Part shown: piece after piece, positions 1 through 64,000 of the stretch
Layout of the letters: every line of letters starts with the position of its first letter
Position numbering within the stretch: the stretch's first letter is position 1
DNA from: Planctomycetota bacterium
GTDB lineage: Bacteria; Planctomycetota; UBA1135; UBA2386
Assembly (NCBI GenBank): GCA_016235155.1
Contig: JACRLW010000115.1
Span: forward strand, 17,115-81,114
Reading direction: 5' to 3'
Length of the DNA stretch: 64,000 nucleotides
Position numbers and translations under genes: made by a program
The notes under the pieces: generated by a model
What the model saw: only the letters and a program-made list of their open reading frames with translations
Database searches by the model: none
Told to the model about the DNA's origin: nothing

Positions 1-1477
1 GAGTCGAGCCAACGAGGACGACGAGTTCGTCCAACCGCGCCTTGTTGCCGATCGGCTGGGAGTGGATGAACGTCGAGAAGACAGCCTGCTCGATCTCCCG
101 GTAGTGCAGCGTCGGGTACTCCTCCTGGACTTCGCGAGCCTTGTGGAGTTCGCCTTCGAGGATCGCAGTCCAGTTGTGGCCCGTTCCTTCGGTCTGCTCC
201 TTGGTAGCGACGGCAGCCAGTTCGCGAGCTGCCTCGCTGACCGATTCCTGGTTCGGAGTCGACAGGAAGACGTTGGGGCCGATGAACGGTGATTCGTCCC
301 ACTTCTCTGCGTCGCGCAAGGCGAGGGCGAACGTGCGGAGCACTCCGCGGGTCCGCTGGAAGCTGCTCATGCCGGTCCACTTGCCGTAGAGCACTTCGGA
401 AAGGTCCGGGTGGAACGGGTAGCTGAGCTTGAAGCGCGCCTCGACGGCCTTCTTGTTCTTCCTGGAGTTCTCGTCCAAGTCGAGGACGCCTTGCAGTCCA
501 GCGATGACGTGCTCCTGGAAACTGTCCTTGTTCTCGATCGACTTCTGGGTGAAGAACCGGCGCCGCAACACCTCGGCGACGTCCTCCTTCAGCACCGGCT
601 GCACGCCTTCTTCCTTCTCGCGGGCGAAGATGTCGGCGATCTCCTTGAGGATCTGCTTGCCGCGCTCGTCGCTCTTCTCGGGGTCGGTTGCGAGCAGCGA
701 GGCCACGAGTGCCGCCTTCTCGACCTTGACGACGGCCTGGCAGAGATACTGGAAGAAATTCTTGAGGCGCCCGAGCCAGGACGAATCAAGACCGACCTTC
801 TCGTGCGCGTACATCAGGACCTCGTCCACCAGGATCAGGGTGGCAAGGTCTTCGCGTTGGGGCAGCCGCAGCAGCTTCTCCATCAAGTTCTCGGCCGGCG
901 CGCTGTCGCGTTCCTCGGCCTTGTCGTCCGGATGCAGCAGCTTGAGCCCTTCTGCGCCCGCGATCTGCCACGCGAGCACGCTCCACGGCTGTCGCAACCA
1001 CCGCACCTGACCGCCTGGAGCACGGACTTCCATGCCCTTCTCGACGTCGAGCTTGTCGAACGGGAGGACCGCGACGCGAGCGCGTGGTGGCTTCGGTCCG
1101 ATCACCTTCTTCCACTCTGCCTGGAACTCACGCACCGTCTGCATGTCGGGCAAGCGATCCGGATCATTGACGAGATGGAACAGCGTGATCAGGGTGTGAG
1201 TCTTGCCGCCACCGTAGGTCAGCTCCAGTTGCCGGATGGCCTTGGTGTTTCGGCCTGCGAGACGCAGGACGACATCGCTGCACAAGACGCGCAGGTTGGT
1301 CGTTGGGTAGGTCAGCGCGAAGAACTCGGCCGGATCCTCGTAGACCGGCCGGCGCTTCTGCTGCATCGCCACCTCGTAGAGGTCGGCGGCGAACAGGGAC
1401 AAGGACAGCTCGCCACTGCGAACGTCGTCGCGCAGTCGCACGACCTTGTGCCACGGAGTCCACGCGGGCTTGCTCAT
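1..1477 (-). CDS. DUF499-like P-loop ATPase, N-terminal ~492 aa only (gene continues past the left window edge)
   Basis: Absent from the ORF track because no stop lies inside the window. Hand translation of the minus strand from ATG (1477-1475) gives MSKPAWTPWHKVVRLRDDVRSGELSLSLFAADLYEVAMQQKRRPVYEDPAEFFALTYPT...IRQLELTYGGGKTHTLITLFHL (Walker A GGGKT). The frame stays open to nt 1 and GC3 is high. The ATG overlaps the TGA (1476-1474) of the upstream methylase gene (ATGA). The family call rests on my memory of the DUF499 N-terminal signature. Confidence 0.75.
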   Translation of the reverse strand, partial: MSKPAWTPWHKVVRLRDDVRSGELSLSLFAADLYEVAMQQKRRPVYEDPAEFFALTYPTTNLRVLCSDVVLRLAGRNTKAIRQLELTYGGGKTHTLITLFHLVNDPDRLPDMQTVREFQAEWKKVIGPKPPRARVAVLPFDKLDVEKGMEVRAPGGQVRWLRQPWSVLAWQIAGAEGLKLLHPDDKAEERDSAPAENLMEKLLRLPQREDLATLILVDEVLMYAHEKVGLDSSWLGRLKNFFQYLCQAVVKVEKAALVASLLATDPEKSDERGKQILKEIADIFAREKEEGVQPVLKEDVAEVLRRRFFTQKSIENKDSFQEHVIAGLQGVLDLDENSRKNKKAVEARFKLSYPFHPDLSEVLYGKWTGMSSFQRTRGVLRTFALALRDAEKWDESPFIGPNVFLSTPNQESVSEAARELAAVATKEQTEGTGHNWTAILEGELHKAREVQEEYPTLHYREIEQAVFSTFIHSQPIGNKARLDELVVLVGST

Positions 1478-4400
1478 CGCTCGTTCTCCTCTTCGTCCTT
1501 CACTTGCAGGTCCACGAACGGCAGCGTCGGCGCAGCCGCGGCGGTCATTCCCCTGGCTCCGATGTGGTTCATGACGCTCTCCAGGATGGCTCGCTCCTCG
1601 CTGCCTTCGGTGGCCAGTTCGATCAGCGCCTGCAGGAGGGCAGGGAAGATCGCACTCTTCCGCAACCCGCGTGCGTCCAGGTACTGGTCGACTCGGGCCT
1701 GGTCGCCAGCCTTCCACAACAGCATCAAGCGGTGCACCTGATCCACCAACGGGATCGCCCGCGCGGGTGCTGGAGCCTCCGCGGCAACGCTCGGGTCATT
1801 GGTGCGAGCACGCGAACGTTCAGCGCCGTCTTCGAGTCCCATTCCCGGCCGCGTGCGTTGCTTCCAAGCCTTCAGGCGGAAGGTGCTGCCGGTGCCCTGC
1901 TCGACATCGCCTTCGGCGTCTCCGCCCTCGCTCTCCTCTTCCTCCGGTTCGTCGGCACCCGCGCGGCCACTGCGCAAGAGTACGTCATAGCGGTCGGCCA
2001 GTTCCCCTTCGGAGAGATTGCACGACACCGCGTAGAGAATGCACGCGCCAGCCGGAGCATCTTCCATGCCGAAGTCGTGACGATGGAGCAGGTAGTAGGT
2101 CGTGACGTCATCGAGGCCGCCCCCGAACTCGTCACCCGCTTCTTTGTGGGTGGCTTCACTGAGAACGCGGCCCACGACGAAGTCGACGACGATCCGCCGA
2201 ACGGCGCGCAGGAACTCCGAGACCGTCATCAACTCTCCTGGCGCGTCTGCCTTCTTGATAATCGGGTGCCTACTGTAGGCCTCCATCGCGGGGCCCGTAG
2301 CAGCCCAGACGAAGTCGGGGCCGCGAATCCCGGCGTCCCAGAAAGTGCGAAGCTGGTCGCGGATCCGCGTGCGCATCTCAGCAAGCACCGATGTGTCCCA
2401 GCCTGGGCGAGCTGCATCCGGCCGACACTTGCAGACCAGCCAGACCGACGATGCGAGCGATGCGCGGGCCAGATTGCGGACGCCACCCCTCATCTCCGTC
2501 ATGATCGGCAAGGAACCACAAACAACGAAACCCGCGTCGATGACTGCCTTGACCAAGGTCTCCCATGCCTTCGGCTGCTTGTTGGCAAAGACGACGACGA
2601 ATCGTCCGTTCGGCACGAGCGCCTTCTTGCAAGCGATGAACGCGCGCTTCATCCCGTCCTCGTACGCGAAGAGAGATTTCTGAGCATCGCCACCGAACCG
2701 GCTAGCATCATCGATCAGTTCCCCGTCGTTGGATTCGTGGTCCCACTTGGGAGCAAGCAAGGTCTCGCCGACATCGCCCTTCTCATTGATGGCTCGCCGC
2801 AGCCAAACGTAGAAGAAGTCCATCAAGTCGGAGTACGGGATCGCGTCGTAGTAGGGTGGATCCGTGACGATGACATCGAATGCGGTTTCTGTTAGAGCGA
2901 TTGCGCTCCCCTTCTTCACGGTCACATCGCAACTGGCATGAACATTCAACATTCCATCAAGGACAAGGCCAATCTTCGAGATCCCACCTGCGAAGTAGCG
3001 GTCAGCCGGTGAAAAGGGATTTGCTTCCGCGAAGTCCCACGTGATTGGCAGGGCAAACCGCAGGAATGTCTGCTTGACCTCACCAGCAGTTGAGTCCCAC
3101 AGGCAGAGGGTGCTCAGGTAGTTAGCGGCGCGGCCAAGTGCGACGCAGAGGTAGTGGGAGATTGCGCGTCGCCAGACTGGCGTTGTTGATCCGGCACCAA
3201 CCAACTCTGAGCAGGACCGAATCGCTCTCGTGAGCACGCCGAGGGCTGCCAGCTGCCGGCCAAGAAAGAGAGACTGCCAGTCCCGAAGACCGTACAGGGG
3301 CACACGGATGCCGAGCGCTTCCTTGTCAGGAAGAGACTCGGACGGAATCCCTCCAGGGACATCCGCGAAGTACCCCTCCAGCTCCTGCTTCGAGAGTGAT
3401 GCGGCAGCCGTCTCTTCAACCGTGGGAAGCCGGAACTCCTTCCCGGCGTCGCCTTCGACAACTACAGCGGTCATGCGCGATGCGAGACGACCCGCGAGGC
3501 CCTCGTGCCGGATGGACTCGGTCTCCATTGAGACCGTGCCCGGCTTGCCGCAGCAAGGACACCATGCACCAGCGCGGCTCATCGTGCCCCGACCAATCCG
3601 CTTGTCGTGTTCGCGACGCGCGGCGTGGTTGGCGCCGACCACTCCGACGCCGCTCTCGACCGCGAACACGACGCCGCTCTTGTCCGCGTTCGGCTCCATT
3701 CGCAGAAGGACTCGCTTCTTGTCCTTCTTCGCGAGCCACAGCGTCTTCAAGAGTGGGATCTCCGCGCGACACTGCTTGCACCGTACGGTCCTCGCCCAGA
3801 GATACGCAACAGTCGGCTTCGCAACCCACCGCGGTGCCGTGGGGTCCCCAAGCCAGAGCTTGTCCTGGTGGTTGAGACTCGACCTCCCCTCGAACTCGCG
3901 GTTCAACGCAGCGAGATCAGACTTCCCCTGCGCGTCAACGGGTACGCGCTGCATGGGACGAGAACTGACGTGCTTGCCTCCCTCAGCGGTTTTCATGAAG
4001 TCTGCGTAGACCGGATAGCGATCGGCAAGCTCCTTGCGGGCCGCGTCGAGCACGTGCCGACCCCAGGCGCGAACGTGCCACGCAAGATCCGCGTCGAGAA
4101 AGGCGGGATCGAAGCCGGGCCCGGTGAGCAGCTTCTGCTGCTCCTTTGCCTCGTCGAGTCCAAGGTCGCGCAGGAAAGTCCTGATCTGTGTCTTCTTCAA
4201 GCCTTGCGACTCGAAGAACTCCGTCATGAAGTCACGGTCACATAGAGCGAAATCGGGAAGCGGCAGCTTCTTGCGGGCCAGCTTCTGCGGGTACTCGAGC
4301 GTGCACTTGAGGATGAACCACGCGACCGGGTTGATGTCGTTGGCCGTCACCTCGCAGCCAAGTCGCATTGCTTCCAAGGGGATCGCGCCACCTCCAGCGA

Positions 4401-4814
4401 ACGGATCGAGTACGCGTGGCGCGCGACCCCCGTACGCCTTCTTGATCTCGTCGCGAAACCACTGCATGCCCTCCTCGTTCTCGGTCTCGCGCCCCCAGTG
4501 CAGGATGCCACCGACAGTCTCGTCGACGACGCGATCCTCGACTCTGCCGTTCGGCAGCTTCTTCTTCTTGGTGTTCTTGACGAGCTTGCCCCCGATGCGC
4601 TCGCACAGTTCCCTCCGTGCTTCCGGCGTGCCCGGGTCGGGCAGCAGCGTCGCGATCAATGCCGCACGGCACGCGGCCAGCGGTCGCCGCGCCGGCCAGA
4701 TGTGCAAGGTCGAGATGTGGCCGTGCCGCACGTTCTTCTCGTGCACCGAGTCGATCGATGTCTGCTTCAGAGGAAACGCGACCTCGATGAGGCGGGGGCG
4801 GTCTTGTGGTTCGG

Positions 4815-4818
<4 letters not shown>
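1474..4818 (-). CDS. DUF1156-type DNA methyltransferase (N6A/N4C class) with internal Zn-ribbon
   Basis: ORF 1474..5010. The likely start is the internal ATG at 4818 (MTEPQDRPRLIEVAFPLKQTSIDSVHEKNVRHGHISTLHIWPARRP, a DUF1156-like N-terminus), which overlaps the helicase stop as ATGA. SAM motif I: VLDPFAGGGAIPLEAMRLGCEVTANDINP. Motif IV: VIVTDPPYYDAIPYSDLMDFFYVWLRR. Cys pairs: CKQCRAE...CPCCGKPG. Confidence 0.85.
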
Positions 4819-8444
<3,626 letters not shown>

Positions 8445-8487
8445 GCAGCAGGATCCGTAGCAGAGTCTGTTGGTCCAGATTCCGTAG

Positions 8488-8503
8488 TATAGCATGTGCT
8501 ATA
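8488..8503. promoter_or_regulatory. 16-bp palindrome TATAGCA-TG-TGCTATA in the AT-rich leader of the helicase operon (candidate operator / -10 region)
   Basis: Read directly: tatagcatgtgctata. The arms TATAGCA and TGCTATA are exact reverse complements. It lies about 45-60 nt upstream of the GTG at 8444 and is unusually AT-rich for this genome. Confidence 0.35.
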
Positions 8504-8965
8504 TGTGCGATGCAACCCCTAGAAGGCTTCCTGGTGATCCTGTCGAGCCCCATGCACGTGATCCCCGCAACCAAGCTTCGCACGGCCCGGGGGCGTCGTG
8601 TGTTTAGCCGGGGACGGCCGCGGGACGCACCGGGCCTACACGGCGACCTACCTCGCGGCGGTTGCCAGCGGCTTCTCTCTACGTCGTGGTGTAGGCGCCG
8701 TGGACGTTGTCGCGGCCTTGTTCACGGCCCCGTCACGATCGAACCAAGGCGGCGCGTAGGTTTGCGAGGACTGAGGGGACCCGACTGATGCGAAGCAGCG
8801 GGAGGGCGCAGCCCTCCGCCCCGGCACCACGCCAGCCCGCCGTGACGCCTGGGGCCAGGGCACTCCGATCTCCGCCAAACTCCGCGATGCCTTCGATCGC
8901 GCTCGCCCCAGACACCTCCATCGCCTCCGCCACCGCCGTGGGCTTGCCGATGTGCCCGCTACGAC

Positions 8966-9502
8966 TCATGCTGCCCACGCCGCTTTCGATCGCGCCGCCA
9001 TCCGCGACGCACTCGCCGACTGCGGCTTCCTTTCCTTCAGCCGACAGTGACTTCCTCCAGTGTTTCTCAGCACGCGGACGATGCGGATACCTGGGAGCGT
9101 ACGCCGGACGGCGTCCTGCAGGGCATCGACGTCCGCCGCGTCGAAGCGCCGGAAGAAGTCGCCGGCCGTGGTCTGATCAGGGATGCGCTGCGTGCCGACG
9201 GCGTCGAGATAGGCCTCGTTGTTCCGCAGCACCTCGAGGTCTTCGAGGCAGGAGCCGCCGCTCATGGCGTTGAACGCAGGGTTGAGGACATGGTCGGACT
9301 CGGAGCATGGCTTGTGGAGTTGGTCCTGTGCCGGCCAGTTCATGTCCCGGAGCCGATGCTCGATGCCCCGCTTGCAGCGACCAACTTCACGGGCTCTACT
9401 CGTGCTCACTCGAAACGCCTCTTTCGTGGTAGCGGTGGTGGTCCTGCTGAAACCTCCTCCACGCAAGGGAAGGTTGCGTTTCGAGTCGCTTCTCACGGGC
9501 AA
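8966..9502 (-). pseudogene. IS1380-family transposase, N-terminal fragment only
   Basis: The 178-aa ORF contains LNPAFNAMSGGSCLEDLEVLRNNEAYLDAVGTQRIPDQTTAGDFFRRFDAADVDALQDAV. This matches the N-terminal region of IS1380-type DDE transposases as I remember them. No DDE catalytic region follows, and the downstream frames are broken. Confidence 0.45.
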
Positions 9503-9595
9503 GCAAACGCGAACTGCGCTGGATCAAGGCCTAGCAGCCATCGGTCACCTTCACAAGCGAGGTCGTTGCGGGCAGCCCCCGCCTGGGGGCATTGC

Positions 9596-9622
9596 CGCAA
9601 GTTTTCGAAAACCTCGCAAGTT
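9596..9622. promoter_or_regulatory. Perfect 12-bp palindrome GTTTTCGAAAAC (9601-9612) bracketed by direct repeats CGCAAGTT (9596-9603, 9615-9622), upstream of the ABC/KS operon
   Basis: Read directly. It lies 25-50 nt upstream of the ATG at 9647. GGAG at 9636-9639 is a plausible RBS. Confidence 0.3.
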
Positions 9623-9646
9623 CGGACCTCCCACCGGAGCTAAGTC

Positions 9647-10630
9647 ATGAATCGCCGAAGATCCGTTGTTGCAGTCGCTGTGCTCGTGGTTACGCTTGGA
9701 GTTGCGTGGTGGGTCAGCAACCGCGGTTACGAGACGTCCCGCCGCACTCCCATTCGCCTCGCATATGCAACCCAGGTGAGCAACCTCCCCTTCTTCTACG
9801 CCTTGGAGAACGGTGAGTTCGCGCGACGAGGTCTCAAGATCGAACTGCTGCCTCCAATGCTCCAAGCTCCAGATATCGTCGCCGCTGTTCTGGGAGGACA
9901 GGCGGACGGTGCTCTGGATACGGCACTTCTGTCGATCATACAAGCGGACCAACGTGATCCGGGCGTGCTGAGAGTAGTGCTTTGGACGATCGCCAGCAAA
10001 GACAACGCATTCATGAGGATCGTTGTCCCCGTCAAATCGAACATCCATTCTCTCAACGACTTGCGTGGCAGGAGACTTGGCCACTTTCCGAGTCCCCAAC
10101 TCCGTGCGATTTGTTGGGCCATCGCCAAGCGTATAGGTGCCGCCGCGGACGCGATAACGTTGCAACCCACTCCTCCGACAGCCGTGATCGAAGCACTCGC
10201 TGCCGGCGAAATCGACGCTGCGCTTGTGCTGGAGCCAACCGGGACAATTGCAATCGAGCGCGGGATCGCGCGCTCATTGACGGACTCTCCCGTGGTGGAC
10301 TTGGCACATGACGAGATACCCATTGGCGCGTTCTCGCTGTCTGGTGCGTTCTGCACAGACCACCCTGAGGATGCACGCCTCTACGTAGAGGCACTCGAAG
10401 CGGGCGTAGCACTGCTCCGCGCTAATCCCAGGAGCGCACCTGGTTTGATTGCAAAGTATACGGCTGCAAAGAACCCGGATACCGCGGCGAAAGTCACGTA
10501 CCCACGCCATTGGCTGCGTCGCGAAGCGATCGCTGATCACTTCGATTACTTCATGAACCTACTTCGCGAGTCAGGAGTCGAAGTCCCGAAACTTGCTGCC
10601 TCGGACCTGGCTTATCAGGACCAGGAGTGA
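9647..10630 (+). CDS. ABC transporter substrate-binding protein, NMT1/SsuA/TauA-like (NitT/TauT family), N-terminal membrane anchor
   Basis: MNRRRSVVAVAVLVVTLGVAWWV anchor, then IRLAYATQVSNLPFFYALENGEFARRGLKIEL...IDAALVLEP, a typical type-2 periplasmic binding fold of sulfonate/nitrate/taurine binders. A GGAG RBS precedes the start. Confidence 0.8.
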   Translation: MNRRRSVVAVAVLVVTLGVAWWVSNRGYETSRRTPIRLAYATQVSNLPFFYALENGEFARRGLKIELLPPMLQAPDIVAAVLGGQADGALDTALLSIIQADQRDPGVLRVVLWTIASKDNAFMRIVVPVKSNIHSLNDLRGRRLGHFPSPQLRAICWAIAKRIGAAADAITLQPTPPTAVIEALAAGEIDAALVLEPTGTIAIERGIARSLTDSPVVDLAHDEIPIGAFSLSGAFCTDHPEDARLYVEALEAGVALLRANPRSAPGLIAKYTAAKNPDTAAKVTYPRHWLRREAIADHFDYFMNLLRESGVEVPKLAASDLAYQDQE

Positions 10631-10637
10631 CCCGGCG

Positions 10638-11414
10638 GTGTCAGCCCTCAGCATTGTCAATATCCACAAGCGTTACGCGAAGACCGTCGTGCTCGATGGC
10701 TTTGGCCTTGACGTGGATGACGGCGAGATTCTCCTATTGGTGGGTCCTAACGGCGGCGGCAAGTCAACCCTTCTCGGGATCGCTCATGGATCGCTATCGG
10801 CCGATAGCGGCAAACTTGTTAGCACATTTAACCGACATGCGCTTCTTCCGCAGAGATCGGCAGAGACACTATTTCCGTACTACAACTTACGGCGCAACCT
10901 CTGCCTCCCGCTAATTGTCGCGCGCGTTCCGCCGCGGGAATGGGACCAGCGAATCATGGTTTCCCTTAAGGAAATGGGACTCGACGGCGCCGTAACCCCG
11001 CTTCTAGCACGGCACCCGTTTGAAGTATCTGGAGGTCAGCAGCAGCTAGTAACACTCGCGCGGTCGTTGCTAGAGCGACCCGACCTGCTGCTTCTGGACG
11101 AGCCCGCGAAGGAGCTCGATCCCTGGAACGCTCAGTCGCTAATGCACGCCATACGGCACTGGGCTTTCGCTCAACCTCGTCGCGCGGTTGTGATTACCTC
11201 CCATAGCCTTGAACATGTTCTTCGAATCGCAACCCGAGTTCTCTTGCTGGACGGCCCGCCCGTCCGGGTCATTGGTAGCTGGACCCTCGGAGGACTGGGC
11301 ACTGAGAGCTCGCTTGATGGGGCTCGAGATAGAGTCGCGGAGGAAGTGCGTTCGGCCGTACACTCGGCGCTTCGATCCTCGGCCGCGCAAACTGCCCCCG
11401 CAAGGAGCCTATGA
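10638..11414 (+). CDS. ABC transporter ATP-binding protein (NitT/TauT-like)
   Basis: Walker A GPNGGGKSTLLG, Q-loop LLPQR, signature VSGGQQQ, Walker B LLLLDEP, H-loop ITSHS. GTG at 10638 (VSALSIVNIHKRY) sits 8 nt after the SBP stop; the track ORF begins at 10593. Confidence 0.85.
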   Translation: MSALSIVNIHKRYAKTVVLDGFGLDVDDGEILLLVGPNGGGKSTLLGIAHGSLSADSGKLVSTFNRHALLPQRSAETLFPYYNLRRNLCLPLIVARVPPREWDQRIMVSLKEMGLDGAVTPLLARHPFEVSGGQQQLVTLARSLLERPDLLLLDEPAKELDPWNAQSLMHAIRHWAFAQPRRAVVITSHSLEHVLRIATRVLLLDGPPVRVIGSWTLGGLGTESSLDGARDRVAEEVRSAVHSALRSSAAQTAPARSL

Positions 11415-12157
11415 GACGGCTAACTTGGATTGTGCCCCCCGCGGTCGCGCTCGTCCTTTGGGTGCTGATCACGCACAGCAGGGGCGTCTCCAACGCGCTT
11501 CTTCCCCGACCAGGAGCCGTTCTGGCTCGCCTCCTCTCTCTCGTCACGGACTGGAACCTGGGCCTCGATCTCCTCGTTACGCTTCGCTCTGCGGTTACCG
11601 GGCTCCTAGTTGGCTTCGGGATGGGATTCATCCTGGGCCTTTGTTCAGGCGTCCTGCACTGGCTTGACCGCATGCTGTCCCCATCGCTCCACTTCCTGAG
11701 GTCCATCCCCTCTGTGGCGTACTACCCCCTCATCATCCTTTACCTAGGTTTTGGAGAAACGGGTCGCGTTGTGTTGGTGGCAGTTCCAGTATTCCTGCTG
11801 ACGTTTGTCTCGTGCGTTACTGCCGTCCTTTCAGTGAACCGTCACCGCCGGGCGTACTTGAGCGGGCTTGGGGCGTCGCGATGGCAGATCTTCCGCCTTC
11901 TTCTCGTCTGGGAGGCGATGCCCGCAGCAGTCAATGCCCTGCGACTTGCCGTTTCGCTGTCGCTGGTCCTGGTTGTCTTCGGTGAGATGACGATCGGAGG
12001 ATCATCCGGGATTGGTGCTCGCCTTCGAGATGCCCGAGAGGTTTATGCACTCGAAGACGTGTTTGCAATCATTCTTGTCTTGGGTGTCATTGGATGGCTG
12101 GCAAACCGTGCCATCTCGACGCTGGAAGAGCGACTCCAAGTCGCCTGGGGGAGATAG
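11411..12157 (+). CDS. ABC transporter permease (BPD_transp_1-like)
   Basis: Six hydrophobic segments. The start overlaps the ATPase stop (ATGA at 11411-11414). Size and pattern are typical of SsuC/TauC-like permeases. Confidence 0.85.
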   Translation: MRRLTWIVPPAVALVLWVLITHSRGVSNALLPRPGAVLARLLSLVTDWNLGLDLLVTLRSAVTGLLVGFGMGFILGLCSGVLHWLDRMLSPSLHFLRSIPSVAYYPLIILYLGFGETGRVVLVAVPVFLLTFVSCVTAVLSVNRHRRAYLSGLGASRWQIFRLLLVWEAMPAAVNALRLAVSLSLVLVVFGEMTIGGSSGIGARLRDAREVYALEDVFAIILVLGVIGWLANRAISTLEERLQVAWGR

Positions 12158-12159
12158 CA

Positions 12160-13365
12160 GTGATCATGCCGGAAGTTCGAGGCATTGGTGTGGCAACGCC
12201 AATTGGCGTCTCGGTTCCCAGTTTCTGGACCGGCGCGACTCGTGGCCGCTGCGCGATCCAGCGCGATGCGGGATTCGAAAGAGCCGGCCTCCGTAGCCAG
12301 GTCTGCGCGCGTGTTGACGAAGACGAACTTCGGGCCTCGAAGTGGTGGCGTACAGCGTGGACGGAGGAGCCGCGGCACGTCCAATTGGCCTTGGTGGCGG
12401 CGGCGGAAGCATGCGAGCCGGGACTGTATATCGATTCCACGCCCAGTCGCCGATTGGGGTTGGTGTTCTCGACGGCGATGGGGCGTGTTGATAACTTAGA
12501 AACCGGAGCGACTTCCAAGCTCGTGAGAGGGAGGACGCACGCGCGCCACGCGATCCTCGGTGACGCGCTAGCGCGTGAATTCGACATTTCCGGGCCGGTG
12601 ATAGGGATATCCGATGGCTGCACGGGCGGCTTGGATGCTTTTATTACGGCGTGCGAGATGATTGAGGATGGCGATGTCGACGCGTGCCTTACGGTCGCAA
12701 GCGATGCTCCGCTGGCGACGCTAACAATGGCTGCCATGGACAATCTGGGGGTTCTGTCGAGGCGCAACGACGCCCCTGAGCTCTCGTGCCTTCCTTTCGA
12801 CCGCGCCCGCCAGGGCATGGTGATGGCCGAAGCGGCCGGGGCACTATTCCTGTGCGGAGGTCGTCCGGCATCATCGTCGACGCACCTGTCCATGGCGGTG
12901 GTGAGAGGCCACGCGTCCGTTTCGAATTGCCGGTCAATGGTTTCACTGCGTGACGCAGCGGCGGACATGGCTCGCTGCGCACGCGGTGCGATGTTGGCGG
13001 CGGGCGTCAGCGTCCAGGGAATCGATCATCTCAATCTGCACGGGAGTGGAACACGTCAGAATGACGAAGCGGAAGGCGCCGCATTGCGAGAAGTTTTCGG
13101 CGACCACCTGGACCGCATTCCCGCCATCGCGATCAAGTCGCTCACGGGTCATGGACTGGCGGCATCGAACACCGTGGAGCTGGTCGCGGAGGTAATGGTG
13201 CTTCAAACGGGATTATTGCCGCCTGCGCGTGGGCGAGGGTCAGACAACCCCTGGGGTGTACGACTCGTTACCGGCGAGGCCGCTCACCATCGGGCGGTCA
13301 CAGGACTGAAGATGAACCACGGCTTCGGAGGATTTCACTCATGTGTGATTCTAAGTCGCCCCTAG
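12160..13365 (+). CDS. Beta-ketoacyl synthase, type II PKS KS-alpha / FabF-like, catalytic triad intact
   Basis: Active-site Cys in GISDGCTGGLDAFITACEMIEDGDVDAC. His in LNLHGSGTRQNDEAEGAALREVF. His in AIKSLTGHGLAASN. Start is GTG 12160 or ATG 12166, directly after the permease stop (12155-12157). Confidence 0.8.
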   Translation: MIMPEVRGIGVATPIGVSVPSFWTGATRGRCAIQRDAGFERAGLRSQVCARVDEDELRASKWWRTAWTEEPRHVQLALVAAAEACEPGLYIDSTPSRRLGLVFSTAMGRVDNLETGATSKLVRGRTHARHAILGDALAREFDISGPVIGISDGCTGGLDAFITACEMIEDGDVDACLTVASDAPLATLTMAAMDNLGVLSRRNDAPELSCLPFDRARQGMVMAEAAGALFLCGGRPASSSTHLSMAVVRGHASVSNCRSMVSLRDAAADMARCARGAMLAAGVSVQGIDHLNLHGSGTRQNDEAEGAALREVFGDHLDRIPAIAIKSLTGHGLAASNTVELVAEVMVLQTGLLPPARGRGSDNPWGVRLVTGEAAHHRAVTGLKMNHGFGGFHSCVILSRP

Positions 13366-14462
13366 CCTTAGGCGGAGATGAGCCGCCGGACCGTCTTATC
13401 GCGAATCGCGTGCCGAGGCTCCGAGCGGGACGATGGGTAGCTTCAGACGATGCCCCCCGGAACGCAGACGACGAGGGAATCTCCCAGTGTCGTGACTCAC
13501 AGTTCCGCGCTGTCGCTGAACTCACTCCGAAGTCGGAACGCGAGGCGGCGACATTCCGTGAGTCGGACGCATTCGTTCGAGCTGGCGTGGTGGCGGTGCG
13601 GGAGACTGCGAAGGCTGCGCGACTGGATACGACGGTCTTCCGAGACGACCGAAGCATCTTCGCAGCCACAGCATACGGTGGGGTGGGGTTCGCTGAAGAG
13701 GAAGATCGTGTCTTGGTGTCGCGGGGACCGCTCGGGGTAAGCAAGTACCTTTCCACTGGCTGGTTTCCCGCCTCGCTTGCAGGGCACGCGTCGATTCTGT
13801 TCGGCGCAGGTGGCCCATCGCGGACGGTGATCTCCGATTACGGAGGACTGGGAGCTCTCTACCTCGCCTCAAGGTCAATTCGCCGTGGAGTATCCCGGGA
13901 GGCTATCGCGGTTGCGGCAGACGCAGGGTTAGGTTCTGCTACCTCTTCGCCCGAGCGATCGCCCGCCTCGTGTGCGGTCGCCTTGACTCCTGACGGTGCT
14001 ACGTCGCCGAAGCTCACCGCAGTCGTACTTGCGAGTCGAGGTACGTCGATGGCGCCGGAGGAGGAGTGCCTCTCGTTGGCTCTCCAACAGGCGTGCTGGG
14101 AGCCCGAAGCAGTCGATCTGGTTATTGCCTCCACCGGCGACGAACCGCCCGATTGGCGGGGCGCGGCCGCCGTGTTCTGCCGCGACAGAGGTGCACGGGC
14201 GTTGACCTGGAGATATGCGAGGCTTCCGCGGGCCGCGGGAGCAGTGGAGTCGTTGTTGTGGCCTTGCCTCGTGGCCGCGTTGTTGGGAAGGACCGCCGAC
14301 TCGATCTTGAAGGTCTTGTCATCTGAGACGAGAGATCGCGGCGTCAATTGGGCAGGCGTTCGCCCTGGTTTGGTCCAGCGCGCAATCGTGATTGTGGGCG
14401 GAGCGGGAGCGATCGGCGGGTGTGTGGCTATGGAGCTTGACACCAGGGGAGTCACGCAATAG
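13341..14462 (+). CDS. KS-like protein lacking the Cys/His/His catalytic residues (chain-length-factor / KS-beta-like pseudoenzyme)
   Basis: TVISDYGGLGALYLASRSIRRGVSREAIAVAADAGL aligns with the KS active-site loop, but the Cys is replaced or deleted. The STGDEPPDW and RLPRAAGAV regions replace the HGSGT and GHGL motifs. It overlaps the KS stop by 25 nt, and the start is uncertain. Confidence 0.6.
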   Translation: MCDSKSPLALGGDEPPDRLIANRVPRLRAGRWVASDDAPRNADDEGISQCRDSQFRAVAELTPKSEREAATFRESDAFVRAGVVAVRETAKAARLDTTVFRDDRSIFAATAYGGVGFAEEEDRVLVSRGPLGVSKYLSTGWFPASLAGHASILFGAGGPSRTVISDYGGLGALYLASRSIRRGVSREAIAVAADAGLGSATSSPERSPASCAVALTPDGATSPKLTAVVLASRGTSMAPEEECLSLALQQACWEPEAVDLVIASTGDEPPDWRGAAAVFCRDRGARALTWRYARLPRAAGAVESLLWPCLVAALLGRTADSILKVLSSETRDRGVNWAGVRPGLVQRAIVIVGGAGAIGGCVAMELDTRGVTQ

Positions 14463-14510
14463 CCTTCCCCCCGATGGGAGCAATACAATAAGCCATTCCC
14501 AAGACCTACC

Positions 14511-16490
14511 ATGACTGACGACGAATACCAGCGCCTCGAGAGTCTGCGGCTCGTGACGTTCAGTTGCCATGAGGCAGCGCTGCGCGAACTAAAGCCGCTC
14601 CTGAGCGTCAGACGGGAGGTCAAGAGACATCACCTCTTTGAGTTCTTCCTGCGCGAGCCCCTCAGGCAATCGCAACGTTCACCCAACACGCAGAATAGGA
14701 GCTGCTATGTTCCTTTCATAGATCGCGAGGTGGCCGCGCGTGGTTACATCCTCGACCTGCCGCCTTCCGAGACTGACCTCGCGGGCTTTCTTTCGACGCT
14801 CGCGGCCAACGTCTCGGGCACGGGCCCGGTCGCGCTGCCGCTTGTTTCAGCCGCCGCGACGGAGGAGTGCAGAGCGGCCACTGAATTGTCGGACTTGGGA
14901 AGCATCGAAAAGCGACCGGGCTACAACGCTGTTAGCAATGCGTGGAAAGACGGAAACCTCGGATACATCTACAAGAGACTGGAGACCGCCAAGAAGTTTC
15001 GTGACGGGTTCGCTTCCGTCCTGAAGAACCGAGAACTCACACCCCTGCACAGGGCGGCCTTCGCGAACGTCTTCGGGCCGCTGGGGTTGCATCTTCTCTA
15101 TCCGAAGGCACCCGGAGAACTTCTACATGTCGTGGTTTCGATTGCCACCAAGTCGCGCTTCTTCGGTGTCTTGGCTTTGATCATGGACCTTGCACCGAGT
15201 TCAGTGGCAACTAAACGAGAGGCCGAAACGCATAGGAAGAGCCTCATAGCATGCTGTGGAGCGGCTCTCTTGCGCATCTCGCACAAGTTCTTCGTGCCTG
15301 CAATGGTACTGAACTACCAAGGTCAACTGGAAGCGCAAGTCGATGCAAGTTTCGCGCATCGAGGCTCTGGTGCAGTCACGAGAGCAGTCACGAGAGCAGT
15401 CAAACGGGCATGCGACGAGGCCGCGTGCGTCTCACATGCTTCGGCCCCGCTCTCTGGGTTCCAAGACGGTGCGCAAGACGTGCAGGACGCCTTACAGCAG
15501 AACCATCGACTTGAGGAGACACTCGCGCGGGTCTGGCAGGAACGGCTCGAAGTACTATCGTCGCGCAGCGTGAAGAAAGAATCCTTGGTCCGCATTCGCG
15601 AGGGCCTTATGTTCAAACGAATGAAGGTCGCGTCGCCAGGAATGCTGAAGACTGTTCACGACGCGATTCGAGCTGCGAATTCGGTTCGCGGACGTAAGCT
15701 AGATACGGATCCGATTCCATGCGTGCTCGTTGTCGGGTCGGCGGGTTCTGGAAAGGAGAATATCGCGAAGCTGATCCTCGTATTGGCGAGTGGATTTGCC
15801 AATGCGAACGTGACCGTGCAAAACATGGCCGGTGTCAGGGACACGGACGCCATACAACAAGAGATATGGCGGTCGATGGCGCCGGGGCAGTACGGGTTTC
15901 TCTGGGATGAGCTCAACAGCCTGTCGATGGATGTGCAAGGTGCGCTCCTTCGCTTCCTTGAGCAGGGGGAGGTGCAGGGTAAACCGGTCCCAGTTGGGTC
16001 CCGGCTCTTGGTGGTAGGGATCGTCAACGAGGATCCGGGGCAGCTGACGCTGCGCGACGTGCGCGAGAGAACGAGGGACACCGTCGTATTCGGAGAAATG
16101 CTGGGTTCGCTGCTATACGAACATTTCAAGACCAAGAGTCGCATGCGAGACGACCTTTACTTCAGAATCAGGCGCTGTGGCGAGGTTCGCATTTTGGACC
16201 TCGACGACAGGCGAGAAGACATCCCTTCCATCCTGCGTCACCTCTATAGCCGCGCAGGGGGGAGTGAGGCTAACCAACGCGTTTTTTTCACGTATGCGGC
16301 GCTTAGCGCGCTTACGAATCCGGAGATTAGGTGGAAGGGTAATGTGCGCCAGCTTGAGCTAGTGGCCCGCGAGGTACGCACTGAGGTCGATCAGAAGGAG
16401 CGGCTTTCTGGTGGCAGCGACCCCTTTGTGATTGTGGACGAATGGATGGTCCGCCGGAGTATCATTCGCGCACGGGTTGTCGACAGGTGA
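14511..16490 (+). CDS. Sigma54-interaction-type AAA+ ATPase with long N-terminal (possibly GAF-like) sensor region; no GAFTGA loop and no C-terminal HTH
   Basis: Walker A VLVVGSAGSGKENIAKL. Walker B region GFLWDELNSLSMDVQGALLRFLEQGEV. Sensor II region GNVRQLELVAREV. N-terminal HVVVSIATKSRFFGVLALIMDL resembles a GAF beta-strand pattern. No GAFTGA-like sequence lies between Walker A and Walker B. Confidence 0.75.
   Translation: MTDDEYQRLESLRLVTFSCHEAALRELKPLLSVRREVKRHHLFEFFLREPLRQSQRSPNTQNRSCYVPFIDREVAARGYILDLPPSETDLAGFLSTLAANVSGTGPVALPLVSAAATEECRAATELSDLGSIEKRPGYNAVSNAWKDGNLGYIYKRLETAKKFRDGFASVLKNRELTPLHRAAFANVFGPLGLHLLYPKAPGELLHVVVSIATKSRFFGVLALIMDLAPSSVATKREAETHRKSLIACCGAALLRISHKFFVPAMVLNYQGQLEAQVDASFAHRGSGAVTRAVTRAVKRACDEAACVSHASAPLSGFQDGAQDVQDALQQNHRLEETLARVWQERLEVLSSRSVKKESLVRIREGLMFKRMKVASPGMLKTVHDAIRAANSVRGRKLDTDPIPCVLVVGSAGSGKENIAKLILVLASGFANANVTVQNMAGVRDTDAIQQEIWRSMAPGQYGFLWDELNSLSMDVQGALLRFLEQGEVQGKPVPVGSRLLVVGIVNEDPGQLTLRDVRERTRDTVVFGEMLGSLLYEHFKTKSRMRDDLYFRIRRCGEVRILDLDDRREDIPSILRHLYSRAGGSEANQRVFFTYAALSALTNPEIRWKGNVRQLELVAREVRTEVDQKERLSGGSDPFVIVDEWMVRRSIIRARVVDR
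15372..15402 (+). repeat. In-frame 12-bp tandem duplication GCAGTCACGAGA x2 plus a partial third unit (encodes AVTR-AVTR-AV)
   Basis: Read directly: gcagtcacgaga gcagtcacgaga gcagtca. It lies inside the AAA+ gene linker region. Confidence 0.7.
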
Positions 16491-16748
16491 CTCGGTTTTC
16501 GCAACATCATAGACATGGGTCTGGTGTCTACGGCGCGTATGCGCGTGTGCGGCCTCTCTAGAGCAAAGTATGTCGGACTCGACACTATGCACATTCCCGG
16601 CAGCATGCGACGGTCGCATGAACGGGCGGTGAGGGGCCTGGGCGGGGCGGCGGCAGTGACCTCGGGGAGGCCGGCTCGGCGGAGCGCACCGGGCTCGGCT
16701 ACCTCCGAGACCCAACCGCCGTGCCAACTTCCCGCTCGGACCCCTCCG

Positions 16749-16779
16749 CCACCGTTGACCAACGGTGTTTCAACGGTGG
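16749..16779. repeat. 10-bp inverted repeat CCACCGTTGA ... TCAACGGTGG with a nested CAACGGTG direct repeat, in a ~570-bp non-coding gap
   Basis: Read directly: ccaccgttga ccaacggtgtt tcaacggtgg. No convincing ORF on either strand between 16491 and 17063. Confidence 0.5.
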
Positions 16780-17063
16780 TTCGTCGAAACCGTCACAAGT
16801 TTGGGACCTACTCGGAAGCCCTGCCGTCGAGGTCCAGGCCCGTCGACGCCAGTCCCGCGACGCTCCCCCCGAAGACCTCGAAGTTCACCTCCCGGGACCG
16901 CTTCGGCGACCCCTTCCCGTTCCCCCGGGAGGAGGATCGTCGCCGACCAACGCGGAGCCGAACCAGGCCACGACTACTGACGGGATCCGCGGGGGACGGT
17001 TCATCGATTGCTATCGCCCTGCCGATTAGCGGCCGCCGCGGTCCGGCCCGCTGCATCGGCTTG

Positions 17064-17588
17064 TTATGCGCCGCCCCCCGTTGCTGCGAGCAGTGATTTC
17101 CCCGCGTCACAAAGACGCACGAGTCCCCCGGCGTACCGGTAATCGGCGGGTTCGACGTCAGTTCCATTCCGTTCCGACAGATCGACTGTCCACTCCCCAG
17201 GGAGGTGGAACTCTTTCCGGTAACTCACGATTCGTAGATCCCACCTGGGGCGGTACGGATCGTGCGCAAACGCGTTGCGCAGGCACCGTACAAAGCAGAA
17301 GTAGTCACGAGCTCGGGGCTCCGGGTAACGCAGCCTGTTGGGGATCTTGATCTCGAGGGCTGTATCCAGGGCGATCGCGAGGTTCTGTGTCGCGATCATC
17401 TCCAACCCCCAAGCCGCACGGTCCTTGTCGAGACTCTCGATTTCCTCCGTCCCGAAAGACCAGGGTCCCTTGGAGACGCCAGCCAAGCTCGTCTGGAACG
17501 TCCCAGCTCTGCCGCTAAACACGCCTCGGATCAGAATGCTCAGTACGAGCTGGTCACGAGCAAGATCAAGCGTGTCGACTCGTTTCAC
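17064..17588 (-). CDS. Hypothetical protein with HEPN-like Rx4H motif (CLRNAFAHDPY)
   Basis: 174-aa ORF with a GTG start and coding-like third-position bias on hand translation. The only recognisable motif is R-N-A-F-A-H (Rx4H, with the RNxxAH flavour seen in Abi-type HEPN families). GC is lower than in the core genome. Confidence 0.5.
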   Translation of the reverse strand: MKRVDTLDLARDQLVLSILIRGVFSGRAGTFQTSLAGVSKGPWSFGTEEIESLDKDRAAWGLEMIATQNLAIALDTALEIKIPNRLRYPEPRARDYFCFVRCLRNAFAHDPYRPRWDLRIVSYRKEFHLPGEWTVDLSERNGTDVEPADYRYAGGLVRLCDAGKSLLAATGGGA

Positions 17589-18371
17589 CTTTCGTTCTTG
17601 GTGCTCATGGCGTCTCGGCCGCTGACCCGCGCGAGGGAAGCGAGCGTCGGGTCCTGCGGCTCGATGGGCGGTAGTCTATCCACAATCCCTCGAAGTGATC
17701 ACGTCGAGTAGTGGCTGAATCTGCTCGGGTCTGGCAGCCGGAAAGCTCACCCGATCGATCGCAGCGTCCGGGTCATCGGCGTAGTCCGTGAGATGTGCGA
17801 CTCGCAGCCGAAGCACGCAAACGACTCGATGTCGCCGGAGCACTCGAACGACATCGGCTAGTAACCAGTGCGGGATGTCTACGAAAGGCAGAATCCCATC
17901 ACCGCCAAGGCGAGTCGGCGCACGGCCGGGGTTCACTCGAAGACCGCTTCAAGGCCACCTGTTTCGCATGGGTCTGTCCGCTCAACGTCTTGCCGCTCCG
18001 CCGCGCTCGGCATGGCGCGCGTTGGCTGCTGCGGCGGATTGGACAGCAGTCTACCGTCCGCGCATCGTCCGGTCGCGGGCGCCCGACCAGGAACTGGTGT
18101 AGAGCACTTGCCTTGGCTTCATGCCCCGGGGTCCGGCACCTCGATCGCAGCCAGGATGCCGAAACCGGTCCACCTGCCGTCGAGCGATCAGTCCTCGATG
18201 AGCGCCTCGGCCGCCATCACGGACTGAATGAACGTGATCGGGTCACTCTCGGACCACGCATCACGAACCGGCCACAGGAACAGCTGTCCACCGCCACCTC
18301 ACGATCGAGCCCGGCGAGCCGTCGTTGATCCCCGCCGGGCATCCGGTCCGTCCCGCTCGAATCAGCGGTAC

Positions 18372-18767
18372 TCAGTTGGTGGACAACACGCTCTGCAACT
18401 TCTCGATCGTCGCCCGCAGCTGATCGCGCTCGCGCTCCACGCCCTTGATGTGCTGGACGATGCCGTCGATGCCGCTGAGTGCCGAGGCCTTCGCCTTGGG
18501 CGGGCGACCTGGACCCCGGCGGACGACGCCAGCAGCGGCGGTCTTGGCGGCGGCCTTCGCCGCCTTCTTCGCGGCAGCCTTCGCCTTCTTGGCCGGGTTC
18601 GCCTTGACCAACCCGAGCAGCAGCTTCGCTCGCCCGAAGACGACCGGGTAGATCTTGTGGCCCTTGGCCTTCGCCTTGGCCGCGACGTCGGCGTAGGCGA
18701 CCTTGGGGTCCTTCTGGAGCATGCTGTGGACGAACGCGAACGCGTCTTTGCCTTTCTGGTTGGCCAT
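18372..18767 (-). CDS. Lys/Ala-rich histone H1-like DNA-binding protein with AT-hook (RGPGRPPK) and C-terminal coiled coil
   Basis: The internal ATG at 18767 (MANQKGKDAF...) is preceded by AAGGGAGG 6 nt upstream. Also present: AKKAKAAAKKAAKAAAKTAAA and RRGPGRPPKAK. The track ORF extends to 18821. Confidence 0.7.
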   Translation of the reverse strand: MANQKGKDAFAFVHSMLQKDPKVAYADVAAKAKAKGHKIYPVVFGRAKLLLGLVKANPAKKAKAAAKKAAKAAAKTAAAGVVRRGPGRPPKAKASALSGIDGIVQHIKGVERERDQLRATIEKLQSVLSTN

Positions 18768-18929
18768 CGTGCCTCCCTTATCGGCAGGAGCCGGGCGATG
18801 TTTCAACGAGCAACCGGGCATTCACTCGCCGCTCCAGGGCGATAGACTGCTGCGCGACAGCCAGTTCCAAGCTTCCAGCTCTAAGCCAACTCCGAGCAGC
18901 CGCCCGCCCGTCGGGCATCGAGTTGGCCC

Positions 18930-20206
18930 GTGTCCACAGCCGAACTGCGCGTCGAGACCGTCGCGCTCGAGCGTCTCTTTCCCTCGCCGTCGAACCCCCG
19001 CCGCAACGACGAGGCGGTCGAGCATGTCGCGGCGTCGATCCGGCGCTTCGGGTTTCAGCAGCCGATCGTCGCGAAGCCTTCGGGCGAGATCGTCGCGGGC
19101 CACACCCGCTACCGCGCCGCGAAACAGATCGGGCTCGCTGAGGTGCCCGTGGCCTGGTTCGGCGGCACCGACCTCGACGCGACGGCCTATCAGATCGCCG
19201 ACAACCGGACTCACGAGTTCGCGAGCTGGGACGACGAGGCCCTCGCCAAGCTGCTGGTGCAGCTCCGCGAGGAGGACGCGCTGGAAGGCGTCGGCTTCGA
19301 CGACGACGACATCGATCGACTGATCGCGGAGCTCGACACCGAGACCAAGGACCTCGACGACGAGGGCGCCGGCGAGCCACCCGAGCGCCCCACTTCGCGT
19401 CGCGGCGATCTCTGGCTCTTGGGCTCCCACCGCCTCCTCTGCGGCGACTCCACGAATGCCGACGACGTGGCGCGGCTGATGAACGGCGAGAAGGCCACGC
19501 TACTCGCGACCGATCCGCCCTACCTCGTCGACTATCAAGGCGGCAACCATCCGCAGTCGTCGGTGAACCGGCCCGACGTCAAGGACAAGCACTGGGACGA
19601 CTACGTCGATCCGCAGACCAGCGTCGAGTTCTTCGCGACGTTTCTCCGCCTCGCGTTGCAGCACTGCGTGGAACGCGTGCCCGTCTACCAGTGGCACGCG
19701 ACGCGGCGCCAGGTGCTCGTGGAGGAAGCCTGGAAGGCGAACGGCTTGCTCGTCCACCAGACGCTTGTTTGGGCCAAACGCGCTCTCACTACCTGTGGGC
19801 CCACGAGCCCTGCTTCTACGGCTGGCGCGAGGGCTCCATGCCCGAGAAGGATCGCCGGCCCGATCCCGGCGAGCGCACGGTGTGGGACGTCGATCAGCAG
19901 GGCGAGAACGATGGGGTGCATCCAACTCAAAAACCGACGCTGCTCTTCGAGAAGCCGATCACGTTCCACACGCGGCGCGGTGAAGTCGTGATGGAACCGT
20001 TCAGCGGCAGCGGCACGCAGCTCATCGCGGCCGAACGTCACGGCCGCCGCTGCTTCGCGATGGAGCTGTCGCCGGCCTTTGTCGACGTCGCGGTGCTCAG
20101 GTGGCAGAGGGCGACCGGCCAGCAGGCCACGCTCGACGGCGACGGCAGCAGCTTCGACGACGTCAGCGCACAGCGCAGCGTCGCCGCGGAGGAGCACGCC
20201 CCGTGA
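18930..20206 (+). pseudogene. ParB-like nuclease domain / N4-N6 DNA methyltransferase fusion (phage/plasmid type), frameshifted near 19778
   Basis: Frame A (18930..): PSPSNPRRNDEAVEHVAASIRRFGFQQPIVA...GHTRYRAA (ParB/Srx), LLCGDSTN, LLATDPPY, ...HQTLVWAK. Frame B (from 19778): TRSHYLWAHEPCFYGW...VHPTQKPTLLFEKPI...VMEPFSGSGTQLIAAERHGRRCFAMEL. The two frames share a single nucleotide at 19778. Confidence 0.8.
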
Positions 20207-20691
20207 CGAAGGGCGCGGCGCCAAACGGCCGTTCTCCCAGCGGCCAATTCGCCAAGGGCAACGCCGGCGGTCCCGGCGGCACCCGCCAGCGCTCTTTCGT
20301 GCTGCGGCAAGCCGCCGAGCACGCGATCACGCCCGAACACATCGAGGCACTGATGCGCAAGGCCTTGCGAATGGGACTCGAGGGCGACGTGCGGGCGATA
20401 CGCCTTGTGCTGGAGTGGACCTGTGGTCGTCCCGCCGAAGTGGCGACCAACGCCGAGCCGTTGGACTTCGCGATGCCGCCGTTGCAGACCGCGGCCCAGT
20501 GCAACGCGGCACTGGAGTTCGTCGCCGCCGCGCTGTGCGAGGGCCGTCTGAATCGCGACGCCGCGCAGGTTCTGATCGAACTGATCCACGCACGCATCAA
20601 GGCGATCGAGGTCGCCGATCTCGAGCGGCGCCTCCTCGAACTGGAAGCGCGATTCGAGACGGTCGAGCCGTTCGGGCGGCGAAGGCGCTGA
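20203..20691 (+). CDS. Hypothetical phage-associated protein (DUF5681-like GQFAKGNAGGPGG N-terminus)
   Basis: GTG at 20203 overlaps the methylase stop (GTGA). The N-terminus VTKGAAPNGRSPSGQFAKGNAGGPGG resembles small phage proteins with an FxKGxSGNPxG motif. The family call is weak. Confidence 0.45.
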   Translation: MTKGAAPNGRSPSGQFAKGNAGGPGGTRQRSFVLRQAAEHAITPEHIEALMRKALRMGLEGDVRAIRLVLEWTCGRPAEVATNAEPLDFAMPPLQTAAQCNAALEFVAAALCEGRLNRDAAQVLIELIHARIKAIEVADLERRLLELEARFETVEPFGRRRR

Positions 20692-20692
20692 G

Positions 20693-21526
20693 ATGCGGGC
20701 TCGTCAACAAACGCGGCTCGGGCAGCTCTCCCAGCGTCTCGCGGCGCAGCCACTGCGCGAGGGCCTGGTAGAGGCGGAGTTCCACAAGTTCGTCGAGACC
20801 GGCGAGTTGCCCGAGGAGCAGCGCCTCGCCGCCGAGGTCGTTCAGCTCGCGATCAGCGGTGGGCCGCGCGCGCCGATGACCGCCGCATCGACGCGCGAAC
20901 TTCTCGCTCGCCTGCCCGAGATCGTGCACGCGCTCGAGGCAGCGGCCGACGAGGCCGACGCGGCCCGCGCGGCCGGGACGAAGCCCAGCCGCCCCGCCCG
21001 GCACGTCTTGTTCGACGAGGCCGTCCGTGGCGAGGGTCTGGTGCGCGCCGCAGCGCGGCTCGTGCTGCAGACCGCCGCGCAACACGGCGCCGACCTCGCG
21101 AGCTTCGAGTTCCTCGCCGATCAGGAGGTGCCCGACCACGTGAGCCTCGGCCTGCACCTGCTCGGCTTCCCGGAGTGCCTGGCGCGGCCGCCCTACGTCG
21201 CGCAGGCCAAGCGGCTGTTCGCGCGGTTCGACGCTCTCCAACCGCGGATCGACCGCGGCGGTCCGGGCTGGTTCGGACCGATCGAACGCGCCGTCCTGGA
21301 CTTCCGATGCACCGGCGAGCTGCCCGAAGATGACCTGGTCCGCGACTGCGCGCTCGCCGAAGCCGAGTTCAACGCGCTGTTCCACCTCGTCTGCGGCGAG
21401 GGCGATGCCGAAGTGCTCGCCGCCTTCGACGAAGCTGCCGGCGCCGACGGGGAACAACGCGCGATCGCGCTCGAGCGGCTGCGCGAGCTGGCTCGCCAAG
21501 GCCGCCTGCTGCCGGCGCAGGAGTAG
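20693..21526 (+). CDS. Hypothetical protein
   Basis: The start lies 1 nt after the preceding stop. Third-position G/C is high on the plus strand. The overlapping minus-strand ORF 20597..21646 looks like an antisense artefact. No motif recognised. Confidence 0.5.
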   Translation: MRARQQTRLGQLSQRLAAQPLREGLVEAEFHKFVETGELPEEQRLAAEVVQLAISGGPRAPMTAASTRELLARLPEIVHALEAAADEADAARAAGTKPSRPARHVLFDEAVRGEGLVRAAARLVLQTAAQHGADLASFEFLADQEVPDHVSLGLHLLGFPECLARPPYVAQAKRLFARFDALQPRIDRGGPGWFGPIERAVLDFRCTGELPEDDLVRDCALAEAEFNALFHLVCGEGDAEVLAAFDEAAGADGEQRAIALERLRELARQGRLLPAQE

Positions 21527-21658
21527 CTCGCCGACGGCAGCCGCAGCGAAGGCTTGCGGACCGCGGCACGGCAAGTCGATTCCACCTAATCGACGCGCCC
21601 GCGCTCCTCGCCGCGAACCTCGCCGACCGGCCTTGCCTCGTCGCATGCTCGCGCAAAT

Positions 21659-22594
21659 GTGTCAGGGAACGCGCGGGCGCTCCGTCGGCGCGAAGTCCAA
21701 GGCCAACTCCAAGTGCAGATCCTCCGCGCCCTCGACCTCTTCGTCGGCCAGTTGCAGGCCGACGGCCGCTCCCCCCACACGATCGGTCAGTATCGACGCC
21801 ACGTTCGCGCGCTCGGCGCCTGGCTGACGGCCACTCGCGGCAGCCTCGACCTCCGCAAGCTGCGCCACCAGGACGTGGCCGCCTTCTTCGGCGCGCCCGC
21901 CGCGCGCACCGCGGCCGGCACGACGCGCGCGAAGCGGGCGACCTCGGTCAACGCGATGCGCACGAGCATCCGCTGCTTCCTCCGCTACCTCCACGAGTCC
22001 GGGGAGATCGGCTCGAACCCGGCGGCACTGCTCAAGCGTGCGCGCTGCGCGCCGCCGCCGCCCCGCGCGATGCGCGACGAGGAGGAGCAGAAGCTGCTCG
22101 CCTACCTCGCCGGCCACGAGGGCGACGCTGCGCGCCGCGACGAGGCTCTGGTTCGGCTGATGCTCGGCGCTGGGTTGCGGATCGGGGCGGCCCTTGGCCT
22201 CGACGTCGAGGACCTCGACTTGGAGCGGGCCGAGGCGCACGTGCGGCGCGACAAGGGCGACCGGAGCGAGACCGTGCTGCTGCCTCACCAGCTCGTCGAG
22301 CACCTCCGCGGCTTCGTCGGCGCCCGGCGATCAGGACCGCTCTTCGCAACCGCGGACGGCGAGCGGGTCTCGACGCGGCACGCGCAGCGGAGGTTCGCCG
22401 CGGCGGTCGCGGCAACGGGCATCGAACGCCGGCTCTCGCCGCACGCGTGCCGGCACGCCTTCGCGACCCGGCTGCTGGCGCGGACGGGGAACTTGCAGCT
22501 CGTCCGACGGGCGATGCACCACCGGTCGATCTCGAGCACTGCCATCTACGCGGCGGTCCGCGACGAAGACGTCCGCCGGGCGCTCGCCGAGTAG
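21659..22594 (+). CDS. Tyrosine recombinase / integrase (XerC/XerD-like)
   Basis: N-terminal SAM-like domain: LFVGQLQADGRSPHTIGQYRRHVRALGAWL. Catalytic region: LRIGAALGLDVEDLDL, HACRHAFATRLLARTGNLQLVRRAMHHRSISSTAIYAAV (R..HxxR..H..Y). Confidence 0.85.
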   Translation: MSGNARALRRREVQGQLQVQILRALDLFVGQLQADGRSPHTIGQYRRHVRALGAWLTATRGSLDLRKLRHQDVAAFFGAPAARTAAGTTRAKRATSVNAMRTSIRCFLRYLHESGEIGSNPAALLKRARCAPPPPRAMRDEEEQKLLAYLAGHEGDAARRDEALVRLMLGAGLRIGAALGLDVEDLDLERAEAHVRRDKGDRSETVLLPHQLVEHLRGFVGARRSGPLFATADGERVSTRHAQRRFAAAVAATGIERRLSPHACRHAFATRLLARTGNLQLVRRAMHHRSISSTAIYAAVRDEDVRRALAE

Positions 22595-22677
22595 CGTCTC
22601 AGACCTCGACTGGTAGCCAGCTCCGATCCGATCCTTCGGTGGAACTGCGGACACCTGTCTGGCGCGTTTCCGGGGTT

Positions 22678-22794
22678 TTCGTCACGGTCCCGCAGAATGC
22701 GGCCATCCTCCGCCGCCGAGCACCGCCGTGCGACTGGCTCCATTCCTCGCACCCGGCGCTGCGAAGTGGTTTCGTCAATTCGTCAATTCGTCCT
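22678..22794 (+). repeat. Iteron-like TTCGTC(A/C) repeats: one copy at 22678-22684 and three at 8-bp spacing at 22771-22794 (TTCGTCAA TTCGTCAA TTCGTCCT)
   Basis: Read directly and checked against the frame of ORF 22697. It is AT-rich relative to its surroundings and intergenic, between integrase 1 and the HTH protein. Confidence 0.6.
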
Positions 22795-22901
22795 GCAAGT
22801 TCAAGACTGCCTCACGCTACGGCGCTTGCTAGCCTGCGGTGCGAGAGCTCACCAAGAGTTGGTGAGTGCTCCTGGTCACATCCCCGAGCAGGCGGTTGAA
22901 G

Positions 22902-23879
22902 ATGAACTCCGAAAGACGACGTCCGGACGAAGGCGACACTTCGAACGCCCCGGCTGGTGAGCGCGACGCGCCGAACCCGGCTCCCGCCCCTGTCGAGATC
23001 AGCCCTCCTGAGCGCGAGACCTTGATCTTCGACTTGACCGCGGAGCCGCACCCGACTGATCCTCCGCTGCGACCGGTTCCAGGGCCAGCAGGCGCGAACA
23101 CCTGCAATGCGGCTCGGAATGCCCTCGCTCTTGGGTCGGGAGCCGAATATCGCGACCCCCTCCAGAGCTACCTTGACCGCGAGGCACTGCGGCGGCGCAT
23201 CGAGGCGACGCTCGCTCCAGTGCCGCAGACTTCGCGAGAGTACCGAGCAGTGGTCATCGCCGGAGATCCGCGTTTCCAGGACGCTATCGAGCGACAGACT
23301 TGGCCTGCACGGTTCCCGCTCGAGCCGAAGCGCCCTATGGTGATTCCAGGGGACGTGGGTGTGCTGGCGCTAGGCAATGGCCAGTACATCCCGGCTGCCG
23401 CCGGCTGGACGCCTGCTGACGGGCAGGCCATGGCGTCACGGGAGACCGAGCGCCTCGGTCTTGGACAGTGGTTCGATGCCTCCGGGCCGGTCCACGTCGT
23501 GTGGCCCGATGCAGTGCGAACTCGCGACGAATCCGCAGCGCGCCGAGCTGTGGAAGATCTGCGTGACCACCTCAAACAACTCCACACCGCGATCATGACG
23601 CTCGTGGCCCACCTCTCCCGTTCGAACCAAGTGGATACGGTGCCTTCCGGACTCGTGAAGAAGCTCTCGCGGAACACACTCGCCAAGGCGCTCTTGATCG
23701 AGAACGCGGACATGACTCTTGATGAGCTGGCCAGAATGCTCGGCGTGAGCCGGCGCACGCTGCAGCGTGACAAGGACTTGATCGCGTTCCGTTCCGAACT
23801 GCAGATGGCGTCACGGCGCGAACAGCGTTCTGGAGGCAAGTTTGTGCGCCCGAGTGGGGACAGTCCAGCCAAGGGGTGA
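22902..23879 (+). CDS. Hypothetical protein with C-terminal helix-turn-helix
   Basis: ATG at 22902 (MNSERRRPDE). C-terminal MTLDELARMLGVSRRTLQRDKDLI is a classic HTH. Hand translation shows coding-like codon bias. Confidence 0.6.
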   Translation: MNSERRRPDEGDTSNAPAGERDAPNPAPAPVEISPPERETLIFDLTAEPHPTDPPLRPVPGPAGANTCNAARNALALGSGAEYRDPLQSYLDREALRRRIEATLAPVPQTSREYRAVVIAGDPRFQDAIERQTWPARFPLEPKRPMVIPGDVGVLALGNGQYIPAAAGWTPADGQAMASRETERLGLGQWFDASGPVHVVWPDAVRTRDESAARRAVEDLRDHLKQLHTAIMTLVAHLSRSNQVDTVPSGLVKKLSRNTLAKALLIENADMTLDELARMLGVSRRTLQRDKDLIAFRSELQMASRREQRSGGKFVRPSGDSPAKG

Positions 23880-24003
23880 CAACGCCCATTCCATGTCACC
23901 TTCCGGTTCACGCCGCAGCGTCTGGATCATGGGTTCTCCTCGCCATGAGGGACCGCATGCCGAGGATCATGTCGCACTGGTGACGCCTGCGACTGTCAGT
24001 TCG

Positions 24004-24019
24004 GAGGTCGATCGACCTC
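24004..24019. promoter_or_regulatory. Perfect 16-bp palindrome GAGGTCGATCGACCTC immediately upstream of the small-ORF/primase operon
   Basis: Read directly. It ends 10 nt before the ATG at 24029. Confidence 0.45.
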
Positions 24020-24028
24020 GAACCCACC

Positions 24029-24241
24029 ATGGGCCGTCGCAGTCCCTCAAGAACCACCACACTCCTCGGAGATCGGGCTTCGTTCTGGATCGTCGCACTC
24101 GAGCGAGCACTCGCGGATGGCGACGACGAAGCTGCGTTCACGGCGCGGGATGAGCTCCGGAGACTGGGCGTGGACGTCCACTTCAGGGTGGACGGACTTT
24201 GGAGAAGGGCAGTCGCCACTCGGGGCGAGGGTTCGCGATGA
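24029..24241 (+). CDS. Small hypothetical protein (70 aa) translationally coupled to the primase gene
   Basis: SFWIVALERALADGDDEAAFTARDELRRLGVDVHF looks protein-like. Its TGA (24239-24241) overlaps the primase ATG (24238) as ATGA. Confidence 0.4.
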   Translation: MGRRSPSRTTTLLGDRASFWIVALERALADGDDEAAFTARDELRRLGVDVHFRVDGLWRRAVATRGEGSR

Positions 24242-26763
24242 CCCCTCCCCCTTCGAGTCGACTGCGTGAGGTCCTGTTGCGGCTCGAGGGAGTCAGGCCC
24301 ACCCAAGACGGACACCAAGCCTGTTGTCCGAGCCACGACGACCAGCATCCGAGCCTCTCCGTCAAGGAGACACCGGACGGCCGGATCGTGGTGTATTGCC
24401 ACGCCCAGCCTGACGTCTGCACCTTCTCGCGAATCGCACAGTCCCTCGGGCTACCGGAGCAGCACTTCGCGCCACCAGGCACTCGCGCGGCCGCTGCCCG
24501 ACCCGCAAGGTCGAGACGAGCGGTCCACCCAAGTCGCGCAGCCGCTGAGTCGCATCTCGGCGACCAGATGCGGCAGCTCGGCTACGAACTGACGCGCTCC
24601 TGGGAGTACCAGGAGGCCGACGGTGAAACGGCCTTCGTCGTCCTGCGATTCGATCATCCCTCGAAGTCGAAGTCGTTCCGGCAGCTCCAGCCTGTCAACG
24701 GCGCCTGGACAACGGGGCTCCCGGGTCACCGACCCCTGTACGAGCTTGCGTCGGTGCTCGAGTCCGACGACATCGTCGTCGTCGAAGGCGAGAAAGCCGC
24801 AGTAGCCGCGAGATCGATCGGCCTCGTCGCGACCACCTCGGTCGGCGGCGCAGGGCAGGCGCGTCACACCGATTGGAGTCCGCTCGCGGGGAAGTCCGTC
24901 ACGATCCTCCCCGACAACGACCCCCCGGGGGCCACCTACGCCCGCACCGTTCTGTCGGTCCTTGCTGGTCTCCAGCCGCCACCGACGGTGCGTGTCGTCG
25001 CACTCCCCGATCTGCCGTCGCACGGCGACATCGTCGAGTTCATCGACGCTGCCCGTGCGCGCGGCCTTGGCGACGAGGAGTGCCGTCGCCATCTCGCGGA
25101 CCGCATCGCATCCACTGCTCCAACGGAGCTCGGCAAAGCCGAGAGTTCGGAGACCGACGAATCGACCGGGCCGTTCCCCACGCACGTTCTTCCTCCGGGG
25201 GTCCGCGAGTTCGTCGAAGCAATCGCTGAGACTATCCCGTGCGATCCTGCTTTCGCAGCACTGCCGGTGCTCGCGAGCCTGTCAGTCTGTATCGGGAACA
25301 GCGCCCGCGCCGTTCTGAAGTCCACCTGGGCCGCCCCGGCCGTGCTCTGGCTAATCGTGGTCGCCGACTCGGGCGCGGGGAAATCTCCTGCCGCACAAGC
25401 AGCGCTCGCACCGCTGATGGAGATCGAAGCAGAGCTGCGGAGGGTGCATGCCGAGCGCTTCCGCAACTACGAGTTGGAATTCGCGAAGTGGGATGCGGAG
25501 CACGGATCGCAGCGCAGAGGGCGCAAGGCCGATGCCATCCGACCCGACCCGCCAAAGCCTCCGATCCACGAACGCATCACGACCGACGACATCACCATCG
25601 AAGCACTCTCAGATCTGCTCGCGGAGAACCCCCGCGGACTGGCAGTCATCCGCGACGAGGGCGCGGGCTGGATCGAAGGATTCGATCGCTACGCGAAGTC
25701 CCGGGGAGCCGAAGTGGCCCGCTGGCTCGAGATCTACGACGCGAGGTCCTTGAAGATCGATCGCAAGACCGCCGCCAAGCGACACACATTCGTGCCGATG
25801 GCCTTCGTAACGGTGTTCGCCGGGATTCAGCCTGCGGTCCTGCAGCGGACGCTACGGGAACACCTGATCCAGAACGGGTTCTTCGCTCGGCTCCTCCTGG
25901 CGAAGCCTCCCCGTCGGCCGAAGTCCTGGCGGCGCGACGACCAAGTCCCTCAGTGGCATCCGCGCGTCGCCGACACGCTTCGGCGACTCCGCAAGCTCGA
26001 GCCGTTCTTCGACGACGCCAGAGAGCCGACTCCGCGTCGCGTTCACTTCGCGGCGAGTGCCTACGAGCTCTGGGTGCGCTTCTACGACGAGTTCGCTCGG
26101 GAACAGTGGACCGCCTCGGGAGCACGGGCCTCGATGCTCGCCAAGGTCGAGGGAGCCGTCCCTCGGCTCGCCCTGATTTTCCATCTCGCGGACCTGGCGT
26201 CCGAGAAGGACCTGCCCGAGGACCTCCCTCCGATCACCGCGTCCGCCGTGGAACGAGCGATCGAGCTGGCGCTCTGGTTCCAAAGTCAGGCTGACGAACT
26301 GCTGCGGACCATCGCACCCGCGGACGCCACGGCGATCGAGTTCCTTCGCGGCAAGATCACCGAGGGCTACTTCGATGTGCCGCGCACCGCACGGGATGTT
26401 GGCCGGTGTCGATGGTGCGGGATAACCAACGCTGACTCGGCCGCGTCCGTCCTCGAGGAACTGGTCTCCCTCGGAGAGCTCGTCGTGGAGGCCGCGACCG
26501 CCGGCAGGGGTCGGCCGACGGTTCGCTATCGACGCCCAAGCGACTCTGCAGACGTGCAATCGCCGCCGACGGAAGGTGGGCGCCACCCACGCGAGGGCTT
26601 CGACACATCGAGAGCTGTTGACGAAAGACGAATTGACGAAACCCCCACCCTTCAACCGCCCCCGGCCTCCCAGGCCGGTTGGCGAGCGATAGCTTCCTTG
26701 CCCTCGTTCCCTCGCGGCCCGAATGGTGTGACGAAACCCTGCCGGGAGGCGGTCCATGTCTGA
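24238..26763 (+). CDS. Bifunctional primase/helicase: Zn-binding N-terminus + Toprim + DUF3987-like P-loop domain
   Basis: Zn-binding: CCPSHDDQHPSLSV...VVYCHAQ. Toprim: IVVVEGEKAAVAARSIGLVATTS ... VTILPDNDPPG. P-loop: LIVVADSGAGKSPAAQAAL. ATG 24238 is preferred over the track start 24199. Confidence 0.85.
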   Translation: MTPPPSSRLREVLLRLEGVRPTQDGHQACCPSHDDQHPSLSVKETPDGRIVVYCHAQPDVCTFSRIAQSLGLPEQHFAPPGTRAAAARPARSRRAVHPSRAAAESHLGDQMRQLGYELTRSWEYQEADGETAFVVLRFDHPSKSKSFRQLQPVNGAWTTGLPGHRPLYELASVLESDDIVVVEGEKAAVAARSIGLVATTSVGGAGQARHTDWSPLAGKSVTILPDNDPPGATYARTVLSVLAGLQPPPTVRVVALPDLPSHGDIVEFIDAARARGLGDEECRRHLADRIASTAPTELGKAESSETDESTGPFPTHVLPPGVREFVEAIAETIPCDPAFAALPVLASLSVCIGNSARAVLKSTWAAPAVLWLIVVADSGAGKSPAAQAALAPLMEIEAELRRVHAERFRNYELEFAKWDAEHGSQRRGRKADAIRPDPPKPPIHERITTDDITIEALSDLLAENPRGLAVIRDEGAGWIEGFDRYAKSRGAEVARWLEIYDARSLKIDRKTAAKRHTFVPMAFVTVFAGIQPAVLQRTLREHLIQNGFFARLLLAKPPRRPKSWRRDDQVPQWHPRVADTLRRLRKLEPFFDDAREPTPRRVHFAASAYELWVRFYDEFAREQWTASGARASMLAKVEGAVPRLALIFHLADLASEKDLPEDLPPITASAVERAIELALWFQSQADELLRTIAPADATAIEFLRGKITEGYFDVPRTARDVGRCRWCGITNADSAASVLEELVSLGELVVEAATAGRGRPTVRYRRPSDSADVQSPPTEGGRHPREGFDTSRAVDERRIDETPTLQPPPASQAGWRAIASLPSFPRGPNGVTKPCREAVHV
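26618..26640 (-). repeat. Three GACGAA (= TTCGTC on the minus strand) hexamers at 7-8 bp spacing, in inverted orientation relative to 22771-22794
   Basis: ttgacgaaagacgaattgacgaa. The reverse complement of 26627-26641 (TTTCGTCAATTCGTC) is identical over 15 nt to 22770-22784. It lies inside the 3' end of the primase ORF. Confidence 0.6.
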
Positions 26764-27055
26764 CCACCTCGGAGTCGCAGGGGTCCGCTTCACCTCCGCT
26801 TCAGGCCGCGACGTGGAGTCCGGCCTGATCGGCTGGGTCAGCTTCACGATCGGGGGCCTGCTGCTGATCGATGCGGTGACGTTGCGCCGCACGCGCGAGG
26901 GTCGCCTCACGCTGAGCTACCCGTGCCGCCGCGATCGAAACGGCGTCGATCATCCGCTTGCTCGTCCGATCAACGACGGTTGCCGTCGCCAACTCGAAGC
27001 CGCGGTCTTCAAGGCCCTGGGGATCGCCACGGAGGGAAGCCGCGATGCCCGCTGA
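26756..27055 (+). CDS. SpoVG-like small nucleic-acid-binding protein
   Basis: VAGVRFTSASGRDVESGLIGWVSFTIGGLLLIDAVTLRRTREGRLTLSYPCRRDRNGVDHPLARPINDGCRRQLEAAV follows the SpoVG pattern (V.R....G....A..S.T.......I.V.....G.....P.......HPIN...R..I..AV). The start overlaps the primase stop. Confidence 0.5.
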   Translation: MSDHLGVAGVRFTSASGRDVESGLIGWVSFTIGGLLLIDAVTLRRTREGRLTLSYPCRRDRNGVDHPLARPINDGCRRQLEAAVFKALGIATEGSRDAR

Positions 27056-27344
27056 CCCCGCAGCGCGGCTGCCGCGTGCGACAACAGGACCGGTCGGGGA
27101 GGACGCGGACAGGCCTTCCTCTCCCGACACAGCAAGGCCCGGCATCGGAATCCCCAGCAGCCCCGGGAATCTGCTGATGACCGTGCCAGAAGGCGCTTCC
27201 CTACTCCGCGTCGGGGTCCGCACCGTGTGGAGGCTGATGGCTGACCCCGACTCCGGCTTCCCCGAGCCGCGCCGCATCCGCGGGCGCACGCTGCTGGTCC
27301 GCAGCGAGCTGCTGGCGTTCCTCGAAGTGGAGACGCCGCCGTGA
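27045..27344 (+). CDS. Excisionase / AlpA-type HTH DNA-binding protein
   Basis: LLMTVPEGASLLRVGVRTVWRLMADPDSGFPEPRRIRGRTLLVRSELLAFLE is a typical excisionase-family HTH. Start is ATG 27045 or ATG 27177. The stop overlaps the integrase GTG (GTGA at 27341). Confidence 0.65.
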   Translation: MPADPAARLPRATTGPVGEDADRPSSPDTARPGIGIPSSPGNLLMTVPEGASLLRVGVRTVWRLMADPDSGFPEPRRIRGRTLLVRSELLAFLEVETPP

Positions 27345-28582
27345 CGCGCGCCGCGCAGAGCCACTGGACCGGCAACCCCTACCGCAGACCGGGCTCGCCC
27401 TGCTGGAGCTTCGTCTTCAAGGACGTCGACGGCGTCGTGCGCCGACGATCCGCCAAGACCACCGATCTGCGGATCGCGCGCCGCATCCTCGACGAGAAAC
27501 TCCGCGAAATCGAGCAGGCGAAGCTGGGCCACGGTGATCGCTTCGCCGCGACGCGCACGTTGCCGATCCGGCAGTTCGTCGACGAGTACCGGGCCACGCT
27601 GGAAGCGAACCAGTCAGCGCCCCGCTACGTGTCGGGCACGGTCCGGCAGCTCAAGCAGTTCCTCTCGTTCGCCAAGGTGCGCACGCTCCCCGACCTGCAC
27701 ATCGCCGACGCCGAGCGCTTCGTCACATCGATCCGCAGCAAGCGCAGCGCGAAGACGCGCGACCACTACGCGAGCTCGCTGCGCGGCTTCACGCGCTGGC
27801 TGGAACGCACCGGCCGCTGGGACTGCGACCCGCTGAAGCGACTCAGCGTCCGCACTCCGAACCGCGACCGCCTCAGGGTCTTCAAGCGGGTCTCGTTCCG
27901 CTTCGAGGAAGCCGAGCGGCTCGTCGAGGCCGCGTGGAATCGCTACGAGGCCGAGCGATCGTTTCCGGGCACGCCGTCCCGGCCGGACTACGGCGAAGAG
28001 GTCCGCGACCGGCAGGTCCTCTACTGGGTCGCGCTGACCACGGCGCTCCGAGCCAACGAGTGCGCGTCGCTGGCTTGGGAGAACCTGGGCCTCGACGACG
28101 AGCGACCCTCGGTGCGGCTCGACGGCAAGTTCACCAAGAACGGCGACGACGCCGTCGTCCCGCTGCAGGCCTTCGTCGCCGAGGCGCTTCGCGAGATGCG
28201 CGCGCGCCGGGATGCGCTCCAAGCGAGCCGCGGTGCCGGACCCGTGCCGGACAGCGACCGGGTCTTCCACGTCAACAGCAAGCTCGCGCGGCTGGTCCGC
28301 AAGGACGCCGAGTTCGCGGGCCTGGCTTCCGAGCACGGCATCACCGCCAAGCGCATCGACTTCCACTGTCTGCGGAAGAGCTGCGCGCGGATCCTCATCG
28401 AGCTGAAGGTCCACCCCAAGGTCATCCAGCAGGTCCTGCGGCACTCCGACATCCGGCTGACGATGGACCTCTACGGCGAGCTCGGCGAGGACGACCTCTT
28501 CCGCGAGCTGCCAGGGACCTTCCCGGTGCCGAGGATGTACGCGCCGCGCAAGCTGGCGCCGGTCCAGGACCGCGCGAGCTGA
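27341..28582 (+). CDS. Tyrosine integrase (phage integrase family), tRNA-adjacent
   Basis: N-terminal arm/core-binding region followed by ALRANECASLAWENLGLD, HCLRKSCARILIELKVHPKVIQQVLRHSDIRLTMDLYGE (R..HxxR..H..Y). It lies 390 nt from the 3' end of the tRNA gene. Confidence 0.9.
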   Translation: MTRAAQSHWTGNPYRRPGSPCWSFVFKDVDGVVRRRSAKTTDLRIARRILDEKLREIEQAKLGHGDRFAATRTLPIRQFVDEYRATLEANQSAPRYVSGTVRQLKQFLSFAKVRTLPDLHIADAERFVTSIRSKRSAKTRDHYASSLRGFTRWLERTGRWDCDPLKRLSVRTPNRDRLRVFKRVSFRFEEAERLVEAAWNRYEAERSFPGTPSRPDYGEEVRDRQVLYWVALTTALRANECASLAWENLGLDDERPSVRLDGKFTKNGDDAVVPLQAFVAEALREMRARRDALQASRGAGPVPDSDRVFHVNSKLARLVRKDAEFAGLASEHGITAKRIDFHCLRKSCARILIELKVHPKVIQQVLRHSDIRLTMDLYGELGEDDLFRELPGTFPVPRMYAPRKLAPVQDRAS

Positions 28583-28620
28583 GCGGCTGGCCGAGCCCCG
28601 GGAACCGGCGCCCCGTCAGC

Positions 28621-28640
28621 GCCCACGTCGGCCCACGTCG
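28621..28640 (+). repeat. Perfect tandem 10-mer GCCCACGTCG x2
   Basis: Read directly. It lies between the integrase stop and the internal att-like core. Confidence 0.6.
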
Positions 28641-28721
28641 CGCTCGCGCCCTCGGGTCCGCCATCCTGGGCGACTTCCTCGCACCTGCGCCAGGGCGCGC
28701 CCGTGTGGCCCGAGCCGCGCA

Positions 28722-28737
28722 TCTGGGTCCTGCAGGA
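28722..28737 (+). repeat. 16-bp direct repeat TCTGGGTCCTGCAGGA, identical to 28969-28984 (tRNA 3' end); att-core-like
   Basis: Exact 16/16 match read directly. The coordinates were checked against the frames of ORF 28703 and ORF 29080. Confidence 0.75.
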
Positions 28738-28787
28738 TCGGGCGGGATCGTCGCAGGACTCACCCCGTGCCCGGACGGGGCCGGGTC

Positions 28788-28837
28788 GTGCCAGGCTGTG
28801 CCAGGTCGTGCCAGGTCGTGCCAGGCGGTGCCACGCA
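28788..28837 (+). repeat. Five tandem 10-bp units GTGCCAGGNN (last unit degenerate), with helical-turn periodicity
   Basis: gtgccaggct gtgccaggtc gtgccaggtc gtgccaggcg gtgccacgca. Candidate arm-type recombinase/Xis binding sites. Confidence 0.65.
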
Positions 28838-28970
28838 GCCGGGGTCGAGCACCGTCGCGCGTGCCCCGTGGGACCAAGCCCATTGCACAATTCGTTGCAC
28901 ACTCGTTCCCCGCGAATTCGAGATCGCGCGCAAATGGCCGAATCTCGCGCGAATTCGAGGGGGTACGTTC

Positions 28971-29044
28971 TGGGTCCTGCAGGACTCGAACCTGCAACCA
29001 ACCGGGTATGAGCCAGCTGCTCTGACCAATTGAGCTAAGGACCC
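28971..29044 (-). tRNA. tRNA with CAT anticodon (elongator Met, or Ile2 if lysidine-modified); not an initiator
   Basis: Minus-strand fold: GGGTCCT TA GCTC AATTGGTCA GAGC A GCTGG CTCATAC CCGGT TGGTT GCAGG TTCGAGT CCTGC AGGACCC A (74 nt). It forms a full cloverleaf with a G1-C72 pair and no GGG/CCC anticodon stem. CCA is not encoded. Confidence 0.9.
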
Positions 29045-29079
29045 GTCCGCATCGACGCAGGCTATACCATCCCGCGCCG

Positions 29080-30096
29080 ATGCCCAAGACGGACCTTGCG
29101 ACGCTGGCGCTCGCCGATCGGTGGATGCCGAGACTTGCGGAACTCGGGGCTCGCGTGCGGGATGCGCTGCGGGCGTCGCTCGCGGGACAGGATCTCGAAC
29201 GAGGCAGCGCGGTGCTGCGGGATGGCGAGGGGGACACGATCTTCGCGATCGACGTCGACGCCGAGAGGATCCTGCTCGAACTCGCGGAACGCTGGGGTCG
29301 AAGCGACCCGTTCACGCTGGTCGCGGAGGGCATCGAGCCGGCGACCGGACTGCTGGTCGGCCGGGGTGAACCGCAGGCGCGCCTGATCGTCGATCCGATC
29401 GACGGCACGCGCGGACTGATGTTCGACAAGCGCAGCGCGTGGTGCCTCGCGGCCGTCGCCCCCGAGTCCGGCGCGGCGACGCGGCTCACGCAGGTCGCCT
29501 GCGCTCACATGACCGAATTGCCGACGACGCGACACGGCCGCGTCGACGAGTTGTGGGCGCGACGCGGCGAAGCGACGCGCGGGCGTCGCCTCGAACTCGC
29601 GAGCGGCGCCGCGCGTGAGTTCACGCCGCGACCGTCGCGCGCGACCGACCTCAGGCACGGGTTCGCGACGGTGTGCTCCTTCTTCCAGGGCGGCAAGGAA
29701 CTCACTGCGCGCATCGACGAGGACCTGATCGGCGCAGCGATCGGCGGATGGGACCATCGCAAGGCCGAGGTCTACACCGATCAGTACATCTCCTCCGGCG
29801 GCCAGCTCGCGGAGCTCGCGTTGGGCCGCGACCGCTTCGTGCTCGACATCCGTCCGTTGGTCCATCGCGCGATGGGCTACGCCGGCTCCTTGTGCAGCAA
29901 GCCGTACGACCTCTGCACCGTGCTCGTCGCGCAGCAGGCCGGTTGCATCGTGCTCGCCCCCGACGGTGCACAGCTCGACGCGCCCCTCGACACGACGACG
30001 AACCTCGCCTTCGCGGGTTACGCCAACCAGGTCCTCGCCGATCGTCTGGCGCCTCTCGTGCGAGCGACGCTCGCGCGCCACGGTTTGCTGACCTGA
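29080..30096 (+). CDS. Inositol monophosphatase / FBPase-family protein
   Basis: LIVDPIDGTRGLMFDK (DPxDGT motif). KPYDLCTVLVAQQAGC is WD..AG-like. About 338 aa. Confidence 0.75.
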   Translation: MPKTDLATLALADRWMPRLAELGARVRDALRASLAGQDLERGSAVLRDGEGDTIFAIDVDAERILLELAERWGRSDPFTLVAEGIEPATGLLVGRGEPQARLIVDPIDGTRGLMFDKRSAWCLAAVAPESGAATRLTQVACAHMTELPTTRHGRVDELWARRGEATRGRRLELASGAAREFTPRPSRATDLRHGFATVCSFFQGGKELTARIDEDLIGAAIGGWDHRKAEVYTDQYISSGGQLAELALGRDRFVLDIRPLVHRAMGYAGSLCSKPYDLCTVLVAQQAGCIVLAPDGAQLDAPLDTTTNLAFAGYANQVLADRLAPLVRATLARHGLLT

Positions 30097-30201
30097 GATG
30101 GGGTCGGTCCCGGTTCGGGACGGGTGTCGAAGAACGACTCACTCGCTCCCGGGCACCGTGCCGAACCTGACCCCGGTCCAGTCCCGAGAGAGGGTCATTC
30201 C

Positions 30202-30840
30202 ATGCGTCGCGTCGCGCTCGTGTTGTCGTCCGTCGCCGTTCTCGCCGCGTCGAGTGCCTGGTCGGCACCGTCGTGGTCCGCCGACCCCACGCCGACGGAG
30301 TTCAGGAAGCAGCTCGACGCCGCCGACCGCGCCTTCGGCGAGGGTTCGTACCTCGCCGCCGTCGAGCGCTTGCGCGACGGCATGCAGATCGCGAACCAGG
30401 CGCTCCGCATGGCTGTCGTCGAGGTGCTGCCCGTCCCGCCGGCCGGACTCGTCCCCGTCGCGATCGCCGAACCGGCTCCGTCGCACAACGATCCCATCGC
30501 GGCGACCTTCGCGACCACCGCGATCCGTCCGATCGAGCGTCGCTACGCGTCGCAGGACGGCGCGAGCACCCTGCGCACGCTCGTCGCGCCGAACGCGCCG
30601 TCGGTGTCGTTCGTGCAGCAGCAGATCCGTCAGGCCGAGAGCGACGACCGCTTCGCGGCGATCGTCGTCGGCGACGTCGCGGGCGTCCTCGTCCGCAGCG
30701 CACCGACGATCGCAGTGCGCTTCGCGGTCGCCGGCCGTCACCTGCTCGAGATCCAGGCGACGGGAATACAGGAGAGCGCGCTGCTGCGAATGGTCGACGA
30801 GCGCACGCTGCAGCGCCTCGCGGCCGCGCTCGGTCAGTGA
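30202..30840 (+). CDS. Secreted hypothetical protein
   Basis: The internal ATG at 30202 gives the signal peptide MRRVALVLSSVAVLAASSAWSA. No motif recognised. Confidence 0.55.
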   Translation: MRRVALVLSSVAVLAASSAWSAPSWSADPTPTEFRKQLDAADRAFGEGSYLAAVERLRDGMQIANQALRMAVVEVLPVPPAGLVPVAIAEPAPSHNDPIAATFATTAIRPIERRYASQDGASTLRTLVAPNAPSVSFVQQQIRQAESDDRFAAIVVGDVAGVLVRSAPTIAVRFAVAGRHLLEIQATGIQESALLRMVDERTLQRLAAALGQ

Positions 30841-31484
30841 GCCGCGCGCGCTCCGGCGTCGCGTGAGTTGCCGGGCACTTGCACCACGCGATCGTCTTCC
30901 GCGATCCACGCGCTGAGCGGGCCGCCATAGACGCATCCGCTGTCGAGCGCGACGACCCGCTCGGTCCGTTCGAGCCCGCGACGGGCCCAGTGCCCGAACA
31001 CGACGCGACGCCGCAAGCGATAGAAGTCGTCCCACGGGCGGAAGGGCGGACCCGGCGGCGGCCAATCCGACGCGGGCCGGTTGCCGTCGGCGTCGCAGTG
31101 ACGGACCGACACGGCGAAGTCGACGTCGGCGGCGCGAAGGTGCGAGAGGCGACGGTCGTCCCAGCGCGGATGGAGTCCGGCATGCACGAGCACGAGGTCG
31201 TCGAGCTCGCGGATGATCGGTTGCGATCCGAGCCAGCGCGCGAGTCCGTCGTCCTGGATGCGACCGAGTTCGAGCCAGCGCAGGTCGTGGTTGCCGAGCA
31301 CGCAGTGTGCGTCGAGCTCGCGCAGCAGGCGCAACACGCCGAGCGAATCCGGGCCACGCTCGACGAGATCGCCGGTCGCGTAGAGCCGATCGCGCGACGC
31401 GTCGAACGCCACGTCGTGCAACAGTTGCCGCAGCGGATCGAGGCAGCCCTGGACGTCGCCGACGAAGATCCGCCGGCCGCTCAC
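30834..31484 (-). CDS. apaH: ApaH-like metallophosphoesterase (bis(5'-nucleosyl)-tetraphosphatase, symmetrical-type)
   Basis: FVGDVQGCLDPLRQLL, GDLVERGPDSLGVLRLL, VLGNHDL. GTG at 31484 overlaps the M14 stop (GTGA). The track ORF extends to 31517. Confidence 0.65.
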   Translation of the reverse strand: MSGRRIFVGDVQGCLDPLRQLLHDVAFDASRDRLYATGDLVERGPDSLGVLRLLRELDAHCVLGNHDLRWLELGRIQDDGLARWLGSQPIIRELDDLVLVHAGLHPRWDDRRLSHLRAADVDFAVSVRHCDADGNRPASDWPPPGPPFRPWDDFYRLRRRVVFGHWARRGLERTERVVALDSGCVYGGPLSAWIAEDDRVVQVPGNSRDAGARAAH

Positions 31485-33271
31485 GGCCGGATCAGGATGG
31501 ACACCGGCGGAGCCCAACGCTCGACGCCGAGCGGATAACCCGTCTCGAAGGTCAGGCCTCCCGCGAAGAACGACAGGCCGACGAGATCGGGGATCGGCGG
31601 CAGATTGAGCGTCGCCGTCGCCTGCGCGCTTGCCGGCAGCACGCCGAGGTTGTCGACGAGCAACGGCGCCGGGGCGAGCGAGAACTCCATCAGGCCGTCG
31701 GCATTGAGCGGCAACACGCGACTGCCGAGCACGACGCCGGGCGAGGTCCCCGCCGACAGCGGGATCCAGTAGGTGCGACCCGCGTCGCCGGGCGCGGTGT
31801 AGGTCAAGGACACCGGCGTGCCGATGCGCTCGCTACCGGCCTTGACCAAGGTCGCGGGGACGAAGGTCGGAACGAGTTCGATCTCGACGGCTTGCGGGGA
31901 GTCGTAGCTCGTCACCGTCACGCTGCGCGTCTGCGAATCGTGACCCGGCGCGGCGAAGGTCACCTGCCAGGTTCCCAGCGGCAACCAGAGCGCGTAGCGG
32001 CCGTCGCGAGCGCGCGCGCGCGTGACTTCGCCGTAGGTGAAAGTGCTCGGCGTGTAGGTGATCGTCGCCTCGAGCGGCGCGGCGAAGCGGAGCGAACGGA
32101 CGTGGCCGCGCAACGCCGGCCGCCACGTGGTGAGGGCGCGGGAGATGCCCGGCCACACGCGGGCTTCCTCGGTGACGGTCGCGCTGAAGACCGGTTGGAA
32201 CGACGTACCGACTTCGGTGAGCAGCGAGAGCGTGCCGCTGCTCGTCCAGTGGTCCTCGGGCGCCTCACCCGACGCCGACGGCAGTCGACGCCCGTAACTC
32301 ATCGGCGTGCGCATGTCGTCGACGTAGCGATCGAGGAAGGCCGCCACGTTCGGAGTCGCGGTCGTGCACGGCGCATACGGGAAGAGCACCTCCTGGCCGT
32401 AGCTGTGGAAGTCGAGGTAGATCTCGGGACGGATCGCGATGACCAGCGCGCGCATCGTGCGCCCCTCGGGCTCGCTGCCGGCCGACGGCCCGCGGTAGGT
32501 TTCCGAGCTCGTCAGCGTCGACGCACCGCAGAGTCCCCAGTGCGTCGGGTAGTTGCGGTTGAGATCGACGCCGAAGTTGCTGCCGTTGTTGCGCCGGTTC
32601 TTTCGCCAGTTCTGGTCGACGTTCCACACGTGGTCGTTGCCGTCGGGATTCACGCACGGCACGAACCACAGCTCGTTGTCGTCGACCACGGCGCGCAACG
32701 CGGGATCGGTCGCGTAGCCGGCGAGCACACGCTGCGCCGCGCGGAGGACCATGTGCGTCGAGTTGAGCTCGCGCGCGTGATGCTGCGCCGCGAGCAGGAT
32801 CGCGGGTTCGTCCTCCTGCTGGCTCACGTTGTCCGAGACGACCAGCGCCCAGATCGACTGGTTGTTGTGCGTGCGCACCGCGCCGGGGAACGTCGTGACG
32901 TCCACGAGTCGCGCGCGGGCCGGGTGCGCGGTCACGAGCGCGTCGAGCTGCTGCACGATCTCGGCGGTGGTGTAGTAGCCGGCGTCCGGGACGTCGGGAC
33001 CGCCGGCGCTCGAGTACGGCGCACCGCGCCCGACGAGCTGCGCTTCGGGGAAGAGCCGCGTGAACGCATCGTGCTCCTCGCCCGGCAACAGATAGACGCG
33101 CACGTCGGGGTCGTTCGCGTGACCGTGCGCGAGGTCGAAGCTCCCCTCGAGCAACACGGCGCGCGCCGCGGACAACGGAACCGGGATCCGGTAGACGAAG
33201 GTCGTGCCGGGGTCTTCTTGCGCCGCCAGGAACGGCGCGAACGCGAACGCGAGCGAGAGTCGTGCAAGCAT
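31481..33271 (-). CDS. Secreted M14-family zinc carboxypeptidase with C-terminal beta-rich extension
   Basis: Signal MLARLSLAFAFAPFLAAQ. Also AAQHHARELNS (HxxE), VNPDGNDHVW...NWRKNRR, and LDFHSYGQ (third Zn ligand). Confidence 0.75.
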   Translation of the reverse strand: MLARLSLAFAFAPFLAAQEDPGTTFVYRIPVPLSAARAVLLEGSFDLAHGHANDPDVRVYLLPGEEHDAFTRLFPEAQLVGRGAPYSSAGGPDVPDAGYYTTAEIVQQLDALVTAHPARARLVDVTTFPGAVRTHNNQSIWALVVSDNVSQQEDEPAILLAAQHHARELNSTHMVLRAAQRVLAGYATDPALRAVVDDNELWFVPCVNPDGNDHVWNVDQNWRKNRRNNGSNFGVDLNRNYPTHWGLCGASTLTSSETYRGPSAGSEPEGRTMRALVIAIRPEIYLDFHSYGQEVLFPYAPCTTATPNVAAFLDRYVDDMRTPMSYGRRLPSASGEAPEDHWTSSGTLSLLTEVGTSFQPVFSATVTEEARVWPGISRALTTWRPALRGHVRSLRFAAPLEATITYTPSTFTYGEVTRARARDGRYALWLPLGTWQVTFAAPGHDSQTRSVTVTSYDSPQAVEIELVPTFVPATLVKAGSERIGTPVSLTYTAPGDAGRTYWIPLSAGTSPGVVLGSRVLPLNADGLMEFSLAPAPLLVDNLGVLPASAQATATLNLPPIPDLVGLSFFAGGLTFETGYPLGVERWAPPVSILIRP

Positions 33272-33386
33272 GATCCGTGTGGAGCGAGTCGAGTGACGGG
33301 ACTGCGGATCCGGGGCGGCGCGATCATCGGCCCCGTCGCGATTCGAGGGAAGGCGCGCACCCTGTCACGGCGCGGATCGTCGCGTT

Positions 33387-35081
33387 ATGACTCGCGACGA
33401 TGCGGCGGTGCGGAACGCGCGCGATGCGCGTGAACGATCCACGCGGAGGCGACTCCGCGTGAGCCTTCTTCGTGCGGCGGGCAGGGTCTCGTTCCTGACC
33501 CTCGTCTCGCGCGTGCTCGGTCTCGTGCGCGATTCGTGGACCTACCACGTCTTCGGCATGAGCTGGGTCTCGGGGGCCTTCGTCCTGGCGTGGACGGTCC
33601 CGAACCTGCTGCGCCGGCTGCTCGGCGAAGGCGCGTTGAGCGCGGCGTTCGTTCCCGCATTCGCGCGCGCGCGCACCCGCGGCGGAGACAACGCGGCGCG
33701 AAGCCTGCTCGCGAGCGTCAGCGGCGCCTTGATCGTCGGGCTCGGCAGCTTCTGCGCACTCGTCGTGCTCGCGAGCTTCTTCGTGCCGCCTTCGGCCTGG
33801 CATCTGGCACCCGGACCCGACGCGCAAGACGGCGTGACCGCGACGCAGGTCGGCGCCCTCTTCCAGGAACTGCTCGCGATCCTGTTCCCGTACGCGTTGC
33901 CGGTCTGCCTGCTCGCGATCTGGTCCGGTGCGCTGAACTCGCTCGGCAGCTTCGGCCCCGGCGCCGCCGCGCCGATCGTGCTCAACCTGTTCTGGCTCGC
34001 CGCGCTCGCGCTCGTCCACGCGCGCGGCGGCGACGACCCGACGGGCTCCATGCGCATCGTCGCGTGGTTCCTGCTCGCCGGCGGCATCGCGCAGCTCGTG
34101 CTCGCCGCGATCCCCTTGCTCCGCCGCGGCTTCCTCGTGCGGCCGCGGCTGCCGCAAGCCGGCGACGCCGCGCGCGGCGTCTTCGTCGCGATGCTGCCGA
34201 CGGCGCTCGGGATGTCCGTCGTCCAACTCAGCGTGTTGCTCGACCAGACCATCGCGGCGGTGCTGATCGGCGCCGAGGCGATCAACCACGTCTATCTCGC
34301 CAACCGGCTGCTGCTCTTCCCCCACGCGCTCGTCGCGCTGCCGCTCGCGACCGTGGTGTTCCCGCGCCTCGCCGAGCACGCGTCGCGCGACGACGGCACC
34401 GCCCTTCGCAAGTCGCTCGATCAGGCACTCTCGATCACGCTGATGCTCGCGGTCCCCGCCGCCGTCGGCCTCGCGATGATCGCCGACGAACTCCTGCTGG
34501 TCGCGTTCCAGCACGGCCACTACTCGGCGGAGGACGTTCCGACGACGCGATGGACGACCGTGATGCTCGTCGCGGGTCTGCCCGCGATCGGCAGTGCGCA
34601 GCTCCAGGCGCGTGCCCTGTACGCGCTCGGCGACACGCGAACGCCGGCTCTCGTCTCGGCGTGGTTGGTCGTCGCGAACGTCGTCCTCAGCCTCCTGCTC
34701 GTCGGCGTCTGCGGATTCGGCGTTCCGGGACTCACCGCGGCGACCAGCGCCTGCGCCTTCGCCAATGCGTTGATCCTGCGCCGCGCCGTCGCGAAGCGCA
34801 TCGGCCGCTCGGCGGTGGAGGCCGGATCGATCGGGCGCACGCTGGTCGCGTCGGCGGTGATGGCCGGGGTGATCCTGGTCGTCGAGCGATTCGTGCCTGC
34901 CGGCGGCTCGCGCCTGGCGCACGCCGCGTTCGGCCTCGCGCTACCGATCGGGGCCGGCATCGGCACCTGGTTTCTCGCGCTCCACCTGCTGCGCAGCCCC
35001 GAACTCGGAGCACTGCGCCGGCGCGTCACCGGACGCCTCACTCCACCCGCTCGAACTCCAGCCAATCGCTCGGACCCTTGA
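33387..35081 (+). CDS. murJ: Lipid II flippase MurJ (MviN)
   Basis: SFLTLVSRVLGLVRDSWTYHVFGMSWVSGAFVLAWTVPNLLRRLLGEGALSAAFVPAF is the canonical MurJ N-terminus. About 14 hydrophobic segments. Confidence 0.85.
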   Translation: MTRDDAAVRNARDARERSTRRRLRVSLLRAAGRVSFLTLVSRVLGLVRDSWTYHVFGMSWVSGAFVLAWTVPNLLRRLLGEGALSAAFVPAFARARTRGGDNAARSLLASVSGALIVGLGSFCALVVLASFFVPPSAWHLAPGPDAQDGVTATQVGALFQELLAILFPYALPVCLLAIWSGALNSLGSFGPGAAAPIVLNLFWLAALALVHARGGDDPTGSMRIVAWFLLAGGIAQLVLAAIPLLRRGFLVRPRLPQAGDAARGVFVAMLPTALGMSVVQLSVLLDQTIAAVLIGAEAINHVYLANRLLLFPHALVALPLATVVFPRLAEHASRDDGTALRKSLDQALSITLMLAVPAAVGLAMIADELLLVAFQHGHYSAEDVPTTRWTTVMLVAGLPAIGSAQLQARALYALGDTRTPALVSAWLVVANVVLSLLLVGVCGFGVPGLTAATSACAFANALILRRAVAKRIGRSAVEAGSIGRTLVASAVMAGVILVVERFVPAGGSRLAHAAFGLALPIGAGIGTWFLALHLLRSPELGALRRRVTGRLTPPARTPANRSDP

Positions 35082-35562
35082 GGATGCGGAGCCGTCCGCC
35101 GGCGAACTGCAGACCGCGACGCTCGACGAAGCCCACCGGTTCGAGGTGGAGCTTGCGATCGCCGTAGTTGTCGAAGCCGACCAGCGACGAAGTCACGAGC
35201 ACGCCTTCCTCGATCCGATAGCTGCGCGCGCCGGACTGGAACAGCGGTGCTTGTCCGTCGGGCGCCGCCTCGATCACCTGCAAGGAGAGATGAGCGCGTC
35301 CCGCGGCGAGGAACGCGCGGAAGCCCTCGTGGCGGACGTGACCGCCGGCCGACCACGCGGTCGCTCGCCAGAAGCCTTCGATCGGACTCTCCGCCAGCCA
35401 CGCGCGGCCGAGATCACGCCGATCGATCGGGACGTTCGCAGGTTCGGGTACCGGCGGCAGCGGCTCCTTCCCCACCGGCGGCGACGGCAGGCGCACAGGG
35501 TCCTGAACCTGCGGGAAGGCGAACAGGGCGACGGCGACGAGCGCGGCGAGGAGCGGGCGCAT
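35038..35562 (-). CDS. Secreted hypothetical protein
   Basis: Signal peptide MRPLLAALVAVALFAF. Convergent 44-nt overlap with the murJ end. Confidence 0.5.
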   Translation of the reverse strand: MRPLLAALVAVALFAFPQVQDPVRLPSPPVGKEPLPPVPEPANVPIDRRDLGRAWLAESPIEGFWRATAWSAGGHVRHEGFRAFLAAGRAHLSLQVIEAAPDGQAPLFQSGARSYRIEEGVLVTSSLVGFDNYGDRKLHLEPVGFVERRGLQFAGGRLRILKGPSDWLEFERVE

Positions 35563-35614
35563 GCGGACAGGCTACGGCTCGACGCGCCCCGGCGAGCCGG
35601 CTAGATCCACCGCG

Positions 35615-36634
35615 ATGACTACGCCCCGCTTCGTCGCGGTCCTGATGTCGGCGCTGCCCGCGATCGCGTCGGCTCAAACGGACGCGACGCTCCACCTGCC
35701 CGCGGGCGACGGTCCCGCATCCGGCAAGCGCGTGGTCCTGATCGCGGGCGACGAGGAGTACCGCTCCGAAGAAGCGCTGCCGATGCTCGCGCGCGTCCTC
35801 GCAGTCCATCACGGCTTCGACTGCCGCGTGCTCTTCCACCTCGACGCCGCGAGCGGGGCGATCGAACCGCGCGAGCGCGCGCACGTCGTCGGGCTCGAGC
35901 ATCTCGACGACGCGGAGCTCGTCGTGATGGCGCTCCGCTTCCGGCGCTGGGCCGACGAGGACATGGCCCGCTTCGTCGCCTACGTCGAGGCCGGCCGTCC
36001 GATCGTGGCGTTGCGCACGAGCACGCACGCGTTCGCGTACCCACGCGACGACGACAGCCGCTTCGGCGACTGGTCTTGGGATCGCAGCGGTGGCTTCGGC
36101 AGGCGCGTGCTCGGCGAGACCTGGGTTGCGCACCACGGCGAGCACGGCGTGCAGGGCACGCGCGGCGTGATCGAACCGGACGCCGCCGCGCATCCGATCC
36201 TCCGCGGCGTGCGCGACGTCTTCGGCCCGACCGACGTCTACGCGATCGGTGCGCTGCCCGTCGATGCGACGGTGCTGCTGCGCGGCGCGATCGTCGCCGG
36301 GCTCACGCCGGACGCGGCGGCGATCGACGAACTGGACGGCGCGCCGCGGATGCCGCTGGTCTGGACCCGCGCGCGGCGGATCGAGGGCGATCGCGTGCAG
36401 CGCGTCGTGTGCTCGACGATCGGCTCCGCCGACGACTTCGCCTGCGAAGACCTGCGCCGGCTCGTGGTGAACGCGTGCTACTGGGCCGCGGGTCTCGAGC
36501 ACGCGATCCCCGAGCGCACGCGCGTCGATCCGGTCGGCGGCTATGCGCCGTCGCCGTACGGATTCGGCGGCCACGTCGCGGGCATCACGCCTGCGATGCT
36601 CGCGATCCCACCGGTACCTCCTCGCTCGCGCTGA
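35615..36634 (+). CDS. Secreted ThuA-like / class I glutamine-amidotransferase-like protein
   Basis: ATG 35615 gives the signal MTTPRFVAVLMSALPAIASA. KRVVLIAGDEEYRSEEALPMLARVL and VALRTSTHAF resemble planctomycete ThuA-domain proteins as I remember them. Confidence 0.45.
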   Translation: MTTPRFVAVLMSALPAIASAQTDATLHLPAGDGPASGKRVVLIAGDEEYRSEEALPMLARVLAVHHGFDCRVLFHLDAASGAIEPRERAHVVGLEHLDDAELVVMALRFRRWADEDMARFVAYVEAGRPIVALRTSTHAFAYPRDDDSRFGDWSWDRSGGFGRRVLGETWVAHHGEHGVQGTRGVIEPDAAAHPILRGVRDVFGPTDVYAIGALPVDATVLLRGAIVAGLTPDAAAIDELDGAPRMPLVWTRARRIEGDRVQRVVCSTIGSADDFACEDLRRLVVNACYWAAGLEHAIPERTRVDPVGGYAPSPYGFGGHVAGITPAMLAIPPVPPRSR

Positions 36635-36661
36635 CAGCGAACCCGCGACCCGCACACGACC

Positions 36662-37864
36662 ATGCTCACCGTCACCCGCGACCTCGTCCTCCCCTGCACC
36701 GTCACCGGCTCGTGGCCGCGCCCGCGCTGGTTCGACGTCAGCATGTGGGGGCGCCCGCTCGACACCTGCATGCTCGACGTGCGCTTCCGCGAGAAGTACC
36801 TCGACGCGCTCGCGACGCTGGCGAGCGACGAACAGCGTGCCGGCCTCGACATCCTCACGCACGGGGACTTCCACTGTGACGACGACTTCGCGGGTCGCTC
36901 CTGGCATCACTACCCGCTGCAGCGCTGGGCCGGTTTCGAGGGCGACCATCTCCAGTCGGAGGAGACCCGCTCGCCGTGGCTGCGCTACCCGCCCGGCACT
37001 CTGCTCAACGAGATCTACACCGGCTGGCGCTGGCCGCGCGTCGTCGGACCGATCGAACACCGTTCGCTCGACTACGCGAAGATCTGGCGGCTCGCGCAGT
37101 CGAAGACGGACAAGCCGGTGCGCTTCGGGACCTGCTGCTCGCAGGTGATGGGCCTGTTCCTCGACGTGCACACGCCGCACTACCGCGATCACCGGCAGGT
37201 GATCTGGGACATGGCCGTCGCGATGAACACGGAGCTCAAGGCGCTGCGCGACGCCGGCTGTCGCTGCATCCAGATCGAAGAGCCGACCCTGCACTTCTGG
37301 GCGAACACGTACGGCAAAAAGAGCGACGAGGTGAAGTTCATGGTCGACGCCTACAACAAGGAGGTCGAAGGGCTCGACGACGTCGAGATCTGGATCCACA
37401 CCTGCTGGGGCAATCCCAACATGCAGCGCGTGATCGAGAACGACAGCTACCGCGAATCCTTCGAGCTCTACCTCCATGCCTTGAAGGGCGACGTGTGGAC
37501 GGTCGAGATGACCGACCGCAACTTCCGGGAGATCGAGCTGTTCGGGTCGTTGCGGGGCCGCCTGCCGAAGAAGGTCTGCGTCGGCGTCGTCAGCCATCGC
37601 TCGTTGCAGGTCGATCGGCCCGAGGACGTCGCCACGCGGATCAAGAAGTCGCTCGAGCACATCGCGCCCGAACAACTGATCGTGTCGAGCGACTGCGGCT
37701 TCGGTCGTCAGGGCTGCAACCGCGAGATCGCCTTCTTCAAGGCCACTGCGATCGCGCAGGGCACGAACCTCGTCCGTCGGGAGCTCGGCCTGCCGGTCAC
37801 TCCGGTTCCCGCGGCGGATCCCTGTCTGCAGACGGACATCGTGCAAAAGACCGCACGCCGCTGA
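36662..37864 (+). CDS. Cobalamin-independent methionine synthase (MetE C-terminal / URO-D_CIMS-like) family protein
   Basis: DILTHGDFH, CIQIEEPTLHFW, IWIHTCWGNP and SSDCGFGRQG match the Zn-binding and substrate motifs of the CIMS family. Confidence 0.6.
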   Translation: MLTVTRDLVLPCTVTGSWPRPRWFDVSMWGRPLDTCMLDVRFREKYLDALATLASDEQRAGLDILTHGDFHCDDDFAGRSWHHYPLQRWAGFEGDHLQSEETRSPWLRYPPGTLLNEIYTGWRWPRVVGPIEHRSLDYAKIWRLAQSKTDKPVRFGTCCSQVMGLFLDVHTPHYRDHRQVIWDMAVAMNTELKALRDAGCRCIQIEEPTLHFWANTYGKKSDEVKFMVDAYNKEVEGLDDVEIWIHTCWGNPNMQRVIENDSYRESFELYLHALKGDVWTVEMTDRNFREIELFGSLRGRLPKKVCVGVVSHRSLQVDRPEDVATRIKKSLEHIAPEQLIVSSDCGFGRQGCNREIAFFKATAIAQGTNLVRRELGLPVTPVPAADPCLQTDIVQKTARR

Positions 37865-37920
37865 TCGGCAACCCGGGCCGCGCTTGACCGCGCGCGCAAC
37901 TGCTTCGATCGTGCGACGCC

Positions 37921-40900
37921 GTGCTCGCGCTCCTCGTCGCTCTGGTCGTTTTGGCTTCACCCCAGGACCACGGCCTGCGCGCGGGAGTCGGACGCGTCGA
38001 CGTCACGCCGGAGCCGCCGATCCGCCTCGCCGGGTACGCGTCGCGCACGAGCGAGGCCGGAGCGGTCGAACAGCGCTTGTTCGCGAAAGCGCTCGCTCTC
38101 GCGCAGGGCGACGGCAAGCCGGTGATCGTCGTCACCCTCGACTCGACCGGCATCACGGCGGCGATCCGCGAGCGCGTTGTCGACGCGCTGCGCGAGACCG
38201 GCGTCGCAGGAGAGCGCATCGCGATGTGCGTCACGCACTCGCACAACGCTCCGATGTTGACGGGCACGATCCCGAACATGTTCGGGATGCCGGTGCCCGC
38301 CGATCAGCAGGCGCGGATCGACGCGCACACCGCGCGCGTCGTCGACGGCATGGCGCGCGCCATGCGCGAAGCGCTCGCGGATCTGCGCCCGGCGCTCGTC
38401 GACCATGCCCGCGGTCGCGCGGGCTTCGCGCGCAATCGGCGTACGGCCGGTGGTCCCGTCGATCACGACGTGCCGCTGCTCCGGGTCCGCGGCGCCGACG
38501 GTTCGCTCCGCGCGCTGCTCGTGCTCTACGCGTGCCACTGCACCACGCTCGGCGGCGACAGCAACATGGTCTGCGGCGACTGGGCCGGCTACGCGCAGCA
38601 AGCAGTCGAGGAGGTCCACGACGGCTGCATCGCGATGTGCGCGATCGGCTGCGGCGCGGACGCCAATCCCGAGCCCCGCGGCAACCTCGCGCTCGCGCAG
38701 CAACACGGGCGCACGCTCGCGGGCGAGATCGAGCGGCTGCTGCGCGGCCCGTTCCTGCCGATCCACGGTCCGATCGACGCGCGGTTCGACTCGATCGACC
38801 TGGCGTTCGCGAGAACGCCGTCGCGCGAGGAACTGCTGGCGCGCGTCGCCCAGGGCGGCGGCACCGGCTACCACGCGCGCGTGCAACTCGCGCGGCTCGA
38901 TCGCGGCGAGGCGCTGCGCACCTCGCTGCCGATGCCGGTGCAGAGCTTCGTGCTGGGCGACGAACTGGCGATGGTCTTCCTCGGCGGCGAGGTCGTCGTC
39001 GACTACTCGCTCCGCCTGCGTCGCGAGTTCGATCGCGATCGTCTGTGGGTCGTCGGTTACGCGAACGACGTGTCCGCGTACATCCCGAGCGAGCGCATCC
39101 TGCGCGAAGGCGGCTACGAGGGCGGCGGCGCGATGATCTGGTACGACCAGCCGACGGCATTCGCGCCGGGACTCGAGGAGCGGATCGTCGCGCGCGTGCA
39201 TGCGCAGGTGCCGGACACCTTCGTCCCGTACGGCGGGCTCGACCCGACGCGCACCGAAGAGGTCCCCGCGCGCAGCCCCGAGCGCGCACGCGCGAGCCTG
39301 CAGGTGCGCGACGGCTTGCGCGTCGAACTGGCTGCGTGCGAACCAGCGATCGAGTCGCCGGCGGCGATCGACTTCGCGGCCGACGGCAGCGTGCTGGTCT
39401 GCGAGATGCGCGACTACCCGACGGTCGGCGGCGTCACCGGGCGCGTCACGCGCCTGCGCGATCGCGACGGCGACGGCCGCTACGAGACCGTCGAGCGCTT
39501 CTTGGACGACGTGAAGCTGCCGAGCGGCGTGTTGGCCCACGGCACCGGGGCGTACGTCTGCGCGGGCCCCGACGTGTTGCTCGCCGAGGACCGCGACGGC
39601 GACGGCAGGGCGGAGACGCGCACGGTCGTGCTCACCGGCTTCGCCGACCACAACGAGCAGGCTCTCGTGAACAGCCCGACGCGCGCGCTCGACGGTCGGA
39701 TCGTCTTCGCGTGCGGGCTGTTCGGCGGAGTCGTCGGCGACCCGGCGCGCACCGAGCGCGTCGACGTGCGGGGCCACGACTTCGCATGGGATCCGGCGAG
39801 CGGCGCGATCGAAATCCTCACCGGTCAGACGCAGCAAGGCCGGACGCGCAACGACTTCGACGAGTGGTTCGGCTGCGACAGCGGCACGCTCGCCTGGCAC
39901 TACGCGCTCGACGCGCGCGACGTCGCGCGCAATCCGCACCACGCGGCGCGCACCGCGCGCATGCCGGTCGCGGTCGGCGACGACCCGAATCGCATGTTCG
40001 CGATCAGCGCGCCGATCGCCCGCTACAACGACCTCCAACTCGCCGGGCGCACGACGTCGGCGTGCGGTCTCGGTGTGCTGCGCGATCCGCTGCTCGGCGA
40101 CGATCTTCTCGACGACCTGTTCGTCTGCGAACCGGTGGCGAACGCGGTGCGACGCCTGGATCTCGTGCGCGAGGGCCACGACTACCGCGGCGCGCGCGCA
40201 CCCGGGGAGGAGGCCCGCGAGTTCCTGGCCTCGACGGATCCGTGGTTCCGGCCGGTGCAGGCGCTGACCGGACCCGACGGTGCTCTGTGGGTCGTCGACA
40301 TGGCGCGCTTCCTCATCGAGCACCCGCGGTGGGTCCCGCAGGACCGGCTCGACGCGATCGACGCGCGCGCCGGCGATCGGCTCGGCCGCATCTGGCGCGT
40401 GGTGCCGCGCGACCGCACGACGCGATCCGTGCCCGATCTCACGCCGCTCGACACGAAGGCCCTCGCCGAGCAGATCAAGAGTCCCAACGGCACGGTCCGT
40501 GATCTCGCGCACGAGCTGCTGCGGCATCGCCCCGGCGACGAGGTGATGGCCGCGCTCCGTTCGCTCGACCTGAAGAGCACCTCGTCGCACACGCTCGCGC
40601 CGCTGCTCGCGCTGTTCGAGTCGACCGGTCGCATCGAGATGCGCGACGTGATCGCGGCGATGGTCCAGGACGATCCACGCGTGCGCCGCTACGGCCTGCG
40701 CCTCGCGCGGCGACGGCTCGAGAAGGAGCCGATCCTCGGCGACGCGATCTATGCGCTGGTCGACGACGAGGACGTCATGGTGCGCGCCGAAGCGGCGATC
40801 GCGCTCGGCGACTGGGAGCACGAGCGTGGCGGCGAGGCACTCGCGCACTTCCTGTCGCGCGCCGATCCGAACGACGCACGGCTGGTCGACGCGGTGCTGT

Positions 40901-42450
40901 CGTCGGCGTTGCCGCATCTCGGCGCCTTGATCGACGCGGTGCTCGAGTTCGACGAACCGCGCCGCACGGGTTGGCTCGATCCGCTGCTCCCCTGCCTCGT
41001 GGCGCAGGACGAGCGCGGCCTCGCGCGCGACGTGGTGAAGGCGTTGTGGCGTCCCGGTGCCGCCGTCGATCGCCTGCAGCGGTTGCGCGTCGCGCTCGCG
41101 CTCGCGCCGTTGCTCGCCGGCGACGCCGCGCTCGCGGCGGCGGCCACGGACGCGCGCAGCGCCTTGACGGATGCGAACGCCCCCGCCGAGTGCCGCATCG
41201 CCGCGGCGGAGCTGCTCGGCGCCGTCGACGGTCCGGGCGACGGCGAGCTGCTGATCGCGGCACTCGCCGACGACGCGGACGAGTCGCTCCAGCAAGCGGC
41301 GCTGCGCGGTCTGTCGCGCGCGCGCCGCGACGTGACCCCGCGGCTGCTCGATCGGTGGGTCGACGCGTCCCCGGCGCTGCGCGACTCGCTGTTCGATCTT
41401 CTGGTGCGCAACGCGAACGGCGCGCTCGCGCTGCTCGAGCGTGCGTCGGCGGACCGCAGCTTCGCGGCGGGTCTGTCGGCGGCGCGGCAGCAGGTGCTGC
41501 GCGTGCATGACGACGAGTCGGTCCGACGACGCGCGACGGAAGTCCTCGCGAGACCGTCGCCGCGGGCGGAGGTCGTCGTGCGCTACCGCGAGGTCGAGAC
41601 CCTGCACGGCGACGTCGGCCGTGGGCGTGACGTCTTCGCGCGCGCCTGCGCGACCTGCCATCTGCTCGACGGCGTCGGCCGCGCGATCGGCCCGGACCTC
41701 GCCGCGCTCAGTGATCGCTCCACCGGCTTCTTGCTCGACGCGATCCTCGATCCGAACAAGGGCGTGCGCGATGACTTCACGATGTTCGCGATCACCACCC
41801 ACGACGCGATCAGCTACTACGGGCGCATCGCGACGAGCGACGCGACGCACGTCACGATCGTCGGCGTCGACGGCGTGCAGCACGTGCTCGCGCGCGCGGC
41901 GCTGCGATCGCAGCGGAACACCGGGCTCTCGCTGATGCCCGAGGGCCTCGAGACGCAGCTCGACCTCGCCGCGATGTCCGACCTGTTCGCCTTCCTGCGG
42001 CAGGAGCGTCGCGTGCGCCGCGAGTTCCCCGGCAACACGCCGGCCGTGATCGCTCCCGCCGCCGACGGTTCGCTCGCGCTGCTCGCCACGAACTGCGAGA
42101 TCTTCGGGACCTCGATCGTGCTCGAGCCCGAGTTCATGAACCTCGGCTACTGGCACTCGGCGGGCGACGAGGCGGTGTGGACCGTCGAACTCGCCACGGC
42201 CGGTCGCTTCACCGTCGAGCTCGATTGCGCCTGCGCGCCTGACTCCGCCGGCAACGCCTTCGTGCTCGAAGGCGGCGCCGCCCCGCTTCGCGGCACGATC
42301 GCGAGCACGGGCGGATGGAGTCGCTACGTCACGGTCGCCCTCGGCGAACTCGAACTGCCCGCCGGCCGCAGCCGCCTCACGGTTCGTCCGACGGGTGAGT
42401 TGCGCGGGGCGTTGATGGACCTGCGGGGGCTTCGGTTGGTGACGAGGTAG
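37921..42450 (+). CDS. Fusion protein: neutral/alkaline ceramidase-like N-domain + PVC-type heme-binding CxxCH (beta-propeller, HEAT repeats, cytochrome c) + C-terminal carbohydrate-binding-like domain
   Basis: Ceramidase-like: GVGRVDVTPEPPIRLAGY...CVTHSHNAP. PVC-type: LRVELAACEPAIESPAAIDFAADGSVLVCEMRDYP...DRDGDGRYE...DRDGDGRAE. HEAT-like: MVRAEAAIALGDWE. Heme site: CATCHLLDGVG. GTG start with signal-like LALLVALVVLA. Confidence 0.75.
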   Translation: MLALLVALVVLASPQDHGLRAGVGRVDVTPEPPIRLAGYASRTSEAGAVEQRLFAKALALAQGDGKPVIVVTLDSTGITAAIRERVVDALRETGVAGERIAMCVTHSHNAPMLTGTIPNMFGMPVPADQQARIDAHTARVVDGMARAMREALADLRPALVDHARGRAGFARNRRTAGGPVDHDVPLLRVRGADGSLRALLVLYACHCTTLGGDSNMVCGDWAGYAQQAVEEVHDGCIAMCAIGCGADANPEPRGNLALAQQHGRTLAGEIERLLRGPFLPIHGPIDARFDSIDLAFARTPSREELLARVAQGGGTGYHARVQLARLDRGEALRTSLPMPVQSFVLGDELAMVFLGGEVVVDYSLRLRREFDRDRLWVVGYANDVSAYIPSERILREGGYEGGGAMIWYDQPTAFAPGLEERIVARVHAQVPDTFVPYGGLDPTRTEEVPARSPERARASLQVRDGLRVELAACEPAIESPAAIDFAADGSVLVCEMRDYPTVGGVTGRVTRLRDRDGDGRYETVERFLDDVKLPSGVLAHGTGAYVCAGPDVLLAEDRDGDGRAETRTVVLTGFADHNEQALVNSPTRALDGRIVFACGLFGGVVGDPARTERVDVRGHDFAWDPASGAIEILTGQTQQGRTRNDFDEWFGCDSGTLAWHYALDARDVARNPHHAARTARMPVAVGDDPNRMFAISAPIARYNDLQLAGRTTSACGLGVLRDPLLGDDLLDDLFVCEPVANAVRRLDLVREGHDYRGARAPGEEAREFLASTDPWFRPVQALTGPDGALWVVDMARFLIEHPRWVPQDRLDAIDARAGDRLGRIWRVVPRDRTTRSVPDLTPLDTKALAEQIKSPNGTVRDLAHELLRHRPGDEVMAALRSLDLKSTSSHTLAPLLALFESTGRIEMRDVIAAMVQDDPRVRRYGLRLARRRLEKEPILGDAIYALVDDEDVMVRAEAAIALGDWEHERGGEALAHFLSRADPNDARLVDAVLSSALPHLGALIDAVLEFDEPRRTGWLDPLLPCLVAQDERGLARDVVKALWRPGAAVDRLQRLRVALALAPLLAGDAALAAAATDARSALTDANAPAECRIAAAELLGAVDGPGDGELLIAALADDADESLQQAALRGLSRARRDVTPRLLDRWVDASPALRDSLFDLLVRNANGALALLERASADRSFAAGLSAARQQVLRVHDDESVRRRATEVLARPSPRAEVVVRYREVETLHGDVGRGRDVFARACATCHLLDGVGRAIGPDLAALSDRSTGFLLDAILDPNKGVRDDFTMFAITTHDAISYYGRIATSDATHVTIVGVDGVQHVLARAALRSQRNTGLSLMPEGLETQLDLAAMSDLFAFLRQERRVRREFPGNTPAVIAPAADGSLALLATNCEIFGTSIVLEPEFMNLGYWHSAGDEAVWTVELATAGRFTVELDCACAPDSAGNAFVLEGGAAPLRGTIASTGGWSRYVTVALGELELPAGRSRLTVRPTGELRGALMDLRGLRLVTR

Positions 42451-42458
42451 GTCAGTTC

Positions 42459-42507
42459 TGATACCTAACTTGGCTGAAGGTATCAAAACTCAGCTGTTTT
42501 TGATACT
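42459..42507. promoter_or_regulatory. Inverted repeat TGATACCT (42459-42466) / AGGTATCA (42478-42485) plus a third half-site TGATACTT (42500-42507), in the AT-rich gap before the Fic gene
   Basis: Read directly. It could be an operator or the terminator hairpin of the preceding gene. No clean T-tract follows the hairpin. Confidence 0.35.
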
Positions 42508-42535
42508 TTCCGTCGCCTCATCGCCCCAATCCCGC

Positions 42536-43696
42536 ATGGACCCCAAGACCTTCGGTCCGAGCAGCCCGGGGCGGCTCGTCGAGATCGGCGGCGGAACGCA
42601 AGCGTTCGTCCCCCACGCGCCACCTCGCGGCCTGTCGCTCGGCGCGCGCGCCAGCCGCAGCCTGGGTGAGGCCCGAGCCGCGCTCGGCGCGGTCGACGAG
42701 GGCGCCCGGGCGCTTCCTCGCCACGACCTGCTCTTCCGTCCCTTCCAGAAGCGCGAGGCCATCCTCTCGAGCCGCATCGAAGGCACGCGGACGACGCTCG
42801 ACGAGTCCTTCGTCGGCGACGCGACCGACGCTGCGGTCGACGCCGACGCGCGCGAAGTGCGCAACTACGAAACGGCGATGCAGCTCGGACTCGTCGAACT
42901 GCGCAAGGGTCGCCCGCTCTCGGTGTTCGTGGTGCGCGACCTGCACCGCGAACTCCTCTCCGGCGTCCGCGGCGAGTCGAAGCAGCCCGGCGAGTTCCGC
43001 GATCGTCAGGTGTGGATCGGATCAGCCGGAAGGGGGATCGAAGCTGCGGTGTTCGTGCCGCCGCCGCCGTCGCACGTGGGGCCGTGCCTCGACGAGCTCG
43101 ATGCCTACCTCCGCGGCCCCCGCGACGACGACCCGCTCGTGCGCGCCGCGATCGCGCACTGGCACTTCGAGACCGTCCACCCCTTCCTCGACGGCAACGG
43201 TCGCGTCGGCCGCCTGCTGATCGTTCTGCAGGGTCTCGCCGAGGGGGTGATGGAACAGCCCTGGCTCTACGTCTCGCCCGCGATCGAGCGACGGCGCGAC
43301 GAGTACTACGACGGCCTCGACCTCGTCCGTCGCACCGGCGACTTCGAGAGTTGGATCGTCTACTTCGCCGAGATCGTCGCGAGCGCCTCGCGCGAGACCC
43401 TCGATCGACTTCGCCGACTGCACACGCTCGACGTCGAGTTCCGTGCCCGGCTCGTCGCCTTGCGGTCCCCAGGCCCGCTCAAACTGCTTCCGCATCTCTT
43501 CGCGAATCCGTACGTGACGGTCGCGACGACGCGCCGTCACCTCGGCGTGGCGACGGCGCGGAGCGCGCAACTCGCGATCACCCACCTGATCGACCAAGGC
43601 ATCCTCGAACCGGTGGAGGAGCGGCGGCGCGGCGCGCGCGGCCGGCCTGCGACGCTCTATCGCTGTCGCGCTCTGCTCGACGTCTTGCGCGAGTAG
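42536..43696 (+). CDS. Fic family protein (class II: N-terminal inhibitory SxxxEG helix, Fic core, C-terminal winged-helix)
   Basis: Fic motif HPFLDGNGRVGRLLI. Inhibitory motif SSRIEGT upstream. ATG 42536 (MDPKTFG) is preferred over the track start 42470, which lies in the AT-rich leader. Confidence 0.85.
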   Translation: MDPKTFGPSSPGRLVEIGGGTQAFVPHAPPRGLSLGARASRSLGEARAALGAVDEGARALPRHDLLFRPFQKREAILSSRIEGTRTTLDESFVGDATDAAVDADAREVRNYETAMQLGLVELRKGRPLSVFVVRDLHRELLSGVRGESKQPGEFRDRQVWIGSAGRGIEAAVFVPPPPSHVGPCLDELDAYLRGPRDDDPLVRAAIAHWHFETVHPFLDGNGRVGRLLIVLQGLAEGVMEQPWLYVSPAIERRRDEYYDGLDLVRRTGDFESWIVYFAEIVASASRETLDRLRRLHTLDVEFRARLVALRSPGPLKLLPHLFANPYVTVATTRRHLGVATARSAQLAITHLIDQGILEPVEERRRGARGRPATLYRCRALLDVLRE

Positions 43697-43771
43697 GTGC
43701 CGGTACGCGCAACGGACCCCGTCGCGCAGGCGCGCGCCGAGGTCCGCTTCGCATCGATCGCGATCGCCGTC

Positions 43772-44563
43772 TCAGCGGATCGTGATCACCTTGTCGTTGC
43801 TCAGCCGCGGCTCCTGCGTCGAGAGCGCGAGCGACTGGAAGACCAGGGTCGCTCCGGAGAGCGAGGTGTCCGGCGGGATCGGCAGCGGCAGCTGGCACAT
43901 CCCGAACTGACCGAGCGGGGCCGGCGCGAGCGGGAGGATCAGGACCGGGTTCATGTAGAGGCATCCGAAGCCGGGGACGTGCACGCCGTTGGGCAGCGCG
44001 AACGGGCTGCACAGCACGATGTCCTGGCCGCCGATGTCGCCAGCGTTGGTGACGCCGAGCTGGTAGGTCGTGCCGATCGCGGCGACGGCTTCACCCGCGA
44101 GGAAGTTGCGGTGCTCGCCGTTGAACGCGAACTGGGTCTGCACGCCGCCCTGGATCAGGACGTTGCGGCCGGCCCAGAACGTCGCGGTCTGACGGCCCTC
44201 GATGCAGCGCGGGTTGCACTCCGTCGTGATGCAGAAACCCGCCAGGCACTGCCCGGGCTGCAACTGGTTCATCACCTGGGTCACGCTCCAGCAGACCTGG
44301 TTGGTCGCGGCGTTCACCGTGCCGGTCCAGCCGGCGGGCGACTGGATCGAGTCGGCGTCGAGCTCGCCGACCCCGCAGGAGAAGTCGACGCAGAACTTCG
44401 CGATCGGCAGCACGCAGCCGGCCGGATTGCAGATCTCGTAGCAGTAGGTCATGGTCGAACAGAACCAGCCGCGGTTGAACGTGGTGGTCTGCTTGATCGT
44501 CGGCTGGCACTGGGCGGAGAGCGCGGCGGTCAGGAGGAGGGCGGTCAGGGCGGAGCGGAACAT
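43772..44563 (-). CDS. Secreted Cys-rich hypothetical protein
   Basis: Signal MFRSALTALLLTAALSAQ. Many Cys residues (CQP, FCSTMTYCYEICNPAGC...). The C-terminal ~90 aa resemble the C-terminus of the Kelch protein at 46133-47521. Confidence 0.6.
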   Translation of the reverse strand: MFRSALTALLLTAALSAQCQPTIKQTTTFNRGWFCSTMTYCYEICNPAGCVLPIAKFCVDFSCGVGELDADSIQSPAGWTGTVNAATNQVCWSVTQVMNQLQPGQCLAGFCITTECNPRCIEGRQTATFWAGRNVLIQGGVQTQFAFNGEHRNFLAGEAVAAIGTTYQLGVTNAGDIGGQDIVLCSPFALPNGVHVPGFGCLYMNPVLILPLAPAPLGQFGMCQLPLPIPPDTSLSGATLVFQSLALSTQEPRLSNDKVITIR

Positions 44564-44709
44564 GGTCTTGGCCTCGTCGGTGTCGGGGGGGTTGTTGGTC
44601 GGACAACCCCTGGACCGAGAGCGACGGTTCTCAGCGGAACGACAATCGCGGGAATCTCCAAGGGACCCCTGGCCCTGGCCGGGCCGCTCGGATTTGCGAG
44701 GGGCACTGA

Positions 44710-46073
44710 GTGATCTTGCTCAACGTCTCGAGTAATCCGTCGAAGCCCTTCCGCCGCAGCCAGGCGGCGATCCTGCGCGAGCGGCTCGCCGAGCCGCGCC
44801 GCTTCATCCAGGTCGTCGCCGGGCCCAGGCAGGTCGGCAAGACGACGCTCGTCTCGTCGGTCGTGGCGGAGATCGACGTGCCGGTGCACTTCGTCTCCGC
44901 GGACGAACCCACCCTGCGCGGACCCGCCTGGCTCGCGCAGCAGTGGGAGACGGCGCGCGCCGCCGACACCGGCCGGGGCGTGGTGCTCGTCGTCGACGAG
45001 ATCCAGAAGGTCGAGCGTTGGTCCGAGACGACCAAGCAGCTCTGGGACGAGGACGGCAGGAAGCGCCGCCGCCTGAAGGTCGTGGTCCTCGGCTCCGCTC
45101 CGCTCCTGATCCAGCATCGACTCGCCGAGAGCCTCGCCGGCCGCTTCGAAGTGCTGCACCTTCCCATCGCGGCCGAGGCCGCAACCCATCCGGGTTGCCG
45201 GCGTCGGCGCTGGCGCGCCGACCGAGAAGGCCTCGACCGCTCTCCTTGCTGGGGCCCTTCGTCCTCCGAATCCTCGCGTCCCGCGAGGATTCTCCGGACT
45301 TCGGACCCAACTGGTCCTTCGCGGAGATGCGCGACGCCTTCGGTTGGTCGCTCGAGCGGTTCGTCTTCTTCGGCGCGTATCCGGGTGCTGCCCCGCTCGT
45401 CGACGACGAAGCGCGCTGGCGCCGTTACGTGCGCGACTCGCTGATCGAGACGTCGATCTCGCGCGACGTGCTGCTGCTGAGTCGCGTCGACAAGCCCGCT
45501 TTGTTGCGGCGCCTCTTCGAACTCGCGTGCCGCTACTCGGGACAGATCCTGTCCTACACCAAGCTGCTCGGGCAGCTCACTGACGCCGGCAACACGACGA
45601 CGCTCACCCACTACCTCGACCTGCTCGCCGCAGCGGGCATGGTCACGGCGCTGCCGCGCTTCTCCGGCAGCGCGGTGCGACAACGCGGCTCGATCCCGAA
45701 GCTTCAGGTGCTGAACAACGCGCTGCTCAGCGTGATGTCGGACCACACGTTCGACGACGCTCTCGCCGATCGCACGCACTGGGGACGTCTCGTCGAGTCC
45801 GCCGTCGGCGCACATCTCGCCAACGCCGCCGCCGGCGGGGAACTCGAACTCTCCTACTGGCGCGACCGCAACCACGAGGTCGACTTCGTCGTACGCGCGC
45901 GACGATCGGTCGCCGCGATCGAGGTCAAGAGCGGACGGGAGCGCGACGCGAGAGCCGGGATGGACGCCTTCGCGGCACAGCACCACCCGCAGAAGTCGCT
46001 CCTGGTGGGCGGCGACGGCATCCCGCTCGCCGACTTCCTCGCGAGGCCGGCGAGTTCGATGTTCGCGAGTTGA
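44710..46073 (+). pseudogene. AAA ATPase (AAA_14 + DUF4143 type) interrupted by a 143-bp insertion
   Basis: N-terminal part, frame 1: VVAGPRQVGKTTLV, VLVVDEIQKV, ...LAGRFEVLHLP (ends 45165). C-terminal part, frame 3, from 45309: NWSFAEMRDAFGWSLERFVFFGAYPGAAPLV...EVDFVV...AIEVKSG. The two parts join seamlessly (LHLP|NWSFAEM) once 45166-45308 is removed. Confidence 0.75.
45166..45308 (+). mobile_element. 143-bp hairpin-rich insertion (MITE/REP-like) inside the ATPase gene
   Basis: Four consecutive stem-loops read directly: GCGGCC-GA-GGCCGC (45169-45182); GCAACCC-ATCC-GGGTTGC (45181-45198); GTCGGCGC-TGGC-GCGCCGAC (45203-45222); GAATCCTCGCG-TCC-CGCGAGGATTC (45268-45292). The length is not a multiple of 3. 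Confidence 0.55.
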
Positions 46074-46132
46074 ACCCCGTTCTCAGGGCACGATCGCCGC
46101 GAGAGCGACCGCGAGGCCCTCGACGTCTGCCC

Positions 46133-47521
46133 TCACCGCGCCCCGATCCGCGCTTCGCCGGCGTTGGACACGACGGCTCCGCCCGGGTTCGCGGTCGGGT
46201 CGAAGGCGAGCGCCTGCACGTGGAAGAAACCACCGACGAGGTCGACGTCCGTCGGGAGCACGAGCTCGCAACGACCCCAGTTCCCCGCGACGGTCACGCC
46301 GAGCGTCGTCGCCGGCGCGATGTGGAGCAGGCACCCGGTCATGCCGAGCAGGTCGAGCGGGATCGGCAGCGGCACGCCGCCGAGCGTCGTGCGATCGAAA
46401 CCGATCAGCATCACGCACGGGAACACCGGCTGGATGCCGTCGACGCTCATCGTGAAGCGTTCGCCACGCCAGGGCAGGCTGCCGAACGCGGCGTCGAGCA
46501 CGGGCATGCCTCCGACTCCGCAGCCGCTGCCGAAGCGCGTGAACGTCGCCGGGTCCGCGAGGAAGTACTCCCACGTGTCGGCGAAGTGGATCGCGTCGAG
46601 GTCCTCGCCGCCGAAGAGGACGACGCGCCGGCGAAGGCTGTCGTACGCCATCGCGTGCTCGTAGCGCGCCGCGGGCCCCGTCGGTCCGGTCGTCCAGTCG
46701 ACGCCGTCCCACTCGAGCGTGCCGCCGCGCAGCGCAGAGTCGCTGCGTCCGGCGAACATCACCGCGCGGCCGCGCGAGGCGTCGAAGGCCATCGCATGAC
46801 CGCGCCGCTCACTCGGCGGATTCGCGGGCGTGGAACGCGTCCAGTCCGCTCCGTCCCAGACCCAGGTGTCGTCGTGCTCCGTGCCGGAGTTGTCGGAGCC
46901 GCCGAACAGGAGGACGCGTCCGTCCCAGGACATCGCGTGGTTGGCGAGACCGGGCGGGGAGTGCGCCGGCGCCGCCTGCTGCCACGCCGTGCCATTCCAG
47001 GTCCAGGTCTCCGCGCGCTCCGTCGAACCGATCGAGCCGCCGAACAGGACGACGACGCGGCGCCCGGCGTCGAACGCCATCGCGTGCGATTGGCGCGCGT
47101 CGGGCGCGACGGGAGTCACGCGCTGCGACCAATCCGTGCCGTCCCATTCCCAGGTGTCGTTGACCTGCCCGGCGTTGGTGGCGCCGCCGAAGAGGACGAC
47201 GCAACGCCGCACCGGGTCGTAGGCCAACGCGTGACCGGTGCGCGCGAGCGGCGAGTGCGCCGGGGTCTTCCGCTGCCACTCGACGCCGCCCCACACCCAG
47301 GTGTCGGCGAGGCGCGTCCCGTCGGCATGGATGCCGCCGAAGAGCACGCACACCCCGCGGCTCTCGTCGAAGGCCATGGCGTGTGCGATGCGCGCGCCGG
47401 GGTCCGCGGCCGGGCGCACCTCACGCCAGACCACGCGCTGCGCGAGCGCGACGGATCCGCTCAGGGCGAGCGCACAGAGGCCGAGGAAGGCAGAACAGGA
47501 CGCAGTTGCTCGACGGACCAT
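46133..47521 (-). CDS. Secreted Kelch-repeat protein
   Basis: ATG 47521 gives the signal MVRRATASCSAFLGLCALALSGSVALA. There are at least 5 repeats of the type VLFGG....ND(T)W.WDG..W.....P.....HAMA.D. The track ORF extends to 47833. Confidence 0.8.
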   Translation of the reverse strand: MVRRATASCSAFLGLCALALSGSVALAQRVVWREVRPAADPGARIAHAMAFDESRGVCVLFGGIHADGTRLADTWVWGGVEWQRKTPAHSPLARTGHALAYDPVRRCVVLFGGATNAGQVNDTWEWDGTDWSQRVTPVAPDARQSHAMAFDAGRRVVVLFGGSIGSTERAETWTWNGTAWQQAAPAHSPPGLANHAMSWDGRVLLFGGSDNSGTEHDDTWVWDGADWTRSTPANPPSERRGHAMAFDASRGRAVMFAGRSDSALRGGTLEWDGVDWTTGPTGPAARYEHAMAYDSLRRRVVLFGGEDLDAIHFADTWEYFLADPATFTRFGSGCGVGGMPVLDAAFGSLPWRGERFTMSVDGIQPVFPCVMLIGFDRTTLGGVPLPIPLDLLGMTGCLLHIAPATTLGVTVAGNWGRCELVLPTDVDLVGGFFHVQALAFDPTANPGGAVVSNAGEARIGAR

Positions 47522-47624
47522 CTTGCCGACTCCGGCGAGGCCGTTCGCTTGCGGGCCGAATCCTGCACGTGACGACCGCGCCGCGGCGAACAACGCCCGG
47601 ACGCGTGAGCTTCTTGCGAGCGTG

Positions 47625-48218
47625 TCAGCGCCGCGCGAAGCGGGCGAACAGGACGACGGCGGGCCCGGATGCCTCGCACGGGCGAAGTGCCGGCGCGCTG
47701 CCGCGCCAGAGCAGCGCATCGCCCGCTCCGATGCGATGAGTCGCGTGCGGACCCTCGCGCACGTCGCACTCGCCGTCGAGGACGAGCAGCAGCGCGTCGC
47801 CGTCCGCCGCCGGAACCTCGAGCGTCGGGCCACAGCGGATCACGCGCGCGTCCGCATGCGTCGTCGCGCGCTCGACCATCACGTTGAGGTCCTCGGTCGG
47901 TCCGTCGATCAGGCGTGCGCTGACCTTCGCCTCGCCGCGGAACGCGAACGGCACCAGCGGCACGTCGAGCCAGTGCTCCACACCGTCGACGTCGATCGCC
48001 ATCCCCTTGCCCCGCAGCAACCACAACGTGCGGTCGATGCCGGGGAAGAGGGAGAACGGTCCGTCGCTCGCGACCTCGGCGACGCTCACGCGCCAGCGGA
48101 ACCCCTCGCCCGTCTCGTGTCGCGCGACCGCGACCTCACGCGTTCGACCGCCGCCGTTCTTCCATCGCGCGATCGGTTGCGAAGCGACCGGAATGAACTC
48201 GACCCGTGGCTGGTCCAT
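47625..48218 (-). CDS. hutD: HutD-family protein
   Basis: ATG 48218: MDQPRVEFIPVASQPIARWKNGGGRTREVAV...FRWRVSVAEVASDGPFSLFPGIDRTLWLLRG is the HutD signature pattern. Confidence 0.7.
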   Translation of the reverse strand: MDQPRVEFIPVASQPIARWKNGGGRTREVAVARHETGEGFRWRVSVAEVASDGPFSLFPGIDRTLWLLRGKGMAIDVDGVEHWLDVPLVPFAFRGEAKVSARLIDGPTEDLNVMVERATTHADARVIRCGPTLEVPAADGDALLLVLDGECDVREGPHATHRIGAGDALLWRGSAPALRPCEASGPAVVLFARFARR

Positions 48219-48285
48219 GAGCCCGTCAGTCTCGACGGCCCGCGACGCGGCTACCATCCGCCGGTTCGAAACCAGGGTCGGCGTC

Positions 48286-50361
48286 ATGAACCAGCACGAT
48301 GATCGCGGGACGGGTCCGGGTCGCGGCCGAACGACGCTGTTCGGCGCGCTGATCGTCGCGGCATTGGCGATGGCGTGGCTGCTCGCGAGGTCCGGCGAAT
48401 ACCCGCCCGACGAAGACGCGGCGTCGCGAGAGACCGTGATCACGCAGCCACCGCGAGAGCCCGGCGCGGCGTCGGTCGCCAGCGAAGCGCGCGTCGATCT
48501 CGGCGGCGGGACCGAAGACCTGATCGAGCAGGCGACTGTTGCCCAGGCTCCGCCCGCAACCGGCCTCCGCATCGCGGGTCACTGCGTCGACGAGAGCGGC
48601 GCCGACGTGCCCGATTGCCCGATCGAGATCGTGATCGAGCGCGACGACGGCGGCACGGACGAGTCGCGGTTGCCGAGCCGGTCGACGACCGGCGACTTCG
48701 CGCTCGAGATCGACGAGGTCCCGCGCGCGGTGCTCGTCGTCGCCGGCGGTGCGCAGGACTGGTGCCGGCGCGAGCGCCGCATGCTCACCGCGGGACTCGC
48801 GCCGGGCTCGATCGTCGATACGGGTCGCATCGCGGTCACGCGCGGGGGGCGCCTGCGCGGAACGATGGTCGATCCCGACGGCCAACCCGTGCCGTTCGAA
48901 GAGTTGGCCTTCGTTCCCGCGGCCGGGGCACTCGACGACGCCTTCGGCGACGTCGATGCCACGGTCGCGCTGCGCGTCACGAGCGACGAGTCCGGCGCGT
49001 TCGCGATTCCGACGCTGCTTCGCACCGGCCGATGGCGCACCGTCGCGGGGAAGGACATCCACCCACGCGTGACGACGTCGGAGTACACGATCGAGCGGAG
49101 CCGCGACGCAGTCGTGGCGTTCGTCGTGCGTCCCGGGTTGCGGGTCACGGGGAGGGTCTTCTGCAAGGACGGCCGGCCGATCGCCGGAGTACGCATCGAA
49201 GCTCACACGCGATCCTCGGTGGACGCCCTCCTCGCCGCCCCCGCCTACACCGATCGCGAGGGGCGCGTCGTATTGCGGTCGGGCCCTGACGTCGCGAAGC
49301 CACCGAGCCGGTTCGACGTGACGGCGCGCCTCCACCATGACATCGGCACCGCCTACTCCGCACGTTGGGGTGACGCGCTGACGATCCGCACGTCCCACAA
49401 GGGTGAGACGCGACTGATGGTCCGCACCACTCGCACCGGAGAGATCGTGCCCGCCTTCCGTTACCGACTCCGGCCCGCGGGCAGCCCGCCGCAGTGGGTC
49501 ATCGAGTGGTCGGCGCCGTTGAAGGACACCGGCACCGGGGTACCGATCCATGTCCTCAGCAACGACTCGCGAGAGCTGACGGTGCTGCCCGAAGACGTGC
49601 GCCTCGCCATGAGCGAGATCGTGCTCGTCGGAGCCGGCCCGACCATCACCGTCTCGGTCGAAGACGCGCCGACGATCGCCGTCGACGTGCGCGACTCCGG
49701 ACGACCGGTCGCGGGCGCTGAGTTGCTCACGAATCCCTTCGATCCCCCGGCGCTCACCGACGCGACCGGCCGCGGATTCGTGCGCGCGTGGAGCGACGGC
49801 GCCGAGCACGAGATCGTCGCGCGCCGCGGCGACAAGAAGGCCGCGACCAGAGTCCGCCCCGGCGCGCGCGCGGTTCAGGTCGAACTTCCTCTCGGCCGCG
49901 GCTTCACCATCGTTCTCGATCCCGCGCCGGGCGACGCGCGGTGGGCCTTGGTCTCGCGCGGCGGCCTGCGCATCCCGCAGACCGGTTGGCTCGACGGCGA
50001 TCGCGTCACCCTCGACGAACTCGCGACGAGCGACTGGGCGATCGAGTTCGCGGCGTTGAGTCCCACGCGCAGCGCGTTCCGCCATGTGCCGGCGACCGTC
50101 CTCGAACCGCTCGTGTTCGAGGTCCGTCGCTCGCTGCCCGCGACGTTGATCGTCGAGAAGCGCATCGCCACGATCCTCCGCCTGCGCGCGCATGACCTCG
50201 CTGCCCCGCTCGCCGTCGCCGACGGCCGTCGCGAACACGTCGAGTGGCGCCTCGCGCCCGGGACGTACACCCTGCGCCTCGACGACGCGCCCGAGCGCCG
50301 TATCGAGTTGACGCCGGGCACTCCGCTCACGATCGACCTCCGCGAGACCGGACCGCGATGA
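48286..50361 (+). CDS. Membrane-anchored CarboxypepD_reg-like repeat protein
   Basis: ATG 48286 with anchor TTLFGALIVAALAMAWLL. Repeats such as LRGTMVDPDGQPVPFEELAF and VTGRVFCKDGRPIAGVRIEA. Confidence 0.7.
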   Translation: MNQHDDRGTGPGRGRTTLFGALIVAALAMAWLLARSGEYPPDEDAASRETVITQPPREPGAASVASEARVDLGGGTEDLIEQATVAQAPPATGLRIAGHCVDESGADVPDCPIEIVIERDDGGTDESRLPSRSTTGDFALEIDEVPRAVLVVAGGAQDWCRRERRMLTAGLAPGSIVDTGRIAVTRGGRLRGTMVDPDGQPVPFEELAFVPAAGALDDAFGDVDATVALRVTSDESGAFAIPTLLRTGRWRTVAGKDIHPRVTTSEYTIERSRDAVVAFVVRPGLRVTGRVFCKDGRPIAGVRIEAHTRSSVDALLAAPAYTDREGRVVLRSGPDVAKPPSRFDVTARLHHDIGTAYSARWGDALTIRTSHKGETRLMVRTTRTGEIVPAFRYRLRPAGSPPQWVIEWSAPLKDTGTGVPIHVLSNDSRELTVLPEDVRLAMSEIVLVGAGPTITVSVEDAPTIAVDVRDSGRPVAGAELLTNPFDPPALTDATGRGFVRAWSDGAEHEIVARRGDKKAATRVRPGARAVQVELPLGRGFTIVLDPAPGDARWALVSRGGLRIPQTGWLDGDRVTLDELATSDWAIEFAALSPTRSAFRHVPATVLEPLVFEVRRSLPATLIVEKRIATILRLRAHDLAAPLAVADGRREHVEWRLAPGTYTLRLDDAPERRIELTPGTPLTIDLRETGPR

Positions 50362-52973
50362 GCCGATTCGTCCCCGTGCTCCTCGTCGTGGTGGGTCTCG
50401 TCGCGGCGTGGTTGTTCGTGCGAGGCGACGAGGGCGCGCCGGATGTCGTCCAACCCACGACCACGACGTCGGATCGCGGGGAGGCGTCGCCGCGTGAGGT
50501 CGCCCCGGCGGACGCCGGCGCCGTGACCCCCTCGACCCCCGGATCCGGCGACCGGTCGCCATTGCCCGTCGCGTCGATCGCGAGCTGGATCGTCCGCGGC
50601 CGCGTGCTGCGCGCGCCGGGCACGCCGCACGCGGGCGCGCGCATCGAGGCAGAGTTGTTCGCCGGAACGACCGCGACCGGCGAACCGCTGCGCAGCGACC
50701 GACTCGAGTGCGGCGACGAGGGTCGCTTCGCGTGGCCCATGCCGGCTCCCGACCACGGCGTCACCTTGCGCTTCCAGGGCGCGATGGAAGGACACGGCGG
50801 CTGGCCCGAGACCGTGCGCGTGCCGAAGGGCGAAGCAGCGCCGCAGGACGTCGAGCTCTACGTCTACCCGCTCGATCACGTGATCCTCGGCAAGGTGACC
50901 GACGGCGAGGGCAAGCCGATCGCGGGTGCCTGGCTGCGGTACTCACGCGAGCGTCGCGGCTGCGAGGCGGACGGCAGCTACCGCATCGCGGTCGGCAGCG
51001 CCTTTGGCGAGGCACGCCTCAGCGCCGGTGCTCCGGGCTTCGCCGCCGAGACTCGCACCGTCGCGGCCGGCGGCGAACCCGAGCACCGCGAGGACTTCGC
51101 GCTGCGCCCCGCGTACCGCATCACCGGCCGCGTCGTCGACGAAGCCGAGCGGCCGATCGCGGGCGCCGAAGTCGCGACCTTCTACACGCTCTACGACCCC
51201 GAGCACAGCGATGCCGATGGCCGCTTCGTCGTCTCCGCGAACCCCGACCGCGAACGCGACTCGCTGTTCGCGCGTGCGCCCGGCTACGTGTTGGCGCAGA
51301 CCACGGTGAGCACGAAGGAAGCGCCGAAGGACCATGTGCTCGTGCTACGCCGCGGCACGCGCGTGCAGGGTCGCGTGACCGGACCCGACGGCCGGCCGAT
51401 CGCGGGTGCGGAGCTCTACATCGGCTTCAGCCCCAGCGCGTTCGATCGCCTCGACGCGATCAGCGGCGACGACGGCCGCTTTCAGTTCCCCGCCGTCGGC
51501 TCCGGCGACCAGACGCTCGTCACGCAACGCCGTGGCCTCTCGCCCGATCACCGCGTGTTGAAGATCGCGGCCGGCACCTTGCTCGTCGAGGTCGACGTGC
51601 AGCTCGCGCCGGCGCACTTCGTCGCGGGCATCGTCGTGGACGAGAGCGGCGCCGCGATGCGCGACGTGCGGGTCAGCATCCTCGTCCGGGATCCCGGCGA
51701 GATGCGTGGACGCGGCGAGTACATCGACGCGAACGGCAACACCGCGGCCGACGGTTCCTTCCGCGTCGAGGGTCTGCCGGCCGGCAAGGTGACCATCGAG
51801 CTCTACGCATCGGCGATCGTCCGCAAGGAAGAGGAAGTCGACGTCGACCGCGACGACCTGCGCCTCGTCGTGCAGCGCGCGGCCAGTCTCGCGGGTCGGG
51901 TGATCGACGACGCGACGGGTGAAGCGGTGACCGCGTTCGTCGTGCGGCTCGTGCGGTACTCGGGTGGGATCAGCGCGACCTGGGTCCGCGAAGGCAAGCG
52001 CTTCCACGATGCGCAGGGGCGGTGGGACACCGCCGGGGAGGAGATGCCGCCGGGGAGCACGTGGGGCGTCGAGATCACGGCGCCCGGCTATGCACCAAGC
52101 CGCGATCTCGCGGTCGTCGCGGCGCTCGAAGCGAAGCACGAGGACTGCGTGATCCGCATGCAGCGCGGCGGGGTGGTCGCCGGTCGCGTGCTCGACCCGA
52201 GCGGCGCTGCGCTCGCCGACGCCGTCGTGACCTGGGTCGATCCGGACGAGAGCGTGCAGCGCGATCCGAGCGAGCCGCACGGTTGGCTGCGCACGCGGAC
52301 CGATGCGCGCGGCAGCTTCGAGCTTCGCGACGTGCCGGCCGGCGAGACGCGCCTCGCAATCGAGTCGCTCGTCGGACCGCGGCAGGTCGACGGTCCGTTC
52401 TCACTCCTGCGCGGCGAGCGCGTCGATCGCGTGATCCGGGTCGGCACCGGCGCGCGCTTGTATGGCGTCGTCGTCGATGCGACCGGGATACCCGGCGAGA
52501 GCGGCAAGCTCGAACTCGTGGCACGCGATCGCAGCGGTTCGCACTCGCGCGAACTCGAACTCGGCGCCGACGGTCGCTTCGAGTTCACGAAGCTGCCCGC
52601 TGCCGAGTTCGAGGTGTACGGCTGGCTGCGCCGTGGCGCGGTGACGATGCCGGTGAGCCAGGTCGTGAAGCTGGGCAGCGACGAGACCCGCGAGCTGCGC
52701 CTCGCGCCGGGCGGATCCGGCATCGTGCGCGCGACGCTCGCGGGTGACGCGCGCGTCGACGACGGGACCTTGCTCCTGCTGATGCCGACACCGCCGCGCC
52801 CCGGACTGCTCGGCTGCCGCGGTGTGTTCGTCGCGAACATCGCGGAGTTGCACGGCGTCCCGGCCGGCGCCTACCAGGTCCTGGTCTTCGCACCGGGAGC
52901 GATGGGACGCGGGGACGTGCAGGTGACCGACGGCGCGCGCACCGACGTGGCGATCAGCCTTCGCGGGCGCTGA
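50358..52973 (+). CDS. Membrane-anchored CarboxypepD_reg-like repeat protein (paralog of the preceding gene)
   Basis: ATG 50358 overlaps the previous stop (ATGA). Anchor MSRFVPVLLVVVGLVAAWLFV. At least 6 repeats (ITGRVVDEAERPIAGAEV, VQGRVTGPDGRPIAGAEL, VAGRVLDPSGAALADAVV ...). Confidence 0.75.
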   Translation: MSRFVPVLLVVVGLVAAWLFVRGDEGAPDVVQPTTTTSDRGEASPREVAPADAGAVTPSTPGSGDRSPLPVASIASWIVRGRVLRAPGTPHAGARIEAELFAGTTATGEPLRSDRLECGDEGRFAWPMPAPDHGVTLRFQGAMEGHGGWPETVRVPKGEAAPQDVELYVYPLDHVILGKVTDGEGKPIAGAWLRYSRERRGCEADGSYRIAVGSAFGEARLSAGAPGFAAETRTVAAGGEPEHREDFALRPAYRITGRVVDEAERPIAGAEVATFYTLYDPEHSDADGRFVVSANPDRERDSLFARAPGYVLAQTTVSTKEAPKDHVLVLRRGTRVQGRVTGPDGRPIAGAELYIGFSPSAFDRLDAISGDDGRFQFPAVGSGDQTLVTQRRGLSPDHRVLKIAAGTLLVEVDVQLAPAHFVAGIVVDESGAAMRDVRVSILVRDPGEMRGRGEYIDANGNTAADGSFRVEGLPAGKVTIELYASAIVRKEEEVDVDRDDLRLVVQRAASLAGRVIDDATGEAVTAFVVRLVRYSGGISATWVREGKRFHDAQGRWDTAGEEMPPGSTWGVEITAPGYAPSRDLAVVAALEAKHEDCVIRMQRGGVVAGRVLDPSGAALADAVVTWVDPDESVQRDPSEPHGWLRTRTDARGSFELRDVPAGETRLAIESLVGPRQVDGPFSLLRGERVDRVIRVGTGARLYGVVVDATGIPGESGKLELVARDRSGSHSRELELGADGRFEFTKLPAAEFEVYGWLRRGAVTMPVSQVVKLGSDETRELRLAPGGSGIVRATLAGDARVDDGTLLLLMPTPPRPGLLGCRGVFVANIAELHGVPAGAYQVLVFAPGAMGRGDVQVTDGARTDVAISLRGR

Positions 52974-53733
52974 GCTTCTTTGCGGCGGGCTTCGGCTCCG
53001 GCAACACCTCGAAGGTGAACACGTCGCAGAGCTCGGTGCGCACGAACTCGTAGCTGACCTCGCCGTAGCGGCCGAGCGCCGAGTCGAGCGTGAGGAAGAC
53101 GCCGCCGCCAAGCACCTTCTTGTCGTCGCGGTAGCCGACCAACGTGCGCGAGTGCGCCATTCCGGTCGCGACGGCGAGGCCATTCGCGAGGGTGCGGCGC
53201 ACGGCTTCGAACTGCGTCTCGCTCAGGCCCCGCGTTCCTTCGCTCCACGGCTTGATCCACACGACGTGCAGGCGCTTCCCGATCAGCGCGCGCAGCGCGG
53301 TCGCTTCGGCTGCGAGCGTCTCGTCGTCGACCGCGGCCTTCGCCTCCGGATCGAATCGCTTCGCGTACGGCATCGCGTTCTCGCGCACGATGCCCTCGCG
53401 CGCGAGACCGGCGAGGATGTCGTGGAAGAAGCCGCCGTCGTGCACGCGCCCGGTCGCGAGGTTCTTCGCGCGGTTCGCGAACTCCGGCGAAAGCCGAAGT
53501 CCTTCACCGCGCACGCGCGCCAGCGCGAGCTCGAGCGTGGACACGACGGTGAACACCGAGCACGTGGGTCGCACCCCCTGCGAGCGCGGTCCGATGCCGA
53601 GGCGATCGATCTCCGCGCGCAGGTCGACGGCAGCGGGCAGCGGCTCGACCGGTGCAGACACCTCCGCCTGCGCCGCGAGCGCCGCACCGAACAGGACGAC
53701 GATGCGGGGCACGAGAAGACGAGAAAGCCACAT
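52954..53733 (-). CDS. Secreted papain-like (C1-like) cysteine peptidase candidate
   Basis: ATG 53733 gives the signal MWLSRLLVPRIVVLFGAALAAQA. Candidate nucleophile SQGVRPTCSVFTVVS and candidate His in GMAHSRTLVGY. The family assignment is tentative. Confidence 0.45.
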   Translation of the reverse strand: MWLSRLLVPRIVVLFGAALAAQAEVSAPVEPLPAAVDLRAEIDRLGIGPRSQGVRPTCSVFTVVSTLELALARVRGEGLRLSPEFANRAKNLATGRVHDGGFFHDILAGLAREGIVRENAMPYAKRFDPEAKAAVDDETLAAEATALRALIGKRLHVVWIKPWSEGTRGLSETQFEAVRRTLANGLAVATGMAHSRTLVGYRDDKKVLGGGVFLTLDSALGRYGEVSYEFVRTELCDVFTFEVLPEPKPAAKKLSAREG

Positions 53734-53887
53734 GGTTGCTTCCGCCGCGCGCGCGGCTCGGTCCGACCTTGTAGTCCAAGTCGCCGGCGACAGCAGCAGG
53801 GACGCCGCGGTCCCGGTCGGGTCGATCGCGGGTTGACCACTCTCCGGCCGGATCGCTAACCTGCCGCCCGTTCGGAGGAGGTTGCTC

Positions 53888-55582
53888 ATGCAGTTCCGCT
53901 TCGTGTCGTCACTCGTCGCTTCGCTCGTCGTCACCGCCCCATTCGTCCTCGGCGCACTGAGTCCCTGCGTCGGTCAGGACGCGAAGGGTTTCTACGTCAA
54001 CGAGGATCTCGGCTTCCGCGTGAAGGTGCCGGAGGAATGGAGCGAGATCCCGGTCCGGATCGACGAGAACTGGATCGTCTCGAAGTTCCTCTCGAAGAAG
54101 ACCTGGCTTTCGAAGAGCAAGGATTGGAACGAGGAGCACCGGCCCCTCATGACCGTGATCGTCTTCACGGCGGACGCGACGCGCTTCAAGGGCTGGGCGC
54201 AACAACAGCGCGGCAACACGACCTTCACGCGCATCACCGACCTGCCGTATCGCGACTACCAGGACTACCTGAAGCGCAACTTGACGAACGGCTACTTCTT
54301 CCAGGTCGAGGAGACCGGCGAGTCCGCCGGCACCAAGCTCCATCGCTTCGAGATCCTCCAGCACAAGCGTGACCCCGCGAAGCGCCTGCTCGCGTGGGTC
54401 TTCCACGGCGAGGACATGGACGTCGCGGTCGAGTTCGAGGTGTTGGAGGACCGGATCGATCGTCTGCGCGCCGTCTGCGAGCAGTCGCTCGCGTCGTTCC
54501 GTTTCGACGAGGGCGGCAAGCTGCGCTCGAAAGGTCCCTCGACCGGACCGGCCGACGCGGCGCTCGCCGATTCCAAGCTCTGGACCGAGTTCCGCGACGA
54601 GTGGAAGAAGGCGCCGCGCAAGGAGCGCCACCGCGTGAGGAAGGACGTCGAGGAGCGTCGCTTCGAGAAGCTCCGCGAGACGACGCCCGCCTCGTGGACC
54701 ATCACCGAGTCGAAGCACTTCCTCGTCATCTCGCACGCCGATCCCAAGACGACCAAGCGGATGACCGACTCGATCGAGACCTTCCGCGCGTGGTGCAACG
54801 AGACCCTCGGTGAACTCACCGACGAGTACGTCCGTCGCGGCGTGCTCCGCATCTGCGCCGACGACGCCGAGTACATGGCCTACTTCAAGGGCTCGGGTGA
54901 CTCCTGGACCTTCTCCAGCGATGAGGACCGCGAGATCGTCACCTACAAGGACGGCTACGCGGGCTCGAGCGGGCTCGGCGCCGGCGAACTCTTCGACGAC
55001 ATCCTCGAGATGTACCTCGCCGACCTCGATCCGCTCCTGCTGATGTACACGCCGTCGTGGCTTCGCGCGGGCATGGTCGACTACGTCACGGCCGCGAACA
55101 TCAAGGGCAACGAACTCGACTTCCGGGTCGACGACTACGAACGCGAGGAACTCAAGGAGCTCGAACGGGCGGGCAAGCTGAAGACGCTCCGCGAGTTGAT
55201 GACGCTCGACGAAGAGGCGTACTGGAAGGAGGTGAGCACCGGCCGTCGCACGCGCAGCCAGCTCACCAACGCGTTCCGCTTCCTGATCGGACCCGCGCGC
55301 AGCCAGCCTCAACTGAAGCACTTCCTCTGGAACTACCTGACCGTGGTCATCGCCGTCGCCGACGAGCACCGCAAGAAGTCGGAAGCGGAGCCCATCAAGG
55401 TCGACAAGGCGCCGGAGACGGAGGAAGAGGAGGAAGCCCGCGCCAAGAAGCGGAACAAGGACGACTCGTGGCAGAAGAAGCGCCGCGCCATCCACGAGGC
55501 CGTTTCGGAGAAGGCGCTGACCTTCGACGCGAAGACCTGGGAACGCCTCGAGAACGCCTACCAGAAGTTCGCGAGGAACTGA
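53888..55582 (+). CDS. Secreted DUF1570-like protein with degenerate metal site (pseudopeptidase paralog), acidic/basic C-terminal tail
   Basis: ATG 53888 is preceded by GGAGGAGG (53874-53881). Signal MQFRFVSSLVASLVVTAPFVLGA. SKHFLVISHADPKTTKRMTDSIETFRAWCNETLG parallels the next gene, but LFDDILEMYL replaces MFHETNHYL. Confidence 0.6.
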   Translation: MQFRFVSSLVASLVVTAPFVLGALSPCVGQDAKGFYVNEDLGFRVKVPEEWSEIPVRIDENWIVSKFLSKKTWLSKSKDWNEEHRPLMTVIVFTADATRFKGWAQQQRGNTTFTRITDLPYRDYQDYLKRNLTNGYFFQVEETGESAGTKLHRFEILQHKRDPAKRLLAWVFHGEDMDVAVEFEVLEDRIDRLRAVCEQSLASFRFDEGGKLRSKGPSTGPADAALADSKLWTEFRDEWKKAPRKERHRVRKDVEERRFEKLRETTPASWTITESKHFLVISHADPKTTKRMTDSIETFRAWCNETLGELTDEYVRRGVLRICADDAEYMAYFKGSGDSWTFSSDEDREIVTYKDGYAGSSGLGAGELFDDILEMYLADLDPLLLMYTPSWLRAGMVDYVTAANIKGNELDFRVDDYEREELKELERAGKLKTLRELMTLDEEAYWKEVSTGRRTRSQLTNAFRFLIGPARSQPQLKHFLWNYLTVVIAVADEHRKKSEAEPIKVDKAPETEEEEEARAKKRNKDDSWQKKRRAIHEAVSEKALTFDAKTWERLENAYQKFARN

Positions 55583-55598
55583 GGACGCAACGCCGCCG

Positions 55599-57155
55599 AT
55601 GACCATCCGCTCGTTCGTGTCGATCGCGAGGCGCACTCGCTTTGCCCCGCTCGTCCTGCCCTTCGTGCTGTTCGGCGTCCGACCCGTTGCCCAGGACTCC
55701 TTGCAACTGTCCGACGGACGCTTCGTCCTCGACAAGCGGATGAGCGTCGTCGACGACGGCGTCGTCGTCCATTTCGAGCACGGCGACGTGAAGGTGCCCA
55801 AGGCGCTGGTGAAGGCCTGCACCAGCAGCGGGACCGCCGAGAAGGACGACTGGACTCCCGACGAACGGGCCAAGCTCGACAAGGGGCTCGTCCCCTTCGA
55901 AGGGAAGTGGGTGCCGAAGGACCGCCGCGACAAGGAGCTCGAGCGCCGGCGCGCGCAGCGCGAGGAGCGCATCGCGAAGTCACGTGATCTGCGCGAGTGG
56001 CGCAACCATGCGGTGCTGAAGACCAAGAACTTCGAGTTCCACTTCACGATCGACCCCGACGTGATGGAGGGCTACGCGGAGTTGATGGAGACCTACTTCC
56101 GCGAGTTCACGCGCGAGTGGGGCATCACCAAGCCGCCGAAGGTCGATCGCTTGAAGGTCTGCTTCTTCCACGACGAGGAGTACTTCCATCAGGTCGGCGG
56201 CGCGTCCGAAGGCGTGATCGGCTACTACCGCTTCGTCGAGCCGCGCGAACTCAACTTCTTCTACGACCGCCTCGACCAGGACATGACCGTCGACGTCATG
56301 TTCCACGAGACGAACCACTACCTCACCCACCTCATCGACCTGAAGTTCCACTATCCGCCGTGGGTCAACGAGTCGCTCGCGGAGTACTACGGCGCGAGCC
56401 AGTGGGATCCGGAGGCGAAGAAGATGACGATCGGCAACCTGCAGGAGGGCCGGCTCGCCGTCATCCAGGACGCGATCAAGTCCGACGAGTGGCAGGGTCT
56501 CGAGGATCTGATCCGCATCGAGCACGGCCAGTTCAACGCGTTGCACTACGCCTGGGGCTGGAGCTTCGTGCACTTCCTGCTCTCGAACCCCAGGTACTCG
56601 AAGGGCTTCAAGTCCTTCTACATGGCCCTCGCCCGGGAGAAGTCGGTCAAGCGCGTGCCGTACTTCTACGACCTGAAGCAGGTCGAAGCGGACGAACAGA
56701 TCCGCGTGTTGAAGGCGTCGTTGCGCGTCGACGACCTGGCGACGCTCGAAAAGGAGTGGCACGACTACGTGAAGGGCATGCAGGCTGCATCCCACCGCGG
56801 CTACACGCAGGCCGGTCACATCGCGCTCGCCCGCGGCATGCCGATCAAGGCACAGCGCCTGTTCAAGACCGCCATCGAGATGGGCGCCACGGATCCGCGC
56901 GCCCACTACGGCTACGGCCGCGCGCTCGAACAGAAGGGCAAGCGGGACGAAGCGCTCGCGCAGTACGACCGAGCGATCGCGATCGACCCGCTCGAAGGCA
57001 TGTTCTACGTCCGGAAGGCGGAGTGCCTCGGACGCGGCGACGACAAGACGAACGAGAAGGAGATCGAACGGCTGTTCGCTCTCGCCGAGGAGATCGCCCC
57101 CGACGCCTACGACGTCATGCTCGCCAAGGCGATGTGGCAGTTCCGCGGCAAGTGA
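55599..57155 (+). CDS. Secreted DUF1570-like HExxH metallopeptidase with C-terminal TPR repeats
   Basis: VDVMFHETNHYLTHL (HExxH). NESLAEYY is a possible third ligand region. TPR: AHYGYGRALEQKGKRDEALAQYDRAIAIDPLEGMFYVRKAECL. Confidence 0.65.
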   Translation: MTIRSFVSIARRTRFAPLVLPFVLFGVRPVAQDSLQLSDGRFVLDKRMSVVDDGVVVHFEHGDVKVPKALVKACTSSGTAEKDDWTPDERAKLDKGLVPFEGKWVPKDRRDKELERRRAQREERIAKSRDLREWRNHAVLKTKNFEFHFTIDPDVMEGYAELMETYFREFTREWGITKPPKVDRLKVCFFHDEEYFHQVGGASEGVIGYYRFVEPRELNFFYDRLDQDMTVDVMFHETNHYLTHLIDLKFHYPPWVNESLAEYYGASQWDPEAKKMTIGNLQEGRLAVIQDAIKSDEWQGLEDLIRIEHGQFNALHYAWGWSFVHFLLSNPRYSKGFKSFYMALAREKSVKRVPYFYDLKQVEADEQIRVLKASLRVDDLATLEKEWHDYVKGMQAASHRGYTQAGHIALARGMPIKAQRLFKTAIEMGATDPRAHYGYGRALEQKGKRDEALAQYDRAIAIDPLEGMFYVRKAECLGRGDDKTNEKEIERLFALAEEIAPDAYDVMLAKAMWQFRGK

Positions 57156-57167
57156 CGGCGCCGCTCG

Positions 57168-59810
57168 TCACTGTTTCTCCCACCGCCACATCACGCCGGG
57201 CAGTTCGAGCGGCTTCATCACGATGAAGCGCTTGCCGTCGAGTTCGCCGAACGCCGCGGGGCCGTAGTAGCTGTACCAACGGCCGTCGGCGATCTCGGTC
57301 ATCACGCGCAGCGTCGGCAGTTCGCTGTTGACGAAGAACCAGCGCTGACGGGTCACGCCCTCCTCGGCGTTCCGTCCGAGCTTGCCGACCACGTCGAACA
57401 GGCCGGCCTCGACCGAATCGCCGTCGGTGAGTTCGCTCCACAGGTTCGTGTCCGACCACTGCTCGGGACCGGTGATCACCTGCTGGCGCCAGGTGCCGAG
57501 CAGCGCGCGCGGGTCGACGAAGGTCGCCCAGGTCTCCTTCCACAGCGCGAACGTCGGATCCGCGACGAGCGTGTAGTCCACCGCGGCGCGCGCGCTGCGA
57601 CCGTCGAGCGTCTCGACGACCAGCTCGACGCGATGCGCGCCGGGTGCATCGGGCACGAGCACGAGCGCGATCCCTTCGCTCCAGGCCAGAGGGACGCCGT
57701 ACTCCAAGCTGCGCGTGCCGTCGTCGGCGACGAACTGCAATCCGAAGGCGATCTCCGCCGTCGCGGGCGGGCTGTCGATCGATCGCTCGACGATCGCCGT
57801 GCCGTCGGGCGCGAGCGGCTGGATCACGAGCGCGTTCCACCCAGCGTGATGGAACTCGATGCCGACCTCGATCCAGTCCGCGGTCGACGACTCGCGGTAG
57901 CGCGCGAGCGATCGCCACGGCGACTGGCGTGAGGGCAGGCTCCGATCGAGCGTGCACGGCACCCGGATCGCGTCGTTGGTGACCTCGAAGTGCACGCCGA
58001 GCAGCTCGCTGCCGATCTCGTTCCGCCCGTCGACGAACGCCGGCATCACGAGATCGACCTCGTCGGACGCCGCCGCTTCGACCCGCCGCGACCAGAGGTA
58101 GTCCGCGACGAAGCGGCTGCCGGTCAGCCACCAGCGCTCGCCGTCGCGCACGAGGTCCTCGTGGCGCACCTGCACGATCGCGTCGCCGGTGATGGTCGCC
58201 CGCACTCCGCCGCCGCCGAGTTGCGTCAGTTCCGTCGCCGGCGCGCCGTCGGGTCCGTGGCACGCGAGGTCGGCGACGTCTATCGGATCCTGCATCGCCG
58301 CGGCGTGGAGCACCGTCGACACGAGCAGCGAGGTCCACGCGTTCGCGTCGCCCATCCAGAGGCCGGAGTAGTCGGCGTCGTACTGCTGCGTGCCGACCGG
58401 CCCGAAGACCGAGAGTCCGTGGCTCAGGCGTCGCATCTCACCGTGATGGTTCGCGATCACGGCGTCGGCGACGGCTCGTTCGAGCGTCGCGATCTCGTTC
58501 GCGGCGGGGAACCCGTCGCCGCGGCGCAGGCGCTGCACGACGTCGATCAGGTCGACGCTGCGGTTCGCGCCGCGTGCGAGGCGATCGACGCGCGGCTGGT
58601 AGGCCTCGGCGAAGAACAGGGCACGCGCGAAGTCCTTCCACAGCGTGTCCATCGCCGGCATGCACTTCAGCGCCAACGCGTCGAGCGCGCGCGCGACCGC
58701 CGGGGTCTTGCGGAGATCGATCGCGCTGAGGGTGGCGTCGTTCTCGTGCTCGTCCTCCGACGTCTTGCCGAAGTCCGCGACGATCCCGGCCGCGACCGCC
58801 TTCGCGTCGGTCGATGCCGCGAAGCGCGCCAACACTTCGCGGTACGGGAAGCCGGTGCCGGCGACCTTGGCCTGCGATGCGACGAGCACCTTCGCGAGAT
58901 CGCCGAGTTCGATCGCGACTTCGAGGTGCGCCATCACGCAGGCGTCGAACGCGATCAGGTCGATCGACGGGAACAACAGCGAGGTGGTGATCGCCGTGCG
59001 CAGTGCGCGCCGAATGTCGGGCATCGCCATCACGCCGTCGGGCCGGCCGCTCGGCCGGTCGTCGTCGCTCACGACTCCGGGCCATCCCGCTCCGTGATCC
59101 CAGATCACGACCGCATGGTGCGGAGCAGGGAAGCGCTGGAAGACGCCGGACACGAATCCGGCGAGCACCTCGGGCGACGTCGTGTCGAGTTCGCCGGGCG
59201 TCGCGATCGTGTCGGGTTCCGCGCCCGGACGCAGGCGCAGCACGCGCGTGTCGCTCCAGTCGTCCGGCCCGTCGAGCGGGTCCTTCAGCCGGTCGAGCAG
59301 CACGACGACTTCGACGCCGCTCGCCGGCATGCCCGCCTTCATCTCCTCGAGATCACGCATCGCGCCGACTTCGAGGTTGTTGTCGCCGCCGAGATAGACG
59401 GCGATCGTCCACTGCCGCGCTTCGTCGACCTCCGGACTCCCGAGGATGGTCAGGTGGACGGGCATGTCAATCAGCCGGTGCAGCTTCAGCCGGCGCTCGC
59501 CGAGCGTGACGCGAAGCGCCGCTTCCTGCCATTCGGCCCGGAATACTGCCGTGCTGCCGTCCTGCTGCTTCGCCTCGCCGACCAGCACCTCGCCGTCGAG
59601 CTTGGCTTCGACGGTCCATTCCTCGTCGACGCGGATCGTGCCCGACCAGACCTCGCCGGCGAGTTCCAGGACGAGCCGGCTCGAGAGCGCGTCCTCGAAG
59701 AGTCCGGCGAAGCCCGGGGTCTCGAAGCGGCGGAAGCCCGGGCGTGGTGCGTCCTGCGGGAGAGGGGCGGCCGCGGCGCAAAGGCACGCGACGGCGAGCG
59801 AGATGAGCAT
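57168..59810 (-). CDS. Secreted clostripain-family (C11) cysteine peptidase with large C-terminal extension
   Basis: ATG 59810 gives the signal MLISLAVACLCAAAAPL. IAVYLGGDNNLEVGAMRDLEEM, VIWDHGAGW (catalytic His-Gly), IAFDACVMAHLE (catalytic Cys). Confidence 0.75.
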   Translation of the reverse strand: MLISLAVACLCAAAAPLPQDAPRPGFRRFETPGFAGLFEDALSSRLVLELAGEVWSGTIRVDEEWTVEAKLDGEVLVGEAKQQDGSTAVFRAEWQEAALRVTLGERRLKLHRLIDMPVHLTILGSPEVDEARQWTIAVYLGGDNNLEVGAMRDLEEMKAGMPASGVEVVVLLDRLKDPLDGPDDWSDTRVLRLRPGAEPDTIATPGELDTTSPEVLAGFVSGVFQRFPAPHHAVVIWDHGAGWPGVVSDDDRPSGRPDGVMAMPDIRRALRTAITTSLLFPSIDLIAFDACVMAHLEVAIELGDLAKVLVASQAKVAGTGFPYREVLARFAASTDAKAVAAGIVADFGKTSEDEHENDATLSAIDLRKTPAVARALDALALKCMPAMDTLWKDFARALFFAEAYQPRVDRLARGANRSVDLIDVVQRLRRGDGFPAANEIATLERAVADAVIANHHGEMRRLSHGLSVFGPVGTQQYDADYSGLWMGDANAWTSLLVSTVLHAAAMQDPIDVADLACHGPDGAPATELTQLGGGGVRATITGDAIVQVRHEDLVRDGERWWLTGSRFVADYLWSRRVEAAASDEVDLVMPAFVDGRNEIGSELLGVHFEVTNDAIRVPCTLDRSLPSRQSPWRSLARYRESSTADWIEVGIEFHHAGWNALVIQPLAPDGTAIVERSIDSPPATAEIAFGLQFVADDGTRSLEYGVPLAWSEGIALVLVPDAPGAHRVELVVETLDGRSARAAVDYTLVADPTFALWKETWATFVDPRALLGTWRQQVITGPEQWSDTNLWSELTDGDSVEAGLFDVVGKLGRNAEEGVTRQRWFFVNSELPTLRVMTEIADGRWYSYYGPAAFGELDGKRFIVMKPLELPGVMWRWEKQ

Positions 59811-59956
59811 GCGGCGATTCTGTCGCCTCGACGCGCGCCCGGGAAACGTCGCGTGGGAACCACGAGCGACCGGCATGGTTCGCGCGCAGCCTTTTCGTAC
59901 CGGCAGGTCGATACCACTCGTCACCCGCCGCGCCGACAATCCGCCGCCAGATCGCC

Positions 59957-62900
59957 ATGAGAGCCGTCGTCATCGCAGCGTTCGCCGTCTTGATGCTCCT
60001 CGTTCCGGCCGCGTTCGTTCCGGCGCCGACATCGCGCCTCGCGCAACAGGACGACGGGCGGATCGGCACGGTGCTCGACCGCCATGGCATCGCCTTCGTG
60101 CAGCCCGCGGGTCGCGCGCGCTGGACGCCGCTCGGCAAACGCACCCCATTGCTCGCCGGCGATTCGGTGCGAACCGATCTGCGCGGTGCGAACGCGATCG
60201 AGATCGAGCTGGCGGGCGGCGGGACCCTGCTGCTCGGACCGGACGCACGCGCGGAGTTGGGGATGCGGCGCGTGCACCTGCTGCGCGGCGAGTGCGAAAT
60301 CGACCCGGGCGCCTCGCCCGTCACGGTGACCGGCCCAGGCGGGTTCGACACTGCGATCGCGACGCGTTCGGTGCTGCGCGCGACCACCGCGAAGACCGAG
60401 ACCCTGACTGCCGACCCGCGCTGGCTCGCCGGCTACCGCAGTTCGACGACCTCCGAGTGGATGGGCTCGCTGGTCGCGAAGATCGACGGCCGCAATGTCC
60501 CCCTCGCGATCCGCGATCACGAGGTCGCGGTGACGATCAAGGACGGCGTCGCCGAGACGACGGTCGAGCAGACCTACGCCAATGCGACGGACAGCGAACT
60601 CGAAGGCGTCTTCACCTTCCCGTTGCCGCCGGGCGCGTCGGTCAGCGGCTTCGCGATGTGGGTCGGCCGCGAACTCGTCGAGGCCGACATCGTCGAGCGG
60701 GCACGCGCGCGGGCGATCTACGAGGACCTCAAGCGGCGCAAGGTCGATCCCGGGCTCCTCGAATGGAGCGGCGGCAACCTGTTCACCGCGCGCGTGTGGC
60801 CGATCCCGAGGCACGGCGAGAAGCGGATCCGGATCCGCTACACGCAACTCCTGCCGCTCGAGGGCGCGAGCTACACGTGGAGCACGGCGCTGCGCAGCGC
60901 GGCGCTGCGCGCGCATCCGGTGCGCAGCGTGCGCGTGCGCGCGGAGGTCGCTTCGACGCGCGAGCTGGTGAAGGTCGCGTCGACGACGCACGAGGTGACC
61001 GCGAAGGCGAGCGTGCGCTCGGCGATCGTCGAGTGGGATGCCAAGGAGTTCACGCCCGACCGCGACTTCGAGCTGCGCATCGAGATCGGTGCCACGGCGC
61101 CCCTGTCGATCGTCGACCACCTTCGCGACGGCGAGGGCTACTTCGTCGCTCGCGTCGTCCCGCCGGGTCCCGACGGCGAATGGCAGCGCGGTTGGCAGCG
61201 CACGGCGCTGCCCGACGGCGAGGCAGTCGACGTCGTCGTGGTCTGCGACACCTCGGGTTCGATGGACTCCGCCGCCCGCGCCGCGCAGGAAGAGGTCGTC
61301 GCCGCGCTGCTGGGCTCGCTGGGCGAAGGCGATCGCTTCCGCCTGCTCGCGAGCGACTGGCAGGCGCAGTGGTTCGATCCCGCGCTGTTGCCGGTCGACG
61401 CCGAACGGACCGCCGCCGCGCTCGAGTTCCTGCGCAAGCGGCCGTCGCTCGGCTGGACGGACCTCGACCTCGCATTGCGCACCGCGCTCGAGGTCGCGGA
61501 GAAGGGTGCCCTGATCGTCTACGTCGGCGACGGCATGGTCACCCGAGGCGACGCCGACGGCCGCGCGTTCGCGCGGCGTGCCGAGAACATGCTGCGTGGG
61601 CGTGAGGTCACGCTGCACGCGGTCGCGGTCAGCAACGCGATCGACGCGACGGTGCTCGACGCGATCACGCTCGCCGGGCACGGCAGTCATGTCGTCGCGG
61701 GCGACGATCCGGGTCTCGCGGTCGCCTCGCTGCTGAACGACGCCCTCGCGCCGCGGCTCAAGGACGCCCGCATCGCGATCGACGGCATCGAGGTCGCCCG
61801 CGTCTATCCGACTCGATTGCCCAACGTCCCGGTTGGCCGCGAGCGCATCGTCGTCGGCCGCTACCGCCACACCGGCGCAGCGCAGTCCGGCAAGGTCACG
61901 GTCGAAGGTCGCCTCGCCGGTCGCCCCGTGAGTTGGACGCGCGATTGCACGCTCGGCGAAGGCGATCCGCTCCACAGCTACGTGCCGCGGCTCTGGGCCG
62001 TGCGCCACATCGATGCGCTGCTCGACGAAGGGCCGTCGCCGACGGCGCGCGCGGACGTCGTGGCGCACAGCATCGAGTACCAGGTGATGACGCCGTTGAC
62101 CTCGCTGCTCGTGCTCGAGACCGACGCGGATCGCGAGCGCTACGGCGTGACCCGTCGCGTGAAGATCCGCGACGGCGAAGCCTTCTTCGCCCAGGCGAGC
62201 GACGCCGCGAAGGCCGATCGACTGCGCGAGGCGATGCAGGACGCCGCGCGCTGGCGCGTGTCGCTGCGCTCTGCCGCGCTGCGCGAGATCGCGGGACTCG
62301 GGCGCGATGCGGCGACGACGCAGGTCGCGTGGGGCGAACAGTGGGACGGCGGCGTGGTCACGCGCAGCGCGGGCTTCGCGGGCGGCAGGGGCGGCAGCCG
62401 TCGTGGACTGGCGTTCGATCAGGACGACGCGTCCGAGTTCCGTCTCGGTCTCCGCGAGGAGGCGAAGTCGCTCGTGGACGCGCCCGCCGCGGCGAGCGCG
62501 CCGATGGAGCGCGATTTCGCGGAAGGCGGCGATCTCCCGGCCAGCGAACTCGCGGGCGAGGACCTGTCCGACGCGAAACTCGAGGCCGCCGAGGAATCAG
62601 CGCGCTTCGACGACTCGCGCGAAACGGCCGGACGGCTGCGAAAGTCCGTCGCGCGGGTCTCAGCGCGCGCCCTCGAACCCGAGGACGCGACCCCGCTCTT
62701 CGGCCGCGATCGCCGACCCGGGTCGCTCGCGGTGTTCGGCTTCCCTGCGCTCGGACGAGCGTCGGAAGAAGAACTTCTTCCCCCCGACCCGGCCTGGCCC
62801 GCCGACGTGATCGCCGCGCTCCGCGCGCTCGATCGCACCGCGGCGCTGCGCGCGTTGGACGGCGTGGCGTTGTCGACAGCGCAGACCTCCCACCACGCGC

Positions 62901-64000
62901 TCACGCAGCGCATCGTCGCGCAGTCGAGCGTGACGCTGCTCTGGAACGGTGCGAGCTGGTTCTCGCGCAGCGAGAGCAACAGCGAGACGCAGCCGAGCGC
63001 CGCGTGGCTGGTCGACGGCAGGCGCGGCGCGGCGGTGCTCGCGCTGATGGTCGGCCGCGAACGGCCCGCCGCCGACGGCGAGGCGGCGCGGTTCCGACCG
63101 TGGCTGCCGGGGCAATCGACCGCCGATTTGCCGCGCGCGTATCGCCTCGCATCGCTCGTCGTCGAGTCGCAGGACGCCGATCGCCTGGTCGTCGTGCTGC
63201 GCAGCCCCGGGCAGGGCGAGTACACGACGCGCCTCGTCGTCGATCGGCGGCGCAATCTCGTCGAACGCGGCGAGTCGCGGCACGGCACCAAGGTCACGTC
63301 GAGCTGGCGGATCGAGGAGACCATCGCGCTCGCCGATCTCGTGCTGCCGTCGCGCGTCGTGCACCGTGACGACCACGACCGGATCGTCCTGGTCGAGACG
63401 CTGCGCGCGGAGCGCCTCGATCCCGCAGCGTTCGCCACGAGGATCGGCGGCCAGATCGAAGGGCTGGGTCGCGTCCTGTTCGCGGATGCCGAGGACCCGG
63501 AGCTCGAATCCTCTCGCGAAGCCTTGCACGCCGGTGCCGCGTCGCCGACGCAAGCGCTCGCGGTGCTCGCGGATCTGGTCGCGCGCGGACGCGCGGACGC
63601 GTTGCGCACGGTGTGGCCGCGCGTGCGGCCGATGTTCGCGGACCGCGCGACCTGGATCGAACTCGACGTCGCGCAACATCTCCGCCGCGGCGAGACGCTG
63701 CTCGATCTGGCCCGGGATCTCGCCGGTTCGATCGCCGCGCGTGAAGCAGGTCCGAGCACCTACTTCCTCGCCCGTCATCTGCGCACCGCGCTGAGCAACC
63801 GCTTCGGCGCGAACGAGCGCTTCGACCTCCACCAACGCATCCGACCCGCGCTCGGACTCGAGCGCGACGATCCGCTTGCCGTCGACCGCGCGATCCAGTG
63901 GCGTCACGAGGAGGCACAGCTCTACGGGCAGATCGGGGACACCTACCGCCACTACGAACGCACCAAGCTCCTCGCGCAGGAGGCGCCGTGGAACCTCGGG
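59957..64000 (+). CDS. Secreted VIT + von Willebrand factor A domain protein (partial; runs off the right edge)
   Basis: Not in the ORF track (no stop in the window). Hand translation from ATG 59957: signal MRAVVIAAFAVLMLLVPAAF. VIT-like: VAVTIKDGVAETTVEQTYANATDSELEGVFTFPLPPGASVSGFAMWVGRELVEADIVER. VWA MIDAS: VVVVCDTSGSMDS. The frame is open through 64000. Confidence 0.8.
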   Translation, partial: MRAVVIAAFAVLMLLVPAAFVPAPTSRLAQQDDGRIGTVLDRHGIAFVQPAGRARWTPLGKRTPLLAGDSVRTDLRGANAIEIELAGGGTLLLGPDARAELGMRRVHLLRGECEIDPGASPVTVTGPGGFDTAIATRSVLRATTAKTETLTADPRWLAGYRSSTTSEWMGSLVAKIDGRNVPLAIRDHEVAVTIKDGVAETTVEQTYANATDSELEGVFTFPLPPGASVSGFAMWVGRELVEADIVERARARAIYEDLKRRKVDPGLLEWSGGNLFTARVWPIPRHGEKRIRIRYTQLLPLEGASYTWSTALRSAALRAHPVRSVRVRAEVASTRELVKVASTTHEVTAKASVRSAIVEWDAKEFTPDRDFELRIEIGATAPLSIVDHLRDGEGYFVARVVPPGPDGEWQRGWQRTALPDGEAVDVVVVCDTSGSMDSAARAAQEEVVAALLGSLGEGDRFRLLASDWQAQWFDPALLPVDAERTAAALEFLRKRPSLGWTDLDLALRTALEVAEKGALIVYVGDGMVTRGDADGRAFARRAENMLRGREVTLHAVAVSNAIDATVLDAITLAGHGSHVVAGDDPGLAVASLLNDALAPRLKDARIAIDGIEVARVYPTRLPNVPVGRERIVVGRYRHTGAAQSGKVTVEGRLAGRPVSWTRDCTLGEGDPLHSYVPRLWAVRHIDALLDEGPSPTARADVVAHSIEYQVMTPLTSLLVLETDADRERYGVTRRVKIRDGEAFFAQASDAAKADRLREAMQDAARWRVSLRSAALREIAGLGRDAATTQVAWGEQWDGGVVTRSAGFAGGRGGSRRGLAFDQDDASEFRLGLREEAKSLVDAPAAASAPMERDFAEGGDLPASELAGEDLSDAKLEAAEESARFDDSRETAGRLRKSVARVSARALEPEDATPLFGRDRRPGSLAVFGFPALGRASEEELLPPDPAWPADVIAALRALDRTAALRALDGVALSTAQTSHHALTQRIVAQSSVTLLWNGASWFSRSESNSETQPSAAWLVDGRRGAAVLALMVGRERPAADGEAARFRPWLPGQSTADLPRAYRLASLVVESQDADRLVVVLRSPGQGEYTTRLVVDRRRNLVERGESRHGTKVTSSWRIEETIALADLVLPSRVVHRDDHDRIVLVETLRAERLDPAAFATRIGGQIEGLGRVLFADAEDPELESSREALHAGAASPTQALAVLADLVARGRADALRTVWPRVRPMFADRATWIELDVAQHLRRGETLLDLARDLAGSIAAREAGPSTYFLARHLRTALSNRFGANERFDLHQRIRPALGLERDDPLAVDRAIQWRHEEAQLYGQIGDTYRHYERTKLLAQEAPWNLG

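Follow-up and report, generated by a model that had tools for sequence, protein, structure and literature searches.

A complete and compact Hma (type-1 BREX-related) operon with an HTH-bearing helicase-nuclease and a candidate promoter operator in an uncultivated planctomycete

The anti-phage system Hma was defined by Payne et al. (2021, PMC8565338) and has since been renamed type-1 BREX-related (BR) system (NAR 2026, PMC12839542). Type 1 combines a DUF499 ATPase, a DUF1156 N6-methyltransferase (N6-MTase) and a Swi2/Snf2 helicase with an active C-terminal PD-(D/E)xK restriction endonuclease (REase), and a restriction-modification (RM)-like mechanism has been proposed for it; an HKD helicase together with a DUF3780 gene marks type 2, and PglZ and iSTAND genes mark type 3 (PMC12839542). 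The HmaA protein of Halomonas alone protects E. coli from phage T4 via its NOV_C nickase domain, and this defence requires helicase motif VI and the nuclease residues, a quadruple nuclease mutation having abolished it (Liu, 2024, PMC11232893). According to the same study, regulation within the Hma system is not known (PMC11232893), and we found no statement on it in the available Hma literature, nor any description of an HTH on HmaA paired with a promoter palindrome.

The operon described here (minus strand) lies at the edge of the window, i.e., the whole 64-kb stretch of DNA that was analysed, and is a full copy of this named system. Three minus-strand open reading frames (4815-8495, 1474-5010 and 1-1477, the last running past the edge) find their best PADLOC matches in the models for HmaA (2.9e-160), HmaB (4.3e-109) and HmaC (1.2e-58), which score above the DrmD, BrxH, PglX, mad2 and type-2 models; reciprocal searches assigned none of the proteins to a different family. 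PADLOC defines Hma as three genes on the same strand, present once each, and tolerates up to three genes embedded between adjacent members; here each gene occurs once on one strand, the genes overlap by 4 nt and none is embedded between them. A previous reading of the letters alone (the sequence-only reading) had already reported the ATGA overlaps at 4815-4818 (hmaA stop and hmaB start) and 1474-1477 (hmaB stop and hmaC start), both on the minus strand, and the same 4-nt overlaps are found in a relative (L082); translational coupling, which it had also claimed, would follow from these overlaps and is not in itself visible in the sequence. Pfam recovered every domain it had named (HTH_3, SNF2-rel_dom, Helicase_C, NOV_C, there called DUF3883, DUF1156 and DUF499), and the PADLOC matches support its view of an immunity module made of a methylase, an SNF2 helicase-nuclease and a P-loop ATPase. 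It had also stated, correctly, that comparative surveys flagged such neighbourhoods as putative defence; the named system exists as PADLOC Hma or type-1 BR. The co-occurrence check across genomes that it had proposed was equally positive, the order A-B-C on one strand being kept in 80 related loci from many phyla, as far as the contigs permit.

The first gene, hmaA (4815-8435, minus strand; PADLOC and Pfam), encodes an HTH, a Swi2/Snf2 (RapA-like) helicase and a C-terminal PD-(D/E)xK NOV_C nuclease in 1206 amino acids, with Pfam matches to HTH_3 (5e-09), SNF2-rel_dom (5e-09), ResIII (6e-10), Helicase_C (4e-23) and NOV_C (1.3e-13). The GTG at 8435 is most likely its start, and NCBI uses the same one in an 89%-identical relative (P0001); alternatives on this strand are GTG 8444 and ATG 8495, the latter falling within the palindrome and predicted promoter discussed below. 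Residues 103-1198 were matched to positions 66-1150 of the 1176 positions of the PADLOC model (PDLC00659, 2.9e-160; runner-up DrmD, 1.7e-96), while model positions 1-65 found no match in the window protein. The closest solved structure is that of RapA (2e-26). Invariant in the alignment of homologues are GAGKT (149-153), DEAH (248-251) and motif VI (629-636), and within the NOV_C (DUF3883) domain (4944-5216, minus strand) D1112, E1126-V-K1128 and E1142 are invariant among 20 homologues. The window protein retains the helicase and nuclease positions at which Halomonas HmaA was mutated (PMC11232893); for the nuclease, the fit to the residues of the quadruple mutant is one of motif and spacing between two proteins that were not aligned.

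The DUF1156 amino-methyltransferase is encoded by hmaB (1474-4818, minus strand; 1114 aa), which matches the PADLOC HmaB models PDLC00661 (4.3e-109) and PDLC00660 (6.5e-106) and Pfam DUF1156 (1e-17, residues 14-64), and contains a D12-class motif I region and an N6_N4_Mtase DPPY region. Motif I (FxGGG, 140-144) and motif IV (DPPY, 653-656) are split by an insert of ~500 amino acids with a single Cys4 cluster, and at least 97% of 76 sequences share FxGGG, DPPY and the cysteines C347, C350, C420 and C423. The DUF1156 N-terminus and the nested insert, as read from sequence motifs, are those of a type-1 BR MTase. Of the DUF499 AAA+ (BrxC-like) ATPase, hmaC (1-1477, minus strand; PADLOC and Pfam), the window holds the first 492 of 1106 amino acids, the remainder lying past nt 1; these 492 residues match PDLC00662 (HmaC, 1.2e-58) and Pfam DUF499 (2e-18). 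The suspicion raised in the sequence-only reading that components might be missing beyond this edge did not hold: a metagenome contig (L001) that is 100% identical to the window yielded the full-length HmaC of 1106 aa, with DUF499 matched, and an unrelated gene of 156 aa after it; neither DUF3780 nor PglZ nor any further known component was found in this leftward extension. Walker A (GGGKT, 89-93) and Walker B (DE, 218-219) of HmaC are conserved (64 sequences). Motif conservation of at least 97% in HmaB and HmaC (64-76 sequences) indicates that selection acts on both enzymes, and the catalytic motifs of all three proteins are intact.

With the published type-1 BR systems the operon shares its tripartite make-up, the lack of type-2 and type-3 markers and the nested MTase insert with a single Cys4 (PMC12839542). 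No Pfam match to HKD, DUF3780, PglZ or iSTAND was obtained for the operon, the 156-aa gene downstream of it or the ORFs upstream, and the NCBIfam models of type 2 stayed far below their cutoffs (phospholipD_antiphage 147/1100, DUF1156_antiphage 154/1000 and DUF499_antiphage 64/1200). It differs in that the window HmaC carries no HEPN fusion on its full length (contig L001), which is present in ~56% of type-1 taxa, and in that HmaA has a Cro/C1 HTH where the published helicase starts with a TUDOR domain (PMC12839542). Despite this variant N-terminus the operon is retained in type 1 BR because its other features place it there. The layout is, as the sequence-only reading held, not that of a classical RM, BREX or DISARM system, with the adjustment that it is BREX-related: all three proteins are homologous to those of type-3 BREX (BrxC, PglXI and BrxHII; PADLOC BrxHI/BrxHII 3.4e-90 and 4.1e-73, PglXI 1.3e-10), including the RapA-like helicase. 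Type-3 BREX differs by its PglZ, BrxA and BrxF, which are absent in or beside the window operon, and here the nuclease is part of the helicase polypeptide and the ATPase is of the DUF499 type and not BrxC/DUF6079 (PMC12839542).

Two other systems were considered and rejected. NCBIfam DISARM_DrmD scored 336 bits, well short of its 610-bit cutoff, and DrmA, DrmB and DrmC are absent from the locus. From the MADS set (mad1-mad8), mad2 alone was recovered, through a weak local match (7.4e-11) over the SAM-binding motif.

Compared with Hma as described, the Snf2 helicase with NOV_C, the DUF1156 methylase, the DUF499 ATPase and their order are the same, whereas the window operon is devoid of the embedded genes found in ~63-67% of Hma systems (PMC8565338, PMC11232893), and its host is a planctomycete known from a metagenome-assembled genome (MAG). 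Both junctions are compact in only 3/60 related loci. The module itself adds little beyond a further instance of the Hma/type-1 BR systems, this time from an uncultivated planctomycete; however, it offers a clean minimal example with zero embedded genes, intact motifs and a preserved promoter region, most relatives being broken up by other defence cassettes.

We regard the overall reading of the locus, i.e., a complete, compact and apparently intact hmaA-hmaB-hmaC operon with an RM-like methylase/nickase logic and self-repression by the HTH through a candidate operator, as probable (roughly 0.8). Its functional part comprises methylation-based self/non-self discrimination, the role of HmaC, the binding of the palindrome by the HTH and the sign of the regulation, all of which we infer. 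HmaB, whose DPPY amino-methyltransferase core contains a nested target-recognition insert, would mark a specific motif in the host DNA; HmaC, an AAA+ ATPase of the ORC/Cdc6 type that resembles BrxC, might assemble or scan as a recognition scaffold; and HmaA, which joins a RapA-like Swi2/Snf2 translocase to a C-terminal PD-(D/E)xK nickase, would act as the effector by damaging invading DNA that lacks the mark. The HmaA HTH would bind TATAGCACATGCTATA over the spacer and the -10 and thereby repress its own operon, like the controller (C) proteins of RM systems.

Alternatively, HmaA could work essentially alone as an Abi-like helicase-nickase, with HmaB and HmaC as accessory proteins that are independent or modulating and do not form a methylation-based self/non-self module. 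In Halomonas, hmaA by itself gave T4 protection equal to that of a larger construct, T4 from an HmaB-overexpressing host did not escape and infected HmaA cells equally well, and ~15-20% of hmaA genes have no hmaB or hmaC nearby (PMC11232893). As HmaA alone sufficed in this only experimental study, and growth on an HmaB-expressing host brought T4 no escape, methylation-based discrimination is so far a proposal for any Hma system. Nevertheless, we consider a solitary HmaA unlikely, given the order and strand of hmaA, hmaB and hmaC that are fixed in all 80 loci where the contig permits, the 4-nt gene overlaps in the window and in L082, and the conservation of HmaB and HmaC catalytic motifs in at least 97% of 64-76 sequences. 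Moreover, T4 DNA is hypermodified, and T4 is therefore a poor test of escape by methylation. The homologous trio of type-3 BREX, too, uses methylation (PMC12839542), which again speaks for the RM-like reading.

The N-terminus of HmaA is what sets this operon apart. It carries a Cro/C1 (XRE)-type HTH (residues 12-66; 8238-8402, minus strand; Pfam HTH_3 5e-09, HTH_31), a domain that the three described for the Halomonas protein do not include (PMC11232893). An AF2 model of residues 1-210 predicts four helices at 12-66 (block pLDDT 83-92), a disordered linker (67-90) and then helices leading into the RecA fold, and no beta-barrel. Foldseek matched the HTH to repressors and C proteins, among them the CapH NTD, P22 c2, HipB, C.AhdI and C.BclI. 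In its recognition helix S37, R43, W44, E45 and N46 are invariant in alignments of both 20 and 30 sequences, and N42 is invariant in the former and nearly so in the latter. Among the best 120 HmaA homologues most have an HTH_3 entry, and some, at least, of those without one are truncated gene calls.

A 16-bp perfect palindrome, TATAGCACATGCTATA (8488-8503), is the candidate operator for this HTH and occurs once in the 64-kb window, against an expectation of 0. Palindromes of its class, TATAnCAnnTGnTATA, score above the 99th background percentile upstream of HTH-hmaA in 44/54 HTH-positive loci, the weight matrix having been made from 28 of these 44 and the count thus being partly circular; the other 10 have no significant palindrome, and the class was found at 0/5 HTH-less hmaA loci, a small control set. 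Under a strict definition 30 sites occur in 1.59 Mb of loci, all but 1-2 of them within 330 nt upstream of HTH-hmaA and in 28/54 HTH loci, and in the 28 strict sites T1-A2-T3, C6, T10-G11 and T15-A16 are invariant in both arms. The palindrome is identical in the 89% relative (L082) despite differing flanks and another neighbour, a CBASS operon, and it is present in further independent loci (L083, L084).

By eye, the palindrome spans the spacer and -10 of a promoter-like sequence (8486-8515, minus strand), TTGCAT-N18-TATACT, with a TG two bases 5' of the -10 (extended -10); a consensus promoter scan scored it 8/12, under the threshold for a call. In L082 the -35-like hexamer is conserved along with the palindrome, several related loci show a TTGACA-N5/6-palindrome arrangement, and in many relatives the palindrome lies just 5' of the -35 and not over the -10. 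Since its placement varies among loci, the sign of regulation may differ or be dual. A putative second conserved element of the control region, CACGCGA(T), lies 14-16 nt past one palindrome end, with the -35 hexamer in between.

C proteins of RM systems autoregulate, and those for which we looked at the resemblance (C.AhdI, C.BclI and C.Kpn2I) share with the window locus a small Cro/C1-type HTH and a palindromic site at the promoter of a restriction operon; Foldseek aligned the HmaA HTH to C.AhdI with 34% identity over 53 columns (rmsd 1.6). Unlike them, the window HTH is fused to the effector and is not a separate small protein, and we take TATAnCAnnTGnTATA to be unlike C-boxes. The HTH and the palindrome at the predicted promoter suggest that Hma may control its own expression. 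One might argue that they are no autoregulatory pair and that the palindrome is a promoter element (a bidirectional extended -10, AT-rich in GC-rich DNA), with the HTH serving contacts to target or invader DNA or to proteins: the right arm TGnTATA is an extended -10 consensus, the position relative to the -35 varies between loci, and 10/54 HTH-positive loci have no site. But a promoter would not need two-fold symmetry, yet both arms are invariant in the 28 strict sites, and in one layout the palindrome lies 5' of a separate TTGACA/-10 promoter, so that it is not the -10 there. Furthermore, it is missing from all 5 HTH-less hmaA loci, and a recognition helix that is invariant across phyla is matched by an invariant DNA site. 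A mere promoter element thus appears improbable to us, and autoregulation through the palindrome is preferred.

It is conceivable, if rather doubtful, that this extends to a large cross-phylum Hma/type-1 BR clade in which HmaA swapped TUDOR for a Cro/C1 HTH and became its own transcriptional controller via a two-element region (TATAnCAnnTGnTATA and CACGCGA(T)), derepressed when HmaA is drawn onto invading DNA. If true, this would be an infection-inducible and dose-limited restriction system, and a ready example of a defence effector that gauges how much of itself is free. The pairing of HTH and palindrome provides a testable hypothesis for how potentially self-toxic helicase-nuclease systems are restrained, and an invariant recognition helix with an invariant candidate operator across phyla would make a compact, portable repressor-operator pair.

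The operon belongs to a genomic island linked to a tRNA-Met, in a Planctomycetes MAG from groundwater. Of the island context described in the sequence-only reading, the IS remnant is an IS1380-family transposase fragment (8966-9502, minus strand) and the integrases are two (21659-22594, and 27341-28582 adjoining the tRNA-Met at 28971-29044), whereas the alleged HEPN gene is an ORF (17064-17588, minus strand) with an RNAFAH (Rx4H) motif and no HMM match. With the IS1380 fragment ~470 nt upstream and an island G+C of 0.63-0.65 compared to 0.70 in the flanking chromosome, the operon could be viewed as a decayed, non-functional passenger. This is very improbable, as the three frames are open over their full length (1206, 1114 and 1106 aa), all invariant catalytic residues are present, and neither the promoter region nor the palindrome is damaged, both being the same as in the 89% relative; the GC3 of 0.76-0.84 moreover indicates that the genes have ameliorated to the host and are still under coding constraint. 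The genes directly upstream of the operon (9647-16490) encode an ABC transporter, a KS pair and an AAA+ regulator and are not mobility genes.

The three large minus-strand genes that the sequence-only reading had placed at 1-8503 are borne out by ORF calls and translations, and the junction sequences confirm its ATGA stop/start overlaps, which lie at 4818-4815 and 1477-1474, as well as the truncation of the third gene, which runs past nt 1 of the window. Every domain named in that reading was recovered with Pfam: HTH_3, ResIII, SNF2-rel_dom, Helicase_C and NOV_C (its DUF3883) in the first protein, DUF1156 with a D12-type motif I region and an N6_N4_Mtase DPPY region in the second, and DUF499 in the third. 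In PADLOC-DB these proteins match HmaA (2.9e-160), HmaB (4.3e-109) and HmaC (1.2e-58), and these matches far outscore the models for DrmD, BrxH, PglX, mad2 and the PLD-helicase/DUF1156/DUF499 system. The proposed interpretation as an immunity module is therefore supported, and the system left unnamed at that stage is Hma, which has been named and partly validated experimentally. Membership in MADS, DISARM, classical BREX and type-2 BREX-related (BR) systems was rejected on the model scores of PADLOC and NCBIfam. Since neither the type-2 BR markers DUF3780 and HKD nor the type-3 BR markers PglZ and iSTAND were found in the operon or neighboring ORFs, the locus is assigned to type 1. The window operon is a further member of Hma/type-1 BR, a system that is itself already known. 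The nearest solved relative of HmaA in a sequence search is RapA (2e-26), and the same kind of search returned no solved-structure relatives of HmaB or HmaC.

Hma (helicase, methylase, ATPase) was described as a candidate system with 1,638 occurrences in 26 phyla (Payne et al., 2021; PMC8565338). More recently the gene trio was reclassified as "type-1 BREX-related (BR) systems" and considered homologous to BrxC, PglXI and BrxHII of type-3 BREX, with credit for earlier sightings given to the groups of Aravind (2013) and Koonin (2020), and an RM-like mechanism was put forward for it (NAR 2026; PMC12839542). The HmaA of Halomonas protects E. coli from T4 by itself, which requires helicase motif VI and the PD-(D/E)xK residues of NOV_C, and nicking of supercoiled plasmid in the presence of Mn2+ was seen with the C-terminal domain alone (Liu 2024; PMC11232893).

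A scan for HmaB in one genome per species yielded 80 loci (50-62% identity) from Planctomycetota, Acidobacteriota, Chloroflexota, Bacillota, Pseudomonadota, Latescibacterota, Verrucomicrobiota and others. By tblastn, the helicase core was found in 71, NOV_C in 72 and HmaC in 71 of these 80, and the order hmaA, hmaB, hmaC on a single strand holds in all loci whose contig extends far enough. The genes are separated by kilobase gaps in most loci (median ∼2.0 kb between hmaA and hmaB, ∼1.4 kb between hmaB and hmaC), in line with the embedded defense cassettes for which Hma is known (Liu 2024; PMC11232893); just three of 60 loci resemble that of the window in being compact at both junctions. The catalytic motifs are intact and conserved in all three proteins. 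In HmaA, numbered from GTG 8435, these are GAGKT (149-153), DEAH (248-251), TAT (298-300) and motif VI (629-636), together with the nuclease residues D1112, E1126-V-K1128 and E1142; in HmaB they comprise FxGGG (140-144), DPPY (653-656) and a Cys4 cluster (347/350/420/423), and in HmaC GGGKT (89-93) and DE (218-219). That hmaB and hmaC, like their catalytic motifs, are so strictly conserved weakens the main rival explanation, according to which HmaA works alone in an abortive-infection-like manner, although it is this explanation that draws on the sole available experiments (Liu 2024; PMC11232893). We consider an RM-like scheme involving HmaB, HmaC and HmaA to be best supported for this operon. 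HmaB would mark self DNA, HmaC might serve as a BrxC-like scaffold or scanner, and HmaA would translocate along unmarked DNA and nick it.

The N-terminus of HmaA differs from what has been published for the system. The N-terminal-most element of the type-1 BR helicase is described as a TUDOR domain (NAR 2026; PMC12839542), whereas residues 12-66 of the window HmaA form a Cro/C1-type HTH (Pfam HTH_3, 5e-09); the domain list for HmaA in Liu 2024 (PMC11232893) comprises Snf2, Helicase_C and NOV_C only. An AF2 model of this region consists of a block of four helices (pLDDT 83-92) followed by a disordered linker, with no beta-barrel predicted. In Foldseek the HTH matches the CapH NTD, P22 c2, HipB, the controller proteins C.AhdI, C.BclI and C.Kpn2I, and Aca10, all with probability 1.0; the shortness of the domain accounts for the weak E-values (0.02-0.1). 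As a rule, HmaA of this clade carries the fusion: the annotation of most of the 120 best homologs includes HTH_3, at least two of those lacking it (P0007 and P0027) are truncated gene calls, and several already bear the JGI label "helicase/XRE family regulator." Residues R20, Q27, S37, R43, W44, E45 and N46 of the HTH are invariant in alignments of both 20 and 30 sequences, and this set includes residues of the recognition helix; L25, A31 and N42 show no variation among the 20 and almost none among the 30. The main texts of Payne 2021, Liu 2024 and NAR 2026 mention neither the HTH of HmaA nor an operator, and the same holds for the supplementary text of the last.

In the related loci, a 16-bp palindrome, TATAnCAnnTGnTATA, was found upstream of hmaA genes that encode the HTH. 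A strict definition of the motif gives 30 sites across 1.59 Mb of locus sequence. With one or two exceptions they precede the HTH coding start by no more than 330 nt, and they do so in 28 of 54 HTH loci; upstream of the five hmaA genes without HTH no strict site occurs. Position-matrix scores exceed the 99th percentile of background at 44 of the 54 HTH loci, and the top score belongs to the window palindrome, TATAGCACATGCTATA at 8488-8503, which is the single match in the 64-kb window (none in 100 shuffles). The palindrome also occurs in two separately fetched loci from a Methanobacteriota MAG and a Bacteroidales MAG (L083 and L084), and the locus of an 89%-identical relative (L082) has an identical copy and a -35-like TTGCAC, yet its spacer and flanks differ. 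The predicted promoter in the window reads TTGCAT-N18-TATACT, and the palindrome covers its spacer and -10, a geometry that suits repression; its right arm, TGCTATA, contributes a TG like that of an extended -10, two bases ahead of the -10 hexamer. A consensus promoter scan of 8300-9700 called nothing, the element scoring 8/12 and falling under the threshold of the tool, so that the promoter is a reading by eye and weaker than that threshold. As ATG 8495 falls within this palindrome/promoter element, GTG 8435 is the most likely start of hmaA, as annotated in the 89% relative.

The arrangement differs in other loci, where a separate TTGACA follows 3-8 nt downstream of the palindrome. Of 43 loci, 23 have a second element, CACGCGA(T), set off by 14-16 nt from one end of the palindrome and occurring in either of two mirror orientations; ∼0.03 per locus would be expected by chance. 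In the related loci (L002-L084) it lies within ∼50 nt of the hmaA palindrome, and the -35 hexamer stands between the two elements. The window and the 89% relative lack this element in exact form. C-proteins limit transcription in R-M systems, and by analogy the HTH of HmaA may bind the palindrome and thereby limit transcription of its own operon. What the analysis itself shows is limited to membership in the Hma family, conserved gene order, intact motifs, the fold of the HTH and its co-occurrence with the palindrome. The exchange of TUDOR for an HTH, together with a conserved palindrome as candidate operator, represents a modest, testable addition to a known system.

A contig from a groundwater metagenome (L001, Logan) is 100% identical to window positions 1-6594 and extends 2790 nt further to the left, completing HmaC to 1106 aa; the full-length protein lacks an N-terminal HEPN domain. 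Two nt after the hmaC stop, beyond nt 1 of the window, starts a gene of 156 aa (L001 8441-8911) with a Cys...His pattern (YCLSCIPAC ... GGWHMYVIY) and a terminator-like hairpin ∼90 nt past its end. It is probably co-transcribed. It has just 15 database relatives, mostly planctomycete, one of which is called "Peptidase C39-like" by UniRef. Having no match in Pfam, PADLOC or NCBIfam, and no homolog in the 80 related Hma loci or in the 89% relative, it was rejected as a fourth component of the system and is treated as a local passenger.

The 89%-identical relative comes from a different Planctomycetota MAG, where the same compact hmaABC is divergent to an adjoining type II CBASS (L082 356-4837) with patatin effector, DncV-like nucleotidyltransferase, E1/E2 and JAB. 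Because the same compact operon thus stands beside a different neighbor, the mobile unit is the hma operon together with its control region. In the distantly related loci from the Methanobacteriota and Bacteroidales MAGs, genes with Schlafen/AlbA_2 and HATPase_c_4 domains immediately follow hmaA (L083 3948-5636; L084 9740-10927). In the latter the gene is embedded between hmaA and hmaB; the sequence of the former ends before hmaB and contains a RAMP gene nearby.

In the window, which derives from a groundwater Planctomycetes MAG, the operon lies in a stretch of lower G+C content (0.63 over 1-18300 vs. 0.70 past tRNA-Met) that ends at tRNA-Met (28971-29044, minus strand). The IS remnant and integrases noticed earlier were recovered: an IS1380-family transposase fragment (8966-9502, minus strand), a 178-aa ORF ∼470 nt upstream of hmaA that matches only the N-terminal quarter of the family model (positions 26-115 of 419, E 8e-10), a tyrosine integrase (27341-28582) beside the tRNA, and a second, tyrosine recombinase (21659-22594). 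Between the latter two lie genes for an HTH protein (22866-23879) and a DUF3987 primase-helicase (24199-26763), and 21659-29044 forms the mobility end of the island. The 3' end of tRNA-Met is represented in a 16-nt direct repeat, TCTGGGTCCTGCAGGA, at 28722 and 28969, one copy being 247 nt from the tRNA. No distal copy occurs in the window or L001, and the left boundary of the island therefore lies outside the available sequence.

The "HEPN gene" of the sequence-only reading is probably the 174-aa ORF at 17064-17588 (minus strand). It does have an RNAFAH (Rx4H, HEPN-like) motif; nothing beyond this motif supports a HEPN assignment, with no match in Pfam, PADLOC or NCBIfam and a pLDDT of 31 for a single-sequence AF2 model. 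Directly upstream of the operon, 9647-16490 (plus strand) encodes an NMT1-type binding protein, an ABC ATPase and a permease, a ketosynthase/chain-length-factor-like pair, and a 659-aa AAA+ protein with a lid domain similar to those of sigma-54 activators and RtcR. An ABC transporter, ketosynthase pair and AAA+ regulator inside the island are unusual cargo beside a defense operon. At 18372-19991 a lysine/alanine-rich, histone H1-like ORF of 149 aa (minus strand) adjoins a DNA methyltransferase with a ParB_N domain (18930-19991, plus strand; PADLOC MTase_II, 2.5e-52) that looks like the orphan methylases of mobile elements. A second patch of lower G+C content (0.65), at 55599-59939, encodes a DUF1570/TPR protein and a 923-aa protein of the clostripain family (Peptidase_C11). 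DUF1570 is a planctomycete family, and its presence agrees with the planctomycete origin indicated by database names.

Follow-up and report, generated by a model that had tools for sequence, protein, structure and literature searches.

The GAFTGA motif of bEBPs is essential, and the GAFTGA-defective relatives TyrR, DhaR and HupR are sigma-70-dependent (PMC3162934). In these three proteins and in VpsR, the sigma-54-contacting loop has been lost, whereas the C-terminal HTH and an N-terminal sensor of known type (ACT/PAS, GAF or receiver) persist; the gene for each lies next to the operon it controls. Importers of the SsuABC, TauABC and ThiXYZ types combine an SBP of the NMT1/SsuA type with one BPD_transp_1 permease and one ATPase. 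In type II PKS, a condensing KS is paired with a CLF. In a 64,000-nt stretch of a Planctomycetota contig (JACRLW010000115.1; hereafter the window), we have identified a six-gene operon that brings together divergent relatives of all of these. The genes, as given by ORF calls, and their products are as follows.

9647..10630, + strand: gene 1, SBP of the NitT/TauT type (NMT1/SsuA-like; Pfam NMT1 66 bits, NMT1_2 40 bits)
10638..11414, + strand: ATP-binding subunit of an ABC transporter, 258 aa (Pfam ABC_tran 79 bits)
11411..12157, + strand: permease, SsuC/TauC/SaoP-like (Pfam BPD_transp_1 56 bits)
12160..13365 (alternative start 12166), + strand: KS-alpha, type II PKS-like (Pfam ketoacyl-synt N and C domains)
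13341..14462, + strand: KS-beta, CLF-like partner (Pfam ketoacyl-synt N domain only, 33 bits)
14511..16490, + strand: AAA+ protein, last gene of the operon
14511..15560, + strand: N-terminal domain of the AAA+ protein, about 340 aa (motifs conserved across its family; AF2 model)
15561..16490, + strand: ATPase module of the AAA+ protein, NtrC/bEBP clade (motifs and profile matches)

The six genes are tightly packed. The SBP stop lies 7 nt from the ABC ATPase start at 10638, the ABC ATPase and permease genes share an ATGA overlap at 11411, the permease gene is followed after 2-8 nt by KS-alpha, depending on the choice of start, and 48 nt separate KS-beta from the AAA+ gene. The KS-alpha and KS-beta genes overlap by 25 nt, as is typical of the KS/CLF pairs of type II PKS. 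Genes called independently on a Logan contig are the same six, and the operon is 99.99% identical in an independent read set. Its GC content is 60.2%, compared with 70.0% for 20-64 kb of the window, and GC3 is 0.61-0.67 in its genes, compared with 0.85-0.96 in host-type genes and 0.75-0.84 in the neighboring Hma genes, making it the lowest of the island. A first-pass annotation of this DNA had proposed one tightly coupled foreign unit on the basis of exactly these junctions and of low GC, and the GC and GC3 shift agrees with it: this is a single operon of six genes acquired by horizontal transfer. However, since the whole 1-19 kb region is GC-depressed (63%), the compositional break, although real by computation, marks the boundary of a 19-kb island and is not specific to the operon.

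The KS subunits have their best structural-sequence relatives in actinorhodin 1TQY and in the B and C chains of 6SMO/6SMP, which we take to be the anthraquinone minimal PKS. KS-alpha matches the actinorhodin KS 1TQY_A at 172 bits, 6SMO_B at 158 bits and FabF at 131 bits, and KS-beta matches the CLF chains 6SMO_C (57 bits) and 1TQY_B (49 bits). Based on the alignment to 1TQY_A, KS-alpha retains Cys, His, Lys/His and GFGGF and is, as judged from these residues, catalytically intact. In KS-beta, the catalytic Cys is replaced by Asp (“SD-YGGLGA” aligned with “SDVAGMQA” of 6SMO_C), and 6SMO_C likewise has Asp in place of Cys. An active KS-alpha with an inactive, CLF-type KS-beta had been read from this locus before, and the two sets of residues agree with that reading. 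The pair is nevertheless very divergent from type II PKS. The NCBIfam scores of KS-alpha fall far below the equivalog cutoffs (fabF 195 against 494, AmcF 130 against 325), the similarity of KS-beta is detectable over about 120 residues only, and a word-index search of 5.8 billion clusters returned no KS-beta homologue besides itself. The reported absence of ACP and tailoring genes was also confirmed: tblastn with AcpP and Act-ACP yielded no ACP-like ORF in the whole window (best E at least 1), no malonyl transferase, cyclase or aromatase was found in the window, and no AT, KR or TE was found in the flanking ORFs scanned. Lacking a dedicated ACP, the KS/CLF pair would require host ACP or CoA substrates.

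The SBP, ABC_tran and BPD_transp_1 domains identify the transporter as an importer and not an exporter, as first annotated. The SBP begins with a hydrophobic signal or anchor (MNRRRSVVAVAVLVVTLGVAWW) and has 4NMY as its sole sequence relative in the PDB (E 2.5e-7). It scores 67 bits against NCBIfam SsuA_fam (cutoff 163), and the permease scores 98, 88 and 78 bits against SaoP, SsuC and TauC, all under cutoff. Because all scores are far below the equivalog cutoffs, no substrate can be assigned to the importer.

The AAA+ protein carries Walker A (GSAGSGKE), Walker B (WDELNSL) and sensor II (GNVRQLE) motifs. By profile, its ATPase module matches the structures of NtrC1, CapR, NifA, LuxO and PspF at about 50-80 bits, and it has the AAA_lid_14 domain (Pfam, 31 bits), which together point clearly to descent from the NtrC/bEBP clade. 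Pfam Sigma54_activat matches at 25 bits, with no single stretch passing alone. No C-terminal HTH was found, the tail past sensor II being about 49 aa. A GAFTGA-type loop (G[AS]F[TS]G[AS]) was present in none of 147 family representatives, the region corresponding to the substrate-contacting L1 loop is of variable length and unconserved in the family, and none of 15 operons had an upstream -24/-12 sigma-54 promoter. The description of an NtrC-like ATPase without the usual sigma-54 and DNA contact motifs is thereby upheld, and because the sigma-54-contacting loop has been lost, the protein should act without sigma-54 (PMC3162934). The N-terminal domain carries motifs common to the family (YEYF..P, PF[LI]xR, PIAS..FYG.L, Y.P.L.L.HN..E and LW..R) and the invariant residues E44, P68, G219 and E274, which may point to one constant partner instead of a range of ligands. 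It matched nothing in Pfam or among PDB sequences, even as a 19-sequence profile at E ≤ 10. Its AF2 model (pLDDT 80.8, pTM 0.83) had no significant Foldseek match in the PDB (best E 0.03, TM at most 0.24), and the weak matches were mostly LOV/PAS/GAF sensors. We take this to be a novel alpha/beta domain that may act as a sensor of the PAS/GAF kind; as no structural match is significant, the sensor role is a hint.

An exhaustive HMMER search of 1.84e9 protein representatives delimited a family of 175 clusters at E ≤ 1e-30, whose members score at least 127 bits, compared with at most 84 bits for generic bEBPs. The four homologues found by word index all share the same N-terminal domain. The family is rare and apparently previously undescribed; no prior description of such cassettes was found in the literature searched. 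About 30 loci were sampled from the roughly 175 clusters, with genes called by a simple longest-ORF method. Of the 29 relatives that could be tested, 24 have the AAA+ gene within an ABC-importer operon, adjacent to importer parts, the usual order being SBP, enzyme, AAA+, two permeases and two ATPases. It usually follows directly after a lineage-specific enzyme gene, with a median gap to the upstream gene of 5 nt (at most 30 nt in 22 of 25). The enzyme slot is occupied, by lineage, by a polyprenyl-synthase-like protein, an SDR, a B12-radical-SAM protein with ThiF, a 153-aa protein or, in the window, KS/CLF. Some loci have no adjacent enzyme (L005, L067 and L082) or no importer (L006). AAA+ clusters and SBP nearest neighbors both follow enzyme type, and therefore each cassette evolves as a unit. 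These results indicate that the conserved core is the ABC importer with the AAA+ family, around a lineage-specific enzyme slot. The six-gene set that the first-pass annotation had put forward is not conserved as such, since relatives share the importer and AAA+ protein only and the enzyme differs.

We therefore hold, at a probability of about 0.45, that the operon is a KS/CLF-bearing member of a family of import-transform-sense cassettes in which sensing or control falls to a sigma-54-independent ATPase. The importer (SBP, permease and ABC ATPase) would bring in a specific extracellular small molecule, and KS-alpha/CLF would run a decarboxylative Claisen condensation on the imported compound or on host acyl or malonyl thioesters. 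The AAA+ protein would be a bEBP derivative that lost GAFTGA and HTH and gained a novel N-terminal domain of about 340 aa. This domain would detect either the ligand or whether the enzyme is loaded, for which DhaR provides a precedent, and the ATPase would spend ATP on a sigma-54-independent output that governs the enzyme or the whole cassette. Ligand, KS substrate and ATPase target are inferences, and a transcriptional output would have no known mechanism because the protein has no recognizable DNA-binding domain. The importer of the window is of the NitT/TauT type, whereas those of all AAA+ family relatives are LivHMGF/LivKHMGF (HAAT type), and the KS/CLF version is known only in the window and, probably, on a 2.6-kb contig. 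Given the different importer family and only two members of the KS/CLF clade, the cassette may be a recent recombinant whose parts could fail to work all together.

The same features have also to be weighed against a lack of any joint function, with a type II PKS or fatty-acid-like remnant lying by chance or decay beside an unrelated sulfonate-type importer and a degenerate regulator. The missing ACP, KR or other partner, the mosaic island with its upstream transposase-like fragment, the importer unlike that of all relatives and the KS-beta devoid of detectable homologues would be expected of such debris. However, all six ORFs are intact and near-abutting or overlapping, with GC and GC3 uniform across the operon, and the catalytic residues of KS-alpha, the 99.99% identical copy in independent reads and the tie of the AAA+ family to importer and enzyme at most loci all argue against it. 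Additionally, the closest AAA+ relative (on L001) is only 48-50% identical, yet it seems to retain an upstream KS-beta-like gene, in that it is preceded by a fragment colinear with the KS-beta C-terminus (E 0.005). Embedding of relatives in ordinary PKS, aryl-polyene or lipid clusters had been named as evidence for a mere fragment; none was found in such a cluster with an ACP, nor in one of PKS type accompanied by tailoring genes. We consider chance juxtaposition or decay highly improbable.

The island itself is composite, and the operon is placed between an Hma defense system (HmaA 533 bits, HmaB 363 bits, plus a DUF499 ATPase) and integrases at a tRNA-Met. Its flanks include two tyrosine integrases, a DUF3987 primase-helicase, a ParB_N protein and the tRNA-Met. 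A transposase-looking peptide lies upstream at 9.0-9.3 kb (- strand), and an Rx4H motif (RNAFAH) occurs in ORF 17064-17588 (- strand). Of the flanks first described, the defense operon and integrative elements stand, while no database support was found for the IS stump or the HEPN gene. An anti-phage function is suggested by the position directly beside a complete Hma system, near the Rx4H (HEPN-type) ORF and in an integrative island, and by restriction or McrBC genes close to a few AAA+ family relatives. We consider it very unlikely: SBP, permease, KS-alpha and KS-beta match no PADLOC model, the ABC ATPase gives generic P-loop cross-hits only and the AAA+ protein weak lid-domain matches of RtcR type. 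To our knowledge, SBP-dependent importers are not a component of defense systems. Among 14 longer relatives, the flanking genes vary (SecA, oxidoreductases and leftover importer parts) and defense genes occur only sporadically, and no relative was found on IMG/VR viral contigs; the defense-island setting therefore appears incidental. With no specific PADLOC match and nothing in the literature searched, the earlier statement that the operon corresponds to no described cluster or defense system holds.

The position of the AAA+ gene suggests another role for the ATPase. Its hexamer might be no regulator but a mechanical activase or remodeller that loads, releases or reactivates the adjacent enzyme or transporter, modelled on Rubisco activase/CbbX or MoxR-type ATPases, with import supplying enzyme substrate for salvage or assimilation. 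The mid-operon gene tightly coupled to that of the enzyme, the co-diversification of the two, Walker A and B motifs intact in most family members, the absent DNA and sigma-54 contact motifs and the invariant N-domain residues, suggestive of a constant mechanical role, are consistent with it. However, the partner folds are unrelated (thiolase, isoprenyl synthase, Rossmann SDR and radical SAM), so that a single remodelling mechanism would hardly fit them all, the L1-equivalent region is variable and unconserved, an enzyme is missing altogether from some loci, and we know of no activase in the bEBP clade. This role is accordingly doubtful.

Co-diversification also bears on cell-cell signaling, which by analogy is conceivable but improbable. 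The enzyme would make a diffusible signal from primary-metabolism thioesters, the importer would retrieve it and the AAA+ protein would be its cytoplasmic receptor, as in Lsr/AI-2 uptake or Opp-imported peptide pheromones. An interchangeable enzyme alongside a constant importer and AAA+ protein, all three co-diversifying, would suit such a scheme, as would the anabolic or condensing types of the cassette enzymes, which are far from housekeeping orthologues. A precedent for the KS pair is PqsBC, a KS-type heterodimer in which one subunit is dead and which produces a quorum signal with no ACP of its own, but it is of the FabH and not the KS/CLF type. At loci of the polyprenyl-synthase clade, the enzyme gene is immediately preceded by a small conserved ORF that has its own SD sequence and encodes a peptide with a conserved N-terminus (MAQ..YL..H or MPAL.I) and a variable C-terminus. 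It recalls the leader/core precursor peptide beside a ComQ-type prenyltransferase, as in ComQ/ComX (PMC10853753), ComQ and PalQ being polyprenyl-synthase-fold peptide prenyltransferases (PMC10853753; bioRxiv 10.64898/2026.08.29.745113). However, these peptides lack Trp, the known ComQ target, and the window has no such small peptide gene. Additionally, no cassette includes an exporter, the enzyme is absent at some loci, the AAA+ protein has no DNA-binding domain for an output, and the whole argument is one of analogy.

The import-transform-sense reading can be set beside described systems part by part. Relative to type II PKS, the KS pair is joined to an importer and an AAA+ ATPase instead of ACP, KR and cyclase. 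The transporter has the composition of SsuABC, TauABC and ThiXYZ-type importers, but the cassette has neither sulfonate monooxygenase or desulfonation genes nor a riboswitch. The lsr system for AI-2 follows the same logic, with an SBP-dependent importer, cytoplasmic enzymes and a cognate sensor/regulator; its parts are not homologous, and the cassette has condensing or anabolic enzymes and an AAA+ sensor without a DNA-binding domain. The AAA+ protein shares the lost sigma-54-contacting loop with TyrR, DhaR, HupR and VpsR. It differs from them in its missing HTH, its novel N-terminal domain and its mid-operon gene, with enzyme and permease genes on either side. DhaR, a GAFTGA-less bEBP relative, senses its cognate enzyme subunits, and such sensing would parallel the co-diversification of AAA+ protein and enzyme in the cassettes.

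The six genes at 9647-16490 are co-directional and tightly packed, as the first-pass annotation described, and when genes were called independently on a Logan contig of this DNA, the same six were found. In 5′ to 3′ order they are:

9647-10630 (+), SBP
10638-11414 (+), ABC ATPase
11411-12157 (+), permease
12160/12166-13365 (+), KS-alpha
13341-14462 (+), KS-beta (CLF-like)
14511-16490 (+), AAA+ protein

Successive junctions consist of a 7-nt gap, an ATGA overlap, a gap of 2-8 nt, a 25-nt overlap that couples the CLF partner translationally to KS-alpha, and a 48-nt gap. G+C content is 60.2% in the operon against 70.0% in 20-64 kb, and GC3 is 0.61-0.67 against 0.85-0.96 for the genes of 20-64 kb; the inference of foreign DNA is therefore sound. 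However, the first ~19 kb of the window is depressed as a whole (63% GC), so the compositional break, although real, marks an island and is not specific to the operon. The operon is foreign, intact and tightly coupled. No sigma-70 promoter or terminator around it scored above shuffled expectation, and an Rfam scan of 8-20 kb gave no match at E <= 1 to a riboswitch or RNA leader that could hint at a ligand. The Logan assembly SRR12113407 (12,020 bp; contig L093) corresponds to window positions 6591-18468 at 99.99% identity, with an extra 141 bp (L093:9992-10132) at window position 16581, ~90 nt past the AAA+ stop codon. This segment has no flanking direct repeats and is a polymorphism or an assembly difference.

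The island around the operon contains the following features:

1-8495 (-), complete Hma-type (helicase-methylase-ATPase) defence system, left of the operon
2-1717 (-), DUF499 ATPase of this system, running off the window start
1474-5010 (-), HmaB (DUF1156 methylase), 363 bits
4815-8495 (-), HmaA (SNF2 helicase with HTH and NOV_C), 533 bits
18930-19991, ParB_N protein
20101-20691, DUF5681 protein
21659-22594, first tyrosine integrase
22866-23879, HTH protein
24199-26763, DUF3987 primase-helicase with CHC2 zinc finger
27341-28582, second tyrosine integrase
28971-29044 (-), tRNA-Met

The GC3 of the Hma genes (0.75-0.84) lies between the operon and host values. Tandem integrative elements adjoining tRNA-Met occupy 18930-29044; the swings in GC there, from 0.64 to 0.72 and back, point to two elements or more. 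Two landmarks that had been named beside the operon did not gain support. The "HEPN gene", a 174-aa ORF at 17064-17588 (-), found no match in Pfam, PADLOC or PDB sequences and stands at motif level only, with the HEPN-type Rx4H motif RNAFAH (RCLRNAFAHDPY). The "IS stump" has no Pfam, PDB or plasmid-DNA match behind it and was read from a transposase-looking peptide, SGGSCLEDLEVLRNNEAYLDAVGTQRIPDQTTAGDFFRRFDAADVDALQDAV, at ~9050-9270 (-) inside ORF 8966-9502; it is similar to the N-terminal part of DDE transposases, of a type we take to be IS1380-like. A GC-rich hairpin, GCCCCCGCCTGGGGGC, is located at ~9577-9592, directly 5′ of the SBP gene. No plasmid homologues were found of the 8.5-9.6 kb spacer or of the KS-pair DNA. 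The best plasmid-borne matches of one host protein come from actinomycetes, at just 28-37% identity, which is only a hint at the host.

Genes 1-3 encode an NMT1/SsuA-like SBP that has a hydrophobic segment at its N-terminus, a single ABC ATPase and a single BPD_transp_1 permease resembling SsuC, TauC and SaoP. With all three in one operon, these domain matches bear out the assignment of a NitT/TauT-type importer. In NCBIfam it falls far short of the equivalog cutoffs (for instance taurine SBP, 18 bits vs 304; SsuC, 88 vs 347). The NCBI records are shorter than the Logan calls for both the SBP (284 vs 327 aa) and the permease (231 vs 248 aa). The deposited start of the SBP gene is probably too late, because the 284-aa version would lose the N-terminal signal/anchor segment.

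Gene 4 encodes a full-length ketosynthase whose best PDB relatives, the type II PKS KS-alpha chains 1TQY_A (172 bits) and 6SMO_B (158 bits), score above FabF (131 bits). The GFGGF motif aligns with 1TQY_A, and so do the catalytic Cys, His and Lys/His, in segments DGCTGG, HGSGTRQND and IKSLTGHG, the catalytic residues presumably being C169, H309, K341 and H346 in 1TQY_A numbering, and KS-alpha is predicted to be catalytically competent. In gene 5 the sole Pfam match is an N-terminal KS domain; its top PDB relatives are the CLF chains 6SMO_C and 1TQY_B, Asp replaces the Cys, and the canonical Gln of aromatic-PKS CLFs is missing. Since KS-alpha matches PKS KS-alpha chains and KS-beta matches CLF chains with Asp for Cys, the two would form a KS-alpha/CLF-type heterodimer, in line with the pair of active KS-alpha and dead KS-beta first recognized here. 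A word-index search over 5.8 billion protein clusters returned KS-beta itself as the sole match.

The absence of ACP and tailoring genes, also claimed at first, was reproduced. The best match of E. coli AcpP and the actinorhodin ACP in tblastn against the whole window had E >= 1, and the scanned ORFs within ~10 kb on each side encode no AT, KR, TE, cyclase, aromatase or MCAT. Within these scans, the operon lacks the ACP and tailoring genes of a minimal type II PKS. Among 82 flank proteins of 14 longer relatives we found leftover importer parts, housekeeping proteins (e.g. SecA) and a few mobile-element genes, with no PP-binding, AT, KR or TE domains. These cassettes are thus no broken-off pieces of a PKS or lipid cluster, and the embedding that the first reading had named as its refutation was not seen.

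A role in defence, which the neighboring Hma system might bring to mind, is highly improbable. The same 82 flank proteins include McrBC, restriction enzymes and a phospholipase effector as single instances, so the cassettes are not consistently located in defence islands, and defence genes occur near them only sporadically. In PADLOC-DB v2, the SBP, permease, KS-alpha and KS-beta had no matches, the ABC ATPase gave generic P-loop cross-hits, and the AAA+ protein gave a weak lid-domain match to RtcR-type models (44 bits); the operon thus matches no known defence system, as originally stated. Scans of the relatives' flanks with PADLOC likewise gave the defence reading no support, and no relatives were present on IMG/VR viral contigs. 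Each part of the cassette belongs to a known superfamily, and the literature searched, with incomplete coverage, holds no description of the gene combination or of the AAA+ family.

Gene 6 encodes the 659-aa AAA+ protein. Its C-terminal ~300 aa form an AAA+ module of the NtrC clade, in which Walker A (GSAGSGKE), Walker B (WDE) and sensor II (GNVRQLE) are all present. AAA_lid_14 scores 31 bits, over its cutoff, and Sigma54_activat reaches 25 bits for the whole protein with no single stretch passing, while the family profile matches the NtrC1, CapR and NifA structures at ~80 bits. GAFTGA is absent from the 48-aa segment between Walker A and Walker B of the window protein, and a G[AS]F[TS]G[AS] loop from all 147 family representatives. 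Pfam and NCBIfam scans found no HTH, and the tail past sensor II measures just ~46-49 aa family-wide. In the 300 nt 5′ of the first gene, none of 15 operon upstream regions reached 9/10 of the -24/-12 consensus with a GG/GC core, the best being 7/10. By loop, HTH and promoter alike, the operon is not that of a sigma-54 activator, and the description of an NtrC-like ATPase lacking the usual motifs for contacting sigma-54 or DNA was correct. The protein is best seen as an ATPase-competent, bEBP-derived AAA+ predicted to be unable to use sigma-54 or a classical HTH. The GAFTGA motif is essential in sigma-54 activators, and sigma-54 is missing from Actinobacteria (PMC3162934). TyrR, DhaR, HupR and VpsR are GAFTGA-defective relatives that work without sigma-54 (PMC3162934), but they keep the HTH that the window's AAA+ family does not have.

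The ~340-aa N-domain is conserved between the window protein and its three word-index relatives. A profile of 19 sequences had no match among PDB sequences (E <= 10) or in Pfam. A confident AF2 model from the same alignment (pLDDT 80.8, pTM 0.83) predicts a core of mixed alpha/beta structure, from which long helices run into the AAA+ module; the full-length model, built from four sequences, has a pLDDT of 50, too low for use. With Foldseek, nothing in the PDB matched the N-domain significantly (best E 0.03, TM <= 0.24). Most of the weak matches are LOV/PAS and GAF sensor domains, including the GAF domain of NifA, a hint from the predicted fold that the N-domain may be sensor-like. A GAF/PAS assignment was rejected as a finding, there being no significant Foldseek, PDB-sequence or Pfam match.

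Searching the word index with the AAA+ protein or its profile yielded three relatives only, all in tight operons beside an enzyme gene (SDR or polyprenyl-synthase-like) and ABC importer genes. The wider family was revealed by degenerate-pattern scans and exhaustive HMMER. Of 1.84 billion proteins, 175 representatives passed E <= 1e-30 in the HMMER search, with generic bEBPs ranking next. Members score at least 127 bits against the family profile A1, and generic bEBPs or sigma-54 activators at most 84 bits; the window protein is a founding member of the profile, and the word-index homologue P0003 is 48% identical to it over 99% of its length. Pattern scans located 24 metagenome loci and 5 genome loci, the latter among 185,579 species-representative genomes and every one a MAG. 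By binning-based taxonomy, the loci derive from Gamma- and Alphaproteobacteria, Sedimentisphaerales, Brocadiaceae and one contig binned as Promethearchaeota. Both the AAA+ family and its N-domain are new, and their rarity probably explains why they have not been described earlier.

About 30 loci were examined, as against ~175 family clusters, with genes called by a greedy longest-ORF method that makes starts and small genes approximate. The neighborhoods are remarkably alike, and the usual order is SBP (Peripla_BP_6), one or two enzyme genes, AAA+, two BPD_transp_2 permeases and two ABC ATPases. Importer parts adjoin the AAA+ gene in 24 of the 29 loci with enough sequence, and a median of 5 nt separates the AAA+ gene from the gene before it. 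In the window, too, the AAA+ gene sits in an importer operon directly after a lineage-specific enzyme. Whereas the relatives carry a HAAT importer with permeases downstream, the window, with SBP, ATPase, permease, KS-alpha, KS-beta and AAA+ in that order, has its NitT/TauT importer upstream and is the sole family member with this type. Because its importer family differs, the window cassette could be a recent recombinant. The enzyme slot varies as follows:

Contents of the enzyme slot
Polyprenyl-synthase-like: 12 loci (13 with locus L004); DDxxD in three sequences inspected, one with a variant second motif
SDR: 5 loci
B12-radical-SAM and ThiF: 2 loci
Unassigned 153-aa protein: 2 loci
M28 peptidase, as an addition: one locus
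KS/CLF pair: the window

All family-assigned slot enzymes score far below NCBIfam equivalog cutoffs and are therefore not housekeeping orthologues. Enzyme type is matched exactly by the AAA+ UPGMA clusters and by the SBP nearest neighbors, so the whole cassette diversifies as a unit. Importer, enzyme and AAA+ are linked and co-diversify family-wide, and chance juxtaposition or decay is accordingly a most improbable account of the operon. Of the six-gene set, the core of importer and AAA+ is conserved; the enzyme slot proved lineage-specific and the importer type in relatives different. The nearest AAA+ relative of the window, in locus L001, is 48-50% identical. A gene fragment 5′ of it is colinear with the C-terminus of the window KS-beta (E 0.005), and on this alignment the KS/CLF clade probably has two known members, the second from Logan SRR22573060.

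Some loci depart from the common pattern. In L006, an Alphaproteobacteria MAG with a 601-kb contig, a 613-aa member (9512-11353) is solitary: neither an importer nor an enzyme gene lies nearby on its strand, which makes it an exception to the cassette rule. The family protein of L072 is split into an N-domain ORF (460-1650) and an AAA+ ORF (1704-2591) with 53 nt between them, either a frameshift/pseudogene or a natural two-gene version. Contig L007 (DXJM01000015.1, 8305 bp, 33% GC), binned as a Promethearchaeota (Asgard) archaeon MAG, encodes a full cassette of a polyprenyl-synthase-like protein, an M28 peptidase, AAA+, two permeases and two ATPases. Should that contig be correctly binned, the family would extend across domains and function in an organism that has no sigma-54.

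In the polyprenyl clade, the SBP gene and the polyprenyl-synthase-like gene are separated by a conserved small ORF (~43-66 aa) with a good SD sequence:

L008:3073-3273
L064:~3643-3849
L065:1604-1744 (ATG ~1613)
L068:1884-2060
L078:1919-2059
L079:~694-861
L004:1119-1277

The N-termini are conserved (MAQIHLRYLPKH, MAQMHIRYLARH, MAQYLAHVR, MGQYLPHVR, MPALNI, MPALQI), the C-termini are variable and Lys-rich, and the peptides contain no Trp. By analogy, the product looks like a leader/core precursor peptide beside a ComQ-like enzyme. The position of this ORF, which recalls ComQ/ComX logic, and the interchangeable, anabolic nature of the slot enzymes would suit a signaling cassette, in which the enzyme makes a signal that the importer retrieves; we consider this unlikely.

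We class the cassette with uptake operons, its bEBP-derived ATPase being a putative sensor. We infer, with a probability of about 0.45, that its parts work jointly in import, condensation and control. The importer would take up a specific small molecule, and KS/CLF would condense either that molecule or acyl/malonyl thioesters that the host carries on its own ACP or CoA. The AAA+ protein may then sense the ligand or the enzyme state through its N-domain and give an ATP-dependent, sigma-54-independent control output. It might instead serve as a mechanical activase of the enzyme or the transporter, which we regard as doubtful.

Should the cassette work as a unit, it would provide a new output mode for the bEBP branch of AAA+ proteins (no sigma-54, no HTH, a new N-domain) and a KS/CLF pair that acts outside a polyketide cluster and has no carrier protein of its own. 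That importer and ATPase stay constant while the enzyme is swapped would likewise suggest a general plug-in architecture for sensing or processing extracellular small molecules, one that, if true, might be a source of new metabolites, ligand-responsive switches and SBP-ligand pairs. The slot enzymes in question are KS/CLF, polyprenyl-synthase with a small peptide, SDR, and radical-SAM with ThiF. On a broader and rather speculative view, the AAA+ family may stand for a novel class of modular cassettes for perceiving small molecules or communicating through them. In these, a swappable enzyme that makes or modifies a signal would be joined to its own high-affinity importer and to a cytoplasmic AAA+ receptor that transduces the signal by ATP-driven remodelling without sigma-54 or a classical HTH, and the cassettes would have spread horizontally over distant phyla and possibly to an Asgard archaeon. 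Among known systems, the nearest functional parallels are bEBP relatives that lack GAFTGA, above all DhaR, a sensor of its own enzyme, together with operons for uptake and processing such as lsr.
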